Both the position numbers and the translations under genes were made by a program. A stretch of DNA of 64,000 nucleotides from an uncultured Acidobacteriota bacterium. Lineage in GTDB: Bacteria; Acidobacteriota; UBA6911. The stretch spans positions 128,001-192,000 of the forward strand of contig CAWEJX010000020.1 in assembly GCA_963809485.1 (NCBI GenBank), read 5' to 3'. The notes below the pieces were generated by a model, which saw only the letters and a program-made list of their open reading frames with translations, was not told the origin of the DNA and did not search any database. The stretch's first letter is position 1; each line of letters starts with the position of its first letter. Below are positions 1 to 64,000 of this stretch, in pieces.

Positions 1-2
1 AG

Positions 3-470
3 CTGAACGAAGCAGAGCTGAATGGATGGCTGGAGGCAAATCTTGCGCTCAAAAGACCTGAGGGTTCGGCCCCCACTCCGCCCCAATCGCCGGAGGCAAT
101 GATCTCGCTGGCAAAGAAGGCCCTGGCATCCGATTCAATAAACCGTCAGGAATTGGAACAGGCGCGGTCCTCAGTACGCGACGTTAAAATTCAATTGCAG
201 GAAGACTCCCTGAGCCTATATGCGATATTTGACATGCATGGAAAGGATCTGTCTCTGGAGTTGGACGGCCGGCTGGTAGTCGAAAACGGGTACATGCGGC
301 TGGAACCGACCGGCGGCAAATTGGGATCACTTCCGCTTAGCAATACCACCTTGCAGGCAGTGGTCAACCGTCTTTTCAATTCACCGGAGAACAAGGAGAA
401 ATTCCGGTTGCCGCCATATATTCATGAAATTCAAATCCAACATGGCCAGATAGTCATTTCCTCCCGATAA
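3..470 (+). CDS. Hypothetical protein, 5'-truncated by window edge
   Basis: The frame of ORF 99..470 stays open back to base 3 (LNEAELNGWLEANL...), so the true start lies upstream. No recognisable motif. Confidence 0.7.
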   Translation: MNEAELNGWLEANLALKRPEGSAPTPPQSPEAMISLAKKALASDSINRQELEQARSSVRDVKIQLQEDSLSLYAIFDMHGKDLSLELDGRLVVENGYMRLEPTGGKLGSLPLSNTTLQAVVNRLFNSPENKEKFRLPPYIHEIQIQHGQIVISSR

Positions 471-567
471 GCATTTCACCGCATCTGCCTCAAGAAGCCA
501 ACGCTTTGGGCTGGAACAACATCGGTAGCGTCTTATCGGCTCTTGCCCGCCCGCCGTTGCCTTATTG

Positions 568-664
568 ATCAGTGTTCGTCAGTGTTTTGTCAGCGTATGT
601 CGGCGTTAAATGATCCTGGAACTGTCAAACTCCTTGAGTCCCACAGCTCTGTTGGAGGATTGCC
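568..664. repeat. Degenerate partial copy of IS200-end-like MITE
   Basis: TCAGCG-type short repeats followed by GATCCTGGAACTGTCAAACTCCTTGAGTCCC; aligns by eye with 44541..44639 and 4052..4100. Confidence 0.6.
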
Positions 665-853
665 AGTTTATTTTTTGGCTGAAGATCTCACCTCCCACTT
701 GAAACCTACGACCTGCAACCTGTAACCTATAAAGTGTGGCCATATAGCTTGTCGCTCCAGGGTGTTAGGTCCCCTTATTGGATTGATAAAAATCGCGGGG
801 CCTGATACAAGTAGAGCATTCAATTTGGCCAGAATTGTAAGGGAGATTCGTCC

Positions 854-1624
854 ATGGCTGGAGATAATCAAACCGAACCGAATAAGTCTAAAAACAAGAA
901 GTTTTCAAGGCGCGATTTTGTAGTCGGCAGCGGAACCGTGCTTGCGGGTGGAGCGCTTACGGCCTATACGCCTGCGAATGCTATAGCCGAGCCTGCAGCG
1001 CCGCCTGCGGAAAAAAATCCATACTCGCCCTCAACAATGTACCTGGTTTATGACAGCAAGCATTGTGCCGGATGCTGGGGCTGCATGCTCGCATGCTCTA
1101 TGGTCCACGAGGGCGTAACAAGCTTGTCTCTGTCCCGCATTCAGGTGCACCGGGCAGTACTCGCCAAATATCCTCTCGACATTCAACAAAATGTCTGCCG
1201 GCAATGTCCCGATCCTCTTTGCGTGAGATATTGCCCGACCGGAGCGGCCCATGTCAGCGCCGAAAATGGCAACATCCGGATGATTGACGCCCAGAAGTGC
1301 ATTGGCTGCCAGACTTGCATAAAATCCTGTCCGCACATCCCGCATCGGCCCATATGGAATCCTGCCACAAAGAAAGCCACCAAATGCGACATGTGCGTCG
1401 ATACGCCTTACTACAACAAGAAAGGCGGCCCCGGCGGAACCCAAGCCTGCGTCGAGGCCTGTCCCGCAAGTGCTCTGAAGATTGTGAATGAACTCCCATC
1501 GCAAGCCGACATCAGTGGATACGACCGCAACCTGCAGCCGCCTCCAAAGCCCAAACCTGCGTTCGGAGCTCCTGGAGCTAAACCCAAAAACTCACCGCCG
1601 GCAGAAGCTGAGCCTAAACTCTAA
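854..1624 (+). CDS. 4Fe-4S dicluster (DmsB/YdhY-like) electron-transfer subunit with twin-arginine motif
   Basis: SRRDFV plus hydrophobic stretch; four Cys clusters (CAGCWGC..C, CRQC..C..CP, CIGCQTC..CP, KCDMC..CVEACP); 14 nt upstream of an AOR gene. Confidence 0.9.
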   Translation: MAGDNQTEPNKSKNKKFSRRDFVVGSGTVLAGGALTAYTPANAIAEPAAPPAEKNPYSPSTMYLVYDSKHCAGCWGCMLACSMVHEGVTSLSLSRIQVHRAVLAKYPLDIQQNVCRQCPDPLCVRYCPTGAAHVSAENGNIRMIDAQKCIGCQTCIKSCPHIPHRPIWNPATKKATKCDMCVDTPYYNKKGGPGGTQACVEACPASALKIVNELPSQADISGYDRNLQPPPKPKPAFGAPGAKPKNSPPAEAEPKL

Positions 1625-1638
1625 GGAAGGAGGATACT

Positions 1639-3696
1639 ATGGCAACGCCAGGATTTGCGGGAAAGATACTTTTGGTTAACCTGACATCCAAAGAAATCAG
1701 GGCTTTAGATAGTGAAAAATATGAAATGTACGGCGGTGGACATGGCACCTCCACGGCTCTCTTCTGGGAGTTTTGTGTAACTCCCGGCGAATGGGACCTT
1801 CAGGATGCCTTTGATCCCCGAAACATGGTTTGTCTGATGACGGGCGCGATATCCGGATCGGGAATACCGGCCGGCGCAAGGACAAGCGTTTCGGGATTGT
1901 CGCCGCAGTGCTATCCCATCCAGTGGTGGTGCCACAGCAATTTCGGCGGCGCGTTTTCCACCATGCTGAAAATGGCGGGATGGGATGGTGTGGCTGTTAT
2001 GGGCAAGGCGGACTCTCCTGTCTATATCAATATCATCGACGACAAGGTGACATTAGAAGATGCCAAGGCCTTGTGGGGCCTTAACACATGGGAGTGTCAG
2101 GAAGAGATCTGGAAGAGATCCGGTGTGCGCTTCGGCCAGGAGTGGCAGAAGCTTGACAACGGCTACACTCTGCAAAGGCCGGCTATCGTCACCACGGGGC
2201 CGGCGGGCGAAAATATGACAAGGGTTGCTTCGCTTCTTCATGGCGGCGGATCGGGCGCCGGACAGGGAGGATTCGGAGGCGTTTTCGGCTCCAAAAACCT
2301 TAAAGCCGTAGCCGTCGCAGGCACCGGAGGCATCAAGATAGCCGACCCGAAGGCTTTAAAGGACGCCCGGGAATGGTGGGACAAAACCTGGCCGCGAATG
2401 GGCGCCTTTGCCGGATTCGGACCTCCATCCATCGGGTCCTGCTGCGTAGGATGCGGCATCCCCCGGATGTGCCATAACCGGGACCGCGCGTACAGCCAGG
2501 ATTCCGACGATTGCGCAGAATCAACCTGGTACTCTCTCATTGATCACAAAGTCCCGACTGAGGTCAATCAGAAGGGAACCGATATCTGCCAGCAGCTGGC
2601 TCTGAATGCCATGGAAACCTGCTTTATGGGACCCATGTCCTTCGACACGTCCCACAATAAGGATTTCCCGATTCAGCCGAAAGTTCCCGCATATACCGCC
2701 CTGGGCTGGTATATGAAAAAGATGTATGACATGAAGGTCATCGGTCCGGGGACCAAATTCGACGTTTCTCCGCTCCCGATGGACGCCTACAAGAGCCCGG
2801 AATTCATGGAAATCTATGGAATTGCGCTTGCAAAGCGCGTGGGCATCGGCAATTTGCTGGCGGAAGGCACCGCCCGCTTCGCCGAAAAATTGGGAAGAAC
2901 GGACGATTTCAATACGCTTTGCCGGCTGACGATGTGGGGATACCAGGATCACTGGTCCATGCCTGGCGTCGAATGGGCTTACGGCAACCTGATGGATTCC
3001 CGCGACATCAACAACCATGACATGTCTCTGGGCACCAAGCGTGGCTGGACCTGCGAAAACTTTGTGAAGGTTCTTTCTGAAAGAACCACCAAGAATGATC
3101 CATTCTGGTTCGACTACAGCTGGGACAATGAACAGGCCTACAAAACCGGAATCTACTCCAAACACAAAGCCGAATGGGTTGCCTGGCACCAGCACTACTG
3201 GAACTACTACAAGGAATCTGTCGGTTACTGCGATTGGGGCTATTCCCAGCTCTTCAGCCAGTCCCACAAGGAAGGCAAAGGGCACACTCCCGAAGCCGAG
3301 CCGAAATTTCTCAATGCCATCACAGGAAGGAATCACACTTTCGAGGATGGCATGGAAATCGGCAGACGCTCCTGGAATTTAAAGAGGGCGATTTTCGTGA
3401 TACAGGGCAGGCACAGAAAAATGGAGAATTTCACGGGATACTATTACAGGCCCGGAGCCTCCTACTGCGGATTTGCCCCCGAATTACCCATATTCGACGG
3501 CTCCAAATGGGAATGGAAGAATTGCAAGGAGCTTTATTTCACAAGAGAAGGGGTCGATCAATGGAAGACCCACTTCTACAATGTCGAAGGCTGGGATGCC
3601 GATACCGGTTATCCCAAGCGGAAAACGCTTGAAGACCTGGGCATGAAGCATGTCGCGGATCTGCTTCAGTCCAAGAACAAACTGGGCGCAGCCTAG
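1639..3696 (+). CDS. Aldehyde:ferredoxin oxidoreductase family (W/Mo-bis-pterin), YdhV-like
   Basis: GFAGKILLVNLT N-terminus, LKMAGWDG, GPAGEN, GGVFGSKNLKAV, CxxC..C cluster, GWDADTGYP C-terminus; RBS AAGGAGG. Confidence 0.92.
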   Translation: MATPGFAGKILLVNLTSKEIRALDSEKYEMYGGGHGTSTALFWEFCVTPGEWDLQDAFDPRNMVCLMTGAISGSGIPAGARTSVSGLSPQCYPIQWWCHSNFGGAFSTMLKMAGWDGVAVMGKADSPVYINIIDDKVTLEDAKALWGLNTWECQEEIWKRSGVRFGQEWQKLDNGYTLQRPAIVTTGPAGENMTRVASLLHGGGSGAGQGGFGGVFGSKNLKAVAVAGTGGIKIADPKALKDAREWWDKTWPRMGAFAGFGPPSIGSCCVGCGIPRMCHNRDRAYSQDSDDCAESTWYSLIDHKVPTEVNQKGTDICQQLALNAMETCFMGPMSFDTSHNKDFPIQPKVPAYTALGWYMKKMYDMKVIGPGTKFDVSPLPMDAYKSPEFMEIYGIALAKRVGIGNLLAEGTARFAEKLGRTDDFNTLCRLTMWGYQDHWSMPGVEWAYGNLMDSRDINNHDMSLGTKRGWTCENFVKVLSERTTKNDPFWFDYSWDNEQAYKTGIYSKHKAEWVAWHQHYWNYYKESVGYCDWGYSQLFSQSHKEGKGHTPEAEPKFLNAITGRNHTFEDGMEIGRRSWNLKRAIFVIQGRHRKMENFTGYYYRPGASYCGFAPELPIFDGSKWEWKNCKELYFTREGVDQWKTHFYNVEGWDADTGYPKRKTLEDLGMKHVADLLQSKNKLGAA

Positions 3697-3707
3697 GTCA
3701 ATGACCG

Positions 3708-3762
3708 AAAAACGGCCACGGATTTCGCGAATCATCCCGCGCAGGTTCGTGGCTGTTTTTTT
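3708..3762 (+). terminator. Hairpin with T-tract after AOR1 (possible intrinsic terminator)
   Basis: AAAACGGCCACGGA...TTCGTGGCTGTTTTTTT inverted repeat just after the stop codon. Confidence 0.5.
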
Positions 3763-3783
3763 GTTCATCGGGCTCATGCGAGA

Positions 3784-3813
3784 TTGCATTAAGCGGTATA
3801 TGTTGCTATAGAT
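3784..3813 (+). promoter_or_regulatory. Putative sigma70 promoter with overlapping ModE-like box
   Basis: TTGCAT-N17-TATAGA; overlapping CGGTATAT-N7-TAGAT resembles the ModE TATAT-N7-TAYAT consensus. Confidence 0.35.
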
Positions 3814-3881
3814 AAAGAGAAAAGCGAGCATCGGCGAAGGAAGCTTTGCCCATGGCTGGAGGCATGCCTATCCAAAGCAGC

Positions 3882-4109
3882 AGTCAGGTACCTCCGGAAA
3901 ACCCGGAGGCTTGAAAGATTTGAACCGCTCAAAGCGGTTGGAGAAGTTACGCCGGTCTTGAACGCTGACTTACGCGGGCAAAAGCCGACCCTCGCCGAAC
4001 AAATCGGCGTTTGTCAGCGCTTTTATCAGCGTTTCTCAGCGTTTCAAAATACAGAGCTGTCATACTCTTTGAGTCCCCCGGCAGAGCCGGGAGTTTACCA
4101 ATCTAATTA
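3882..4109 (-). mobile_element. Non-autonomous IS200/IS605-end-like element (MITE/PATE), complete copy
   Basis: Near-identical to 42108..42294 and, inverted, to 58994..59191. Subterminal hairpins CCTCCGG-AAAAC-CCGGAGG, AACCGC-TCAAA-GCGGTT and CCCGGC-AGA-GCCGGG; no transposase, no TIR. Confidence 0.8.
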
Positions 4110-4173
4110 CCCCCGCTTTCCCGGAGCTGAATTTGCAGCTCCGCCCGCAGAAAAGAAGGGATAGGAGATTCAC

Positions 4174-6249
4174 ATGGCGACGCCAGGATTTGCAGGCAAG
4201 ATTCTCAGGGTTAATCTGACAACCAGGGAAATTGGCTCCCTGGATTCCTCAAAATATGAAGCCTTCGGCGGAGGTCACGGGACTGCCACCGCCATCTTCT
4301 GGGATCTTTGCGTCGCACCGGGCGGGTGGGATCTTCAGGATGCCTTCGATCCGAGAAATATCGTCGCTTTGATGACCGGTCCTTTGGCGGGAACTGGTTT
4401 GGCCTTCGCCGGCAGGACCAGCGTTTCGGGCCTGGCTCCGCAGACGTGGCCGGTCTGTTGGTTCGGACACAGTAATTTCGGCGGCAGCTTTGCGCCCATG
4501 CTCAAGTTTGCCGGATGGGATGGCGTGGTTGTCGAAGGCAAAGCCGATCAGCCCGTCTACATCAATATCGTTAACGATAAAGTCACAATCGAGGATGCCC
4601 GGCCTCTTTGGGGGCTTAACGTTTGGGAAACCCAGGATGAGATCTGGAAGATGGAGAGCACGAAGGCTCCGGTTCGATACGGCTCCGAATGGCAGAAACT
4701 GGGTACCACCTACTCGACGCAAAGGCCGTCGATCGTCACCATCGGCCCCGCCGGAGAGAACAAATCGCGGATAGCTTCTTTGATTCATGCCGGCGGATCC
4801 GGGGCGGGCCAGGGCGGCTTTGGGGGCGTATTCGGCGCCAAAAACCTGAAGGCTGTCGCCGTAATCGGCACAGGCAGCATTAAAATCGCCGACCCCAAAG
4901 CTGTGAGGGATGCGCGGGAATGGTTTGAAGCCTCCTTTCCCATGAGCGGTCAGCGAGGTCCCGGACGCGACATCAAGCCTGGCGTCTCGGCTTGCCTGGG
5001 CTGCAACCGAGGCTGCCATTCCAGGAGCCAGATCCACGGATTCGATTCCGACCAATGCACGGAGATGATCTGGTATAGCCTTCCCTCCCCTCCCTTCAAA
5101 CGCACAACGAGGTCGGATTCATGGAGGGCGACAGATTTCGTGCAAAAATTGGGGCTGAACGCCTCCGATGTCACTTTCATGGGCGCCATGAACTTCCCGA
5201 GTCTCCCGGACACCGAAATCGGATCGCATTGTCCAGCAAATACCGGCGCGGGCTGGTACGTGAAGAGGCTGTATGACATGGGAGTCATTGGCCCGGGCAA
5301 ACCGGTGGATACCTACCCTTTGCCGATGGACCAATACGAAACCGTCGAATTCGCCGAAATTTTCGCGTTGGCGATCGCAAGGCGTATCGGCATCGGCGAT
5401 ATGCTGGCCGAGGGGACGGTCCGTTTTGCTGAAAAAATCGGCCGGATCAGCGATCTGAACAGTATCCTGCGTCTTCCCGCCTGGGGATACATGGATCACT
5501 GGACGATGCCGACGGTGGAATGGGCTTACGGCAACCTGGTGGATTCGCGCGATCAGAATAACCACGACATGCAGTTGGGACCTACAAAACTGATGTCCTG
5601 CGAGGAATATGTCAAGATGCTGGCATCGACCAGTCCCCCCTTCAGCGACGATCCCTTTATGTTCGACTACAGCTGGCAGGGTGATCAGGCATATAAGACC
5701 GGGATATATTCGGACCATAAGGCGAAATTCGTAGCCTGGCATCAGCACTATGCAACGTACTACAAGGAGTCTGTTCTGTTCTGTGACTGGGCCATGGGTA
5801 ACTATTTCAATCCGTCAAATCCGGATGGACGGGGTGCCACACCTGTGGCCGAACCCCGGTTCCTTAATGCCGTAACCGGCCGGGGCCAAACTTTCGAAGA
5901 CGGCCTGGAAATGGGCCGGCGGGCATGGAATCTGAAGCGGGCAATCTTTGTGCTGCAGGGCAGAACAAGGGAGATAGAAAAATTCGCCGGATACATGTAT
6001 AAGCGAGGGGCTTCCATGTCCGGGGTCGCAACGACCATTCCCGTATACGACGGCTCAAAATGGGATTGGGTGAACTGCAGGGAGCTCTACCTGGACGACA
6101 AAGGGGTCGAAAACTGGAAAACTGCCTTTTATAGGTTCGAGGGCTGGGATCCGCAAACCGGTTATCCCAGGCGTAAAACCCTGGAAGATCTGGGGCTGAA
6201 GCACGTCGCCGACGTCCTTCAGGCAAAAAACAAACTGGGATCTGCCTAA
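4174..6249 (+). CDS. Aldehyde:ferredoxin oxidoreductase family paralog 2
   Basis: Same motifs as 1639..3696 (MATPGFAGKIL, LKFAGWDG, GAKNLKAV, CLGCNRGC, FCDW); RBS AGGAG. Confidence 0.92.
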   Translation: MATPGFAGKILRVNLTTREIGSLDSSKYEAFGGGHGTATAIFWDLCVAPGGWDLQDAFDPRNIVALMTGPLAGTGLAFAGRTSVSGLAPQTWPVCWFGHSNFGGSFAPMLKFAGWDGVVVEGKADQPVYINIVNDKVTIEDARPLWGLNVWETQDEIWKMESTKAPVRYGSEWQKLGTTYSTQRPSIVTIGPAGENKSRIASLIHAGGSGAGQGGFGGVFGAKNLKAVAVIGTGSIKIADPKAVRDAREWFEASFPMSGQRGPGRDIKPGVSACLGCNRGCHSRSQIHGFDSDQCTEMIWYSLPSPPFKRTTRSDSWRATDFVQKLGLNASDVTFMGAMNFPSLPDTEIGSHCPANTGAGWYVKRLYDMGVIGPGKPVDTYPLPMDQYETVEFAEIFALAIARRIGIGDMLAEGTVRFAEKIGRISDLNSILRLPAWGYMDHWTMPTVEWAYGNLVDSRDQNNHDMQLGPTKLMSCEEYVKMLASTSPPFSDDPFMFDYSWQGDQAYKTGIYSDHKAKFVAWHQHYATYYKESVLFCDWAMGNYFNPSNPDGRGATPVAEPRFLNAVTGRGQTFEDGLEMGRRAWNLKRAIFVLQGRTREIEKFAGYMYKRGASMSGVATTIPVYDGSKWDWVNCRELYLDDKGVENWKTAFYRFEGWDPQTGYPRRKTLEDLGLKHVADVLQAKNKLGSA

Positions 6250-6289
6250 AAGGCATCGCACGCGGTCATCCCTGAAAGTGGGCAAAAAA

Positions 6290-8233
6290 TCAGGGCATGA
6301 TGGGCAGTGCTATGAAACTTGCGTGATCTCCTGCTCGATAAATCCGCTGTGTGGCTTTGATGAAATCTGCGGGCTTAGCCCAGAAAATATTCTCCACATA
6401 GGTTTGCGGATTCCGGTCATAAAGCGGAAACCAGCTTGACTGGATCTGCACCATTATTTTGTGTCCCGGAAGAAAGACATGATGGGCCGGCGGGAGTTCC
6501 CAGCGGAAGAGTTCGACCTGTCCTGCGGAAATCGGTGCCGGCTTTGCCTTATCTGTGCGATAGCGGCCGCGCAGTATTTCAGCTGAAACCATCAGCTGAT
6601 ATCCGCCGAGTTCAGGCTTAGATGGATACTCGTCAGGGTAAACGTCGATAAGCTTGAGCACAAAATCCGAATCCGTTCCCGTAGTGGAAGCGAAAAGGTT
6701 GGCAACAGGCCTGCCACCGATGGCAACAGGCCGTGTCAGAGTTTCCGATTGATAGCTCAAAACGTCCGTGCGGCTTGAGAAATTGCGTTGGTCGTCTACC
6801 AGCCACCTTTCCCAGTTCGAGTCCTCGGCATAGGTCGGGCGAATGGGGCGCAGCCTGTAGGGCACCGGTTTTGACGGATCAGAAATATATTCGTCGAATG
6901 CGTCGCCGAGTGCATCCGGAGCATCGAATCCGAGCCCGAACCCTTTTCTTAAAAAATACGCACGCATATTCCCCGCACATCCGGATTCACAGCTGCGAGG
7001 CCAGGAATCGTATCGTTTCCAGTCGTTGCTGCCGGTTTCATACACCAACACGGGCGGCGTATTCGCCTTCACCGCACCGGCTTTCAGGTGCTCGTTGAGG
7101 AAGGGCAAGAGGATGGTCTGGCGAAAATGGCGGGCCGTGTTGCCCTCAAACCTGAGCGGACCGAGCGAACTTCCGTCCCCGTTGGACCCGCTGTGCGCCC
7201 AGGGGCCCATCACAAGGAAATTCATATCATTTTCGCGGTCTTTGGGCTCGACCGCCTGATAGGCGGCGACGGCGCCGTAAATATCCTCCTGGTCCCAGAG
7301 CCCGTGGACATAAAGGATCGGGACCTTCAACGGTTGGTCTGCAAGGATTTTATCCACAGCCCGGGCTTGCCAGAATGCATCATAGGACGGATGCTGCAAC
7401 AGCTTGCGCCACATATCCAGGTGCTCCATTTTCATGCGCCGCCCCAACTCCCCTGCCGAACCCGCCCTCATATAGAGGTCATAATTGTCATAGACGCCGC
7501 TTTTCCAGAGTATGTCCGAATTGCGGGATGCCTCCTGGTCATGGATGTAATCCATCATCATCTGGCGGAAAGCGCCGTTGTGAAACCAATCGTCCCCCAG
7601 CCAGGTGTCAACCATAGGATTGACCGGCACGGCGGCTTTCAAAGCAGGATGCGGATTTACCAGAGCCATGAGAACCAGGAAACCGTCGTAGGACGTGCCG
7701 ATCATGCCGACACGCTGATTGCTCTCCGGCACATTTTTAATCAGCCATTCGATGGTGTCGTAGGCATCCGTGGAGTGGTCGATGCCTGTCGGATTGAGCG
7801 GCCCTCGAAGGGGACGGTTCATGACGTAATCCCCTTCGGACCGGTATTTGCCGCGCACATCCTGGAATACACGAATATATCCGGCACGGGCAATCACATC
7901 GTCGCCGCCCGGCAGGACCGCCTCGAGGTTCTGGCTTTGATCGCGTGTCGAGCGTCTCGATGCACTGTAAGGCGTGCGACTGAGCAGGATAGGCATCTGC
8001 TCCTGCATACGCGGAATCAGGATGATGGTAAACAGCTTCACGCCGTCACGCATCGGGATCATTGCTTCCCGCCTGACAAAATCGGAGTTATCGGCAAGCA
8101 CACGGTCGATTTTGGGGAGTTCGCCCGTTTCATCGGGTTCCAGCGGCACGTGCGTGAGCTGAGCCAGAGCGCCTCCTCCAAAAACTACCAGTGCCAGAAC
8201 TGCCGCCATCCATCCAGCCGTCGATCGTTTCAT
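6290..8233 (-). CDS. CocE/NonD family hydrolase (alpha-amino acid ester hydrolase / glutaryl-7-ACA acylase-like), secreted
   Basis: IPMRDGVKL, QDVRGKYRSEG, nucleophile GTSYDG, GDDWFHNGAFR, SSWFPLYDRNPQ; signal peptide; start moved to MKRS with RBS GGAGGA. Confidence 0.9.
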   Translation of the reverse strand: MKRSTAGWMAAVLALVVFGGGALAQLTHVPLEPDETGELPKIDRVLADNSDFVRREAMIPMRDGVKLFTIILIPRMQEQMPILLSRTPYSASRRSTRDQSQNLEAVLPGGDDVIARAGYIRVFQDVRGKYRSEGDYVMNRPLRGPLNPTGIDHSTDAYDTIEWLIKNVPESNQRVGMIGTSYDGFLVLMALVNPHPALKAAVPVNPMVDTWLGDDWFHNGAFRQMMMDYIHDQEASRNSDILWKSGVYDNYDLYMRAGSAGELGRRMKMEHLDMWRKLLQHPSYDAFWQARAVDKILADQPLKVPILYVHGLWDQEDIYGAVAAYQAVEPKDRENDMNFLVMGPWAHSGSNGDGSSLGPLRFEGNTARHFRQTILLPFLNEHLKAGAVKANTPPVLVYETGSNDWKRYDSWPRSCESGCAGNMRAYFLRKGFGLGFDAPDALGDAFDEYISDPSKPVPYRLRPIRPTYAEDSNWERWLVDDQRNFSSRTDVLSYQSETLTRPVAIGGRPVANLFASTTGTDSDFVLKLIDVYPDEYPSKPELGGYQLMVSAEILRGRYRTDKAKPAPISAGQVELFRWELPPAHHVFLPGHKIMVQIQSSWFPLYDRNPQTYVENIFWAKPADFIKATQRIYRAGDHASFIALPIMP

Positions 8234-8360
8234 TCCGATCCTCCCATGAGGAATTTTCCGCACCATCATAGCACGGCCCAAAAATTCGACACGCAGCCGG
8301 CGGCCTTCACCGATAGCTCGGCCTGAGCCAGTTCCGCAGGTCTTTTCCGTTGCCTGGAGC

Positions 8361-8456
8361 GGCAAAAGCCGATGACCCTTTTCCGAATTTATCAGTCAGC
8401 ATGTATCGGCGTTACCCCACCTTGAAGCTGTCGAAATCAATGAGCCTCTCCCGGCA
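8361..8456. repeat. Highly degenerate remnant of the MITE family
   Basis: GGCAAAAGCCGA..., TCAGTCAGC..ATCGGCGTT, GAAGCTGTCGAAATCAATGAGCC..CCCGGCA echo segments of 3882..4109. Confidence 0.35.
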
Positions 8457-8507
8457 TGGATGTGGATTAGGCGATGAATGGATTGAAATGGATGGAACGG
8501 CCTGGCT

Positions 8508-8954
8508 TCAGAACTCGCACTCGGGATGCCGGAGTTCCGCAATCCTGCGATCCAGCTGAACAATTGCTTTTGCCTGCCGCTCTGCCGCTTCGTCGATAGA
8601 CAGGACAAGCTCGGGCACCTTTTTCAGCGCAGCGACAACGATTTCCATATTCCCGCAGGCTTCGATAGGGATGACGCGCTGGCTCACATAGGCATGACTC
8701 TCATGATCGCGCTCGATTATCCTGATCATGAGCCCCCATCTGCCCTCGATCCGTGAGTAGCCCACGTAACTGTCGGCGTCTATTCCTCCCACATTGGCCG
8801 TATGAATCTTCTCCGGATACCACACCGCCGCTTCCAGTCCCAGCGTTTTGAAATTTCTGCTCACATCCTCCACAGTCTTGCCGAATTCTCTCATGCGCGG
8901 GTTCAGGTTATCCGACACCTTCTTTCTGAGTTTTTCGTATGTGGTTTTGCTCAT
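8508..8954 (-). CDS. Hypothetical protein
   Basis: 148 aa ORF with GAGG RBS; protein-like composition; no motif recognised. Confidence 0.65.
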   Translation of the reverse strand: MSKTTYEKLRKKVSDNLNPRMREFGKTVEDVSRNFKTLGLEAAVWYPEKIHTANVGGIDADSYVGYSRIEGRWGLMIRIIERDHESHAYVSQRVIPIEACGNMEIVVAALKKVPELVLSIDEAAERQAKAIVQLDRRIAELRHPECEF

Positions 8955-9062
8955 CCTCGCCCCCCTCGAAGTTTCGCTTTTGAATATATGGCAAAGCCTG
9001 CAAGAAAGCTAATGTTCTGTTTGTTGCCTCCGATTTAGGAATACGAGAGGGAGGAAAAGAGT

Positions 9063-9404
9063 GTGGCAATCCAAAACAGAGTGACACAGGACCGCAGGAG
9101 GATTTCGCGTGTGCCGGCACGTTTGGCCTGCCGTTTCAGCCTCAACGGGGAAAGCCACGATGCGACCTTACTTGACCTTTCACTCAACGGGGCTTTCCTT
9201 TCCTCGAAATTCCTTCCGCCCAATGGATCCAGCATCTGCCTTAGCCTGCAGACACCGTCCATGAAAAAATCTCTTGCTCTGGACGCCACGGTACTCCGTG
9301 GCAGTTCCGTGAATTCGGATCATGGCAGCCTCAGCAGGTTCGCGATCCGTTTCCATAGCTCTTCTCTGGATCTCATGAAGCTTGTCCAGCAGCTCATTTC
9401 CTAG
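9063..9404 (+). CDS. PilZ domain protein (c-di-GMP receptor)
   Basis: RRISR (RxxxR) and DLSLNG (DxSxxG) motifs; RBS GGAGG. Confidence 0.85.
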   Translation: MAIQNRVTQDRRRISRVPARLACRFSLNGESHDATLLDLSLNGAFLSSKFLPPNGSSICLSLQTPSMKKSLALDATVLRGSSVNSDHGSLSRFAIRFHSSSLDLMKLVQQLIS

Positions 9405-9469
9405 CCATGGCTCGATTCCAAAGGCTCTGCATTTGCGGAGACTCCCATCAAAACCTCCAGGACTGAGTG

Positions 9470-10615
9470 TCAGCGCGAGGTTCCTCGGTGCACGCTCCGA
9501 TAAAGGGCATGCATTTTTCGGGCGGTTTCGGCGAGGGAAAATTGTGCTGCCGCATCCAGCGCTTCCTTCCTCATGCGGGCCTTTTCCACTTCACTCAACT
9601 CCAGCGCACGGATTACGGCGCGCGCCAGGGAGGCTGCATCGGCAGGCGGAACGAGGAAGCCGTTTCGGCCGTCCTCGATCATCTCGGGGATTCCTCCGAC
9701 ACGGGTGGCGACGACCGGCAGGCCGGCAGCCATCGCCTCAATGACCGATAAGGGAAACCCTTCGGCCAAAGACGGCAGCACGAAAACCGTGCTGCTCCGC
9801 AGCAAAGCTCCGACATCCGGCCGGAAGCCGAGGATGGAGAAGTGGGACTCCAGGCCGGCGGCGGCAATCTGACGCTCAATGGACATCCGGCCCTCCGGAA
9901 TACCTGCAAAAGCGAAGCGGGCAGCCGGAAAGCGGTCCAGGATTGCCGGGGCAGCCTCGATCAGGTATCGATGCCCTTTGTTGTCGGCAAGCCTGGCGAG
10001 GACAAGAATGACAGGCTGGCTGTCCTTCAATCCCATTTCGGCCATCGGATTCAGGTTATCTGTAGCGGAAGATGCAAGATGAGCAGGATCAATTCCATTG
10101 TGGACCACGTCGATACGGCCTGCGGGCAGACGATAACAGGTCGTCAGGATGCGCTTGCTTTCGTTTGAAACGGTCACTATCCGGGCCACCCGCTTCCGCG
10201 ACCAACGGAACAACACCGGCAGAGCCCAGGCAATGCTCCGGGAAATGTGCACGTCGTTCATGAGCGTGGCGCGGTGCTCGACCGCAATTACGGGCCTGCC
10301 CGAGGCAGGCAATGCGAATCCCAGGAAAATACCGAGGCGGCTGGCAGGGTGGCTCGAGTTTAGATGGATCACGTCGTGGGCCGCGGCGAGGCGGATAAGT
10401 CTGGCTATCGCGCCCGGCAACCGCCACGGTACACTGAGCGGAAGAGGAACAACCTGGGAAATCGGTGACAAGCGGACAACCAGGCTGTTTAACGCGGCAT
10501 TCTCAGGGAGAGCGACAGTGAAATGGCACGTACCTTTTAGCGCTTCGGCCAGATCGCCGACATACAGTTCTGCGCCGCCTATGTCGCGGGCGGTCATGAC
10601 CAGCAATATATTCAT
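9470..10615 (-). CDS. Glycosyltransferase family 4
   Basis: GGAELY N-terminus, VVHNGID, KGHRYLI, FVLPSLAEGFPLSVIEAMAAGLPVV. Confidence 0.9.
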   Translation of the reverse strand: MNILLVMTARDIGGAELYVGDLAEALKGTCHFTVALPENAALNSLVVRLSPISQVVPLPLSVPWRLPGAIARLIRLAAAHDVIHLNSSHPASRLGIFLGFALPASGRPVIAVEHRATLMNDVHISRSIAWALPVLFRWSRKRVARIVTVSNESKRILTTCYRLPAGRIDVVHNGIDPAHLASSATDNLNPMAEMGLKDSQPVILVLARLADNKGHRYLIEAAPAILDRFPAARFAFAGIPEGRMSIERQIAAAGLESHFSILGFRPDVGALLRSSTVFVLPSLAEGFPLSVIEAMAAGLPVVATRVGGIPEMIEDGRNGFLVPPADAASLARAVIRALELSEVEKARMRKEALDAAAQFSLAETARKMHALYRSVHRGTSR

Positions 10616-10746
10616 GGCAGACGATCCGCCTCCCCGGACTTGGAAGTGCGGCACCTGCATTAGCCTGACCGGTACAGGGCCGATGTCAATCGGGTCTTCC
10701 AGGGCTCAAGGCTTCATTGCTCGAACCCTTGTTTGCAGCAGGGGGA

Positions 10747-12345
10747 TTAGGAACCTTTTTTATCTCTGTTTTCCGTCTCCCAAGAGACCTGCGGGACGGT
10801 GGATATAATCAAGAAGGCCAGCAGCATGGTTATCGCGCTGACCCAGAATACGCTTCTCAATCCCGCCTCCATGGAGGTCCGGATTGCCTGGACAGTCTGG
10901 GGGAACAACGCTTCCCTTCCCGCTTTTCTGAAATTCTCCTCGAGGGCTGCCATAGCCGGTTGGGAGAGGAGGACCTTGGGATCTCCCAGAGAATTCATGG
11001 TCGCCTCATCCTGGGCTTCAACCAGGCCGGCGGGCAGGGATGCAGCAAGCGCTTTGGCATAGGAGGCATTCATAGCCGAACCAAGAATCGCCGGGGAGAT
11101 GGCTACGCCCATCGATATGGCAAAAAAGATGCCGCCCATCGCCACACCCAGGAGTCTTTTGGGCACGGCATTTTGAATTACCATCGTGTTTACCGTCGGG
11201 ATGGCGCCCAATCCGATACCGGTGAGCGTGCACACAAGCACGCTCCACAGCACAGGAGTTTCCGCCGTGAAGAAAATCACCCCGAACATGACGGCCGTTA
11301 GGATGGAAAAACCCAGGATGTACATCCATTTATAGCTTTTCGTCCGGGCGAGCAGAAAGCCGACGGGCACGCCGATAAAGGACATCAGCACGCTGTAGGG
11401 AGTGATGATCTGCCCGCTCAGTGTGGCGCTGACGCCCTGAACGCCCTGCAGGAACATCGGGAAATACATCATAATCGCCATCTGCCCGAAAAATGAAAAC
11501 AGGGTGGCGATGGCGACCGTCATGAAAGACCGGTTGCGGAGCACCACGGGATCGAGTATGGGCTCTTCCACGCGCGACTCAGTCCTGAAGAACCAAATCC
11601 AGAAAACAAGGGAAACTCCAAGCAGGCCGATAATAGGTACTGAAGCCCACGGATAAGTTGTGCCGGCCAGAGAAAATCCGACAATCGTGGTCGACGAGGC
11701 GATCGCCACCAGAATACACCCCAGGATATCGATCTTGCGCTTCGCGCTGGTGATGATCGAAGGGATCCCGATCGGAACCGTGATCAGGCAGATGACAAGA
11801 AGCGGCAACGAAAACCAGAACAGGTAGCGCCAGCTCAAGTTGTCTACAAGCCATCCGCCAAGTGTGGGGCCGAACAAAGAGCAAATCCCCGTGGGGATAT
11901 TGAGCAGCCCGATCCACTTGCTGCGCTTTGCCGGCGGAAACATATCCCCAACGACGGCAAAAACAAGCGGCATCATGGCTCCGTTCCCGAGATTGGCGAT
12001 GACGCTGGCAGCGATAAAAAAAATAAAATTGGGGCTTAGAGCGCTCAGGATGGTTCCGATAAAAGAAAAGATGACCGATACCAGCAGCATGATGCGCCGT
12101 CCGTAAATATCGGACAATTTGCCGAAAATGAGCGTCACGAAAGCGCCGGCCAGTCCGGGAAGCGAGACGGACCATGCGTAGAGCGACATGCCGTTCAATT
12201 CGGCAGCCAGCTTTGGCCGGGCAACGTTCAGTGTCTGCACGAAGTAGGACATTGTTGCGTAGACGGTGAAAATGGCAACCATTCCCCAGAAGATCTGCTT
12301 TTTGGAAAAATCATATTCGGCAGGCCGCTGCGGCGCTTGTGTCAT
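10747..12345 (-). CDS. MFS transporter, DHA2 (14-TM drug:H+ antiporter-like)
   Basis: GKLSDIYGRR motif A, GPTLGGWL, SWRYLF; many TM segments. Confidence 0.9.
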   Translation of the reverse strand: MTQAPQRPAEYDFSKKQIFWGMVAIFTVYATMSYFVQTLNVARPKLAAELNGMSLYAWSVSLPGLAGAFVTLIFGKLSDIYGRRIMLLVSVIFSFIGTILSALSPNFIFFIAASVIANLGNGAMMPLVFAVVGDMFPPAKRSKWIGLLNIPTGICSLFGPTLGGWLVDNLSWRYLFWFSLPLLVICLITVPIGIPSIITSAKRKIDILGCILVAIASSTTIVGFSLAGTTYPWASVPIIGLLGVSLVFWIWFFRTESRVEEPILDPVVLRNRSFMTVAIATLFSFFGQMAIMMYFPMFLQGVQGVSATLSGQIITPYSVLMSFIGVPVGFLLARTKSYKWMYILGFSILTAVMFGVIFFTAETPVLWSVLVCTLTGIGLGAIPTVNTMVIQNAVPKRLLGVAMGGIFFAISMGVAISPAILGSAMNASYAKALAASLPAGLVEAQDEATMNSLGDPKVLLSQPAMAALEENFRKAGREALFPQTVQAIRTSMEAGLRSVFWVSAITMLLAFLIISTVPQVSWETENRDKKGS

Positions 12346-12480
12346 TCGGCTGTTCCTCTCTTTTAGCTGAAACAAGCCACGAATTATCATGAATTTGCAT
12401 TCTCATAGGAACAATATTCGTAGCACTTCGCCACATTTTTTGCTTCGGGCAGACAAGGATATCCTTAATGCAATAGTGAA

Positions 12481-12563
12481 GGACGGATCTCCAGCGTCTG
12501 TCGCAAAACGACTGTCGCGAGATCCTCGGCGGCAGTTTCGAGAAAGTCTCTGGAGAGCCATCC
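12481..12563. repeat. 83-bp palindromic repeat, copy A
   Basis: Ungapped match to 12662..12744 (about 64/83 identical by manual count); self-complementary around GAG-ATC-CTC. Confidence 0.75.
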
Positions 12564-12661
12564 TTACCCAATCAGCATTAAATGCTGAGAAAATAGTATT
12601 CATTTATGATTTTTTTGGCGTAAGTCGGCGTTTATCGGCGTACGTCAGCGTTAAAATTTAT

Positions 12662-12744
12662 GGACAGGCCTCCAGAATCGGTCCCAAAACGAATCTGGCG
12701 AGATCCTCGCTGGCAGTTTTGAGACGGTCTCTCCAGACCCGTCC
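12662..12744. repeat. 83-bp palindromic repeat, copy B
   Basis: Direct repeat of 12481..12563. Confidence 0.75.
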
Positions 12745-12856
12745 GATTGAGCCATAACCGATTATTCGCTCATCGAACGGCTCTGGAGCGCCGCTCTCAC
12801 AAAAATATGGAGAATGATGATGGCCTTACGTGGATGTACGCCATCGCCTCCGGAGG

Positions 12857-13999
12857 CTAAGCCAGAAGCTCCTGCGCCCGGATCAGGCGCTCCTGCACGC
12901 GAACTCCGTTCCGGCACCGGATGGTGCAGTCCGAGCAATCCCTGCAGCGAATATCTCGGACTTCCTGCGGCAGCTCCATGTAACTCCTACGAGCCTGATG
13001 GATATCGCCGCCAAAGTCGTTATAGGCAAGGAAGCGGAGCTCGTCGGTGACAGGCACGCCCTTCGGGCACTGCCCGTTGCACTCATAGCACATCCGGCAA
13101 TAGAAGGGCCGGTTCTGCTCATTGCGCACATAAAGCAGTTTTTCATCCGCGGGGGCGTAGGATTCCGACATCGCCCGGACATTCATTTCGAGCTGGCTTA
13201 AGTCACCGTGGTGGGGAACGGTTGTGCCAATCCGGGGATTCTTCAAAACCCATTTTATGGCTGCCACGCAGCCCTCACTGGTGATCTTGGGTTTCTGTTC
13301 GGGATTCTTCATATCCAAATGAAGCCCGGTGAGGCCGATCACGACCTTCATGGCTATGATGCCGACACCTGCGGCATGCAGCTTATCAAGCGCCGCATCC
13401 CTGAATGGAGCTCCGATGGCGTAACTGTACGTGGTCTGCACAACGTCCAGCCCGTATTTGATGATATTGTCCGCCATCGCGTTCGGATCGTGAGTGCTGA
13501 GGCCGACGAAACGAGCTTTGCCCTGCTTCTTGATCAGTTTCATGGCTTCGAGAGCTTCGTCCGAAACTCTGGCTGCCGTGTCCCTGGCATGCATGTGATA
13601 GACATCGACGTAATCCGTGCCCAGCATTTGAAGGCTCGTCTCGATATCCTTCAATATCTGCTCCCGGGTATTCGTGCCGGTCTTGGTGGAAATCACAACT
13701 TTGTCTCTTTTACCCTTGATGACAGAGCCGAACACTTTTTCGCTGTCCTTGTAGACGCGCGAGGTATCGAAGTAATTCACACCCAGATCGATGGCCCGCT
13801 CGAGCACCACGGGATCGGGAGTGTACCCGATGCCGAATCCAACGCCCGAGACCTTGAGCCCCGTTTTGCCCAGCGTCCTGTAGGGAACCGGGGCGGGCGT
13901 CTGAGGGAACGCTTCCAGACCGCGCACAGCGATGAGTCCGGCGGCCGGGACCATCAAACCGTTTTGCAGGAATTTTCTACGCGATGATTTGCCTTTCAT
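12857..13999 (-). CDS. Aldo/keto reductase with C-terminal 4Fe-4S domain and twin-arginine-like motif
   Basis: SRRKFLQ; YRTLGKTGLKVS, GVNYFDTS, LGTDYVDVYHMH; CRMCYEC..CP and CRDCSDC..C. Confidence 0.9.
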   Translation of the reverse strand: MKGKSSRRKFLQNGLMVPAAGLIAVRGLEAFPQTPAPVPYRTLGKTGLKVSGVGFGIGYTPDPVVLERAIDLGVNYFDTSRVYKDSEKVFGSVIKGKRDKVVISTKTGTNTREQILKDIETSLQMLGTDYVDVYHMHARDTAARVSDEALEAMKLIKKQGKARFVGLSTHDPNAMADNIIKYGLDVVQTTYSYAIGAPFRDAALDKLHAAGVGIIAMKVVIGLTGLHLDMKNPEQKPKITSEGCVAAIKWVLKNPRIGTTVPHHGDLSQLEMNVRAMSESYAPADEKLLYVRNEQNRPFYCRMCYECNGQCPKGVPVTDELRFLAYNDFGGDIHQARRSYMELPQEVRDIRCRDCSDCTIRCRNGVRVQERLIRAQELLA

Positions 14000-14324
14000 A
14001 AGACCTCCGAAAAAATCTACAGCCACTGGGACGAAAATGAATCACGCTTCGGGCTCCATCCTTTGAGCGCGATCCTTCACCACTCAAGGATTTGAGAAAT
14101 GCTGGCGCGATAATATCCGAGATGGTTATAAATCGCAATAAGGCTTGTTTTACACGGATACACGGCGGAGATGCTGAATCGCGGGGCAGATAAGCCTTTG
14201 CTCAAGAACCAGTGAGACTATGGGGAGACAAATCCATTTTCCGTTTGACCCGTCCGCTGCAAAAATGCCGCTACGCCTTGACACCTGAGTGTGGAAAAGA
14301 AAATATATGGATGCAACGAATATT

Positions 14325-14408
14325 TACTGGGGGGGCCGGAAGGCTGAGAATTCGCTTGAGCGAATGACCCTTTGTACCTGATCTCGATAATGCGAGCGTA
14401 GGGAAGTA
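14325..14408 (+). ncRNA. TPP riboswitch
   Basis: GGGG..CC..GGCTGAGA..ACCC..ACCTGATC..GATAATGC..GCGTAGGGAA consensus, upstream of thi4. Confidence 0.93.
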
Positions 14409-14496
14409 TGGAATGCATGCCGGGAAGCGCAATCCTCAGCTTTCCGAATCCCGTTTCTTACAGGCCCTCCCGTAGATATTCATAAAGGAGGGTGCA

Positions 14497-15273
14497 TTGG
14501 ACGAAATCATCATTTCAAGAGCGATTGCCAAGAGTTTCATGGATGACTTCATGGATTTCATGGAGGTTGATGCGGCCGTTGTGGGCGGCGGGCCTGCCGG
14601 ACTGACGGCGGCGTACTACCTGTCGCGTCGCGGGTTCAAAGTGGCTTTGTACGAGAGGAAGTTGAGCATCGGCGGCGGGATGTGGGGCGGCGGCATGATG
14701 TTCAACAAGATTGTGGTTCAGGATGATGCCCGGCCTATCCTGGAAGAGTTCGGCATAGCATGCCGGGAATACCGGCCCGGGTACCATGTGGCTGATTCCG
14801 TCGAGGCGGTTTCCGCCCTGTGCTACCGGGCCGCAAAAGCCGGGGCGCGGATTTTCAACCTGATCAGCGTGGAAGACGTGATGATCCGTGAGAATGACCG
14901 TGTAACGGGACTGGTTCTGAACTGGAGCGCCGTGGAATTGGCTCATCTGCATGTGGATCCCCTCACCATAAGGTCCGGATGCGTTATCGACGCCACCGGG
15001 CATGACGCCGAGGTTTGCAGCCTTTTAACCCGCAAGACCGGGAGGAAGGTTTCCTCATCCACCGGACAGGTGATAGGCGAAAAGCCAATGTGGGCAGAAC
15101 TGGCAGAGAAGGAGACCGTGGAACGCACGGGAGAGGTCTTTCCGGGACTTCTGGCAGCAGGAATGACGGTCAACGCCGTACACGGCTTGCCGCGCATGGG
15201 GCCAATTTTCGGCGGGATGCTCCTCTCGGGCCGAAGAGCAGCCGAGATAGCCGCGGCCTTGTTGAAGAAATAG
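14497..15273 (+). CDS. thi4: Sulfide-dependent adenosine diphosphate thiazole synthase
   Basis: VGGGPAGL, GGGMWGGGMMF, HVDPL (His-type), DATGHDA, PRMGPIFGGMLLSG; TTG start with AAGGAGG. Confidence 0.95.
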   Translation: MDEIIISRAIAKSFMDDFMDFMEVDAAVVGGGPAGLTAAYYLSRRGFKVALYERKLSIGGGMWGGGMMFNKIVVQDDARPILEEFGIACREYRPGYHVADSVEAVSALCYRAAKAGARIFNLISVEDVMIRENDRVTGLVLNWSAVELAHLHVDPLTIRSGCVIDATGHDAEVCSLLTRKTGRKVSSSTGQVIGEKPMWAELAEKETVERTGEVFPGLLAAGMTVNAVHGLPRMGPIFGGMLLSGRRAAEIAAALLKK

Positions 15274-15437
15274 TTTAGCCCATACCCTGTTGGATTATGG
15301 CCCTGTCGACAGTTGCAGCCTGCAATCACACCGGCGATTTGCGGCCTGAAACCAGGCTTTAGGACCTGCGACCAGAAATCGATAGTACCCTTAACGCCCA
15401 GAAACGTTTCGCCGCGAAAGCTTGCGAGGAATGAGGG

Positions 15438-16349
15438 TCAGCCCTTATATTTGATAAACGTCCCTTCCCTGTATTCCTCAAAGGCTATTCGCAGTTCCTC
15501 CTGGGTATTCATGACGATGGGGCCATACCAGGCTACCGGTTCACGCAGCGGCTTGCCGGATATCAGCAGGAACCGCACATTCTGTTTCTCGGTAAACACG
15601 GCGATCTCATCACCATCGTCGAACAATACGAGCATCTCATTGGCGACGAATGGATCCCGCTGAAGGTCAAAATAGTTGTTTCCGAGCATCTCGTAGGTAA
15701 ACGGATTTTTCTCCCGGCAGAAATAGGCCTGCCCTTCAATGACGTATGCGAAAACCGTATGGCCCCGTTTGGTGGGGTGCTTGAATTCGCAATTTGCCGG
15801 AATTGAAACATCGAGATATTCAGGATCGATGACGATATCCTGCACCGGTCCCCTGGTGCCGGAAACTTCGCCGGCAATAATCCTGACCATTGTGCTATCG
15901 GGAAATTTGACTTCAGGTATCTGCCCGCTCGCCACGTCCCGGTACCTGGGATTCATCATTTTTTGTTTGGCGGGCAGATTGGCCCACAGCTGAAAGCCGC
16001 CCATCTTCCCCTGGGCGTCCCCTTTCGGCATTTCCTGGTGAATGATGCCGCTGCCGGCGGTCATCCACTGCACGTCACCCGGGTTGATGACGCCCTTGTT
16101 GCCGAGACTGTCGCCGTGTTCGACATTGCCGTCCAGAACATAGGTGATTGTTTCAATCCCTCGATGCGGATGCCAGGGAAATCCCTTGATATAGTGTTCC
16201 GGTCGATCAGAGCGGAAATCATCCAGCATCAGAAAAGGATCGTACAGAGAAGTTTCGCGGAACCCGAACACTCTCTTCAAGTGAACGCCGGCGCCCTCGA
16301 TGGTGGGATTGCTTTTCAGAACCTTCCGAATTTTTCTTGTTACTGGCAT
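15438..16349 (-). CDS. Pirin family protein
   Basis: DPFLMLD, GFPWHPHRGIETITY, QWMTAGSGIIHQE, GPIVMNT. Confidence 0.95.
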   Translation of the reverse strand: MPVTRKIRKVLKSNPTIEGAGVHLKRVFGFRETSLYDPFLMLDDFRSDRPEHYIKGFPWHPHRGIETITYVLDGNVEHGDSLGNKGVINPGDVQWMTAGSGIIHQEMPKGDAQGKMGGFQLWANLPAKQKMMNPRYRDVASGQIPEVKFPDSTMVRIIAGEVSGTRGPVQDIVIDPEYLDVSIPANCEFKHPTKRGHTVFAYVIEGQAYFCREKNPFTYEMLGNNYFDLQRDPFVANEMLVLFDDGDEIAVFTEKQNVRFLLISGKPLREPVAWYGPIVMNTQEELRIAFEEYREGTFIKYKG

Positions 16350-16492
16350 GAGCAGCCGCCTTTCTTGGGAATGCTCCCGATTTGAAAGTATGCATTAGGC
16401 AATTATTGCAAATCGGGGAGGATCTCGAAACCTTGAATTATGGCTTCTTTTGCCGCCTGCCCAGCCGGATATCGGTTAGATCGAGCATTCGC

Positions 16493-16521
16493 TTGACTCG
16501 CAGGTAACGGACCCATATAAT
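16493..16521 (+). promoter_or_regulatory. Sigma70 promoter of tRNA-fMet
   Basis: TTGACT-N17-TATAAT, 11 nt before the tRNA. Confidence 0.85.
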
Positions 16522-16532
16522 TCCTCCATCAT

Positions 16533-16609
<77 letters not shown>

Positions 16610-16723
16610 ATGGAATCATAAGCTTACGGGAATTGGGGGATTAGGCACAAACCCCCATAAACCCCCATCAAGAGCAAACTACTTGGGGAGCGGGAAAAAC
16701 CTGCTCCCTTTTTTCCTTTTTAA

Positions 16724-16966
16724 ACAGCCATCGCTTCTTACAATGCCGGTCCGGGGAAGATCGGACGCTGCCGGACTCTGGCCAAGAATCTGGGCTACGA
16801 TCCGAACATATGGCTCAATAATGTCGAAGTCGCAGCGGCAAAAGTCATTGGCCGGGAAACGACTCAGTATATAGCGAATATATACAAATATTATGTGGCC
16901 TACCGTTTGGCAGGTAGTACATATCAGAGAAGACAAGAAGCCGAGAAAAAAGCAGGCAAAAAATGA
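16724..16966 (+). pseudogene. 3' remnant of MltF-like lytic transglycosylase
   Basis: Startless frame reads AIASYNAGPGKI...GYDPNIWLNNVE...GRETTQYIANIYKYYVAY*, containing the SLT motifs YNAG and ETxxY; in-frame TAA immediately upstream. Confidence 0.8.
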
Positions 16967-17287
16967 ACGCACGCTAAGCTGATTCAACAAATGGCCTGCA
17001 GAGAAATAGGTGTTGAAAGGTATCCTCGGGCCCTCTCCGAAGAGCGGGTGTTATCCGCAAGAAAGCCATTTGTAGTGCCTCCATGACTAATCGGGCATGA
17101 AAGGTGAAGCAAAATGTGATCTTGTAGCACGCTCATAGGTATGCTCGGAGCGCTAAACTACCTACTGAAAGTCTTGATTGTTCTGCTCCTGAATCTCGTT
17201 CGATTTATGCACCCTTTTTAAACGCCTAACGTACTCGTGATCTGAGATCCGAGGATATACTTGTTACCAGATTCTCATTGAAAGTGC

Positions 17288-17303
17288 GTCCCATATATGG
17301 GAC
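17288..17303. promoter_or_regulatory. Perfect 16-bp palindrome, likely TA autoregulatory operator
   Basis: GTCCCATATATGGGAC, 23 nt upstream of the toxin start. Confidence 0.65.
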
Positions 17304-17326
17304 ACTAACATAGGAGTGTAGATAGG

Positions 17327-17674
17327 ATGGAGTGGATTCCCGTTCGCTTTTACGGCCTGGCGCGTGATGTGATTCACGGTTGGCCGCTGGAGGTTAAAAA
17401 GGAATTAGGATCAGTATTGACAAGACTTCAGAAAGGCGAATCCATTGGAATGCCTGATGTTCGGCCAATGCCCGATATCAGCCAGCAAGTTTCAGAGATA
17501 AGAATACCTGATAGGAGTGGAAATTACAGGGCGTTGTATGCGATCCGGACGGAATTTGGCATCTTGCTCTTTCACGCGTTCCAGAAGAAGAGCCGCAAAA
17601 CTTCCGAAAAGGAGAAGAAGACTGCACGAACTCGACTTGAAACATTTTTGAAGGAACTTAAGGAAGAACAATGA
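17327..17674 (+). CDS. Type II toxin, RelE/ParE superfamily (Gp49/HigB-like)
   Basis: VSEIRI, GNYRALY, LFHAFQKKSRKT; toxin-first arrangement. Confidence 0.88.
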   Translation: MEWIPVRFYGLARDVIHGWPLEVKKELGSVLTRLQKGESIGMPDVRPMPDISQQVSEIRIPDRSGNYRALYAIRTEFGILLFHAFQKKSRKTSEKEKKTARTRLETFLKELKEEQ

Positions 17675-17976
17675 AACGGAAAAAAAGGGAAGGCGGCAAA
17701 TCCGTTACAGCGGAGACGCCGAACGATATAGGCCGGATACTGGGGCTTACTCCAGGGGATATCGCGCTGATGAAATACAAGGCAGAGCTATCGCATCTGG
17801 CCGTCAAGTCGATCCGGGAATCGGGACTTGCGCTCGGCGAAATTGTAAAAAGATCCGGGGTTGCTCGTTCGAAAGTGTCTGCCATAAAAAACGGGGCAAC
17901 TGTCTCTGTTTCTTGCGATCTGTTAGTGAAAATTATCGGTGCCACCGGCGTCGAAGTTCAACCCAATGCTGCCTAA
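17671..17976 (+). CDS. XRE-family HTH antitoxin (HigA-like)
   Basis: ATGA overlap with the toxin; HTH ESGLALGEIVKRSGVARSKVSAIKNG. Confidence 0.82.
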   Translation: MKRKKREGGKSVTAETPNDIGRILGLTPGDIALMKYKAELSHLAVKSIRESGLALGEIVKRSGVARSKVSAIKNGATVSVSCDLLVKIIGATGVEVQPNAA

Positions 17977-18302
17977 AGATCCCTCCGGGTCGCCTTATCG
18001 AACGAGAAAAAGGCTTCCCGGACCGCACACCAATAAAACCTGGGCACCCATCATTAGTACCAATAGATGATAGGTAGCTTAGGCTTAATTGGGGTTGGAT
18101 AGGCGGAGGCCAAAAGGAACTTGTCAAGACTCCCAAGGTGTATTCATTTGACAAGGGATTTGTGAGTTTCTTCAGGGGGGCGTATCAGGCTGGATGATTA
18201 TGGCCGACTCTGGGAACGTATGCTGGTCCGCGATCCGGATGGATGGCTCCGTAATTCAGTGTCTGGCCGCCCCAATCCGATTTGATGAAGGAGAAATTGA
18301 GG

Positions 18303-18920
18303 ATGAATCCTAAAAAGGTGGCGCCGGTTTATCAATTTAAAATTATATTGCGGGATACGGAACCCCCCGTTTGGAGGCTCATTCAGGTCCCATCGAGTTA
18401 TAGTTTTTGGGATTTGCATGTCGCTATCCAGGATGCCATGGGTTGGACGGATTCCCATCTACACATGTTTCGTGTCCCGTCCATAAATAAGCGGAAAGAG
18501 GTAAACATCGGGATTCCAGATGAGAACTTCGATGATGTCCAGATCTTGGCCGGATGGGAAATCCCCCTTTCCCGGCATTTCCGAGAACCCGGGGCCAAGG
18601 GAATCTATGAATATGATTTTGGGGATAGCTGGGAGCACGACGTTCTTCTTGAAGGAGTGCTCATTCCAGAGGCTGGGGCGAAATATCCGCGGTGCCTGGC
18701 GGGGGCAAATGCGTGTCCGCCTGAGGATTGCGGAGGGATTGGAGGATACTATGACCTTCTGGAAACCATTCGGGACCCGTCGCACGAAGAGTACGAAGAG
18801 TATCTGATTTGGCTAAAAAGCATGGTTCCTGGGAATGTCCCGTTTGACTCAACGAAATTCGCTCCGGAAGAAGTTCATTTCGATAACCCGAAGAAGAGAC
18901 TCAAATCCCTTCACATCTGA
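18303..18920 (+). CDS. Plasmid pRiA4b ORF-3 family protein
   Basis: PPVWRLIQVP, LHVAIQDAMGWTDSHLH, YEYDFGDSWEH, ACPPEDCGG. Confidence 0.92.
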   Translation: MNPKKVAPVYQFKIILRDTEPPVWRLIQVPSSYSFWDLHVAIQDAMGWTDSHLHMFRVPSINKRKEVNIGIPDENFDDVQILAGWEIPLSRHFREPGAKGIYEYDFGDSWEHDVLLEGVLIPEAGAKYPRCLAGANACPPEDCGGIGGYYDLLETIRDPSHEEYEEYLIWLKSMVPGNVPFDSTKFAPEEVHFDNPKKRLKSLHI

Positions 18921-18961
18921 TGCGTACCGCAAAATGAATAGTTTCGCTCAGAGTTAGCGAA

Positions 18962-19006
18962 CTCATAATCCGAAGGTCGATGGTTCAAATCCATCCCCCG
19001 CAACCA
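18962..19006 (+). repeat. tRNA-fMet 3' fragment (att-like site)
   Basis: CTCATAATCCGAAGGTCGATGGTTCAAATCCATCCCCCGCAACCA begins at the anticodon loop; 37/45 identical to the tRNA 3' half. Confidence 0.85.
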
Positions 19007-19020
19007 AGCAATCATATTCA

Positions 19021-19042
19021 GCCGCCGCAAGGAGGCTTTTTA
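19021..19042 (+). terminator. Probable intrinsic terminator
   Basis: GCCGCC-GCAA-GGAGGC followed by TTTTT, just after the tRNA fragment. Confidence 0.6.
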
Positions 19043-19106
19043 TTGCAGTCATGGTTTTGAGCTCGCTCTGTGTAATAATGCAGATCCAGCCGCGAGGATT
19101 TGCCAA

Positions 19107-20291
19107 ATGGAAGAGAATCCCGGTAAAAAGCAACTGCTGCTAGTCGTCTTGTCCATCGCAAGCCTGGTATTTGGTTCCAAGGCGATTGCTCCCGCTCTTG
19201 CCGATATCGCGAAAGCCTTCCCGGACAGGAGTCCCCAGACAATTCAGATGATTCTGGTTGTACCCTCCCTGCTGATCATGGTTTCTACCTTGATCTGCGG
19301 ACATCTCTCGCGCCACCTGGGGAAAAAGACCCTGGTGGTGATTGGAATGCTTCTCTTCGGAATCGGAGGAATCAGTCCCGCGTTTTTCGGCGACCTGGGT
19401 TTTCTGCTGGTGATGATGGGAGTATTTGGCGCGGGGAGCGGATTCCTGGTGCCGCTTTCTCAATCGCTGGTGGCGGACTATTTTGAGGGGCGCGAGAGAG
19501 AAGAATTCATGGGGTACCGGAGTTCGAATGCAGCCATCTTCGGAATGCTCTTTGCTTTGCTCGGCGGCTCTCTGTGCGCAATTCACTGGCGGCTCACATT
19601 CCTTTCGTTCCTGATAGTCGTCCCGATGCTGGCATTCGTTCTGTGGAAAATGCCGCAGCCTGTTATCAAGAGCACCGTTGCAAAAAATACCCTGGCCGCT
19701 TCATTGACCGGCAAGATGTGGTTTTACATTACCGGTTATTTTCTTTACAACGTTGTCGGAATCTCGGTCGCCACCAACGCCGCTTTTGTCATGTCGGGGT
19801 GCGGAATCGGCACACGAACCATAGGAATTATCATGACAATATCCTCCGGCGGGTCGATTCTAGCCGGATTACTGCTCGGCCGCGTCACAAAATTACTCGG
19901 GTTTCGAACGCTTGCGTTTGCGATGGCTTTTCTTGCCACCGGCTTTGTCCTTCTGAATTTTGTCGAGACACCCGCCACGTTTATTTTGGCCTCGGCCCTT
20001 TACGGTTTTGGATTCGGGATCTTTACCCCGACCATGGTGTTGAACATAATCGGCAGCGTCCCCAGGCACGCGACAACACTCGCTCTGTCGATCGCTTCCT
20101 GCGGGATGGGCGTGGGGCAATTCGCCTCGCCCGTGACATTTTCTTTCGTCAACGGGTTGTTTGGATTGCGGGGCCCGAGGGCTTCCTGGGTGGTGGCTGC
20201 CTTTTGCTTCACGGCAGCATTCCTGATCATCTTTGCGGCAACGGTCTTCTTTCCGAGAAAAGCCGCTGAGACTTCGGGCTTTCGAGGTTGA
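19107..20291 (+). CDS. MFS transporter (12 TM)
   Basis: GHLSRHLGKK motif A variant, ADYFEGRER, WRLTFL. Confidence 0.88.
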   Translation: MEENPGKKQLLLVVLSIASLVFGSKAIAPALADIAKAFPDRSPQTIQMILVVPSLLIMVSTLICGHLSRHLGKKTLVVIGMLLFGIGGISPAFFGDLGFLLVMMGVFGAGSGFLVPLSQSLVADYFEGREREEFMGYRSSNAAIFGMLFALLGGSLCAIHWRLTFLSFLIVVPMLAFVLWKMPQPVIKSTVAKNTLAASLTGKMWFYITGYFLYNVVGISVATNAAFVMSGCGIGTRTIGIIMTISSGGSILAGLLLGRVTKLLGFRTLAFAMAFLATGFVLLNFVETPATFILASALYGFGFGIFTPTMVLNIIGSVPRHATTLALSIASCGMGVGQFASPVTFSFVNGLFGLRGPRASWVVAAFCFTAAFLIIFAATVFFPRKAAETSGFRG

Positions 20292-20727
20292 ACCTCGAAA
20301 ACCCGAAAACCCTAAGACTCCCTAAATTTTTAAAGTTAACGGAGAATGCCTGCAGGAACAGAAGAGAGGTAGAGCCAGGAGCCCCACTTCTCATCAGGAG
20401 TGCCTCCTCGGCAAAAAGTATGCGTTTCTCGTACATGCCTGGAATACTCCTCAAAGGCAAGCTGGTTCCCCGAAAAGAGGGGCAGAGCGAGAGGCTCGGA
20501 TCCCGGAGCACTGCGGCTATGATGAGAGCTTTGCGCCTGTAAACCGGTCAGCCGTGCGATGCAGGATTCCCGAAATGCTGCTCCATTCTCAAAAGTGTTG
20601 AAAACCGCCTGGGTTGAAAAATATAGTGGGGCTACGCCACCGGCGAACAATAGCAGCACCCTATGGCCATTTTGGTAAATTAAATGTAATCTCGCATTTA
20701 TGAAACTTGGCTGGGACAGGAGGTCCT

Positions 20728-21871
20728 ATGAAATATAAGTCATCACGGAGAGAATTCCTGCAAGCAGGATTGGCAATGCCTGCCGCCGGGCTCATCTCTT
20801 CACACAGTTTGGAGGCGTTTTCTCAAGCACCTGCCGATGTTATCTATAGAACGCTGGGCAAGACAGGGCTGAAGGTCTCCGCTGTCGGGTACGGCCTGGG
20901 ATACGATCCCGAGCCCGACATCATTGCGCGCTGCATCGATTTGGGCATCAACTATTTCGATACATCGCTTGATTACGCGCAGGGAGGCAGCGAGCGGATC
21001 CTTGGCGCTGCCATTAAGGGTAAAAGGGACAAAGCTGTGATATCCACCAAAACTCCATCGAGAACCAAGGCGGATATATTGAAAAATATCGATGCCAGCC
21101 TGCAGAATCTCGGAACAGACTATGTGGACGTCTATCACCTGCATGCCCGGGACACACCGCAAAGAGCCCCCGAGGAAGCAATCGAGGCCTTGCAGATCCT
21201 CAAACAACAGGGAAAAGTCCGCGCGATTGGGTTCAGCTGTCATGATCCGAATAACATGGCGGACTACGCAATCAAGTGCAAGTTGGACGTCGTGCAGACC
21301 ACTTACAGCTATGCGATCGGGGCGCCCTTCAGGGATGCGGCAATAAAAAAACTCGATGAGGCCGGCATCGGCGTGATAGCAATGAAGGTGATTATAGGGT
21401 TAACCACGGCACCCAAAGGATAGGTCGCAAAAACCCAAGCTGAAAGCCGAGGAGACTCCTATTGCGGCACTCAGGTGGGTTCTCAGGAATCCGGCAATTG
21501 ACACAACGGTTCCGCATCACGGGAGCGTCAAAGAGGTTGAGATGAATGTCCGGGCGATGACAGGATCGTACGCTCCGGCCGACGAGAAGCTTTTGTACGT
21601 GCGTAATGAAGAGAACCGCCCCTATTACTGCCGCATGTGTTACCAATGCAACGGCCAGTGCCCAAGGGGTGTGCCTGTTACAGACGAGTTGCGTTTTCTG
21701 GCTTACCACGACTTCGGTCGCAGCCTCTATCAAGCGCGCCTGAGTTTCATGGACCTGCCCAGGAAAATCCGCGACGTGCGTTGCAGCGATTGCTCTTCCT
21801 GCGTCATTCAGTGCCCGAACGGAGTCATGGTCCGGGAGCGGCTGATCCGCGCGCAAGATCTTCTGGCGTAG
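20728..21871 (+). pseudogene. Fe-S aldo/keto reductase paralog with a frameshift at ~21404-21420 (pseudogene or assembly indel)
   Basis: ORF 20728..21423 and the +1 frame (..SQKPKLKAEETPIAALRWVLRNP.. through 21871) together align end-to-end with 12857..13999. Confidence 0.85.
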
Positions 21872-22162
21872 TTTTTGCGATGTCGTGATGGAAAGCTCCT
21901 GGTATTAAATCGAAGGCATGCAGGCAGACATATTGCATGTTATCTGCCGTCGAATATGGCGCATTAGCCTTCATCGCCGCCGAATCCAGCCAGAACGGCC
22001 GGTTTGAAGCCGGAATGGAATAGTTACAGCTTGAAATAGGACCGGGCCTCCCGCAGTCGGTGTGTTCTTAAATATACATGATTGCATTAGACTGAAGAGG
22101 CGAGCCGCTATTCGCCCGTACTCAGCGACCATCGCCAGATAACTTACAGTAAACACCCTATC

Positions 22163-25100
22163 ATGGACATTCGGATAAGGGGCGCGAACGAGCACAATCT
22201 CAAGCATGTGGACGTCAGGTTCGGGGACGGACTTACGGTGGTGACGGGTGTTTCGGGATCAGGGAAAACGTCGCTGGTTTTCGACACGCTCTACCACGAA
22301 TCGAACAGGCGCTTCCTCGATGTGTACCTTTACGGCAAAAGCCGGCAAAGACTCGTTCCCGCGCGCGTCGAATCGATCAGCGGCCTTGGGCCTGCAATAG
22401 CTGTGGGCCAAAATCTACTTAACCGCAATCCAGGTTCCACCCTGGCGACGGCATCGGGGCTTCACCCGTTTTTGCGCCTGCTCTATGCAAATTTTGGCGT
22501 GCGCCATTGCCTCAAATGCGGGAACCCTTTGAGAATATTTACCGAGGGCGAGATCGCCGAGCATTTGGTTTCGGCATCCAGGCACGGGCCGGTCGCCCTT
22601 TTCGCTCCGCTCATGAGTAACGCAGCCGGAAGCCATAAAACCCTTCTGTCCATTTTGGCCGGGACATTCGGCAAAGACAAATTGCTGGTTGACGGGAAAT
22701 CATGGAACCGGAAACCGGTCGACCCGCTGAAACTCCATTCCATAGAAATCAGCATGGGAATGGTCGACGGCAGGATGCCGGCAAAAACCATTCGGAAAGG
22801 GGTCCAGGAGATCGTTGCTTTGGGCGCCGGATCGGTTCTACTTCGCGGTCCGGAAGGCCCTGAAACGCTGTCCGTCACACAGCGCTGCAGCGTATGCGGG
22901 AGCGGCTTCAAGGAATTGAGCGCAAGTCACTTCAATCAATCCTGCCCTTTTTGCGAGGCCAAAGGGTGCGGCCAATGCGGCCATACAGGCATGCACCCGC
23001 AAGCCGCATCAGTCCGATGGGAAAAGATGAGATTGCCGCAACTCCTGGAGTTGTCGGCAGCAGCAGCCGGGGAATTGTTCGGAAGAGCCTCGCTTCCCTC
23101 AGCCGCTGACCGCCTACGTTCCGAGATTCTCAAGCGTATTGGCGCGCTCGAAAAGGTCGGGCTGGGATACCTTTCCCTTAACCGCACTGCGCCCTCACTA
23201 TCGCGCGGCGAGTCCCAGAGGGTGAGGCTTGCCATTTCACTGTGCGGCCGACTGGAGGACATGCTTCATGTGCTCGACGAACCCACCATAGGCCAGCATC
23301 CTGCAGATCTCGAGAGGTTCCTTCCGGCATTCCGCGAACTTGCGGGTCCCGTCATTTACGTTGAGCATGACAGGGCGGCGGCGGCGGCTGCGGATCATGC
23401 CATTGATATGGGACCTGAAGCCGGAAAGAACGGGGGCAACGTGATATTCAGCGGTTCGCCTGAAGAATTGTGGCGGGCCAATACACCCACCGGACGGTAC
23501 TTCAGCCTGCGCGAACAGGTGATGACGCCGAAGCCGAGGTCCGAGCCCGACAGATTCATGACAGTCCGAAAGGCGAACGCCCATAACCTGAGAAACATTG
23601 ATGTCCGCATACCTCTGAGCAGGCTCACCGTCATAACGGGCGTTTCAGGATCCGGGAAAAGCACCCTTGTTGAAGATGTAATCTTGCCGACATTGCTTGG
23701 AAATACTCCGGTCGGATGCAACTCCATCCAAGGTCCTGGCATGAAACCGGTCATGGTTGACCAGAGTCCCATCGGCAGAAATCCCCGATCGAATCCAGCC
23801 ACTTACACCGGGCTTTCGGACATCATTCGCGATATCTTTGCCGAGGCATCCGGACTATCCAAGTCGTATTTTTCCTTTAACCGTCCCGAAGGCGCGTGTG
23901 AAAACTGTGATGGGATAGGTGCGACAGAGATGCAGATGCGCTACCTGCCTTCAGTCTGGATTCCATGCGAGAAATGCAGCGGCCTGCAGTTCAACGAGCA
24001 GGCTCTGAACGCCACGATGAAGATGGGGGATAGGAATCTGTCCGTCGCTGAGCTATATAGCCTTCCCATTCAAGATGTGAGCGGATTGTTGTCTGAGACG
24101 TCCCTGTATTCCTCCTCATAAAAGGAAAGCAGACGGCATTCTGAAGGCCTTTACCGACCTCGGGCTTGGATACCTGCAGCTCGGCCAGCCTTCGACTACG
24201 CTCTCGGGAGGCGAGGCACAAAGGGTAAAGCTCACCAAATATCTCGGCAGGAACCATCTGGAGAACCATCTGCTTATTCTGGACGAACCGTCAACTGGCC
24301 TGCATCCCAGGGACCTCGACGGCTTGCTGATTGTGCTCGATCGTCTTGTGCGGAACGGCGCCACTATTTTGGTGGTCGAGCACAATACGGATTTCATCAG
24401 AGCTGCGGACTGGATTGTGGATCTGGGACCCGGGGCCGGCCCCATGGGAGGTATGCTGCTTTACGAAGGCCCTCCGGCCGGAATCTATAAGGTGAAATCA
24501 TCCCTTACCGGCAAGGCGCTAAAGCTTGAAAAAAGCATTCAGCCCCGCAAGCCGGATAAGATTGAAAAAGCTGCCGCGGGAATGATCCGCATCAGGAACG
24601 CAAGGGCGAACAACCTCAGGGGAGTGCACGTTGACATACCTAAAAATAAGTTGACCGTGGTCACCGGAGTATCCGGTTCAGGGAAATCCAGCCTGGTCGG
24701 AAACGTGCTGGAAGCCGAGGCTCGCCGGCGTTTTCTCGAGTCATTGTCCATGTACGAACGCCAGAGCGTAAGCGAGGGGCCGCAGGCTCCGGTAGACAGC
24801 ATATCGGGCCTTGGCGTTACCTTGAGTCTGAAACAGAGCCTTCCCCGGCCCATATCTGGAGCCAGATTTCCATGTACACACGCCGGAGCAGCGTGGGAGC
24901 GGTCACGGAACTGCGGCACCATCTCGCCAATGTACTTGCGTCGATGGGCGAGCGGAAATGCATGAAGTGCGGCTCCCCGATGGTAAAGAAGGAACAATGG
25001 GTATGCCATGAGTGCAAAGCAACGGCATCCATCGCAAAAGGCGATCATTTTACAGGCAGCCATTATTCAAGTTCCTGCGGCAAATGCAGTGGGATCGGAA

Positions 25101-27055
25101 GCCTGCAAGTGCCTCACCCTGAAAAATTGATCATACATCCGGACAAGCCGCTGGCTGGAGGAGCCATGTATTCGCCGGGATATTTTCCGGAAACATACCT
25201 TTGCCAGGATAACCCTATAATACCGGCGATCGGGCAGCATTACGGATTCGATCCGTTTACGGTTCCCTGGAATGAAATGCCTGAAGAAGCGAAGAACGCC
25301 TTCCTCTTCGGCGACGGCCATACCTATACGCTGAACTATTTAAGCAAATCCGCAAACATCAAGGGTCAGGAAAGAACAAGAGAACTGCAGTGGCATGGAT
25401 TCTATGGAAAGAATTTGGCGCTGGCTGACTGGGATTTTCACGGTACCTATACCAGCCAGACGCCGTGCCCTCAGTGCGAAGGAACCGGATATAAACCCGA
25501 ATATCTGGCCATGACTCTGGCAGGAAAAAATATCTTCGAGCTCAGCGAAATGCCGCTCGCGGAACTGGCTGAGCTTGTAAAACAGATTCCCAAACCTCGC
25601 CCGGGATTGCCTCTGGTGGAATCAAGCCTCTCGACTATTTCAAAGCGGCTTCGATTCCTGCGCCAGGTCGGCGTCGGCTATCTGAATATGAACCGCCCCG
25701 CAGGGACGCTGTCGGCAGGGGAAGCCCAAAGAATACAGCTTGCCAGCCTTCTGGGCAGCGGCCTTACCTCATTGACAATTTTGGCCGACGAGCCGTCCAG
25801 GGGCATGCATCCCTCGGAACTCGAGGCGCTGAGAGACGCGCTGTTCGAACTGCGCGACGCCAAAAATACCGTCATTGTTGTGGAACACGATATGCTGATG
25901 ATCCGCGCGGCTGATCATGTGATTGACCTGGGGCCCGGCGCAGGTGCGTTGGGCGGAACGGTTGTCGCAAAAGGCAGACCGGAGGACATCATTAAAGCAA
26001 AAAGCGTTACGGGCAGATGGCTCATGAAAACAAACGGCAAACGCCGGCAGCCGGAAAAAATGCGGGACAGGAGAAAGCCAAAAGCCTGGATGACGCTCAG
26101 GGGGGCCAGGGAAAACAATCTCAAGGAGGAAACCGTAAAGTTCCCAATGGGTGTATTAATGGGAGTTTGCGGCGTATCGGGGTCCGGGAAAAGCACTTTG
26201 CTTATAGATACTGTCGGCAGAACGCTTGTCAAAAAATATCAGACATCCTCTATCGCCCACGAACCGGTCAAATCCGGAGCCCACGATTCCATTGAGAACA
26301 AACCCTGCAATACCATAATCATTGACCAGACCAGGAGGGAAATCTGGAGTCCGGCCAAATTTCTTGGCCTGGATAGGCCGATGATGAGGATTTTTTCCGA
26401 AAGTGACGACGCGCAGGCGCTGGGCATGAAGGATCTGGAATCCGGCGCACGATGCTCATCCTGCTGCGGCTGGGGATATAAAAGGATCAAGATGGGATTT
26501 TTGCCGGATGAATATGTCGAATGCGAAGCGTGCAGGGCCTCTGGGTTCAGTCCCGAAGCCTGGGACATACAGGTCCACGGAGTGCCTCTGCCTCAAGTCA
26601 ACTCTATGACAATTGACGAGGTATACGAACAGTTCCGGGAAGAAAGAAACCTATCGAACTCTCTGAAGATTGTAAGGCAGGTAGGCTTAGGATACCTCGT
26701 GTGGAACCAGCCGGGTCAGGCTCTGTCCGGCGGAGAGGCACAGCGCCTCAAGATTGCAAAAGAGCTGCATAAAAGGGCCAATGACCCGACACTGTACATC
26801 CTGGACGAACCCACACTCGGGCTTCACATGGAGGATGTCAGCCGGCTGGTTCAGGTGCTCAACCTGCTGGTTGATGCCGGGCATACCGTTGCGGTGATAG
26901 AGCATCATCCCTATGTGCTGGCCGCGTGCGACTGGCTCATCGAGCTCGGGCCGGGCGGAGGGCCGGAAGGAGGCAGGGTGATTGCGCAAGGGCCTCCGGA
27001 AGCGGTAATGAATAAGAATACGCCTACAGCGCCCTATCTGAGGGAATTGCTTTGA
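22163..27055 (+). pseudogene. uvrA: Double-length UvrA-family ABC ATPase, split by two frameshifts (~24100-24120 and ~24840-24855)
   Basis: Four Walker A motifs (GVSGSGKT/S), four signature motifs (LSRGESQR, LSGGEAQR, LSAGEAQR, LSGGEAQR), zinc-finger CxxC pairs; homology continues across the frame changes (KAFTDLGLGYLQLGQPSTTLSGG after 24120). Confidence 0.85.
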
Positions 27056-27061
27056 AAAAAG

Positions 27062-27153
27062 GAACAGCAGAATGTCGAATATTGAATTTCGAACCGCAGA
27101 AGTCTGCAGCAGCCCCGTCCTTCGAAATTCTTCATTTCAATATTCAACAGTTC
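27062..27153. repeat. Heptamer-arm hairpin element H1
   Basis: GAATGTC GAATATT GAATTTC GAACCGCAGAAGT, spacer, then inverted arm CTTCGAAATTCTTCATTTCAATATTCAACAGTTC. Confidence 0.75.
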
Positions 27154-27275
27154 GCTTTGGACTGTAAGCTTTTCTTCATGTGTCACCGGGTGCGTCACGG
27201 GCGCGTAAAGAACTGTTCATGTAAAAATACAATTTGGCACAGTTGACAAAATTTGTTTGTTGCAGGAGCCGACGA

Positions 27276-28322
27276 ATGGCCGTGTGGACGCCTCTTTTGC
27301 TTGCGGATCCATCGCCCTGTTTACGTTTGCTTGTGCTTCGCGAATTATTGGGCTGCGACCAATCCGACGATGAATTCAGGGAACTTCAGCTGCTCCGGAA
27401 AAAGGACCCGTGGGCGCTCAAATTCCTGGCCTTACAGAACAGGGACGGATCGTTCCGCAGAGGTGAAGACGCCACGAGCCGGCAGGGATCGATCCGCATG
27501 ACGGCCCAGGCGTTGGCAGGCCTGGGATACCTGGGGCTGGGACCGGATCATCCTGCAGTCACAAAAGGTGCGGAATTTCTCTTTTCTCAGCAGCAGGACG
27601 ACGGCTCATGGCCTCTCGGTGTGGAAGATGAACTAAAGGATCCGGATCAAAAAGAGAATATCAAATATCACGTGATACCGCTTCAAACGGCTTTGCCTCT
27701 GCTCGGCCTGGCCCGCGCCGGCTTGGCAACAGATCCGCGCTCGGAACGAGGCTATGACTGGCTCGAGAAAAAGTCTTTGCCTGAAGGAGGATGGCCCGCG
27801 GGAATGCATAACGACGCTTACATCGGGGCTGCCGGATACAGGCGCCTTGCGCATTCGAAATTCGGGTGCAGGACAAATACCACGGCAGCGGTCGGCGCTC
27901 TGGCTCTTCACCCCGCACGCTCGCGCAGCGACATCGCCAGAAGAGGGCTCGACCTGCTCCTGGCTCATGAATATCATCATGCGCACACGCTAGGCTTTGA
28001 AGTCGCAAGGACGATTGGGGCCGTGCCGGTGCGCGGGTTTGGCACACTCTATAAACGATACGACGTCGGGCAGATGCTGGATCTTTCGTGGCGCATGGGG
28101 GCGAACACGTCGGATGAACGCATAGCGGAGCAGGTGAAATTCGTCAAGGAACTGCAGGGGCCTTACGGTTTGTGGGGGTTTTCCTCCAATCCCGAAGCGT
28201 CACGCTGGATCACTTTCGATCTTCTGCGTTCCCTCTCGAGGCTTGACAGGGAAACCGGCTGGATCAGCATGCAACCGCGCACGCCATTCCAGCCGTATCC
28301 GAAAAAGATAAAGCGATATTGA
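27276..28322 (+). CDS. Prenyltransferase/squalene-cyclase repeat (QW motif) protein
   Basis: LQNRDGSF, QQDDGSWP, PEGGWP, LQGPYGLW repeats; RBS AGGAG. Confidence 0.75.
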   Translation: MAVWTPLLLADPSPCLRLLVLRELLGCDQSDDEFRELQLLRKKDPWALKFLALQNRDGSFRRGEDATSRQGSIRMTAQALAGLGYLGLGPDHPAVTKGAEFLFSQQQDDGSWPLGVEDELKDPDQKENIKYHVIPLQTALPLLGLARAGLATDPRSERGYDWLEKKSLPEGGWPAGMHNDAYIGAAGYRRLAHSKFGCRTNTTAAVGALALHPARSRSDIARRGLDLLLAHEYHHAHTLGFEVARTIGAVPVRGFGTLYKRYDVGQMLDLSWRMGANTSDERIAEQVKFVKELQGPYGLWGFSSNPEASRWITFDLLRSLSRLDRETGWISMQPRTPFQPYPKKIKRY

Positions 28323-28502
28323 ACTACTGCGGGCCTAAGCCGATGAGCCTTAATCGCGGCTGCCCTCAGCTGCCCACTGGGCAACGGCACAGTGAATGGC
28401 GGATTTCTATGCGACAGTTCTATCACACGGAATTATTGCTTACCCGGCATGTGGGATCCTGGCAGCTGAAAAAAGCCCTAGCCCATGCCATTCCGACATA
28501 AT

Positions 28503-29474
28503 TCAGACGGGAATCCCGGACTCACAGGGGACGCCGGTCTGGCAGAAACCGCAGCCGTAGGCCTTTTGGGGGAGGCCCAGTTGCTTGACTGCATACTCGC
28601 GTGTGACCATGCATTGACTGGCGCACGCCTTCTTGTCATGACCGGATTTCGTAACCGCGCCGCCGGGGCAACGACCTATGCACATGCCGCATATACCTTT
28701 GGCATAATGGAGGCAATAGGCATGATGATCTTTATAAGGGCGCGGGGTTGGCGGAACCTTGATCCGCGCCACGACTGAAGCGCATCGGATTGCTTTCCCC
28801 TTAGGCGTGATCAAGCCGTCGCATAGGCCGAAAGTCCCAAGGCCGGAAGCATAGGCCGCATGCCGTTCCGACCACGGTGTGGAAAAGCCGTACTTTGCAT
28901 TAACCGCTTGCGTGTTGAAATTTTTTGTAAGAATGGGAACAACTGCGGGATATCCTGATTTCGTGAGCGTGTCGGCGACATGACTGCTTAGTTCATCGAT
29001 AAACTCGCCGCCATAAAACCGCGCCCGGATCCATTTCTCCGATGGCGTCTTCGTTTGTTTGCGCAGATCGGCTTTGATCGACTCTGTGTGAGGCAGAATC
29101 CAGGAAATAATCGACAACTCATCGGGTTTTGCGGAGATTTCAGGATAGGTCATTTTAAAAATTTCCAGCGGAGTCCAGTAAAAGGAACCGATATCTTCCT
29201 TGAAAAATTGATAAATGTCATCGTCCCCTCGCGAGAAGCCGACCAGCGGTTCAGCCCACGCCTTTTCGTTTTCGGCATTCCGGATCGAGTTTGCCGGGGA
29301 TTTTGCCACGTAGTCTGCAATGAGCGATGTAATGGAGGCGGCATCCGTCGCATTAGCCGGATTCTCCGAAGCGGTTGCCGCGCAATGATTGGCGGCTAAA
29401 CCAACCAGTCCGGCGACCGCCGTGCTTTGTGCCGATACTCTCAAAAATTCTCTCCGATCCAATTTCAGTTTCAT
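28503..29474 (-). CDS. QueG/reductive-dehalogenase-like 4Fe-4S protein with twin-arginine motif
   Basis: DRREFL plus hydrophobic segment; WSERHAAYASGLGTFG; CLH..CGMCIGRCP..CASQC..CGFCQTGVPC. Confidence 0.8.
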   Translation of the reverse strand: MKLKLDRREFLRVSAQSTAVAGLVGLAANHCAATASENPANATDAASITSLIADYVAKSPANSIRNAENEKAWAEPLVGFSRGDDDIYQFFKEDIGSFYWTPLEIFKMTYPEISAKPDELSIISWILPHTESIKADLRKQTKTPSEKWIRARFYGGEFIDELSSHVADTLTKSGYPAVVPILTKNFNTQAVNAKYGFSTPWSERHAAYASGLGTFGLCDGLITPKGKAIRCASVVARIKVPPTPRPYKDHHAYCLHYAKGICGMCIGRCPGGAVTKSGHDKKACASQCMVTREYAVKQLGLPQKAYGCGFCQTGVPCESGIPV

Positions 29475-30139
29475 GGGAGTTTCCTTATCATTTTTAATGC
29501 TCTGTTTCATCCAATAAAATTCCAGTGAGTTTGGATGTGACATCCGGTTTCCCCATATTCCTTGTCGCCATCAGACAGATCCTTAACGATGGGCACATCG
29601 GGAACAAAAAACAGACAAAACCTGAATAGATAGTTTATAGCGCTTTTCAAAATACGTTAACAAGGAATTAACAAAAGGGCCGCTTTGCGCGGTGAGGTTG
29701 CGACGATCAGGGACAATAAAAACGCTGATGGAGGGATTTGCATCGACCCAAATATCGGGGATCAGAGTAATCCCCATATCCCACTCACCTGGAACCAGTT
29801 GCGTAACCGGATCAATGGATTTGGGGCTCATCCCTTTGCGCTTCCTAAAATCCGTCCCCGACAATGTTGTTTCGCTGTAAAAGAAAATCCAAATGGGCTA
29901 AAATAGGTTTAGCTGCGAACAGATACCAAAACAATACGCCAGCTGTCGATGCAGGGGAGATGCTCTTCATGATCGGCAAGACGCTGGGAAACCACGATAT
30001 TCCAGCTCCAACTCAAGCGAGCAGCGCAAATCCATTGTATTGCATGACCGTTGAGACTGTTGGAATCGGCCTCCGCCGATGAAACAGGGCAAGATCGTCG
30101 ATACGGCCGGATATTTTTTTTGCGAACCAAGGGGGCGCC

Positions 30140-30478
30140 ATGAAGATAAAAACACGCACCATTGGAGATGTGCGAATTTTTGATTGCAGCGGCAAAATTA
30201 CGCTGGATGAGGGGATGCTGTCGCTTCGCAACACTCTGCATGATGCTTTGCAGGGCGGCATGAACAAGATCGTTCTCAATTTCGCCCACACCAAATTCAT
30301 CGACAGCTCAGGCGTTGGCGAACTGGTGCACACCTACAATTCAGTCACCAATGGCGGAGGGCAGATGAAGCTGCTCAACCTGACGAAGAAAATCTCGGAC
30401 CCGCTCGTCATCACCAAACTGATGACGGTTTTCAAAACATACAATGACGAGCAATCCGCCCTGGCAAGTTTTGATTGA
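30140..30478 (+). CDS. STAS-domain anti-sigma factor antagonist
   Basis: FIDSSGVGEL phosphoserine motif; LVITKL. Confidence 0.92.
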   Translation: MKIKTRTIGDVRIFDCSGKITLDEGMLSLRNTLHDALQGGMNKIVLNFAHTKFIDSSGVGELVHTYNSVTNGGGQMKLLNLTKKISDPLVITKLMTVFKTYNDEQSALASFD

Positions 30479-30916
30479 ACACGATTTAGGCAGATTGATA
30501 TCTTCCTGGAATTGGGCAAGAACCGCTTATCCACGGATGCTCTGGATGCCGGGTAATCCACGGTGTTTGGATATGCCTCCTCCATCAGGGACTTCCATAC
30601 CCAGAACTTGTGTGTCCGATACCTCAAGTAAACAGCTCTTTGGGCAGTTTAAATAAGGGCTCAGGGAATCCTCCTTGCCGGTGATCGACACGATACTTAC
30701 CACGCCGACCTGTTCCGGCTTTTCAAATCCGAGCTGTGCTGCCGGCGCTATGGGTAATCAGCTAATGGACGCCGCCGTCTTCTCCGCCGTAATGCGCATT
30801 TGCCCTTGATGCGCGATGCCGGTCTGTGTCCTAATCGCCCATATGGGAATCCTGTACCGCGAAATGGATTCCTTGATGAAGAAAGGATGCTGAGCCTGTG
30901 CTCGGAATTGAGGTCT

Positions 30917-31441
30917 ATGGCTGAACGTCTGGAAAAGAATGCGGCTGATTGCGGGATTCCCGCAGTGTGTGAGCGAATAGTCCCAGTCTGGTTGGTTATC
31001 CTGGATAATGCTCCCACCATCCTGATGTTTTTTCTCGGCTCGGCGCTGATCTGGCAAATCCATCCGGTCTATTCTATGCTGTTTCTTATCTATTGCGGTC
31101 TGTCCATCGTCCTGTTCTGGCGGCTCATCTGCCCGTGGTGCCACCATTTCGGCAGCTCGGCTTGTCCATGCGGCTATGGAAAAATTTCATCCCTCTTTTT
31201 TAAAAGAAAAACAGGCAAAGAATTCAGAAAAGTTTTTCGCAAAAACATCGGCATTCTTTTTCCCTGCTGGATCGTTCCACTGGGAACGGGCCTCTACCTG
31301 CTCCGGACGCAATTCGCCTGGTCGCTGTTATCGCTTTTCCTATCCTTCTGCCTGGTGGGTTTCGTGCTGATTCCCGCAATATCGAGGTTTGTGGGCTGCA
31401 GATCATGCGAAATAAAGGCCGAGTGTCCCTGGATGTCCTGA
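30917..31441 (+). CDS. Cys-rich 4-TM membrane protein, function unknown
   Basis: Four hydrophobic segments; CPWCHH..CPCG and CRSCEIKAECP; start moved to ATG 30917 (GAGG RBS). Confidence 0.7.
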   Translation: MAERLEKNAADCGIPAVCERIVPVWLVILDNAPTILMFFLGSALIWQIHPVYSMLFLIYCGLSIVLFWRLICPWCHHFGSSACPCGYGKISSLFFKRKTGKEFRKVFRKNIGILFPCWIVPLGTGLYLLRTQFAWSLLSLFLSFCLVGFVLIPAISRFVGCRSCEIKAECPWMS

Positions 31442-32058
31442 ACACTCTCCTGTCAAATTAGCTTTTTGCCATAATCGGAGAAGAATTCCTCAGCATGGGA
31501 ATTTTTCCCTGCTGTCCTGCATTTGCTTGAGCGTCACCCCAGAGTGAGACGCCCCATCCTGTCGGATATTCAACAATTTTTCGACGAAAACGTACCATTT
31601 CCACCTGCATGAAGCCAACTGAGACATCGCCATTCGAGCGATTCAGATTGATAAAATCTACACCCGGTTTGGGAATCATACCGACTCATACGCCGGGATA
31701 TCTTTTGGAATAGTCGCCCGGCTGGGCCAGATGCGCCACTGATTCTGATCTTGAATCAGGACGGCTGAACCGGCGAACCCAGAGGTTTGATGACAGCCCA
31801 CTGAAAGCGGTTCGGTGAGTTCCATCCTCCCTTGCACGCTGTCCTTCAACCTGGTTGTCAGCGTTATCGGATTCTGGCGCTGCCAAATTCCATGATTCTC
31901 CAGACAAAAGTAGGGAATTGCCGGCGCATTCAAATTACGGAACTCCGGTTTGAAGGCTCCGATCTTTGCACTGGATCCCTGAAGACATTGACGCCGAATC
32001 GTTCAATCCATACAATCAGCTTTTGCCCGATACTGTGTTCGGGTCCGGAAAGGACAGG

Positions 32059-33288
32059 ATGGCGACCGTAAACGAAAACTTTTTGAAATTGCAGGCGGGA
32101 TACCTTTTTCCCGAAGTAGGAAAACGCAGGCGCGCCTATCAGCAGGCGCACCCTGAGGCAAAGATCATCAGCATGGGGATTGGCGATGTGACGCAGCCGC
32201 TGGCGCCGGCGGTGATCGAGGCAATGCACAAGGCCGTCGACGAAATGGCGAAGAAAGAGACCTTTCGCGGCTACGATGACGGCGGCGTCGGCTATGAGTT
32301 TTTGCGGGAGGCGATTCGTGCCAACGATTACGCATCGCGCGGCCTTGCTATCGGCATCGAAGAAATATTCATCAGCGACGGGGCGAAATCGGACACGGCG
32401 AACAGCCAGGAATTATTCGGGCTCGACAATGTCGTCGCGGTGACCGATCCGGTCTACCCGGTTTATGTCGACAGCAACGTCATGGCAGGCCGTACGGGGC
32501 CGATGGCCGGACAGGGAATGTATCAAAAAATCCTCTACCTGCCTGCGAAAGTGGAGAACAATTTTGTCCCGGATCCGCCGCGCGAAAGAGCGGATATCAT
32601 TTATCTCTGCTTTCCCAACAATCCTACAGGAGCCGTAGCAACCAAGGAGCAGCTCAAAAAGTGGGTTGACTATGCAGCGCAGAACGGATCCATACTCCTA
32701 TTCGATGCAGCCTACGAAGCCTATATCAGCGATCCCTCGATACCTCATTCCATTTATGAAATCCCGGGAGCCAAAGAGGTCGCCATCGAATTCCGCAGCT
32801 TTTCCAAAACGGCCGGATTCACCGGAGTCCGATGCGCTTTTTCCATAGTGCCGAAAGAGTTGCGCGCAGGATCCAAAACCGGGGAGAGTATTGCGCTGAA
32901 TCCGCTTTGGAGCAGGCGCCTGTGCACAAAATTCAACGGCGTATCCTACGTTACCCAGGCAGGGGCGGCGGCAACCTATACTGCGGAGGGCAAAAAACAA
33001 ATTCGAGCCATCATCGGGCTGTACATGAATAACGCCGGAGTTATATGCAAAACCCTCACAGGGCTGGGATATCAGACCTATGGCGGAGTGAACGCACCCT
33101 ACATCTGGCTGAAAACTCCAAAAGGATTCAGCTCGTGGGAATTCTTTGATCTTCTGCTGGAAAAGGCAAACCTTATCACAACGCCGGGGGTAGGTTTCGG
33201 GCCATCCGGTGAGGGATTCGTCCGCTTAACAGCATTCGGCGACCCGGACAATGTAAAGGAAGCGTTGGACCGGATTGCCCGCATATGA
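32059..33288 (+). CDS. dapL: LL-diaminopimelate aminotransferase
   Basis: YLFPEV, GIGDVTQP, SDGAKSD, DPVYPVYVDSN, CFPNNPTG, RSFSKTAGFTGVRC, TKFNG. Confidence 0.96.
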   Translation: MATVNENFLKLQAGYLFPEVGKRRRAYQQAHPEAKIISMGIGDVTQPLAPAVIEAMHKAVDEMAKKETFRGYDDGGVGYEFLREAIRANDYASRGLAIGIEEIFISDGAKSDTANSQELFGLDNVVAVTDPVYPVYVDSNVMAGRTGPMAGQGMYQKILYLPAKVENNFVPDPPRERADIIYLCFPNNPTGAVATKEQLKKWVDYAAQNGSILLFDAAYEAYISDPSIPHSIYEIPGAKEVAIEFRSFSKTAGFTGVRCAFSIVPKELRAGSKTGESIALNPLWSRRLCTKFNGVSYVTQAGAAATYTAEGKKQIRAIIGLYMNNAGVICKTLTGLGYQTYGGVNAPYIWLKTPKGFSSWEFFDLLLEKANLITTPGVGFGPSGEGFVRLTAFGDPDNVKEALDRIARI

Positions 33289-33473
33289 AATCGGGGAGGT
33301 CCGGGGAAAATGGTCAGGGCAGCCGGGAGTTTCCTATCGTCCCGGCCATCTTCGGTTCAAAATCGCGTTAATTCCACAATTGATCATACCCGGCAGTCCG
33401 AATATGATGGTCCTGCAACAAATCCCAGGATTGTGACCGGCTTTGGGAACATCCAAATTAAGGAGAACGCAAT

Positions 33474-34445
33474 ATGCAGAGGAAATTATTCGTTGCAGCA
33501 GTCTTTTTAGCTTTTTTCCCGACCGTATTTGCTCAACCGGCACTCAAGGTCACCTGCGACCGCGCCTGTCTGGAAAAATACATCGATCGTTACCTGGATG
33601 CCATGCTCGCTCATAAGGTGAATCCGGAGCTGTTTGCCAAAAACTGCAGGTTCACGGAGAACGGAGTCGAGCTGCCGATGGGAGGAGAGGGGCTGTGGTA
33701 CAGCATGTCCGGAAAGGGGACCTATAAATTTTACGTCCCCGATATTGAAACCCAGCAGGTTGCCTTCATCGGGACCGTCAAAGAAGGGGGACAGGCCTCG
33801 GGCGCTAAAGCGGCACCGGGAGCCAAGCCCGCCTTGCCGACAACGGCCGCCGTTGCCATCCGTTTGAAGGTACTGGATGGCTTGATAACTGAAGCGGAGC
33901 AGCTCGTAATCAGGCCGGAACAAAGCCTGTCTGGAGACGCGCCTGCCTCCAAATTCCCGCCGACGGGCGAGGCCGTGGAAAAGATGGGGTCCCCGCATCC
34001 GATCTTTGCCGAAGTTATTCCGGAAGCTGAACGGCCTATCCGCGAGGAGCTGGTCAGGATTGGCGACTACTATTTCGCGGGATTACAGCGCAATGACGGC
34101 AAAGGCTATTATCCCTTTACCGATGACTGCATCCGCTATGAAAACGGCATGCTGGCAACGAAAGAATGCAAGAAGCAGTTTGAGACCCAACTTAAAGGCA
34201 TTGTGACACGAATCCGCGATCGCCGTTTCGTTGCGGTCGACCGGGAAAGAGGCATTGTCTTCGCTTTCGGCTTCTTCGATCATGTGCAGATCAATTGGAC
34301 CTGGCAGCTGGCTGAACTGTTTAAAATCGAGAAGGGCAATATACGCCGCATCGAGGCGGTATTCCACCGATGCCCTTATGGAATGAACTCCGGATGGAGC
34401 ACCTATGAACAGGGCATGTCGGAGGAGATACAAAGCATTCGATAA
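33474..34445 (+). CDS. Secreted hypothetical protein (CDRACL N-terminus, possible tandem NTF2-like folds)
   Basis: Signal peptide; internal duplication (CRFTENG / CIRYENG); ELFKIEKGNIRRIEAV. Confidence 0.75.
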   Translation: MQRKLFVAAVFLAFFPTVFAQPALKVTCDRACLEKYIDRYLDAMLAHKVNPELFAKNCRFTENGVELPMGGEGLWYSMSGKGTYKFYVPDIETQQVAFIGTVKEGGQASGAKAAPGAKPALPTTAAVAIRLKVLDGLITEAEQLVIRPEQSLSGDAPASKFPPTGEAVEKMGSPHPIFAEVIPEAERPIREELVRIGDYYFAGLQRNDGKGYYPFTDDCIRYENGMLATKECKKQFETQLKGIVTRIRDRRFVAVDRERGIVFAFGFFDHVQINWTWQLAELFKIEKGNIRRIEAVFHRCPYGMNSGWSTYEQGMSEEIQSIR

Positions 34446-34657
34446 GCAGGTATTTCGGTTAACGCGCAAAACGCGATGGAGTTTTTGTCCGCTTGAAGGG
34501 CGTGCCGGCTTGGGCGGAGGCGGGATTGGGCTGGATGCAATGAATCCCGGGCAAAGGTAGATCGGTTTAATCGATTGGGAGATCCACAAGCTCTGCCGGT
34601 GAGGAAATATCCGTTTGAGACAAACTGGAGCGTACGTTTTCCCCGGTGTCCTGACGG

Positions 34658-34755
34658 AAATACTGAATATCGAATGTCGAATTGCGAATTTTGAACCGCA
34701 GAAGTTAGGACCGGACTTCGAAATTCATCATTCTTTGTTCGTCATTCTGCAGTTC
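34658..34755. repeat. Heptamer-arm hairpin element H2
   Basis: GAATATC GAATGTC GAATTGC GAATTTT GAACCGCAGAAGT, spacer, ACTTCGAAATTCATCATTC...CATTCTGCAGTTC. Confidence 0.75.
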
Positions 34756-34935
34756 TACAAGCTTTAAAGTTGTTTATTGCGAGTGCCATCGGTTTTATCT
34801 TTCATCGGTTGCGATCAGGCTTCGTTGAGGGACCAGCAACCGTAAAGCCTCCGGATCTGGCGGAGAGCCCGCAGCAATACGCTCGTCTTGCTGTATTTCG
34901 CGATACGGGATTTATTCCTCAAGGGAGGTGCCACT

Positions 34936-37002
34936 GTGACAGGCGGATACACCGGCAAAATCCTTCGAATTAACCTGACCCGAAAATCCATCGGCACCAT
35001 CGATACTGAGAGGTATGAAGAATACGGCGGCGGACACGGAATCGGCTCGGCGATATTCTGGGACCTGGCAGGCGATCAACTTCCCTTTGACGCGCTTGAT
35101 CCCAGGAATGTCGTCACCATCATGACGAGTCCATTTTCCGGCGTGCTTGTACCGGCCGCGACGGGACGGTGTGAAGTGCAGGGCGTCGGGCCGCAGCCCT
35201 ATCCTGTGGAATGGTTCACTCGCAGCAATTTTGGTGGGCGTTTTTCCTCCCAGTTAAAGTATGCGGGTTGGGACGGCATCGTGATCGAGGGCGCGGTGGC
35301 CGGAGCCGACGATCCGGTTTGGATCAACATCATCAACGATAAGGTCACCATCGAGAGCGCACGAACGCTGTGGGGTCTCGATACCGTCGAAACCCAGGAG
35401 GAAATCTGGCGACGCGTGGCTCCGGGCCTGCGGTTCGGCGAGTGGCTCGCTCTTGGAGCCGAATACACAACCCAAAAGCCTGCGGTATTATGCATCGGCC
35501 CTGCCGGAGAGAAGCAGGCCAGAATCGCCTCCCTGATCCACGACGCAGGAAACGGCGCGGGGCAAGGAGGATTTGGAGCCGTTTGGGGATCTAAAAAGCT
35601 TAAGGCGATCAGCGTAATCGGGACGGGAAACGTCACGGTCGCAAATCCGAAGGCCCTGATTGAAGCGCGGCTATGGTATCGGCAGTTCCAATACGACGTG
35701 GATAAACCCAGGTTGGAAAAACCTGCTGAAGCGATGCTTTTCTCACCGGTCAACAATTCCCCGGCTTCGGACAACTTCAATAACATGCAGCCTCCTCTGG
35801 AGCCCGCACGTCCTCAGGCTTGTGCCGGCTGCCCCAAAGCATGCCGGCAAAGATTGGCCGGAGGCATGGGAAATGAGTCGAGTTGTGCAGAGTCTGCCTT
35901 TGGGTTCAGCTTTCCCTCACGGCGGGACAAAGAACGAGCCACCGACCTGTTGCAGGCGTATGGACTTAATGCAGCTCAAATGGGAACCATGATCCAATAC
36001 CTTCTTGCGCTTGAAAAAGCAGGAGTATTGGGCCCGGGGAAGGAAATCGAGTGCGACCTGCCGTTCAATTTGTACGGGACGCTCGATTTTCTCCAGACAA
36101 TAATGAGGAAAACGGCTCTGAGAGAGGGAATCGGCGATATCCTGAGCACCGGCTGCGCCAGGATTGCCGAAAAATGGGGCAGGTACAAAAAAGACACGGA
36201 CAGCGGCATTCTGAATACGCCCAATTGGGGCTATATGGAGCACTACGAACCCAGAGTTGAGGTCGAATGGAGCTATGGCTCGATTCTAGGAGATCGAGAC
36301 ATCAACGAGCACAGCCTCAATTTTCCCCTGCAGCACATGCCCAGTTCAACAATTGGCGCGAAACTCGAACCATTTTTCACTGCCGAAAAGCTGGCTGAGA
36401 TCATTGCCTCAAAGGTCGCTCCTTACACCGGCGATCCCTTCATGTTCGACTACGGCGAAGGTCCCACGGGCATCTATTCGGATCACAGAGTGAAGACGAT
36501 AGCCTGGCACAGGCATTACACAAGGTTCTGGATACAATCGGCGCTTTTTTGCGACTGGGTTTGGCCGTTGTTTTTTACACCCAACACCGCCGATATATCA
36601 GGAGCAACTCCCGAAGGAGAGCCAAAATTCTTCAATGCAGTGACCGGAAAGCGGATTTCGTTCACGGATGGCGTCGAGACGGGACGCAAAATATGGAATC
36701 TGGACCGATCTATTTGGGTTTTGCAGGGCAGGCATCGGGACATGGAAGTCCATGCCGGATACGTTTATAGCGTCCCGACCCAACGACCCTGTTACCTGCC
36801 GGTATGCGATAACGGCAAATGGAGCTATGCCGCCAACACAGGGAGAGTTTTGAACAAGCAAAAATTCGAGGAATGGAAAACGAAGTTTTATGCGTTTGAA
36901 GGCTGGAATACTGCCAGCGGCTGGCCCAAATCGGCGGGGCTCGAGGCACTGGGGCTCGGGAAAGTGGCTGACACCCTGAAATCGAAAAGCAGGCTCGGCT
37001 AG
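34936..37002 (+). CDS. Aldehyde:ferredoxin oxidoreductase family paralog 3
   Basis: GGYTGKILRINLT, LKYAGWDG, GSKKLKAI, CAGCPKAC, FCDW; GTG start with GGAGG RBS. Confidence 0.92.
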   Translation: MTGGYTGKILRINLTRKSIGTIDTERYEEYGGGHGIGSAIFWDLAGDQLPFDALDPRNVVTIMTSPFSGVLVPAATGRCEVQGVGPQPYPVEWFTRSNFGGRFSSQLKYAGWDGIVIEGAVAGADDPVWINIINDKVTIESARTLWGLDTVETQEEIWRRVAPGLRFGEWLALGAEYTTQKPAVLCIGPAGEKQARIASLIHDAGNGAGQGGFGAVWGSKKLKAISVIGTGNVTVANPKALIEARLWYRQFQYDVDKPRLEKPAEAMLFSPVNNSPASDNFNNMQPPLEPARPQACAGCPKACRQRLAGGMGNESSCAESAFGFSFPSRRDKERATDLLQAYGLNAAQMGTMIQYLLALEKAGVLGPGKEIECDLPFNLYGTLDFLQTIMRKTALREGIGDILSTGCARIAEKWGRYKKDTDSGILNTPNWGYMEHYEPRVEVEWSYGSILGDRDINEHSLNFPLQHMPSSTIGAKLEPFFTAEKLAEIIASKVAPYTGDPFMFDYGEGPTGIYSDHRVKTIAWHRHYTRFWIQSALFCDWVWPLFFTPNTADISGATPEGEPKFFNAVTGKRISFTDGVETGRKIWNLDRSIWVLQGRHRDMEVHAGYVYSVPTQRPCYLPVCDNGKWSYAANTGRVLNKQKFEEWKTKFYAFEGWNTASGWPKSAGLEALGLGKVADTLKSKSRLG

Positions 37003-37236
37003 CACGTCAAATTGCAGATCAGGCAAGCTGAAAGAGAAAATACCTTAAATCTCTTTTACCCGAATCCCGGACAAGTTCAGTTTTAAAGGGCAGCTGAAAG
37101 TCAGAAACCTGCATTGATTTTGGCAAATCACCGTGCCTGCTTTCCTGGAGACAGACAGGTTTCAGGCTCCCTCTCAGCTATGAGAGGTGCCAGACGGATT
37201 CGTTTTCCCGGGCGGCGAATCCCCGGCGGCACCAAC

Positions 37237-37758
37237 CTACATGTCCGCGATATCTATCGCCGGAGCCACAGGCACGGGATTCATGGGCCTGTCAAATAGC
37301 TTGTCCGATGAAGCGCTGAGTTCGACGACGGGCTTATCGCTGGCCACCTTGGGATTCATGTCAATGCTGCCCTTGAAGATGCTGCCGTCCTCGAGGACGA
37401 CGCGGGGAGCGACGATGTTTCCTCGCACTTTCCCCGTTTTTTTGATGATCAGCTGATTTTCGCCGAAGAGATTTCCCTCCACATTGCCCTCGATGCTTAT
37501 GGTGCTCCCGTATATATCGGCGTTTACATGTCCATTTTTTCCTACGGTAACGTTGTGCTGCTGAACCAGGACCTTGCCGTCCACATGCCCTTCAATGAGA
37601 AGATCCTCTTCACCCATCAGATCGCCCTTGATATGGATAGTCTTCCCTATCATCGCCTGTTCCTTGACAGGTTGCGGCACGGGATTCGTGTGCGGAATTA
37701 CAACGGGCTCGGATTGGGACTGAATCTGGGATTCTTCGACTTCGGTTTTCTTCCACAT
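37237..37758 (-). CDS. Bactofilin (polymer-forming cytoskeletal protein)
   Basis: IGKTIHIKGDL, IEGHVDG, GNVEGN, GSIFKGSIDM beta-helix repeats. Confidence 0.93.
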   Translation of the reverse strand: MWKKTEVEESQIQSQSEPVVIPHTNPVPQPVKEQAMIGKTIHIKGDLMGEEDLLIEGHVDGKVLVQQHNVTVGKNGHVNADIYGSTISIEGNVEGNLFGENQLIIKKTGKVRGNIVAPRVVLEDGSIFKGSIDMNPKVASDKPVVELSASSDKLFDRPMNPVPVAPAIDIADM

Positions 37759-37980
37759 GCTGGCTGCTCCATACAAACAAAAGGGGAAAGGCTGCTGGAG
37801 GTCATTTCCCCAAATTTAATGTAAATGCCTCGATCATCCTTTGGACTCTTCCGGCAAGCCTCCAACAGTTGTGGTCATTTCTACCGGAGAGCCGGGGCAC
37901 CTATCCAGATCCTGTCCAGCGTCCATTCGGGCAGGATCCCAAGCACAGCTTTCTCTGTTATTGGTATCGGCAGGTTTGTG

Positions 37981-38178
37981 TCAAACCTTCTTCGGCAATT
38001 TGAGGGCAGGAAGCGCGACCAGGCACCCGGCTATAATCAAAACCCTTGTACGCAACGACACCTCCGGGAGAGCGGCGGATACTTTGGGCGAAACCGGAGA
38101 CCGGGGAAAGAACCATATTGCGAATCCGACAGCCAGGAGAATGTAGATCGGGAGCCAGAGGACAATGGCAGTCTTCAC
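37981..38178 (-). CDS. Small two-TM hypothetical protein
   Basis: GTG start 7 nt after AAGGAG; 65 aa with two hydrophobic segments. Confidence 0.45.
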   Translation of the reverse strand: MKTAIVLWLPIYILLAVGFAIWFFPRSPVSPKVSAALPEVSLRTRVLIIAGCLVALPALKLPKKV

Positions 38179-38579
38179 GGGTGTACTCCTTATGGGTAGC
38201 GGGCTTCCCTTGTCCCGGTTGGCGCAAAGCATGCCTGCCGGCAGGCTTTCTCCCCGGCAGCTTCCATGCCGACAGAGGCGTTTCGATCCTTGTTATTGTA
38301 GCTACCAATCATCAAAGCGGCCTGGCAAAGCGAAGATTGTCAGTTGCCGACGCCTGCAAACACGGCGCTATCATCTGGAGATTGCTTCCAGTTGCAGTGT
38401 ATGATGGCCGCAAGCAGAATGCATGGGCCAAATCGATTGCGATAGGTCTGGTTTTCCCATCCATGTCACTATGGCAACGGACGGAATGGTGTTTGTGCGC
38501 TTCGCTTAAGGAGAAGCAGAATATCTTCTAAGCCGGTGATAGAGCCAGGAGGCACCGGAGATCCGGTCGAGACTGGAGG

Positions 38580-40121
38580 ATGGCTTTGAATAATTCCCAA
38601 CAGCGGATGAGGATTAGGGCGCTTTTGCCAAAATTTCACATTGTATTTCCGCCCGCCCTGCTGCTTTGTGTGTTCCTTTTGGCCGGCTGCAGCGATGCAC
38701 CCAAGGCAAGTCTCCCCGGGCGGCAGATTCCATTGAATCCATGCCAGCTCAGCGCACCCGGAATGGCCACCCGTCTTCCGGCCGAGTGCGGAAAACTCAC
38801 TGTCTATGAGGACCGCGCAGCCCGGTCCGGGCAGCGTATTGATCTGCACATCGCGGTAATTACGGCCCTCAGCCGGACACCGGAACCCGACCCTCTCTTT
38901 TTCATCACAGGCGGGCCAGGCGAAGCAGCTACGGAAGACTTCGTAAGAGTATCGGACGCCTTCGATAAGCTTAAAGGAAAACGGGACATCGTGCTCGTGG
39001 ACCAGCGCGGCACCGGCAAATCGCATCCGCTAAAATGCGATTCTCCGGCAGAGGAATCGGATGTGAGTGACGATGCCGAATTGGAAAACTCTATACGGGG
39101 ATGCCTCAAACAGCTCGATGGGGACGCCCGTTTTTACAATACCCTGCCGGCCGTTGACGATCTGGACCAGGTCCGCGCCGCCCTCGGGTATGACAGGATC
39201 AATCTGTATGGAATTTCTTATGGCACCCGGGTGGTTCAAACCTATATGAGCAAATACCCGAGACAGGTCCGGGCGGCGATTCTGGATGGTGTCGTGCCGC
39301 AGGATGAGGCCCTCGGCGTGAAAATGGCCAGCGATGCGCAAAAAAGCCTTGACGCCATTTTCGCGCGCTGCGCCGCTGATGATAAATGCAGCCACGCCTT
39401 CCCCGGATTGCCCGGCGAATTTGACGCCCTGCTGCATCGTGTGGACACACAACCGGTGAATATTGCGATCGAGCATCCCTCCACAAGTGAACGGACCCGG
39501 GTCCGTTTCACGCGCGACAGGCTGGGCAGCGCGGTCCGGCTGTTCAGCTACAGTACGGAGTCTGCGGCCCTGTTGCCTTTACTCATCCACGATTCCCAGA
39601 CCACCGGGGATTTCAGACGCCTGGCGGCTCAGTCGATGATTGTCGCTGAACAGGTGCAAGGAAGCATCAACCTGAACGTGCACAATTCGGTCGTGTGCGC
39701 CGAAGATATTCCTTTTTACTGGCGGGACGGCCAATTTGCAGGAGATGCTGGGGCGGAAGGCCGGTCTTATCTCGGCGAGGCGTACCGGAAACTTGAAAAA
39801 ATCTGCAGTCATTGGCCGGCAGCGAGGGTGCCCTCCGCGTTCAAATCGCCGGTCCGATCGGACGCCCCCGTTCTACTTCTATCGGGCCAATATGATCCTG
39901 TAACGCCGCCCAAAAACGCCGATCACGTTGCAGCCACGCTGCCCAACAGCCTTCACCTTGTCGCACCCGGGCAGGGACACGGCGTGTTCATGCGCGGCTG
40001 CGTCAGCAAGGTCGCCACAGAATTCATCGAGCGAGGAACCGCGAGGGGATTGGATACCGGCTGTGTTCAAGATCTGAAACCTTCTCCGTTTTTTCTGAGC
40101 TATGTCGGGCCGACGCCTTAA
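38580..40121 (+). CDS. Alpha/beta hydrolase (TAP-like peptidase S33), probable lipoprotein
   Basis: LLAGC lipobox, GGPG, DQRGTG, YGISYGT, DPVTP, GHG. Confidence 0.9.
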   Translation: MALNNSQQRMRIRALLPKFHIVFPPALLLCVFLLAGCSDAPKASLPGRQIPLNPCQLSAPGMATRLPAECGKLTVYEDRAARSGQRIDLHIAVITALSRTPEPDPLFFITGGPGEAATEDFVRVSDAFDKLKGKRDIVLVDQRGTGKSHPLKCDSPAEESDVSDDAELENSIRGCLKQLDGDARFYNTLPAVDDLDQVRAALGYDRINLYGISYGTRVVQTYMSKYPRQVRAAILDGVVPQDEALGVKMASDAQKSLDAIFARCAADDKCSHAFPGLPGEFDALLHRVDTQPVNIAIEHPSTSERTRVRFTRDRLGSAVRLFSYSTESAALLPLLIHDSQTTGDFRRLAAQSMIVAEQVQGSINLNVHNSVVCAEDIPFYWRDGQFAGDAGAEGRSYLGEAYRKLEKICSHWPAARVPSAFKSPVRSDAPVLLLSGQYDPVTPPKNADHVAATLPNSLHLVAPGQGHGVFMRGCVSKVATEFIERGTARGLDTGCVQDLKPSPFFLSYVGPTP

Positions 40122-40198
40122 TCCGATGCGCGCATTGTACCCATGAATCGCCTGTCGCCGTTGACAGAACCGGATCCGAATCGCCAGGAGAGCAGCTC

Positions 40199-40933
40199 AT
40201 GATTGAGATCATGGATGTGCACAAATCATTCGGCAGCATACAGGCATTGCGTGGCGTAAGCTTCCAAGCGCCCGATGGGCACATTACGGGACTGCTCGGC
40301 CCCAATGGCGCCGGCAAGACAACCACCCTTCGCATTCTTTACACCGTGTTGAAACCGGACCGGGGTTCCGCGACAGTGGACGGTCACAACACATTGACCG
40401 ATGCCCGCGAAGTGCAGCGCCGCATCGGCGCACTTCCCGACGCCCACGGACTTTATCCGAGGCTTACGGCGCGGGAAAATATTCGCTATTACGGGCGGCT
40501 GCAAGGGCTGAAGGAGACCGAACTTGAAGAAAACATTGACGGCATTATGGCCATGCTCGAGATGAAAGAAATCGCCGATCGCCGCACCGGGGGCTTTTCT
40601 CACGGCGAACGCCTCAAGGTCGCCATCGCCCGCGCCCTGGTGCATGAGCCCCGAAACATACTGCTCGATGAACCGACCAACGGACTGGACGTCATGAGCA
40701 TTCGAAATATCCGGGCCTTTATCCGCCGGCTGCGCGACGAAGGCAAGACGGTGCTTTTTTCCAGCCACGTCATGCAGGAGGTCTCCGCTTTGTGTGATCG
40801 AATCGTGGTCATCGGCCGCGGCCAGGTGGCCGCGAGCGGAACTGCCGAAGAATTGCGGGAACAAACGGGACAATCGAATCTTGAAGATGCGTTCGTCAGC
40901 ATCATCGGATCTGACGAGGGATTGGAGCGATAA
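40199..40933 (+). CDS. ABC exporter ATP-binding subunit (NatA-like)
   Basis: GPNGAGKTT, FSHGE, LLDEPTNGLDV, FSSH. Confidence 0.9.
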   Translation: MIEIMDVHKSFGSIQALRGVSFQAPDGHITGLLGPNGAGKTTTLRILYTVLKPDRGSATVDGHNTLTDAREVQRRIGALPDAHGLYPRLTARENIRYYGRLQGLKETELEENIDGIMAMLEMKEIADRRTGGFSHGERLKVAIARALVHEPRNILLDEPTNGLDVMSIRNIRAFIRRLRDEGKTVLFSSHVMQEVSALCDRIVVIGRGQVAASGTAEELREQTGQSNLEDAFVSIIGSDEGLER

Positions 40934-42108
40934 TGGAACGCATCCGCATCATCTTCGCCAAGGAAATTCGGGACAATCTGAGGGACCGGCGCACTTTAAG
41001 CGGTGCGCTGATATATCCCCTTCTGGGACCGATATTAATGGCCCTGGTGTTCACCGTAGCCGGGCGCACTTTGTTGACACAGTCGGAAAATCCCCTGCCG
41101 CTGCCGGTGGCCGGAGCGGAATATGCCCCTTCACTCATCCAGTTCCTGCAGCAAAACGGCGCGCAGATCAAGCCCGCCCCGGCAGATCCGGAGGCTGAAG
41201 TTCGAGCCGGCAATTATGACGCCGTATTGATCATCCCCGAAGCCTACGGAAAGGATTTCACCGCCGGGCGTCCCGCCACGGTGCAGCTGGTGCTGGATGA
41301 TTCGCGGCAATCCGCAGCCCCATCGATCCGGCGCGCAAGGCGAATGCTGTATGCCTACAGCCAGCAGCTCGGTTCGCTAAGGCTTCTGGCCAGAGGCATC
41401 AATCCCGGCGTCACTTCAGCGCTGGCAATTGAGGAAATGGACGTTGCCACCCCTCAAAGCCAGGCAGCCAGAATTCTCGGCATGCTGCCGTACTTCATCA
41501 TCTTTTCAGTGTTCATTGGCGGTATGTACCTTGCTATCGATACGACGGCAGGAGAGCGGGAGCGCGGCTCGCTGGAACCGCTGGTGATCAATCCTGTGGG
41601 CCGTCATGAGCTGGTGCTGGGCAAGCTGGGAGCAACCCTGGTCTTTACGCTCGTGGCTGTGATTGAGACCCTTCTAGGATTCTATGTCATGCTGAATACC
41701 CTGCCGGCAGAGTCTCTCGGAATGAAAATCAGCCTCGGCCTGGGCGCGTTATTGCTTGTTTTCCTGCTCACAGTCCCGATGATGCTTCTGGCCGCAGCGC
41801 TGCAGATGATCGTGGCGACACTGACCCACAGCTATAAGGAAGCCCAAACCTACCTGGGCTTTATGCCTCTGGTTCCGGCCATACCCGGCTTGTTTCTGGC
41901 CCTGGCGCCGGTCAAGGCTAAGGTGTGGATGATGCTAATTCCCACATTCGGAGAACAGTTGCTGATCAATCAGGTCATGCGGGGAGAAGCAGTCCTGCCG
42001 TCCCATGTGATCGTCTCCGCAGTCACAACGATCATGTTCGGAATAGCGCTGACGATTATGGCCATCCTGATGTACGGACGGGAGCGCATTCTGTTCGGGC
42101 GACAGTGA
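40933..42108 (+). CDS. ABC-2 permease (NatB-like)
   Basis: KEIRDNLRDRR, DTTAGERERGSLEPL, KEAQTY; TAATG overlap with the ATPase. Confidence 0.9.
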   Translation: MERIRIIFAKEIRDNLRDRRTLSGALIYPLLGPILMALVFTVAGRTLLTQSENPLPLPVAGAEYAPSLIQFLQQNGAQIKPAPADPEAEVRAGNYDAVLIIPEAYGKDFTAGRPATVQLVLDDSRQSAAPSIRRARRMLYAYSQQLGSLRLLARGINPGVTSALAIEEMDVATPQSQAARILGMLPYFIIFSVFIGGMYLAIDTTAGERERGSLEPLVINPVGRHELVLGKLGATLVFTLVAVIETLLGFYVMLNTLPAESLGMKISLGLGALLLVFLLTVPMMLLAAALQMIVATLTHSYKEAQTYLGFMPLVPAIPGLFLALAPVKAKVWMMLIPTFGEQLLINQVMRGEAVLPSHVIVSAVTTIMFGIALTIMAILMYGRERILFGRQ

Positions 42109-42294
42109 GTCAGGTACCTCCGGCAAAGCCGGAAGCCTGAAAGATTTGAACCGCTCAAAGCGGTTGGAGGAGTTACGCCGGCCTTGAACGCTAACTTACG
42201 CGGGCAAAAGCCGATCCTCGCCGAACAAATCGGCGTTTGTCAGCGCTTTTGTCAGCGTTTCTCAGCGTTTCAAAATACGGAGCTGTCAAACTCT
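42108..42294 (-). mobile_element. IS200-end-like MITE, copy lacking the terminal hairpin
   Basis: Near-identical to 3882..~4068; begins at the last base of the natB-like stop codon. Confidence 0.8.
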
Positions 42295-42416
42295 CAGTGA
42301 TTCTTACTCGCCGAAATACTCCAACCTTGCCTTTAGGGTCCGTGCATAGAAGCGTTGTTCAGCCCGGCAGCAGCCAAAGCCTGTGACCAGCGGGCCGCTC
42401 ATTGCCAATCAGCCAA

Positions 42417-43160
42417 TCATTGAGGCGGGCTTGGCTGATTCCTTTTTGTCCTCAATCTGTTTCGAGGAACCCTTGCAACCATCGGATAAATGGGATTAGC
42501 CAGCGTCCACCATCCCGGTCTCTGATCTTTCACAAATTCGATCCTCGAGACGAATTTAATGCTTTTGTAGGCAAGGTCATAGGGGGCAACCAGTCTCAGC
42601 GGTCCCCCGTTGTCTTCCGGCAAAGGCTTCTCATCCAGTGTCAAGGCCAGCAGGATTTCTCTGTCGGGATCGAGCAACTCACTTAAAGGGAATGATTCTA
42701 TGTAGTGAGTCTGCCCTTTTGGAGCAGATCCGGTCGTTCCCAGTGAGTGAAACAGCACATGGGTTGCATTTGGGTTCGGCTTGACTTTATCAAGGATTGC
42801 CCCAAATCTGAATCCGCCCCATTTGAGATCCGGCACAGACCACCCCTCCACACAATGAAGATCGGACACCTGTTCCGCGCGAGGGAAAGATCGGATATCG
42901 GGGTAGGAGAAAGTACGCGGATCTTTTACCAGCCCATCCACAACCAGCTTGTATTCTTCCCGTTTCCCTTCCTGCCACTCAATAAGGCCGCTTCCGGCAT
43001 CAAACTTAAACCTTTTGTTTTCTACAGTTCTGACAGGAAGCTTCCTGACAAAAACGCCGGCTTGGGATGAGGAAACCGACTCAATCAGCATGATGCTCCC
43101 AATCATTTTCAGAAAAAGCCGTCTGGATATTTCCAACGCATAGTTTATCGCGGTTCTCAT
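42417..43160 (-). CDS. Sulfite oxidase-family molybdopterin oxidoreductase (MsrP/YuiH-like) with Tat motif
   Basis: SRRLFLK; DLHCVEGWS, NGGPLRLV, YKSIKFV. Confidence 0.88.
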   Translation of the reverse strand: MRTAINYALEISRRLFLKMIGSIMLIESVSSSQAGVFVRKLPVRTVENKRFKFDAGSGLIEWQEGKREEYKLVVDGLVKDPRTFSYPDIRSFPRAEQVSDLHCVEGWSVPDLKWGGFRFGAILDKVKPNPNATHVLFHSLGTTGSAPKGQTHYIESFPLSELLDPDREILLALTLDEKPLPEDNGGPLRLVAPYDLAYKSIKFVSRIEFVKDQRPGWWTLANPIYPMVARVPRNRLRTKRNQPSPPQ

Positions 43161-43387
43161 GACCTCCGCCCTCACAAATAAATATAATATGCCGCAGGGC
43201 AAAGGGCACATTCGGTCAGCTCAATTTGCGCGCATTCCGGGCAAGCTCCCGCCGCAAACGGCAGGGATGGGATGGGCGGGGTGCAATCCGCTGCCGGCGG
43301 CAGGTTTCGGATCGATAATCTGTCCGGGTACACCGTCATCCTGAAAAAATGTGAGGGTTGAATCAGTACCGAGCCGATGGGCGGCAC

Positions 43388-44216
43388 TCAAGAGAGCGGA
43401 ATGACCGGAGGATTCACATTCCTATCGGCAGCCGCGATCTGCTGTATCCACCAGGCCGGCAGTTCGCGGATGGAGTTCAACACGGCATCGGGTGTGACAG
43501 CGCCATTCAAATCCGAAGGCCGGAATTTGCCCGTTTTAAGCAGAACGCCCTTCATGCCGGCCTGTTGCGCGCCATCGATATCGGTTTCAATCCCGTCTCC
43601 CACCATGGCAATTTCACTTGCCGGCAAATCCAATCTTTGGGCGGCAGCACGATAAAATGCCTCAGCCGGCTTCCCGAACACCAGGGCTTTCCGTTCGGCG
43701 GCATGCTCGAGCGCAACAACGAATGGAGCAGTGTCCAGCCTGAGCCCGTCCTGTGCGCGCCAGTAGCGCGTCATGCCGAGGGCGATCAGGACGGAATCCG
43801 GATTGGAAAGAAGCAGTCGGAAAGCCCGGTTCAGAGTTCCATAGCTCCAACCGTCGCCCAGATCCCCGATAACGACGTAGTGCGAACCGGATTCCGCGTC
43901 CTGAGGCAAACACTCGATACCCTCGAATTCGCCGAGCGCCCTGGGATTGACGAAAAGCGCGGCCGGGCCATGCGGCCGGGCCCGGAGGTATTCTGCGGCT
44001 GCAACACAGGGCGTGAGGATTTGATCACGGTCGGCTTGCATGCCGAACCTTGCAAGCTTCTTTTCAAGTTCAGCGCGCCCGCGCGAGGTCGTATTGGTAA
44101 CGAATAAATGGGGGATGCCATTGCGGCGGACCCAATCGACTGTAAAGGAAGCCCCTTCAATCGGCGCCTCCGAGTTATACAACACGCCATCCAGGTCGAA
44201 CAATATCCCCGCGCAT
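43388..44216 (-). CDS. HAD-IIA hydrolase (LHPP/HDHD2-like); one extra G after codon 3
   Basis: FDLDGVL, VTNTT, GKPA, MVGD..DIDGA. ATG at 44216 reads M-R-G, and the GGGG run at 44207..44210 shifts it off I-L-F-D-L-D. Confidence 0.88.
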
Positions 44217-44432
44217 GTTCGCTAATCCGCATGTCTTACAGGATTCATTCAGAAGCGGTGAATCCTGGTATTTCAGTTCAGGTTGCAGTTTGACTGCCCG
44301 TCTGCTCCGTCTTGAGATTAAAGGCTCAGAGAAATGCAGACTAAGTTTTATCGCTGATGGCCCCCAATCCAAAACAAAATTACACCGAGTAGCTTGAAAG
44401 AACGTATCGGGATTGTTGTGCGGTTTGCATCC

Positions 44433-44639
44433 AGTCAACGACCGCCGACAAAGCCAGAGGTTTGATGGCAGACCGCTCAAGGCGGTTGGATGAGCTTTAC
44501 TCGCTTGAGCTGTTGACATATGCTGACCTTCACCGTAAGAATCAGCGTTCACCAGCGGTTTTGTCAGCGTCCGTCGGCATGACCTGATCCTGGAGCCGTC
44601 AAACTCTGTGAGTCCCCCAAGCATAGCTGGGGGATTATC
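44433..44639 (-). mobile_element. Divergent IS200-end-like MITE
   Basis: AGTC..CCG.CAAAGCC.GAGG..ACCGCTCAAGGCGGTTGG...TCAGCG repeats...GGAGCCGTCAAACTC.GTGAGTCCCCC..GGGGG: same architecture as 3882..4109. Confidence 0.65.
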
Positions 44640-44731
44640 GATGGATTTGGGCTAATCAGTCCCGGATCAGCAGCGGAGATAGCCTATTTTGCCACTCCGC
44701 AAGTCTATCGCCATCCGATCCGCCGGTGATA

Positions 44732-46765
44732 TCAATCGGACATCAGGAAGATGTATGGTCGGACATCCTCCTCACGGGTGGTCTCCCAGTAGCGAAGCAG
44801 GATCTTATAGACCATCAGTCCCGTCTCGCCTTCGCCGAACACGAGGAATCGCAATGCTTGCTGCATAAGATTCTGGCGCGTAAGGCCGAGAAAGATGCGT
44901 ACAGGATCGGCCAACTCGCTGAGATAGGCAATCGTGTTGGCGATGGCCGTAGCCCCCCACACATTCATGACATAGTCTTCGCCCTCCTTGCGGATCTGCG
45001 CCTCCAGCGTTTCGATGAAGTCGCTGCGGTTGTCTATCAGGTGGACGTGGATGAAACAAAGCGGGCCGTCCATACGGTAGTGGCTGCGAATCTCGCTGGC
45101 CTTCGCCGCCCGTGCTTCCGGCGTATTGGTCTTAATCGGCACCATGTTGATCTTCTTGCCGACCAGTTCCGGGCCAAGGTCATACGACTCCTTGTCGACC
45201 AGGTAGGCTTTATATACCCGCATTTCCGTGGCTCTATTCCAGCGGCTGATCGCGCTCACTACCAGTACCAGGCCTATGAAAACGCTGCCGATGATGATGC
45301 CGTCCGGCCGGCCGATGCAGTTGTCCACTAACGTGTAGGCGAATACCAAAGTGATCACGCCACAGTACAGAGCAGCCAGCCGGTGGCTCTCTTTCCAGAG
45401 AGCCAGTGAGGCGGCGAATGCAGCCGACAGCATCAGCACCAGCACGCCCGTGGCGTATGCACCGCTCTGTGCTTCAACACTTGCGTCGAACACCCAGGTT
45501 ACAATGAGCGAAACAATCAGCAGCACCAATACAAGCGGCCTCGACATTGAAGCCCAAACCGGCGCCATGCCGTAGCGCGGAAGATAGCGCGGCACCAGGT
45601 GGAGCAGCCCGGCCAAGGCTGAAGCCCCCGCCATCCAGAGAATCAGGATGGTAGAGAAGTCATAGATCGTCCCGAATCCGTGCCCAAGATACTTATGAGC
45701 CAAGTAAGCAATAGCGCGGCCGCTGGCCGGTCCGCCAATCCCATAATCGGATTCGGGTATCAGCAGGGTAGTGGCGAAACTCGACATCATCAGAAAGACA
45801 CTCATAATCAGCGCGGCCGTGACGAGCAGCTTGCGCGTATTGCGGATCCGGCCGAGAGGAGCGGGAGCGCCGCGGCGCCTACGGCGCTCATCCCAGCGCC
45901 CGCCGTCCACCAACGGCATCACTGCAACTCCGGTCTCAAAACCGCTAAGACCCAGAGCCAGCTTTGGGAAGATCAGTCCGGCGGCAACCAGCATCATCGT
46001 CCAGTCACCGTGCCGGAAGAGGGCGGCCTGCCAATCGGTAATAGCTTTCGGATAATGGAACACCTCCGACAGAGCCCGGACGAGAACAACAGCGTTGAGG
46101 AGCAGGAACGGAATGCAGATGGCCATTGCGATGCCGATGGCTTCCTTGAATCCGACCAGGAAGACGGCGGCCAGCAAAGCCAGCATGAGCATCGTAATCA
46201 GGAGTTGGGCGTCACCGAGCCAGGGTTTCAGGAAAGGATTTTCGATGGCGTGCTTTGCCGCATCGGCTGCCGACAGAGTCATGGTGACGACAAAATCAGT
46301 AGCGGCAAAACCCAGCAAAATCAGAACCAGGATTTTGCCGAACCAGCCAGGAAGCAGGTGCTCCAGCATTGCGATGGAGCCCTGGCCGGCGAAGGAACGG
46401 CGAGCAACCTGGGCATATATGGGCAGCGCCCCGGCCAGTGTTACCAGAATTAGAACTCCAGTGGCCAGCGGCGCTATAGCGCCGGCTGCAAGAAGAGCGA
46501 TCCCTGGCTGGTACCCCAGCGTGGAAAAATAATCCAGACCCGTCAGCCATATGACCCGCCACCAGGGCTGAGTTGCCGGGCTTTGCGTCCCATGGGATTC
46601 GTCGAGAGGGGCACCCCGTTCCAGCCACCGGCCGAAAGCAGACTTGAAAACATGCTGCTGCACAGGAAGGCTGCGACGGAATGCAATCCAATCCGCAGGA
46701 TTTCCTGGAGGCTGATCCATCGACTCATGCGGGCTTGATCTCGGAGCGGCAGGTGGCATTTCCAT
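44732..46765 (-). CDS. APC-superfamily transporter (amino acid / KimA-like K+ transporter)
   Basis: LTGLDYFSTLGYQPGIA, LSGFETGV, GAYATGV; ~12 TM plus cytoplasmic C-terminal domain. Confidence 0.8.
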   Translation of the reverse strand: MEMPPAAPRSSPHESMDQPPGNPADWIAFRRSLPVQQHVFKSAFGRWLERGAPLDESHGTQSPATQPWWRVIWLTGLDYFSTLGYQPGIALLAAGAIAPLATGVLILVTLAGALPIYAQVARRSFAGQGSIAMLEHLLPGWFGKILVLILLGFAATDFVVTMTLSAADAAKHAIENPFLKPWLGDAQLLITMLMLALLAAVFLVGFKEAIGIAMAICIPFLLLNAVVLVRALSEVFHYPKAITDWQAALFRHGDWTMMLVAAGLIFPKLALGLSGFETGVAVMPLVDGGRWDERRRRRGAPAPLGRIRNTRKLLVTAALIMSVFLMMSSFATTLLIPESDYGIGGPASGRAIAYLAHKYLGHGFGTIYDFSTILILWMAGASALAGLLHLVPRYLPRYGMAPVWASMSRPLVLVLLIVSLIVTWVFDASVEAQSGAYATGVLVLMLSAAFAASLALWKESHRLAALYCGVITLVFAYTLVDNCIGRPDGIIIGSVFIGLVLVVSAISRWNRATEMRVYKAYLVDKESYDLGPELVGKKINMVPIKTNTPEARAAKASEIRSHYRMDGPLCFIHVHLIDNRSDFIETLEAQIRKEGEDYVMNVWGATAIANTIAYLSELADPVRIFLGLTRQNLMQQALRFLVFGEGETGLMVYKILLRYWETTREEDVRPYIFLMSD

Positions 46766-46916
46766 TGTTATCTGCTATTCACGAATCAAAAAATGCTCCT
46801 TCCGGCAAAGAGCTCAAATGGTCTCTGCAGTGCCGGTCGGCGGTTTTGACATCGCAACGGGCAATGAGACGTATCCAGAACGGAGCCGCAGATACTATCT
46901 CAATGCCGTCATCCCA

Positions 46917-47318
46917 TCAGGGACCCTCGACAGCCATTCGCACTACCTCAGCCAGTGAATCAAGTGAGATGGGCTTGGAGAAATAGCTGAACGCCCGCTC
47001 CCGCATGCAGGCAATTACATCCTCGGGCTTTCCAGTATCGGTCAGAATGATCATCCGGGTATGCGGGCGCGCACGCCGGATTTTGAGGGGCAACTCCAAG
47101 TCTTCCCGGCCTGAGGTCTTTTCGCCGGTGACAATCAGGTCGAATGGCCTGCTGCCAGTCAATTCCAATGCTGCCATATTATCGGGCGCGTTTTGTATTC
47201 TCCATCCCGCCGGGATAAGTATGGTGGCAAGAATTTCGTTTATTGCCAGATCCGGATTGATTGCGAAAAGGGTCCTGTGAAAAGAAACCGAACAATCAGC
47301 GGAAGTTTTTTCGGTCAT
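46917..47318 (-). pseudogene. Response-regulator receiver protein, apparently truncated
   Basis: PFDLIVT, IILT, YFSKP receiver motifs; phosphoacceptor Asp position reads G (LIVTGEK); coding-like sequence continues past the TGA. Confidence 0.6.
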
Positions 47319-47373
47319 GGATTCATACCGGAGCTGTCTAGCCCCAAAAGGCTCTGAGAAATACAAGCCAAGT

Positions 47374-48264
47374 TTAATCCCTGACGGGATCACAAACCAG
47401 GATTTCTCCCTTGCCCAGCTCCGATGTGTCCCCCGTATAACGCCGGACCAGGCCATCCCACGCCAGTTCGGGGACCGGCACCTCCAGATCCTGGAACTGC
47501 TTCCACAGGAGCCGCAGGAACACCGGCTTGCAGGTGCAGCTATAAAGAAATGTAGGAAGAAGGCTGGGCTGCTCCATGGCCACGATGGTTCCCCTGGACA
47601 TCCAGGCGCCGGTGCGGATGCCGGCTTTGCCGCCCAGGAAGAGGGTGCCGCCGCGCATCTGGAGTCCGGCGAAATCGCCGACATTGCCCTGGATAGAGAT
47701 CAGCCCTTTTCGCATACGCATGCCGGCTTCGATTCCGGCCGCACCGTCGATCAGGATCGTGCCGCCGCGCATTCCCTTCCGGCTGCCACGATAGGCGGCT
47801 CCGACCTGACCTCCCGCGCTTCCGTGAATCCGGATCAGCCCGCCCGTCATTTCCGCGCCCAGCCAATCTGCAGTATCGCCGTAAACCCTGATGGACCCGC
47901 CCTTCATTTCAGCGCCCAGGTGCATTCCCGAATTACCCCGAATCACGATTTCGCCGGATGTCATACCCTGGCCTATCCTCTTCACCCGCGAGAGGTTGCC
48001 GTGCAATACCAGGCGTCTGCTTTTTTCACCATATATTTCGAAGAAATCGCCCAATCGGCATTTCTGTTTGCCAAGGAGGACAGGAAGCGCGCGGATTTCA
48101 TCCAGCGACAGTTCCGCAACCACATCGGGTGAAAGGACCTCAGCTTCCAGGGGCAGGCCAGGGCGCTCTTTAAGCCGTAATTGAACGAAATCCGCCATCT
48201 CGCCATTCGGCAGGACGTCCCGGAAGCCGGCAGTCGGATCGATGATCAGTGTCTCTGGGCCCAT
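47374..48264 (-). CDS. fwdC: Formylmethanofuran dehydrogenase subunit C
   Basis: PLEAEVLSPD, LGDFFEI, GXGXG beta-helix repeats (GAEMKGG, GMRGGTI), RYTGD..LGKGEILV. Confidence 0.93.
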   Translation of the reverse strand: MGPETLIIDPTAGFRDVLPNGEMADFVQLRLKERPGLPLEAEVLSPDVVAELSLDEIRALPVLLGKQKCRLGDFFEIYGEKSRRLVLHGNLSRVKRIGQGMTSGEIVIRGNSGMHLGAEMKGGSIRVYGDTADWLGAEMTGGLIRIHGSAGGQVGAAYRGSRKGMRGGTILIDGAAGIEAGMRMRKGLISIQGNVGDFAGLQMRGGTLFLGGKAGIRTGAWMSRGTIVAMEQPSLLPTFLYSCTCKPVFLRLLWKQFQDLEVPVPELAWDGLVRRYTGDTSELGKGEILVCDPVRD

Positions 48265-48276
48265 TCGCCTAAAACC

Positions 48277-49605
48277 TCACTGACGGCTGGCCTCAATTCC
48301 GGTCCAGTTGCGTATATCAAAAACCCTTGCTTCAACCGACTCGCGGATGCGCCCGATCACCTGTTCGTCGGTCGGATAGGGTGATTTAAGCGCGGGGCGG
48401 AGATGCAGCGGAATCTCATCCATCCGGTAGATGGTTCCGGGCGCGCTGATTCCGGTCGGCGCGGTTGTGATGTGGATGCGAGCAAGGCGGCTCGTGTGGG
48501 AGACTTTCGGGTCCAGCACAATCGTGGGCACGCGTCCAAGATGATCAATGGCGGGCTGCGGCATCGTTGCCCCGGGATCGGCTCCAAGCACCAGCACCGC
48601 ATCAACGTCGCCGCGGGTCAGCAGATCTACTGCCGTGTATTCGCCGGGATTGTAGCGAGGGTATCCGCGGCTGAAGTCCACTCCGAACGGATAGGAGGTG
48701 ATCCACGTCGTCACGGCATCTGCGCCGGTCACGTTGCCGTGGCCGCGCAGGGGCATGGCCACGAAGTGGGCGAACTGGTTCAGCTCCACTCCCAGCGTCA
48801 GGATTGCCGATGAGTTCATGTGCTTGCCCCGCGTCATCGTCAGTCCCATGCCGAAGAAGATGGCTCCAAAACGGGCGCGCTTCATGCGTTCCACCAGGTC
48901 CTGGAGCTGCTCCAGGGCCAAACCAGTTTCTTCCAGGCTTCGGGAATTGATTGGCCGGCCTTTGACCAGGGCCCTCAATGCCGTGATCACCTCGAAATCC
49001 TTACCGGGGCGGATCTGGAGGAAGATATCGGCCGCGCGGGCCGAGGGGGTGCGCCGTATATCCACCAGGACCATGGTCCTCCCTTTTCGGCCGTTGGGCA
49101 CGAAAAGCCCTTTGGGAGTCAGCGAGTAACGGGTGAAGTGCCGTGGATGACATTCTGCCGGGTTCGCGCCCCAGAAGATAACCAGATCCGCTCTGTTTTT
49201 GATTTCGCCGAGCGTCGCAGCGGGTTTGCCGCCCAACTGGGTGGCTATCTCCGTAGGACCATGTCAAAGTGAAGAGTGGCTGTCGATCACCCCACCCAGC
49301 AATTCCGCCAAGCCTACCGCCGTGCGCTGAGCCTCACAGGTCAGGTTGCTGAGACCATAGATGAGCGGGTAGTCTGCGCGCACAAGCAAATCCGCCGCCG
49401 CTTCAACGGCTGTTTCCAGCGTGGCCGGCCGTCCCTCGATCAGTGCTGCCGGGTAACAGGGCTCGGCATTGTGGTTGGTGAACCAGGATTCTCCCAGTTT
49501 GCAAGCGTTTTTGGCCTTGACGATACGGTCCCCTTCGGTATGCACCTCGATATCGTCGCAGGTGCATCCGCAAAATGTGCAAACTGCAGGAGCGACCACT
49601 GCCAT
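48277..49605 (-). CDS. fwdB: Formylmethanofuran dehydrogenase subunit B, selenocysteine-containing (Sec114; FwuB-type), 442 aa
   Basis: ATG 49605 with AAGGAG RBS; CTFCGCTCDD..ACKLG Fe-S motif; DSHSSL-TGA-HGP in frame with TLGEIKNRADLVIFWG, HPRH, PLRGHGNV, YRMD. Confidence 0.92.
49228..49245 (-). promoter_or_regulatory. Candidate bacterial SECIS hairpin
   Basis: GCC-A-CCC-AGUU-GGG-C-GGC; G-containing apical loop begins 25 nt after the UGA at 49264..49266. Confidence 0.7.
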
Positions 49606-49672
49606 CGCTAAACTCTCCTTCGGTCGATTGGGGGGATCATTCGGCGCCCTCACGGGGCGGCGTTTTGAATGC

Positions 49673-49843
49673 TCATCCCAGCACTCCTCCGCGCCAGCTG
49701 CCGCGTATGCGGCGAGGAAGCCACAGATCGCCGCCTGCGGGCTCCCACGCCCTGATTTCATCCTGCTCAGCGATCGATTCGGGCTTTGTCTGCAGATTCT
49801 CGGGCTGCAGGCGATCCCGGTCCGAAGCTTGCGTTATTCTCAT
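49673..49843 (-). CDS. Small 56-aa ORF between fwdD and fwdB
   Basis: AGGGAG RBS 6 nt before ATG; MRITQASDRD...WRGGVLG*; below the ORF-track cutoff. Confidence 0.4.
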   Translation of the reverse strand: MRITQASDRDRLQPENLQTKPESIAEQDEIRAWEPAGGDLWLPRRIRGSWRGGVLG

Positions 49844-49858
49844 GGAAAACTCCCTGAT

Positions 49859-50206
49859 TCAGGAACCTGCAGAAGGATTTTTTGCCGCTTCGATTTCAAC
49901 TTCCCATCCTTTTTGGGTGGGCATGCCGGTGCCGTCGGTTTGACCTCCCATTAGCATGGATGTCGGCGGTCCGTAAGGAACGAAAACAATCCCAGGAGGC
50001 AGATCGCCTTCAGCGCACTGGAACGTTGCCTCTCCCCACTCACTGCAGACGCGGACATGCATTCCGGGGGAAACGCCCAGGGCTGCGAGATCCTGTACGT
50101 TCATCTGCAACGTGCTCACCATGGTCCGGTACTCTTCACTGTCTTTGCCGATATTGACGTATCTGCCCTGATCGGTTGTCCGTCCCGGAATAAACACACA
50201 GCGCAT
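49859..50206 (-). CDS. fwdD: Formylmethanofuran dehydrogenase subunit D (molybdopterin dinucleotide-binding)
   Basis: PGRTTDQG, MNVQDL, GIVFVPYGP, TDGTGMPTQKG. Confidence 0.88.
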   Translation of the reverse strand: MRCVFIPGRTTDQGRYVNIGKDSEEYRTMVSTLQMNVQDLAALGVSPGMHVRVCSEWGEATFQCAEGDLPPGIVFVPYGPPTSMLMGGQTDGTGMPTQKGWEVEIEAAKNPSAGS

Positions 50207-50840
50207 AAATGCCCTATCTCATCGTAAAGTCAAAAAATCCGGTGTCAGCCGGCGTCGATCTTCAGGCCTTTTTACGCCTGCCGCGAAACAAGTTATACCG
50301 GACCTGCCCGCAATGCGCAAGCGTGCTGCCGCCGGCTGGGCAGGGGCAGCTCTTGGGCTACTCTCGATAAGCGTTCCTGGACGAGCCTGGGCGGAAGATC
50401 GGGGCCCAGGAGATCCTGGCCGCTTTTTCCCGGCTGGACCGCTTGCATTCATGTCTCGCAGAGCAGATCCTGTTGGAGCAAGCAGGCCCAGCCGCGACCG
50501 AGGATAAGCGGATTGATGGCAGGATACAGAAGGCTGCCAAACCCTGGAAAAGCAAGTCGCTCGTGAGTCCTCCGGTAAAACCGGAGCGTTGCCGACAAAC
50601 CAAACACAGAACCAGGAACGACGTGCGCATTTGAAGACAACGGCAATTTGCGGCCCGCCATTTTGCGGCTCGGTGCAAGTCCCATCATTATTTGGATTTG
50701 TTCGAAAATTGAGGATTCTGTTTCGCTTCGCCGATAAGATAGGGGGGTGGCACTGTGTCCGGCGGTATAAAATTCCGGCGAGTCTTGCGTTATTGCGAAA
50801 ACCGACTTAAAGTATCACCCGTTCTCTGACTGACGAAACG

Positions 50841-52610
50841 ATGGCCATTATCCGTTTGGTGCTTCAGACTCCCGTCGCCCAGCCGCCCCCGGTTGAACCG
50901 GCGCAACAGTTACTCGCCTCGGCAAATCTAAGCCGCCCTTACTTTCCGGGCCGGCAGCTCCCTTTTGCGATACTGCTTCAAATCGTTGTTCTTCTCACGG
51001 TTATCCTGACCTCCATATTGGGCTACCCGATTGGGGAACCCCGCATTCCCGAATACCTCACAAAAATTGAGCGCAAGATGCCGAAGGTCGTTATTTATCT
51101 TCCGCTGGTCGGCGGCGGGAATTCGGGCATGTTCTTTCCGTTCGCGAAGCCTCCGGAACCGGAGAAAAGGTCGTCCGCCATACGCACCCCGAGAAGAAAG
51201 GGCCTTTCCTACCCCGGACCGCAGCCGATAGTCTCTGATGTTCCAAATCCGACCAATCCCATACAGACTATTCTTCAGCCGGAACTCGAAAAGCCGCCCT
51301 CCCTTCAACCATTGCTGCCGCTCCCTAATATTGTTCAGATGGCAGACAACCGTGCCGACAAGCATCTCAAATTCCCGGAACCGGCCATAAGGCCGCCGGA
51401 GCCGGTAAAGCCCGTCGAACCGAAGCTGCCGGAGCCGCCCAGTGAACAGCCGGATGTGAAAGCTTACGTGCCGACCCTGCCGCTTTTGAACGTGGACAAG
51501 GTGAAGATCGAGCAGCCAAAGCTGGTACTGCCCGAGTTGCAGCCGCCTCCCCCGGAACCTGAACCTCCACCCAAGCAGGAGGCAAAGGTTGCGGAAAATG
51601 CCCCTGCAGCGATCGAGAGTGCCAAAACCGAAGCGGCCTCCCAAGAAGACGAGGCAAAAGAGCCCCCACCTCCGGCTGCCGCCAAAGCTGCAGAAGAGCA
51701 CAGTCTGCTCGCGCTATCCCCTATGCCGGCGGACCAGCCGGCCAAAGTCCCTTACGGCGAGGCCCGAGGGCGCTTTGCCATTTCTCCGGAACCGAATCTC
51801 GCCACTTCGGAAACGGAACCGGGATCCAGGACCGGATCTACGAACCCGATTGAGGAAAAGGACAGTCAAAAGACAATACTCGGCAGCGAAGGAGCCAAGA
51901 CGGAAACAGCTGCGCAGGGCAATCCCGGTCCTGTCAAGGAATCGAAGCCGGGATCCCAGCCGGGAACGGGATCTGGAACGGGTTCCGGGCCAGGCTCCGG
52001 TGCGGGTTCCGGACCCGGCAAGGGGCCTTTCTCGGGAATCACGATCGTGGGCGGAATGCCTGACCCGGGAACTCCTGTAAAGCCATCGGTCGTAAAGCGG
52101 GCTCGAAGGCCTCTGCAAACATCCTATGGACTGACGATTGTTTCGACGGAAACCAGCGGAGGCGGCCTGCCTTACTTCGATGTTTTCTCACACGACCAGG
52201 TCTATACCGTTTATCTCGATATGCGGCGGACCGAACTCGAAATGACCCCCAAATGGATTCTCGAGTTCGCCGTGCTTTCGGGATCAGCCTATCAGGTGAA
52301 CCCGGCCAAGGTCCCAGGCCGGAGCCAGCAAGGGCTTGTGCTGCCGTTCCCTACCTTTAAAGATCAGCCTGCGCTGCCCGTCGATCTGATACGAAAGTAT
52401 TCGGGCAAAATGGTTATCGTTTACGGCGTCGTCAACACCCAGGGAAAAATGGAGCAGATAGCGGTAAAGCAGAGCCCGGACCCGCTTTTCAACGAGCCGG
52501 TCACAAGCGTGCTAAGCAAATGGACCTTCCGCCCGGCCCGCCTCAACGGCCAGATTGTTCCGGTAAAACTGCTGATGGGAATTCCCCTGTGGTCGCCTGA
52601 AAATCCCTAA
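50841..52610 (+). CDS. Proline-rich membrane-anchored protein with TonB C-terminal-like domain
   Basis: N-terminal TM, long Pro/Glu-rich and Gly/Ser linker, C-terminal WTFRPARLNGQIVPV. Confidence 0.75.
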   Translation: MAIIRLVLQTPVAQPPPVEPAQQLLASANLSRPYFPGRQLPFAILLQIVVLLTVILTSILGYPIGEPRIPEYLTKIERKMPKVVIYLPLVGGGNSGMFFPFAKPPEPEKRSSAIRTPRRKGLSYPGPQPIVSDVPNPTNPIQTILQPELEKPPSLQPLLPLPNIVQMADNRADKHLKFPEPAIRPPEPVKPVEPKLPEPPSEQPDVKAYVPTLPLLNVDKVKIEQPKLVLPELQPPPPEPEPPPKQEAKVAENAPAAIESAKTEAASQEDEAKEPPPPAAAKAAEEHSLLALSPMPADQPAKVPYGEARGRFAISPEPNLATSETEPGSRTGSTNPIEEKDSQKTILGSEGAKTETAAQGNPGPVKESKPGSQPGTGSGTGSGPGSGAGSGPGKGPFSGITIVGGMPDPGTPVKPSVVKRARRPLQTSYGLTIVSTETSGGGLPYFDVFSHDQVYTVYLDMRRTELEMTPKWILEFAVLSGSAYQVNPAKVPGRSQQGLVLPFPTFKDQPALPVDLIRKYSGKMVIVYGVVNTQGKMEQIAVKQSPDPLFNEPVTSVLSKWTFRPARLNGQIVPVKLLMGIPLWSPENP

Positions 52611-52868
52611 TCTCCGCCAGGGCGTCAGCCTGGTTACAAACCGTCCGGAGCCGTGGGCAAGATCATCGATCTTGCCCGCGGGATTTTGCGCGCCGACGCA
52701 GACATTAGCAAATATGCATCCGCGTTCGTCAGGGCCCTTCTCAGCGATCGTCCTCGTTTTCCGACTCTGAGGCTGCCATCTCATGCATTCTCGGATAAAG
52801 CTGCGGATTTGTGCTCGGGATGAAGTATCTGCAGGGGCGGCATGCCGGCTGCGCCGCGGGACTGGCGC

Positions 52869-53786
52869 TTATGGCTTATTTTTCTCCAGAAGATAAAATG
52901 AGCGCATATGGCCATCCTGCTCTGCGATCCAGAAATCGGCGGCCGCATAATTCTTTTTGAAATAGTGCCGGAATACCTGGCGCATCTTCCCCTGCCACTC
53001 GAGAGCAATCCCGAGGTCCCGGGTCCTGATCTCCGGGAGGTTGTACGGAATCTCGAACAGGAACTGGTCCGCGGTACAGCTGAGTTTCACCGGTGACGAG
53101 CTCATGATTCCCGGCGCTGCCTCTACCATGTGATTGATGACCTGGCGCTGCTTCAGCTCTTTGCGGAAATCATGCCGCGGCGGACCCGCTTCCAGCCTGC
53201 TGACGACCGGGCCGGCTTCCAGGTCCCAGTGCGTCAGAATGCGGTCCGTGGGCAGACCGCGGTCCAGGGTGCTCGTGGTTTCGCCGCAGAAGTTTTCTTC
53301 GTAGGCATTTGCCCTGGCGCCCAGCTTCCCCAGTGTGAAATAGGCATTCAGGGGCTGCATCGGGTCAAAAGACGACGTCACCCGAGCTATTTTGCGCTTC
53401 AGAAGCTCCTTCCGCTGGGCCATTTTGAGCTTGAATCCGACATCAAAATTCCTGTAGGCAACACGCACGGCCAGCATGAAAGAATGCTGGATGGGCTTTT
53501 TGTCGGAGGATCCAAGGATGCTCAGGACAAATCCGATCAGCTCCCCGAGGCTGTTGTAGGCACCCAGGACTATGCCGCCGGTGCGGTCTATGGCCAGCAG
53601 CAGGGGAACGGGGACGATGTCGATATCCTGGTAGTGCCACACTTCCCGCTGAATGTCTTCGCAGACTTTGTAGTCCGATAAATTGCGGAATGGACCGATG
53701 GTAATCTTAATTTCATCCTTCCGCTTTTTCCGTCGAACGGCCGGAGTCATCATGGCTTTCCTTTCTTGCATCTGTCGCTTAGTCAT
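52869..53786 (-). CDS. GNAT-family acyltransferase (type often linked to NAAAR/OSBS)
   Basis: GGIVLGAY, HSFMLAV, GFKLKMAQR, FDPMQPLNAYF, GLPTDR. Confidence 0.8.
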   Translation of the reverse strand: MTKRQMQERKAMMTPAVRRKKRKDEIKITIGPFRNLSDYKVCEDIQREVWHYQDIDIVPVPLLLAIDRTGGIVLGAYNSLGELIGFVLSILGSSDKKPIQHSFMLAVRVAYRNFDVGFKLKMAQRKELLKRKIARVTSSFDPMQPLNAYFTLGKLGARANAYEENFCGETTSTLDRGLPTDRILTHWDLEAGPVVSRLEAGPPRHDFRKELKQRQVINHMVEAAPGIMSSSPVKLSCTADQFLFEIPYNLPEIRTRDLGIALEWQGKMRQVFRHYFKKNYAAADFWIAEQDGHMRSFYLLEKNKP

Positions 53787-55020
53787 AAATCAGCGCTTTC
53801 CGGCGCTTCTCCAAAAACTTTCCCGTATTCGGTCGGTCGTGCCGGAGCACTTCGGCCGCCGATTGCCCCGCCTTCAGCATCGTCAGCGCCTGTGCGTTGC
53901 CCAGCAGGCCGTCGATACTGTCTATCTCGAATTGGTCCGCGTACATCCTGCGCAAAACCGCGATTAGCGTGAGACCCAGCTCCACAGAGTCCAGCTTTTC
54001 GATGTCGCTGATCAGCAGGCTCACGCCGCCGCATTTCAATCCCCGGTGTTTGCTGGAACCTGGGGTAAAATTTAGCGGTATAAACCGGACTCCGTCAATC
54101 TTTTCCGCTTGAAGCTCCGCCGCGAACCTTTGCGGATCGATCCATGGCGCTCCCACGATTTCGAAAGGCCGGTCCGTGCCGCGCCCCACTGATAGATTCG
54201 AGCCCTCGAGCAGACAAACGCCGGGATAAAGGACCGCCGCCGTCATGCTGCGCATGTTCGGGGAAGGATCAATCCAGAGCTGGCCCGTATCCCAAAAGCA
54301 GTAGGAGCGGCGCCAGCCTTTCATGGCGATGACCTGCAGCCTGGCGCCGATTTTGTTTTCCGTGTTGAAATAGCGCGCAAGCTCTCCGATGGTCATTCCG
54401 TGGCGCACGGGCAGAGGCATGTATCCGACAAAGGATGCCTTATCGGCGTCCAGCATCGGCCCTTCGACCCGTTGTCCGCCGAGCGGATTCGGGCGATCCA
54501 GAACATAAAACGGAATGCCGGCTTTTGCCGCTTCTTCCATGCAGTAGGCCATCGTGGTGGTATAGGTGTAAAAGCGCGCGCCGATATCCTGGATATCGAA
54601 AACCAAAGCATCGATATCACGAAGCATCCCGGCCGTCGGCCGTCTGGTGTCGCCGTACAGGCTGTAAACGGGAAGTCCGGTGACCTCGTCCACCGAGGCG
54701 CCGACTTTGCCGTCCATATTCCCGCGGATCCCGTGCTCGGGGCTGAAGAGAGCTGCAAGCCTGCATTTTTTTGAGCGGGACAGGAGATCGACGGTCGTTG
54801 TGCCGTCGGCGGATACTCCGGTATGGTTTGTAACAAGGCCGATACGCTTGCCGGCAAGAGGCTCGAAATCCTGAGCCCGCAGAACATCGATCCCATTGAG
54901 GACCGGAGGAGCCGCGTCCACACCCGACAATGGCGCAGCATTCTGAAACGCCAGGACCGCTGCCAGAAGGATCCAGCCGGCCCTGCAATTATTATGCGAT
55001 TGAACCGGAAATCTATTCAT
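53779..55020 (-). CDS. namZ: Exo-beta-N-acetylmuramidase NamZ (DUF1343)
   Basis: GLVTNHTG, FSPEHG, YSLYG, FDIQDIGARFYTY, DRPNP, RHGMTIGEL, SVGRGT; signal peptide. Confidence 0.9.
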   Translation of the reverse strand: MNRFPVQSHNNCRAGWILLAAVLAFQNAAPLSGVDAAPPVLNGIDVLRAQDFEPLAGKRIGLVTNHTGVSADGTTTVDLLSRSKKCRLAALFSPEHGIRGNMDGKVGASVDEVTGLPVYSLYGDTRRPTAGMLRDIDALVFDIQDIGARFYTYTTTMAYCMEEAAKAGIPFYVLDRPNPLGGQRVEGPMLDADKASFVGYMPLPVRHGMTIGELARYFNTENKIGARLQVIAMKGWRRSYCFWDTGQLWIDPSPNMRSMTAAVLYPGVCLLEGSNLSVGRGTDRPFEIVGAPWIDPQRFAAELQAEKIDGVRFIPLNFTPGSSKHRGLKCGGVSLLISDIEKLDSVELGLTLIAVLRRMYADQFEIDSIDGLLGNAQALTMLKAGQSAAEVLRHDRPNTGKFLEKRRKALIYD

Positions 55021-55152
55021 ATGCGTTCAGTTCCTGGAACTGGCGGAGATTATACAGCAATTCCAGGGAATGATAGGAGCCCGGCGAGAAGCCGCTTTGA
55101 GATTCGCATTCTCCGGCTATGGACGCGGCCGGGGAGCCATTGGCGGCGGAAA

Positions 55153-56940
55153 TCACTCCAGCACCGATTTCCATCCGCGCCTGTTGAGATCCCAGTAGAT
55201 TATCCAGCCGGCAAGAAGCCCGAGGATAAGAAATCCGAAACCGGCCATCATTTGTCCGAAAATCAGTTTGCCCACTCCGAAGAGCGTCATGTACACAAGC
55301 ACGCATCCGCAAAACCAGTCCAGAAGATTGCCGCCCGTGTCGCGGGGCGGGGATATGTCCGTCGCCCTGCGCGCAATCGGCCCCCAGAGAGAGGCGCCGG
55401 GGCGCACGCGGCGGTAGAAGGACAGCAGCACATCCTCCCTTTCGGGAGAGGTTAAAAAAGTGGCTGCCAGCCAGGCCACTGTGGAGCAAAAAACGGTGAT
55501 CAGGACAATCCACGCAAATTGCAAAGGATCGTCGCTGCTCATATTAAAATAAACCTGCAGAATCATGGAAACCAGCAGCGAGGCCAGCATGGCGAACACT
55601 TCGCTCCAGGCATTGATGCGCCACCAGAACCAGCGAAGGATCAGGACACTGCCCGTCCCCGCGCCAATGGCAAGCAGAAGCTTCCAGGCATCCGCAATCG
55701 ACTCCTGATAATAGGTGACTCCGCAGGACGTCAGCATAATCAGGACCGTAGCCAGTTGCGAGACCACCACGTAGTGCTTCTCCCTGCGTCCGCGGACCAG
55801 GAAACGCCGGTAAAAGTCGTTGACCAGGTAAGAAGCGCCCCAGTTCAGCTGGGTGCCTATCGTGGACATGTACGCGGCCGCAAAAGCCGCGATCATTAGC
55901 CCGCGCAGCGCGGAAGGAAACACCTGGGGATCGATGATCACTTTGATAAAGCCCGCTTCCTTGTCGGCCAGCGAGGGATACAGGACCAGAGAGCAAAGCG
56001 CCGTAAGGATCCACGGCCACGGTCGAACCGCGTAGTGCGCGATATTGAACCAGAGTGTCGCCAGCAGCGAGTGCTTCTCATCTTTGGCACACAGGATGCG
56101 TTGCGCGATATATCCGCCCCCGCCGGGCTCTGCGCCGGGATACCACGTTGCCCACCAGTTGACCGCGAGGTAGACAAAAAACGTGATCATGGGCATCCAA
56201 ACCGAACCAATATCGGGGACAAACGAGAGGATGGAGCCGTGGCCGCCGCTGGCAGCAGCCTTGGCGGAGTCCAGATCGAGGAGCCTGCGCTTCAGCTCCC
56301 CCATGCCGCCGACCGCCTGCACCGCGAAGCAGGCCAGCACAATCATCATGCCCATTTTGAGCACAAACTGGAAAAGATCGGTTACCAGCACACCCCAGAG
56401 GCCCGACAGCGTCGAAACCAGGGCCGTCAGCAGCATGATGGCGAAAACAATAAGCAGCGCCTGGATTTTGGTGATTCCAAAAATCAGCATGAGAATTTTC
56501 ACCATGGCCAGGTTCACCCATCCCATGATGATGCAGTTGATGGGCAACCCGAGGTAAAGTGCGCGGAAACCGCGCAGAAACGCGGCCGGCTTGCCGCCGT
56601 AACGTATTTCGGCGAACTCCACATCCGTCAAAACGCCCGCGCGGCGCCACAGGCGGGCGTAGAAAAACACCGTCAGCATGCCGCTCATAAGCATGTTCCA
56701 CCAGAGCCAGTTGCCCGCGATGCCGTAGCTGGCCACCAGTCCCGTGACGGCGAGCGGCGTATCGGCGGCAAATGTCGTTGCGACCATGGAAGTGCCGGCC
56801 AGCCACCAGGTCACTTTGCGCCCGCCGACGAAATAGGCTTCGGTGGAGGCCGTGGCCCGTTTCCTGTAATAAAGCCCGATGAGTATGTTGAAAAGGAAGT
56901 ACGCAGCGACGGCCAGCCAGTCGACAAAAGTTAGTTGCAT
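55153..56940 (-). CDS. Sodium:solute symporter family protein
   Basis: GTSMVATTFAADTPL, GNWLWW, AAYMSTI; ~14 TM; RBS GGAGG. Confidence 0.92.
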   Translation of the reverse strand: MQLTFVDWLAVAAYFLFNILIGLYYRKRATASTEAYFVGGRKVTWWLAGTSMVATTFAADTPLAVTGLVASYGIAGNWLWWNMLMSGMLTVFFYARLWRRAGVLTDVEFAEIRYGGKPAAFLRGFRALYLGLPINCIIMGWVNLAMVKILMLIFGITKIQALLIVFAIMLLTALVSTLSGLWGVLVTDLFQFVLKMGMMIVLACFAVQAVGGMGELKRRLLDLDSAKAAASGGHGSILSFVPDIGSVWMPMITFFVYLAVNWWATWYPGAEPGGGGYIAQRILCAKDEKHSLLATLWFNIAHYAVRPWPWILTALCSLVLYPSLADKEAGFIKVIIDPQVFPSALRGLMIAAFAAAYMSTIGTQLNWGASYLVNDFYRRFLVRGRREKHYVVVSQLATVLIMLTSCGVTYYQESIADAWKLLLAIGAGTGSVLILRWFWWRINAWSEVFAMLASLLVSMILQVYFNMSSDDPLQFAWIVLITVFCSTVAWLAATFLTSPEREDVLLSFYRRVRPGASLWGPIARRATDISPPRDTGGNLLDWFCGCVLVYMTLFGVGKLIFGQMMAGFGFLILGLLAGWIIYWDLNRRGWKSVLE

Positions 56941-57069
56941 CACGACCTCCACAAAAGCCGCGGACCGGCGGGAACGGACCCGATCACGATCCGTCAATAC
57001 TCAGCCGTCCGTCGCAAATCGTCAATCGCTAATTGCCGCGTGCTATAATTTTCCAAACGGAGCAAGTCT

Positions 57070-58047
57070 ATGAACCCCAAAAAGCTTCGAAGCCGCTGTA
57101 TAGGCACAATCGCGGGATTTGCGATCGGCGACTCTCTGGGCATGCCCGCGGAGTTTTTAAGCCGGGAGCAGATACGGCAGTACTACGGCAAACCGATTTC
57201 GGGATTCATGAAAGCTCATCCCGGCCATGCGAGTGATTTCCTCCCTCAAGGCTCCTATACGGATAACACTCAAACGATGCTTGCGACGGCGGAGTGCCTG
57301 ATCGAGGACGGCCGGATGGATCCGGCGCGGCATGCGGACGCCCTGCTTGCATGGTACCGGAATACGGTTCCCCACCGGACGCCCTCAGCCGCGAATCTGC
57401 AGGCCTGCAAGCACTTGTCAGCCGGACGGCCGTGGAACAAAAGCGGCGTATTCAGCAGTTGCTGCGGCGCTGCTGTCCGCATGCCGCCCATCGGCCTGTT
57501 TTATCACAGCCAGACCGAGGAGCTCACGCGAGCGGCGCTGGACAACTGCATCATTACTCACAATGAGCCGCGGGCGCGCGCGGCGGCGGTATGCGTCGCC
57601 TACCTGACAGCCAGGCTGCTTCAATCCGGCGAAAACTCCTGGCCGGGAGATCAAGTCCTGGAGACAGCCGATCACATCGCTTCCATGGACAAGGACCTGG
57701 CTGCCCTGCTGCGCTGGACGACGCAGATGGTCCATCTGCCCCCCGAGGAGGCTTTGTTCGAAATCGGGACCAGTTCGGATGCCATGGAGGCGGTGCCCGC
57801 CGCCATATATTGCTTTTTAAAAAATCCCACGAAGTTTTCCAGCGCAGTGCTCACCGCGGTGAATGCCGGTGAGGCCGCGGATGCCATCGGCGCTCTAACC
57901 GGAAGCTTCATCGGAGCCCTGGCCGGGGCGGAAGCCCTGGATCCGCGATGGCTTGCCGAAGTAGAAAATTCCGATGTGCTGATCGGGATTGGAGGGAACC
58001 TGGCCGAGTTGCTCTGCCGGAAGCATGCGAACGCAGCGTCAGACTGA
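57070..58047 (+). CDS. ADP-ribosylglycohydrolase family protein (atypical active site)
   Basis: GFAIGDSLGMPAE, GSYTDNTQ, GAAVR..P, ITH, VNAGEAADAIGA. Confidence 0.85.
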   Translation: MNPKKLRSRCIGTIAGFAIGDSLGMPAEFLSREQIRQYYGKPISGFMKAHPGHASDFLPQGSYTDNTQTMLATAECLIEDGRMDPARHADALLAWYRNTVPHRTPSAANLQACKHLSAGRPWNKSGVFSSCCGAAVRMPPIGLFYHSQTEELTRAALDNCIITHNEPRARAAAVCVAYLTARLLQSGENSWPGDQVLETADHIASMDKDLAALLRWTTQMVHLPPEEALFEIGTSSDAMEAVPAAIYCFLKNPTKFSSAVLTAVNAGEAADAIGALTGSFIGALAGAEALDPRWLAEVENSDVLIGIGGNLAELLCRKHANAASD

Positions 58048-58052
58048 CGGGA

Positions 58053-58670
58053 TCACGTGTTTTTGACAACGATCGATTCCAGGACGTTCGCCACGTCCTC
58101 AGCTTTATCGGTCGCGGCTTCCAGAGTTTCGATGATCTCCTTGCGCTTGATAACGTCTATAGGATCTTTGACCTCCTCGAAGAGAGCCGCAATCGCCGAC
58201 TGAAAGAGACGGTCCGCGTCATTTTCAAGCCTGTTGATTTCGATGCAACGCTCGACGACATGATCATTATCCTGGAGATTGGATACTGCCGCGCCAATCT
58301 CCATAGCCTGGCTCAGAAGGACGGCGGCCATCTCCGGCACAGCCCGGATAGGCTCAGTGATGCGGAACAGGACTATGCGGATCGCCGTACTGTCAATCAG
58401 GTCCAAAACGTCATCCAGGGCAGCGCACAGATCGTGAATGTCTTCGCGGTCGATGGGGGTGATAAAGGTTTTGTTCAGCTCGTCGATGACATTGTGAGTC
58501 AGTTCGTCGCCCTTGTGCTCGAGGTCTTTGATCCTGGCGGCAAGGGGAGCCAGGTCGTCAGCCGGATTTCTAAGCATTTTGCCCAAAATCTCGGCAGCTT
58601 CGAGAATATAAACGGTCATTTTCCCGAAAATTTTAAAGAACTTTTCGTCCTTTTTGAAGAGCTTGGCCAT
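58053..58670 (-). CDS. DUF47 / PhoU-like phosphate transport regulator
   Basis: EHKGD, TFITPIDREDI, ENDAD, LEAATDKAEDVAN. Confidence 0.92.
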   Translation of the reverse strand: MAKLFKKDEKFFKIFGKMTVYILEAAEILGKMLRNPADDLAPLAARIKDLEHKGDELTHNVIDELNKTFITPIDREDIHDLCAALDDVLDLIDSTAIRIVLFRITEPIRAVPEMAAVLLSQAMEIGAAVSNLQDNDHVVERCIEINRLENDADRLFQSAIAALFEEVKDPIDVIKRKEIIETLEAATDKAEDVANVLESIVVKNT

Positions 58671-58993
58671 TTTTCCTGTCCTAGCATCCAACCGGGCTGA
58701 AAATAATCGTTTATTCAGCTTCAGGGTGAGCCCGTTCTATGCCCCTTCGAATAAAAACGAGTCATTATATAAATTGGCAAAACCCGATTCAAGCTATTGC
58801 AGACCCGCCCTATTCTTTATAGGCACAAGGCGGCACGAGATTTTCACAGATTATGTGGAAAAATGCGGAAACCCGGAGTTATCAACAGGTATAATTAGTT
58901 GATTCAAATATGCTTGTTACCACTTTGCATAAACAATGTGCAGCGAGCTTTTTGTAACGGACACACGGGTGAAATGTGTGACCCAGGTCACAA

Positions 58994-59191
58994 TAATTAC
59001 ATTGGTAAATCCCCGGCTCTGCCGGGAGACTCAAAGAGTTTGACAGCTCCGTATTTTGAAACGCTGATAAAAGCGCTGACAAACGCCGATTTGTTCGGCG
59101 AGGGTCAGCGTTCAAGACCGGCGTAACTCCTCCAACCGCTTTGAGCGGTTCCAATCTTTCAAGCCTCCGGCTTTGCCGGAGGTACCTGACT
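58994..59191 (+). mobile_element. IS200-end-like MITE, inverted copy with short internal deletions
   Basis: Reverse complement of 3882..4109 (TAATTAC-ATTGGTAAATCCCCGGCTCTGCCGGG ... CCTCCGGCTTTGCCGGAGGTACCTGACT). Confidence 0.82.
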
Positions 59192-59251
59192 GATGCATCC
59201 TGCCGGACAAGTCCTGTTGCATCCCGGCAACAAGCGATCAGACAGCCGGAG

Positions 59252-59449
59252 CTAAACCCTGATCTCCTGGCCGGAGGTTGCGAATGCGCGGGATGTATTG
59301 ACAATAGCTCCCTCTTTATAAAGCCGCGTCTGGAACTGAAAACGGCGGTCTGAATCCCGCTTCGCAGATACGGCACGCGCCAGCAATTCCTTGAGATTCC
59401 GGCTTTCCAGGGTTTTTCCCTTTATGACGACATAGTAGATTTTATTCAT
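59252..59449 (-). CDS. Small basic hypothetical protein downstream of lexA
   Basis: 65 aa; starts 8 nt after the lexA stop; GAGGG RBS. Confidence 0.6.
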   Translation of the reverse strand: MNKIYYVVIKGKTLESRNLKELLARAVSAKRDSDRRFQFQTRLYKEGAIVNTSRAFATSGQEIRV

Positions 59450-59457
59450 GGCACCCT

Positions 59458-60063
59458 CTATTGATATTTTCGCAGAACGCTCACAACCACTCCCTGGATT
59501 TTTACGCGCGCTGTATCCAGCACAATGGGAGCAAGAGTTTCATTCGCAGGCTGAAGCCTGACCTGGTTTCCCTCAGGGTAGAATTTCTTGAGCGTGACGT
59601 TTTCACCATCGATCAGAGCAACCACCATGTCACCGGGATCTGCCGACTCGCGGGACTCGACCACAACATAGTCGCCGTCCTGAATATGCTCGTCGATCAT
59701 GGATTCTCCCTGCACACGGAGCACGTAGGAGTGGCCCCGGCGCGGCAGGAAGCTTTCGGGTATCTGCAGGGTTTCAGGATTTGAAATGGCCTCAATGGGA
59801 CGTCCGGCCGCCACATATCCGAACAACGGAACGCTCTGAACCCCGGCGGCGCTATTCGAAGAAAGCTGGATTGAGCGTGCCCGGTTGGAATCCCGATGCA
59901 GATGCCCGCGGCTCTCCAGAGCCTCAAGGTGTTTGAACACCGCATTCAGAGAGGCAAAGTGAAAATTTTCAGCAATCTCCTCCATGCTCGGAGAATATCC
60001 GTTACGCTCAATGAATCCGGAGATAAAATCCAGAATTTCCTTCTGCCGTTTGGTTAGCTTCAT
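59458..60063 (-). CDS. lexA: SOS repressor LexA
   Basis: LTKRQ, YSPSMEEI, VAAG cleavage site, GESM Ser, TLKK Lys, LQPAN. Confidence 0.96.
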   Translation of the reverse strand: MKLTKRQKEILDFISGFIERNGYSPSMEEIAENFHFASLNAVFKHLEALESRGHLHRDSNRARSIQLSSNSAAGVQSVPLFGYVAAGRPIEAISNPETLQIPESFLPRRGHSYVLRVQGESMIDEHIQDGDYVVVESRESADPGDMVVALIDGENVTLKKFYPEGNQVRLQPANETLAPIVLDTARVKIQGVVVSVLRKYQ

Positions 60064-60065
60064 GG

Positions 60066-60109
60066 TTTCACCTTTTATACACTCAATAATCAGTGATAAA
60101 AAGGTGAAA
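60066..60109. promoter_or_regulatory. Inverted repeat in the lexA leader (candidate operator pair)
   Basis: TTTCACCTTTT-ATACACT-N8-AGTGATA-AAAAGGTGAAA, abutting the start codon and overlapping a TTGACT -35. Confidence 0.6.
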
Positions 60110-60215
60110 GTCAAGAATAAAAAAAGGGCAGCCGCAATTTTTCACGATTATTCTGCTTTCGTGAAGAATGCGGCTGCCGTTGGCTTACCCGATTATGTTT
60201 CCGGGTCCGGCTCAT

Positions 60216-60510
60216 TAAGTATCATCCCCGCAAAGCCGGAGGCTTTACGGTGGCTGGCCCCTCAAAGGGGCCTGATTGCATCCGACAAAAGATGAAATAG
60301 GTTCCATGCGTTGTAGATGTTTTGAAACCGCAGAATGTCGAATAACGAATGATGAATCCCGAAGTGTGGCGATAGCTTCTGCGGTTCGATATTCGAAATT
60401 CTTCATTCGATATTCCAGTGTTTATCCACTTGTTTTTGCCGGACCCGGGAATAAAAAAATCCAGGATTTGTCAAACTCGTACTGCCTCCCCGGGAGAGCC
60501 GGGAGTTCCC
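60216..60510 (-). mobile_element. Second-subfamily IS200-end-like MITE enclosing heptamer hairpin H3
   Basis: CCCGCAAAGCCGGAGGCT..GGCCCC-TCAAA-GGGGCC at one end; GTCAAACTC..CTCCCCGGGAGAGCCGGGAG at the other. Confidence 0.6.
60325..60423. repeat. Heptamer-arm hairpin element H3 (inverted relative to H1/H2)
   Basis: GAATGTC GAATAAC GAATGAT GAATCCC GAAGT, spacer, CTTCTGCGGTTC GATATTC GAAATTC TTCATTC GATATTC. Confidence 0.75.
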
Positions 60511-60519
60511 AACGGATTA

Positions 60520-61368
60520 TTAGAGTTTGTAGCCTCTGCCCTCGCCCTCCTCAGCCTGAAGGGTGACCGTGACGGTGATTTCTTTTTTGTCCCGTATCAC
60601 CGTAAGGGTCAGGGCCCCTTCGGCCCTATTCCTGATGATGCGGGTCAGATCATCCGGGCTTTCGATGCTCTTGCCATCTGCGCTGATAATGACATCTCCG
60701 GATTTCAGCTTGCCGGCACTCGCAGACCCGCTGAGGACGGATGCTACCAGAACGCCTTTTTTGCCGGGCACGCCCAGGAACTCGCCCATCTGGTCGGTCA
60801 GGGGTTGCAGGGTTACCCCAAGGCGTGCTCGCCGGCCTGAGGTTTCACCAGGCCGTTCGTCCTCGGAGTCGGGGACTCTGAATTGAAACATGCGTTCCCC
60901 AAATTCGGGAAAGTCCCTGGGCGGCATTTCGCTGCCGCCATCCGCACGCATTCCCCTGCGGTCCCCGATTTGGGCAGTGAGATTCAGGCGATTGTCGTCG
61001 CGGCTGACCGCAAGCTCCACCTTGCGTCCCACTGGAGTCTCCTGCACAAGGCGCGAAAACTGGGCGGTCGACCAGACCTGCTGACCCCCGAATTCAAGCA
61101 CAACATCGTATTCCTTGAGAGTAGCCGCCTCCGCCGGGCTTCCCTTCATGACCTCGCGGACGATGATTCCCCGTTCGGCCGCAAGCTTATAGCGGGACAT
61201 ATTGGCCGCGGTCACATCCTCCATTTGAATCCCAAGGTAGGATCCGCTGGCACTCACCTGGACGATACGCTGGACTTCCCTGGTCTGGGCAGGAGCCGCA
61301 GGCGCGGCCGCGCCAAAAGCCAGCGCCGCGATCAATCCAGCGATCCAAAATTTTGACACATAACTCAT
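60520..61368 (-). CDS. Secreted tandem-PDZ protein (HtrA-type PDZ, no protease domain)
   Basis: Signal peptide; SYLGI..GSPAEAA..DVV and RLGV..GSAS..GDVII; no trypsin GNSGG. Confidence 0.85.
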   Translation of the reverse strand: MSYVSKFWIAGLIAALAFGAAAPAAPAQTREVQRIVQVSASGSYLGIQMEDVTAANMSRYKLAAERGIIVREVMKGSPAEAATLKEYDVVLEFGGQQVWSTAQFSRLVQETPVGRKVELAVSRDDNRLNLTAQIGDRRGMRADGGSEMPPRDFPEFGERMFQFRVPDSEDERPGETSGRRARLGVTLQPLTDQMGEFLGVPGKKGVLVASVLSGSASAGKLKSGDVIISADGKSIESPDDLTRIIRNRAEGALTLTVIRDKKEITVTVTLQAEEGEGRGYKL

Positions 61369-61781
61369 AGTACCCTCCAAATTCAATGATCCAGCCATTG
61401 CACAGTCAATACACGCAACAGCTGAAAACACGTTCCAAAATTTGGCGACTGCCGCCCGTCGAATGGCCGCTGATTCCTGTCGCAGCATCCCAATAATTGT
61501 CATCGTTCTTCAACGCTTTGGTCAGGGCCAATCGGCGTTGCCAGAATTCGAGGCCATCAGACTTCATGAGCCCGCCGGCAAATCCGGTTGCCTGCCGGCA
61601 GATCAGAAATGAGAAAAAGCGGGCCAATTTTCTGTTAAACTAGGGCCGGAATCCGGGCAGGACAGAATAGCAGGACTATGGCTAAATATTTTGAACCAAC
61701 GCGAAACTTTCGGCATCGCGATTGATCAATTCCTGTGAGTTCGTATTGACGAATAAACACTCGAGCTCCGCCGGCGACAGG

Positions 61782-62351
61782 ATGGATCCGGCGACTCTGG
61801 AAAAGCTGATCCAGGGAGCCAAGGGCGGGAACGTTGACGCCTTTCAGAAAATTTATGAAGCTTTTGCCCGCAGAATTCTTAACTTTGTCTTTCGAATGGT
61901 GAACTCGCAGGAGGAAGCCGAGGATCTTACGCAGGAAACTTTTGTGGCGGTCTACCAGAAACTTGGAAGCCTGAAGGATAACAGTAAGTTCGAGCCGTGG
62001 CTTTTTCGCATTGCCCGGAACTTTGTCTATCAGAGATACAGGGAGCGCACGCCTTCAATGGTTTCCGTGGATGCCCTGGACGAGGATGGCCGCATGGTGA
62101 CCCAGGTTGCGGATGTAAGGAAAAATCCGGACGAGGCTTTTCAAAGCGGGGAGCTCGACGATATTGTCGCCGAGGTCCTCGCCGGCTTGCCTGAGAAATA
62201 CCGGGAGGTTTTTGTGCTTTCTGCGCTTCAGGGCCTGAGTTACCAGCAGATCGCCGACATTGTCGGCCACAGCCTGCCCAGCGTGAAAACCGATATTCAC
62301 AGAGCCCGGCTGGAAGTTCGCGAGCGTGTCAAAAATTACCTGAAGGTGTGA
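61782..62351 (+). CDS. ECF sigma factor (RpoE-like)
   Basis: AEDLTQETF, WLFRIARN, LPEKYREVF, SYQQIA, VKTDIHRAR. Confidence 0.93.
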   Translation: MDPATLEKLIQGAKGGNVDAFQKIYEAFARRILNFVFRMVNSQEEAEDLTQETFVAVYQKLGSLKDNSKFEPWLFRIARNFVYQRYRERTPSMVSVDALDEDGRMVTQVADVRKNPDEAFQSGELDDIVAEVLAGLPEKYREVFVLSALQGLSYQQIADIVGHSLPSVKTDIHRARLEVRERVKNYLKV

Positions 62352-62352
62352 A

Positions 62353-62874
62353 ATGGATTGCGCCCGATGCGCCGAGGATTTAACTGCCTATTTGGACGGG
62401 GAGCTGAGCGCCGCCCGCGCGGAGCGGGTCCAGTCTCACCTGGCCGCCTGTGCGTCCTGCGCCGATGAAGTGCGCAGCCTCCGGGAAGCCGCCCGGTTCG
62501 TAGCGTCCCACACGCGCGACCTGGAAGTCCGCCCTGGGACCTGGAATCTGGTGCACGCACGCATTGCCGCCCCGTCACCCTCTCCATCGTTTTTCAGCTT
62601 CCTGGCACGGGGCCGCTGGCGCTGGGCGATGGCGACTCTGGCAATTGCGGCAGCTTTTGCACTCGGCTTCATGCAGTACCATCAGCTTCAGCGGCGAAAC
62701 CTGAACGACTACATCTCTCAATACATGCGGTACCGGCAGGCGCATGAGCCCGATCAGCCGGTATTTTCGGATTTCAGGGCCAGATTCACAAACGGAAGCT
62801 CCGGCGCCGCCAATCCCTTTGCGGGACTCGAGGCTACAGCCATGGGCAACCCGTTTCGGATGGAGGATCAATGA
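62353..62874 (+). CDS. Zinc-finger (zf-HC2) anti-sigma factor, single TM
   Basis: AYLDGEL, HLAACASC (HxxxCxxC), TM segment. Confidence 0.88.
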   Translation: MDCARCAEDLTAYLDGELSAARAERVQSHLAACASCADEVRSLREAARFVASHTRDLEVRPGTWNLVHARIAAPSPSPSFFSFLARGRWRWAMATLAIAAAFALGFMQYHQLQRRNLNDYISQYMRYRQAHEPDQPVFSDFRARFTNGSSGAANPFAGLEATAMGNPFRMEDQ

Positions 62875-63350
62875 GAACGGCTAAAAGACTGCATCTATCC
62901 AAGAGGATCCCGGCGGGGATTCTGCTTTTGTTTCTTCTGGCTGGCATGATTCCCATAAGGCCGTTGTCCGCCGCCCAGGCGGGCGATTCCGACCTGGAAA
63001 AGACCAAAAGCATGGCTGAAATGCAGCACGAGATTGTTCTGCTGCTTATCAAAAAAAAGGAGTATGACAAAGCCCTGGCGGAGGCCAATAAGATCTTCGA
63101 GATGAAGTGGCCGGAAAGCCAGGAACCCCTCCTGCTGAAATCCCTGCTGTATCTCAGCAGTCAGTTCCTCCAGCAAAGCCAGGCGTCCATAGGTTTGCAG
63201 CTGATCGACAGGAATTCCCGGTTTTTCAGGAGAAACGAGAGCCAGGTCGCCGTTTTGAAAGAGAAGGGGTACCTGTACAAAAGCCTGGGACAGGACGACA
63301 AAGCTATCGAGTGCTTTCGCCAGGCTCAGGCGCTGGAAAACAAAAAATAA
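62871..63350 (+). CDS. Secreted TPR-repeat protein
   Basis: Signal peptide; KGYLYKSLGQDDKAIECFRQA TPR; ATGA overlap with the anti-sigma gene. Confidence 0.8.
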   Translation: MRTAKRLHLSKRIPAGILLLFLLAGMIPIRPLSAAQAGDSDLEKTKSMAEMQHEIVLLLIKKKEYDKALAEANKIFEMKWPESQEPLLLKSLLYLSSQFLQQSQASIGLQLIDRNSRFFRRNESQVAVLKEKGYLYKSLGQDDKAIECFRQAQALENKK

Positions 63351-63431
63351 AGGGGAAGCCGATACAGGGAAAACGGTTTCTTCCGATGGGGAATTTTTAT
63401 CCCGAAAACGGCTGAAGACCGGCCTCAGGAC

Positions 63432-63998
63432 TCAGGCCAAACGCGCGGCCACCCATTCGATGAGCCCTTCCGGAAGCTGCCGAGCGTCCCTGGTGACAAA
63501 GACAGGCACAGGGGCCAAAGCCTCCAAGGCCATCTTTTTCCACGACGGAGTCGCCGAACCGCAATCCAGAACTACCGCCGCATGAGCCTGTGCCAGCGTC
63601 CGGCGCGCACTCTCCTTGAAATCCTCGACGTCATAGCGGAGCACAACGAGATAGATATCGGGCGGAACAAATTCCAGCACGCGGTTGCTCTCGATCATGA
63701 CAAAATCGCTGGATTTCAGGATAGGCAACAACGCGTGAATTGCGTCGGTCAATCCATCGTTCCGGAAGCGCACCCAAAAAGACCGGGCGGCGCCCGCGGC
63801 CAGGAACCGCGAAGTATCCGAGAGCCCTCCGCGATTTGTTTCTTCGAGGATGCTGAAGTCTTCCTCCGGCTCGCTGCCGTTCAGGCTGCTGTTTTCTCCA
63901 TGCCAGTGGGAGGAGATCTTGACCGCGGTCCAGGAGTATTCCCTCAAGCCGCGTATCAGGCCGCAGGCAACCGACGTTTTCCCGACCTTTCGCGAATG
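63432..63998 (-). CDS. P-loop protein (MobB-like), 5'-truncated by window edge
   Basis: The frame is open to the window end and reads HSRKVGKTSVACGLI...WTAVKI; later DTSRFLAAGA and IESN. Confidence 0.65.
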   Translation of the reverse strand, partial: HSRKVGKTSVACGLIRGLREYSWTAVKISSHWHGENSSLNGSEPEEDFSILEETNRGGLSDTSRFLAAGAARSFWVRFRNDGLTDAIHALLPILKSSDFVMIESNRVLEFVPPDIYLVVLRYDVEDFKESARRTLAQAHAAVVLDCGSATPSWKKMALEALAPVPVFVTRDARQLPEGLIEWVAARLA

Positions 63999-64000
63999 AC

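Follow-up and report, generated by a model that had tools for sequence, protein, structure and literature searches.

Gene content and surroundings of the fwdDBC cluster

The window (the whole 64,000-nucleotide stretch of DNA that was analysed) carries on its minus strand, at 47374..50206, three genes in the order fwdD, fwdB and fwdC. The first, fwdD (49859..50206), encodes a 115-aa molybdopterin-dinucleotide-binding 'domain IV' subunit (Pfam Molydop_binding, E 1.2e-10) that scores 74.1 bits against NF042908, under the strict 175-bit cut-off of that model. The second, fwdB (48277..49605), encodes 442 aa with one in-frame TGA at codon 114 (49266-49264) and matches TIGR03129 at 508.8 bits (cut-off 327.8), residues 7-424 of the protein being aligned with positions 2-421 of the 421 in the profile. 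The third, fwdC (47374..48264), encodes the GXGXG beta-helix scaffold subunit of 296 aa (TIGR03122, 274.1 bits, cut-off 130.65). The fwdB stop and the fwdC start are 12 nt apart in continuous sequence. A complete one-operon Fwd/Fmd enzyme comprises A, B, C and D, and fwdA is missing from this operon: neither the ORF list nor family profile searches revealed an amidohydrolase in or beside the cluster. No electron acceptor gene was found near it. These coordinates and family matches agree with a preliminary description of this DNA, which reported a fwdD-fwdB-fwdC cluster lacking fwdA, with fwdB and fwdC 12 nt apart and no amidohydrolase between or beside them.

The same description placed a TonB-like gene and a decayed regulator at the flanks. 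The first is borne out by a TonB_C domain (E 6e-6) in the divergent upstream gene (50841..52610, plus strand, 589 aa), which is kept at the same place in another genome (G001, 89% identity) and is no part of the enzyme; two small ORFs between it and fwdD have no family match in Pfam or NCBIfam. The second is not decayed but an apparently intact stand-alone response-regulator receiver of about 133 aa (46917..47318, minus strand; Response_reg, E 1.5e-10), with a likely start at 47318, 56 nt 3' of the fwdC stop. Whether this gene belongs to the fwdDBC unit is uncertain, and it was not found next to the cluster in the closest relative.

In FwdB, the metal ligand and the following His are U114-H115 in HSSLUHGPTE, at the place of Cys118-His119 in Methanothermobacter wolfeii, and the Sec codon is TGA in all 80 related loci. 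The N-terminal residues C9, C12, C14, C16 and C35 are invariant and form a putative [4Fe-4S] Cys motif. R287 (PLRGHGNV) is invariant in 18 sequences; the catalytic Arg is Arg288 in M. wolfeii according to the available text of PMC6926001, and the Arg of PMRGH lies at chain position 288 of 8rja_B, the protein aligned there being a Cys-type relative and not the window FwdB. The pterin cap (domain IV) is supplied by a separate FwdD, encoded upstream of fwdB. Thr-type paralogues were seen at two loci, L036 and L037.

Selenocysteine codons, SECIS elements and a conserved small ORF

A conserved small ORF (49637..49843, minus strand) that had been overlooked lies in the 253-nt spacer between fwdD and fwdB; it has 56 codons, a TGA (49675-49673), 11 more codons and a stop TGA (49639-49637). 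Of 81 loci, 79 carry the ORF, with a SECIS-like hairpin after its TGA. The first stop is TGA in 79/79 loci (78 plus L070), and the second is mixed (49 TGA, 17 TAA and 12 TAG in 78 loci). Codon-position entropies are 0.52/0.59/1.36. Conservation is confined to the last 26 residues, roughly as many as the ribosomal exit tunnel accommodates. None of six homologues (49-56 aa) bears a name other than 'hypothetical protein'; searches of Pfam and NCBIfam at E<=1 gave the ORF no family, apart from an Acb3 match put down to chance (E 0.022), and its Atlas scores are at most 0.79. An in-frame extension of fwdB upstream to an ATG at 49761 was considered and rejected, being unconserved; the conserved reading there is that of the small ORF in another frame. 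A search of Rfam at E<=1 over 44000-54000 matched neither a riboswitch nor any other known RNA to the D-B gap, and an hsp17 match outside the gap was attributed to chance.

The hairpin of the small ORF (49638..49671, minus strand; upper stem 49659-49655 / 49649-49645, loop CGUGA) has a 5-bp stem that is paired in 97.6% of alignment cells with 22 compensatory cells, a level reached in 0 of 500 shuffles, and was found independently by RNAalifold. The G and U of its loop lie at +23/+24 from the U of the UGA. The fwdB SECIS hairpin (49228..49245, minus strand) has a 7-bp stem with one A-C mismatch in the window and the loop AGUU, and alignment columns 22-38 are nearly invariant across 81 sequences, synonymous sites included. 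The support for both hairpins is comparative only, because single-sequence folds were no better than shuffles (z -1.27 for the small ORF and -0.18 for fwdB, neither significant, and a further value of +0.37). A covariance model of the small-ORF element (R1) matched only the element itself (E 1.2e-6 in the window, 1.1e-4 in the genome), with no other site better than E 0.056 and 0.39, respectively. It missed the fwdB SECIS, and placing both hairpins in one RNA class is therefore a matter of reading their sequences (CCNCCC-NGUN-GGGNGG).

The genome encodes tRNA-Sec (C19:20948-21046), SelB (391 bits) and SelA (565 bits). Given this machinery, and since fwdB and the small ORF each have an in-frame UGA and a 3' hairpin whose apical loop contains GU, both appear to be bacterial selenoprotein genes with predicted Sec insertion. 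The small ORF probably encodes a putative 68-residue selenoprotein or acts as a selenium-sensing leader. Of these two readings we rate the first as the likelier, though at slightly less than an even chance: the product would be a fifth, Sec-bearing subunit across the sampled bacterial Sec-type Fwd loci. The UGA-ORF occurs in nearly all sampled Sec-type fwd operons, which by record titles come from Acidobacteriota, Planctomycetota, Rokubacteria, Chloroflexi-labelled bins and others. The leader reading, which we consider rather unlikely, holds that SelB/Sec-tRNA decoding of the UGA gates fwdB translation, so that no truncated FwdB would be made under selenium shortage. The read-through stop lies within 3 nt of the inferred fwdB start in 21 of 78 loci and in several of them forms an overlapping ATGA with the fwdB ATG, as judged by eye rather than by script. 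This conserved UGA-ORF, the most novel part of the cluster, would represent a selenoprotein family not recognised before or else a new form of selenium-dependent translational control.

The resident H4MPT/methanofuran cluster

Profile searches of the contigs (21 in the assembly, 95.7% complete, 7.3% contaminated) found a single FwdA over the cut-off (758 bits, C7:63986-65566), one FwdB (the Sec type), two FwdC and one FwdD; the sole other FwdD-like match is domain IV of a 684-aa oxidoreductase. At this completeness a further fwd gene could lie in an assembly gap. The cluster on contig C7 has the order beta-RFAP synthase (MptG), mtd-like, ATP-grasp, fhcA, ftr, fhcC, mch, mptN and, further on, fae; it also holds mfnD/E/F-like genes and is devoid of B and D. 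One of the possibilities raised earlier, that fwdA and the H4MPT/methanofuran genes lie elsewhere in the genome, is thus realised, with all of them in a single cluster.

Distribution across the genus and related loci

The survey of the genus covered 30 genomes, of which 23 encode a single FwdA each. In 18 of these 23, a non-Sec FwdB precedes A by 7-25 nt; the Cys was checked in only four of the 18 proteins, and all four resident clusters examined read FwdD-FwdB(Cys)-A-Ftr-C-Mch. The remaining five (G000, G008, G009, G016 and G028, this genome among them) have only a Sec-type FwdB, with an adjoining FwdC on a contig other than that of A. An A-less Sec-type D-B-C cluster away from A is thus found in 5/5 genomes without resident D-B, and both types of FwdB occur together in 0/23; the Sec D-B-C cluster and resident D-B are mutually exclusive in this operon comparison. 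In the resident clusters, ATP-grasp stands immediately before A in G000, G008, G009 and G016, so resident D-B is gone, and Ftr stands immediately before Mch in G008, G016 and G028, so resident C is gone as well. The FwdC of the module is the only one in G016 and G028, where A-Ftr is still present. Two genomes, G002 and G003, carry an A-less Sec module alongside two Cys-type D-B-A sets, and there the module may therefore be just a spare isoform.

The A-less B-C arrangement occurs in seven genomes, this one and six others. Related loci have B..A..C in 54 of 80 cases, with D upstream in nearly all. Where enough downstream sequence was available (72 loci), A follows B in 59, three have B-C without A, and in ten D-B has no A or C for at least 3 kb. 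Operon splitting is, judging from these loci, common in the family. In a quick tree with SH-aLRT support only, a single clade unites the 52 FwdA proteins from Sec-type operons, and the FwdA of this genome falls among those of Cys-type clusters, sharing about 53% identity with the A proteins of the Sec type. Subunits from two paralogous sets would therefore be mixed in the proposed complex. In the FwdC tree, in which row L089 is a trimming artefact, the window FwdC clusters with the C genes of other A-less modules, apart from resident fhcC.

A Sec isoform module that probably shares FwdA in trans

We consider it likely that fwdDBC is a Sec isoform module that replaced resident Cys-type D-B, with the single FwdA and Ftr of the C7 cluster used in trans. 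Loss of resident D-B is paired with the Sec module and the two types occur together in none of the 23 genomes of the genus, which argues that the Sec isoform replaced the resident one. The preliminary description had held that a second complete fwd operon would make this cluster only a Sec isoform module. This genome has no such operon; a complete Cys-type operon is present in sister species, where this genome keeps only A-ftr-C, and the window cluster would therefore be a Sec isoform that replaces the Cys isoform and does not accompany it.

The ancestor was probably a Sec-type fwdD-x-fwdB-fwdA-fwdC operon from which fwdA was then lost. The module left behind would be the redox and scaffold part of the enzyme, namely FwdD, the product of the small Sec-ORF, a Sec-containing W- or Mo-pterin FwdB, and FwdC. 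It would have taken the place of the Cys-type fwdD-fwdB pair within the resident H4MPT/methanofuran cluster and, for some of the sister species, that of resident fwdC too. The single C7 FwdA (formyl-MFR amidohydrolase) and Ftr would serve in trans, and the genome would thus still make one complete enzyme, most likely through sharing of FwdA of the kind seen in the Methanothermobacter fmdECB enzyme. In the inferred route, formaldehyde would pass via Fae to methylene-H4MPT, via Mtd to methenyl-H4MPT, via Mch to formyl-H4MPT and via Ftr to formyl-MFR, from which formate would be released at FwdA and oxidised to CO2 at the Sec/pterin site of FwdBD. Electrons would leave through the [4Fe-4S] cluster of FwdB to an acceptor. 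Three genes of the AOR family in the window are a hint of tungsten use.

FwdC, to our knowledge, has no role in formate dehydrogenases. This bears on the rival that survives best, although we regard it as improbable: FwdDBC alone would be a Sec formate dehydrogenase or CO2 reductase that acts on free formate from an Fhc-like A-Ftr-C complex and does not bind FwdA. FwdBD is the formate/CO2 redox site of the archaeal enzyme in the available text of PMC6926001, the FwdA of this genome comes from another paralogue lineage than the Sec-type operons, and the ten related loci with D-B but no A or C nearby are also in keeping with independent action. Against this, fwdC is kept 12 nt after fwdB under constraint (dN/dS 0.076-0.21), and the retention of A-Ftr in the two genomes whose only FwdC is that of the module points to shared use. 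Exactly D-B has been lost from the resident cluster in every genome of the genus that bears the module, which looks like substitution within one complex. FwdB itself falls far below the formate dehydrogenase alpha models (TIGR01591, 65.3 bits against a cut-off of 666; TIGR01553, 32.8 against 814). The genus comparison disfavours the suggestion in the preliminary description that a Sec formate dehydrogenase acts here on its own with a new partner.

It seems very unlikely that the cluster is a functionless leftover of a D-B-A-C operon, decaying since fwdA was deleted. The clean absence of fwdA would suit such a history, and G008 does hold a D-fragment and a C remnant (L143). In the window, however, all frames are intact, the Sec codon and SECIS are retained, and the FwdB is the only one of the genome; the arrangement moreover persists in seven genomes. 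Within the A-less clade (four genomes, dS up to saturation), dN/dS is 0.056-0.080 for fwdB, 0.035-0.17 for fwdD and, as given above, up to 0.21 for fwdC, ratios that show purifying selection on the module. An assembly or binning artefact, or two clusters from different co-binned organisms, might be suspected in a metagenome-type assembly with the contamination estimated here, but is barely credible given that the B-C junction is continuous within contig C20 (with matches placed out to position 1,149,047) and recurs in the six other genomes, and that deletion of resident D-B goes together with the module in 5/5 genomes of the genus, and in 0 of the 18 in which a resident-type fwdB stands beside A.

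Comparison with known systems

Sec and Cys isoenzymes of formylmethanofuran dehydrogenase reportedly coexist in Methanopyrus kandleri under selenium regulation (Vorholt et al., 1997, as cited in PMC4807772). Sec and Cys isoforms of FwdB are alternatives here too, but in this bacterial genus they are mutually exclusive between species.

Bacterial H4MPT pathways have long been known. A bacterial Sec-fmdB operon has also been reported (PMC4807772, available text), and the earlier judgement that either a pathway of this kind or a stand-alone enzyme would be notable was overstated. As far as the available text goes, Kim et al. (2016) described a fmdD-fmdB(Sec)-fmdA-fmdC operon in Rhodopirellula sp. 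P2, a Lake Washington fosmid and Methylomirabilis oxyfera (PMC4807772). The window resembles it in a bacterial Sec FwdB at a U-H-G-P site, with fwdD first and fwdC last, and differs in lacking fwdA between B and C; in the same text we found no mention of a short ORF ending in TGA between the D and B genes. The literature consulted, which included the available text of PMC4807772, PMC3087415, PMC6926001 and PMC13188914, yielded no account of a bacterial fwdDBC cluster without A, nor of the small ORF.

In Methanothermobacter, the Mo isoenzyme encoded by fmdECB borrows FwdA from fwdHFGDACB (Kaster et al., 2011; PMC3087415, available text). There, as in the window, an isoenzyme operon provides the B and C/D functions without A, which another locus supplies. 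The fmdECB enzyme is an archaeal Cys/Mo enzyme, both isoenzymes are present and the sharing was shown biochemically, whereas the window module is bacterial and Sec-dependent, the B and D of the other isoform are lost, and gene content and distribution point to the sharing. If so, subunit sharing of the Methanothermobacter type extends to bacteria, and a single genus offers a natural experiment in which the D, B, C redox half is exchangeable, from Cys to Sec, with FwdA and Ftr staying put.

The C7 genes fhcA-ftr-fhcC with mch resemble the fhc genes of Methylorubrum extorquens, likewise in a context of bacterial H4MPT-linked formaldehyde oxidation, where FhcABCD is a formyltransferase/hydrolase complex (Hemmann et al., 2019; PMC6926001, available text). 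The FhcB of M. extorquens has Ser for Cys118 and lacks His119, Arg288, the [4Fe-4S] domain and FwdD (PMC6926001, same text). The window FwdB, unlike FhcB, retains the Cys/Sec-His pair, a putative catalytic Arg (R287), the N-terminal Cys motif and a separate FwdD. It is therefore not an FhcB, and its enzyme should oxidise to CO2 rather than release formate. Near-identical DNA occurs in samples from wetland and soil. The comparison argues that these soil and wetland bacteria may oxidise formyl-methanofuran fully to CO2, without formate release of the Fhc kind.

Gene organization of the A-less module

A fwdD-fwdB-fwdC cluster lacking fwdA, as reported in the preliminary description, is confirmed by gene coordinates and family scores. 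All three genes lie on the minus strand: fwdD (50206-49859, 115 aa) reaches 74.1 bits against the FwdD model, below the strict 175-bit cut-off, and matches Pfam Molydop_binding (E 1.2e-10), and both fwdB (49605-48277, 442 aa, one in-frame TGA at codon 114) and fwdC (48264-47374, 296 aa) exceed their curated equivalog cut-offs (TIGR03129, 508.8 bits against 327.8; TIGR03122, 274.1 bits against 130.65). The fwdB stop and fwdC start are 12 nt apart, and no amidohydrolase gene was found inside or adjoining the cluster. The TonB-like flank was also borne out, by a TonB_C-domain gene (50841-52610) divergent from fwdD; the opposite flank, earlier taken for a decayed regulator, is instead a stand-alone receiver domain, to all appearance intact (46917-47318), lying 56 nt beyond fwdC on its downstream side. 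Neither of the two short ORFs in the fwdD-TonB interval matched a family. This intergenic region (50207-50840) measures 634 nt, compared with 334 nt in the closest relative (L022/L125), and the extra sequence holds only short ORFs without family matches.

Related loci were taken from public genomes (600 matched stretches, 555 relatives, of which the best 80 were used). Counts over these 80 loci identify D-x-B-A-C as the usual operon and the A-less form as a small clade: the order is B..A..C in 54 loci and B..A in five that end before C, and B and C are adjacent without A in three (L022, L023 and L024; FwdB identity 94, 83 and 80%). Split arrangements are not rare, as in 10 loci D-B stands without A or C over a distance of at least 3 kb; eight were too short to tell. 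The open frame with fwdA spans 829-857 aa in L029, L041 and L084 and appears to continue into fwdC, reflecting either an A-C fusion or an ORF-extension artefact. The A-less clade is under purifying selection, with dN/dS of 0.056-0.080 for fwdB, 0.035-0.17 for fwdD, 0.076-0.21 for fwdC and 0.07-0.285 for the small ORF between fwdD and fwdB (dS being saturated in distant pairs).

FwdA and the C1 pathway

The window's genome (6.04 Mb, 21 contigs, 95.7% complete, 7.3% contamination) encodes one FwdB, that of the window, one FwdD and two FwdC; its sole FwdA above cut-off (758 bits) lies on another contig (C7:63986-65566). The gene order there is beta-RFAP synthase (MptG), an mtd-like gene carrying an Mpt_N domain, ATP-grasp, fhcA, ftr/fhcD (427 bits), fhcC and mch (403 bits), followed by mptN-like, CitG-like, fae (256 bits), HisA/F-like and mfnD/F/E-like genes. 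The earlier suggestion that fwdA and the H4MPT/methanofuran genes of an archaeal-type C1 pathway lie elsewhere was thus right: this one cluster holds fwdA, ftr, mch and mptG together with mtd-like and mfn-like genes, the mfn and mptN matches being below curated cut-offs. Given what is known of the pathway, fae and the mtd-like gene point to an oxidative direction, from formaldehyde to CO2.

The plus strand of the window also encodes three members of the aldehyde:ferredoxin oxidoreductase family (AFOR_N E 3e-49 to 1.5e-54) together with a 4Fe-4S dicluster protein (854-1621, 1639-3693, 4174-6246 and 34888-36999). Such oxidoreductases are typically tungsten enzymes, and their presence hints at tungsten and ferredoxin use by the organism. 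Elsewhere in the window, a Gp49/HigB-like toxin-family gene and a pRiA4b ORF-3-like gene occur together (17327-17671 and 18282-18917, plus strand) in a stretch of lower G+C (~0.50), perhaps a small islet of mobile or toxin-antitoxin type.

Probable replacement of resident subunits within the genus

Thirty genomes of the genus were surveyed, and FwdA is single-copy in all 23 that have it. Eighteen of these carry a FwdB that has no internal stop and is encoded on the same strand as A, 7-25 nt upstream (the match being in two pieces in two genomes and partial in one), and the four sequences inspected (G015, G018, G004 and G025) all have Cys in the motif DCCTSV-C-HGPSG. The two-piece genes (G021 C17:412836-414094, pieces 5 nt apart; G032 C2:440403-441657, 25 nt) reflect either a frameshift or an assembly error. 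The resident order in G015, G018 and G025 is beta-RFAP synthase, mtd, ATP-grasp, FwdD, FwdB(Cys), A, Ftr, C, Mch, MptN; by tblastn, G004 has ATP-grasp, FwdB(Cys), A, Ftr, C, Mch, MptN, with no FwdD match and a contig end before the mtd and beta-RFAP genes.

The remaining five genomes (G000, which is the window's own, G009, G016, G028 and G008; G009 presumably equals G001, given identical coordinates and size) have FwdB solely in TGA-containing form, beside FwdC and not on the contig that carries A. None of the 23 combines both FwdB types, so that within the genus the A-less Sec-type D-B-C and the A-adjacent FwdB without internal stop are mutually exclusive. The ATP-grasp gene abuts A in G000, G009, G008 and G016, and the resident D-B is therefore missing; Ftr abuts Mch in G008, G016 and G028 (whose contig ends just upstream of A), and the resident C is therefore missing too. 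The module's FwdC is the only one in G016 and G028. G008, which has two Sec-type D-B-C clusters, also carries a fwdD fragment (first 37 residues) followed directly by a module-type fwdC without fwdB (L143, contig C67, 3972-5017), which looks like a remnant third copy.

Such a distribution would be expected had a Sec-type D-B-C module displaced the resident D and B, and finally C, within a single enzyme that would still use the resident FwdA and Ftr. The comparative evidence supporting such a replacement is unusually clear, and the cluster is most likely an isoenzyme module borrowing FwdA, a known pattern in a new bacterial and selenium-dependent setting. The other possibility raised earlier, that D-B-C works as a free-standing formate dehydrogenase, is hard to reconcile with this pattern, and so is a non-functional relic. 

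In a quick tree of A proteins, the genome's FwdA groups with the Cys-type-cluster lineage and outside the clade formed by the 52 that belong to Sec-type operons (SH-aLRT 100); a complex of this FwdA with the Sec module would mix subunits from paralogous sets. A quick tree of FwdC puts the six C genes from A-less modules to one side of a branch (SH-aLRT 91) and the eight resident ones on another (SH-aLRT 99). In two larger bins labelled Chloroflexi/Caldilineaceae (G002 and G003), an A-less Sec module exists alongside two D-B-A sets of Cys type, which is the classical case of a 'spare isoform'.

A UGA-containing ORF between fwdD and fwdB

The 253-nt D-B gap contains a minus-strand ORF of 56 codons (ATG at 49843, TGA at 49675-49673) with GGGAG 7 nt upstream. 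Homologues occur in 78 of the 80 best relatives; L090 lacks both this ORF and fwdD, and in L094 the sequence upstream is only ~520 nt long. Neither the length nor the sequence of the N-terminal part is constant; conservation lies in the last 26 residues (consensus AWExIExGRYMPRRIRGSxxGRELG). Evidence for a coding ORF is that 75 sequences share its W, P, R, G, S, G, L and G without exception while spelling them with many synonymous codons, including CGN/AGR and CTN/TTR, and that entropy by codon position is 0.52, 0.59 and 1.36. No family matched, and the few database homologues are all 'hypothetical protein'.

Several features are evidence for reading of the TGA as Sec. All 79 loci with the ORF have TGA as its first stop; the in-frame stop after it, at a median distance of 14 codons, is mixed (TGA 49, TAA 17, TAG 12; 78 loci). 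Translation past the TGA is suggested by residues kept with varied codons, as codon +2 is always Phe (TTC 57, TTT 18) and codons +3 and +4 are mostly aliphatic and written many ways. On the 3' side is a hairpin, CGCCC-NGUNN-GGGCG, recovered unaided by RNAalifold, with a 5-bp stem paired in 97.6% of cells and 22 compensatory cells in two pairs, a number reached by 0/500 shuffles. Its loop G and U stand at +23/+24 from the U of UGA, the same distance as in the E. coli fdhF SECIS.

The ORF was absent from the Cys-type clusters inspected: D-B spacing is 35-76 nt in three (G002 C230, G003 C188 and G015), and a different small ORF lies there in two (G002 C9 and G003 C246). The latter, a conserved ORF of ~65 aa (beginning MSW..DWA.AMS.KL.QQR; L121 ~4700-4915, L122 ~6165-6365), is unrelated to the Sec ORF, and the presence of small genes in the D-B spacer may be general. 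On one reading, the UGA-containing ORF would encode a fifth, Sec-bearing subunit; on the other, it would be a leader in which UGA decoding reports Sec supply. The read-through stop lies within 3 nt of the inferred fwdB start in 21 of 78 loci, in several of which, judged by eye, it overlaps the fwdB ATG as ATGA. There are nevertheless three loci in which fwdB is more than 1.3 kb away from the ORF, which remains beside fwdD. This ORF is the part that could prove new biology.

Comparison with known systems

Codon 114 of FwdB is U in the motif HSSL-U-HGPTE, and TGA occupies this position in all 80 of the best relatives (from 555). A downstream hairpin, GCCRCCC-AGUU-GGGYGGC, is nearly invariant over 18 nt, synonymous sites included (81 sequences), and the genome encodes tRNA-Sec, SelB (391 bits) and SelA (565 bits). 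Two FwdB paralogues (L036 and L037) have Thr at the Sec position. Rokubacteria-labelled loci L031, L046 and L084 carry more TGA-containing molybdopterin oxidoreductase genes beside the Sec-type fwd operon, both upstream and downstream of it (motifs EQQARV*HGPTVV and DSCNRT*HAPSVA). The window's FwdB retains His115, R287 in PLRGHGNV (the probable equivalent of position 288 of solved chain 8rja_B, judged via a Cys-type relative), five invariant N-terminal cysteines and a separate FwdD. In the Fhc complex of methylotrophs, the non-redox FhcB has lost exactly these features (Hemmann et al. 2019, PMC6926001), and the window's protein is predicted by its sequence to be a redox-competent selenoprotein and not an FhcB.

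A bacterial Sec-type FwdB is not new in itself, as Kim et al. (2016, PMC4807772) already describe a Sec-fmdB in a bacterial fmdD-fmdB-fmdA-fmdC operon. For an isoenzyme module borrowing FwdA, the direct precedent is Methanothermobacter fmdECB (Kaster et al. 2011, PMC3087415): both are modules without A, which the archaeal enzyme takes from another locus and which the present one, bacterial and selenium-dependent, most likely does too.
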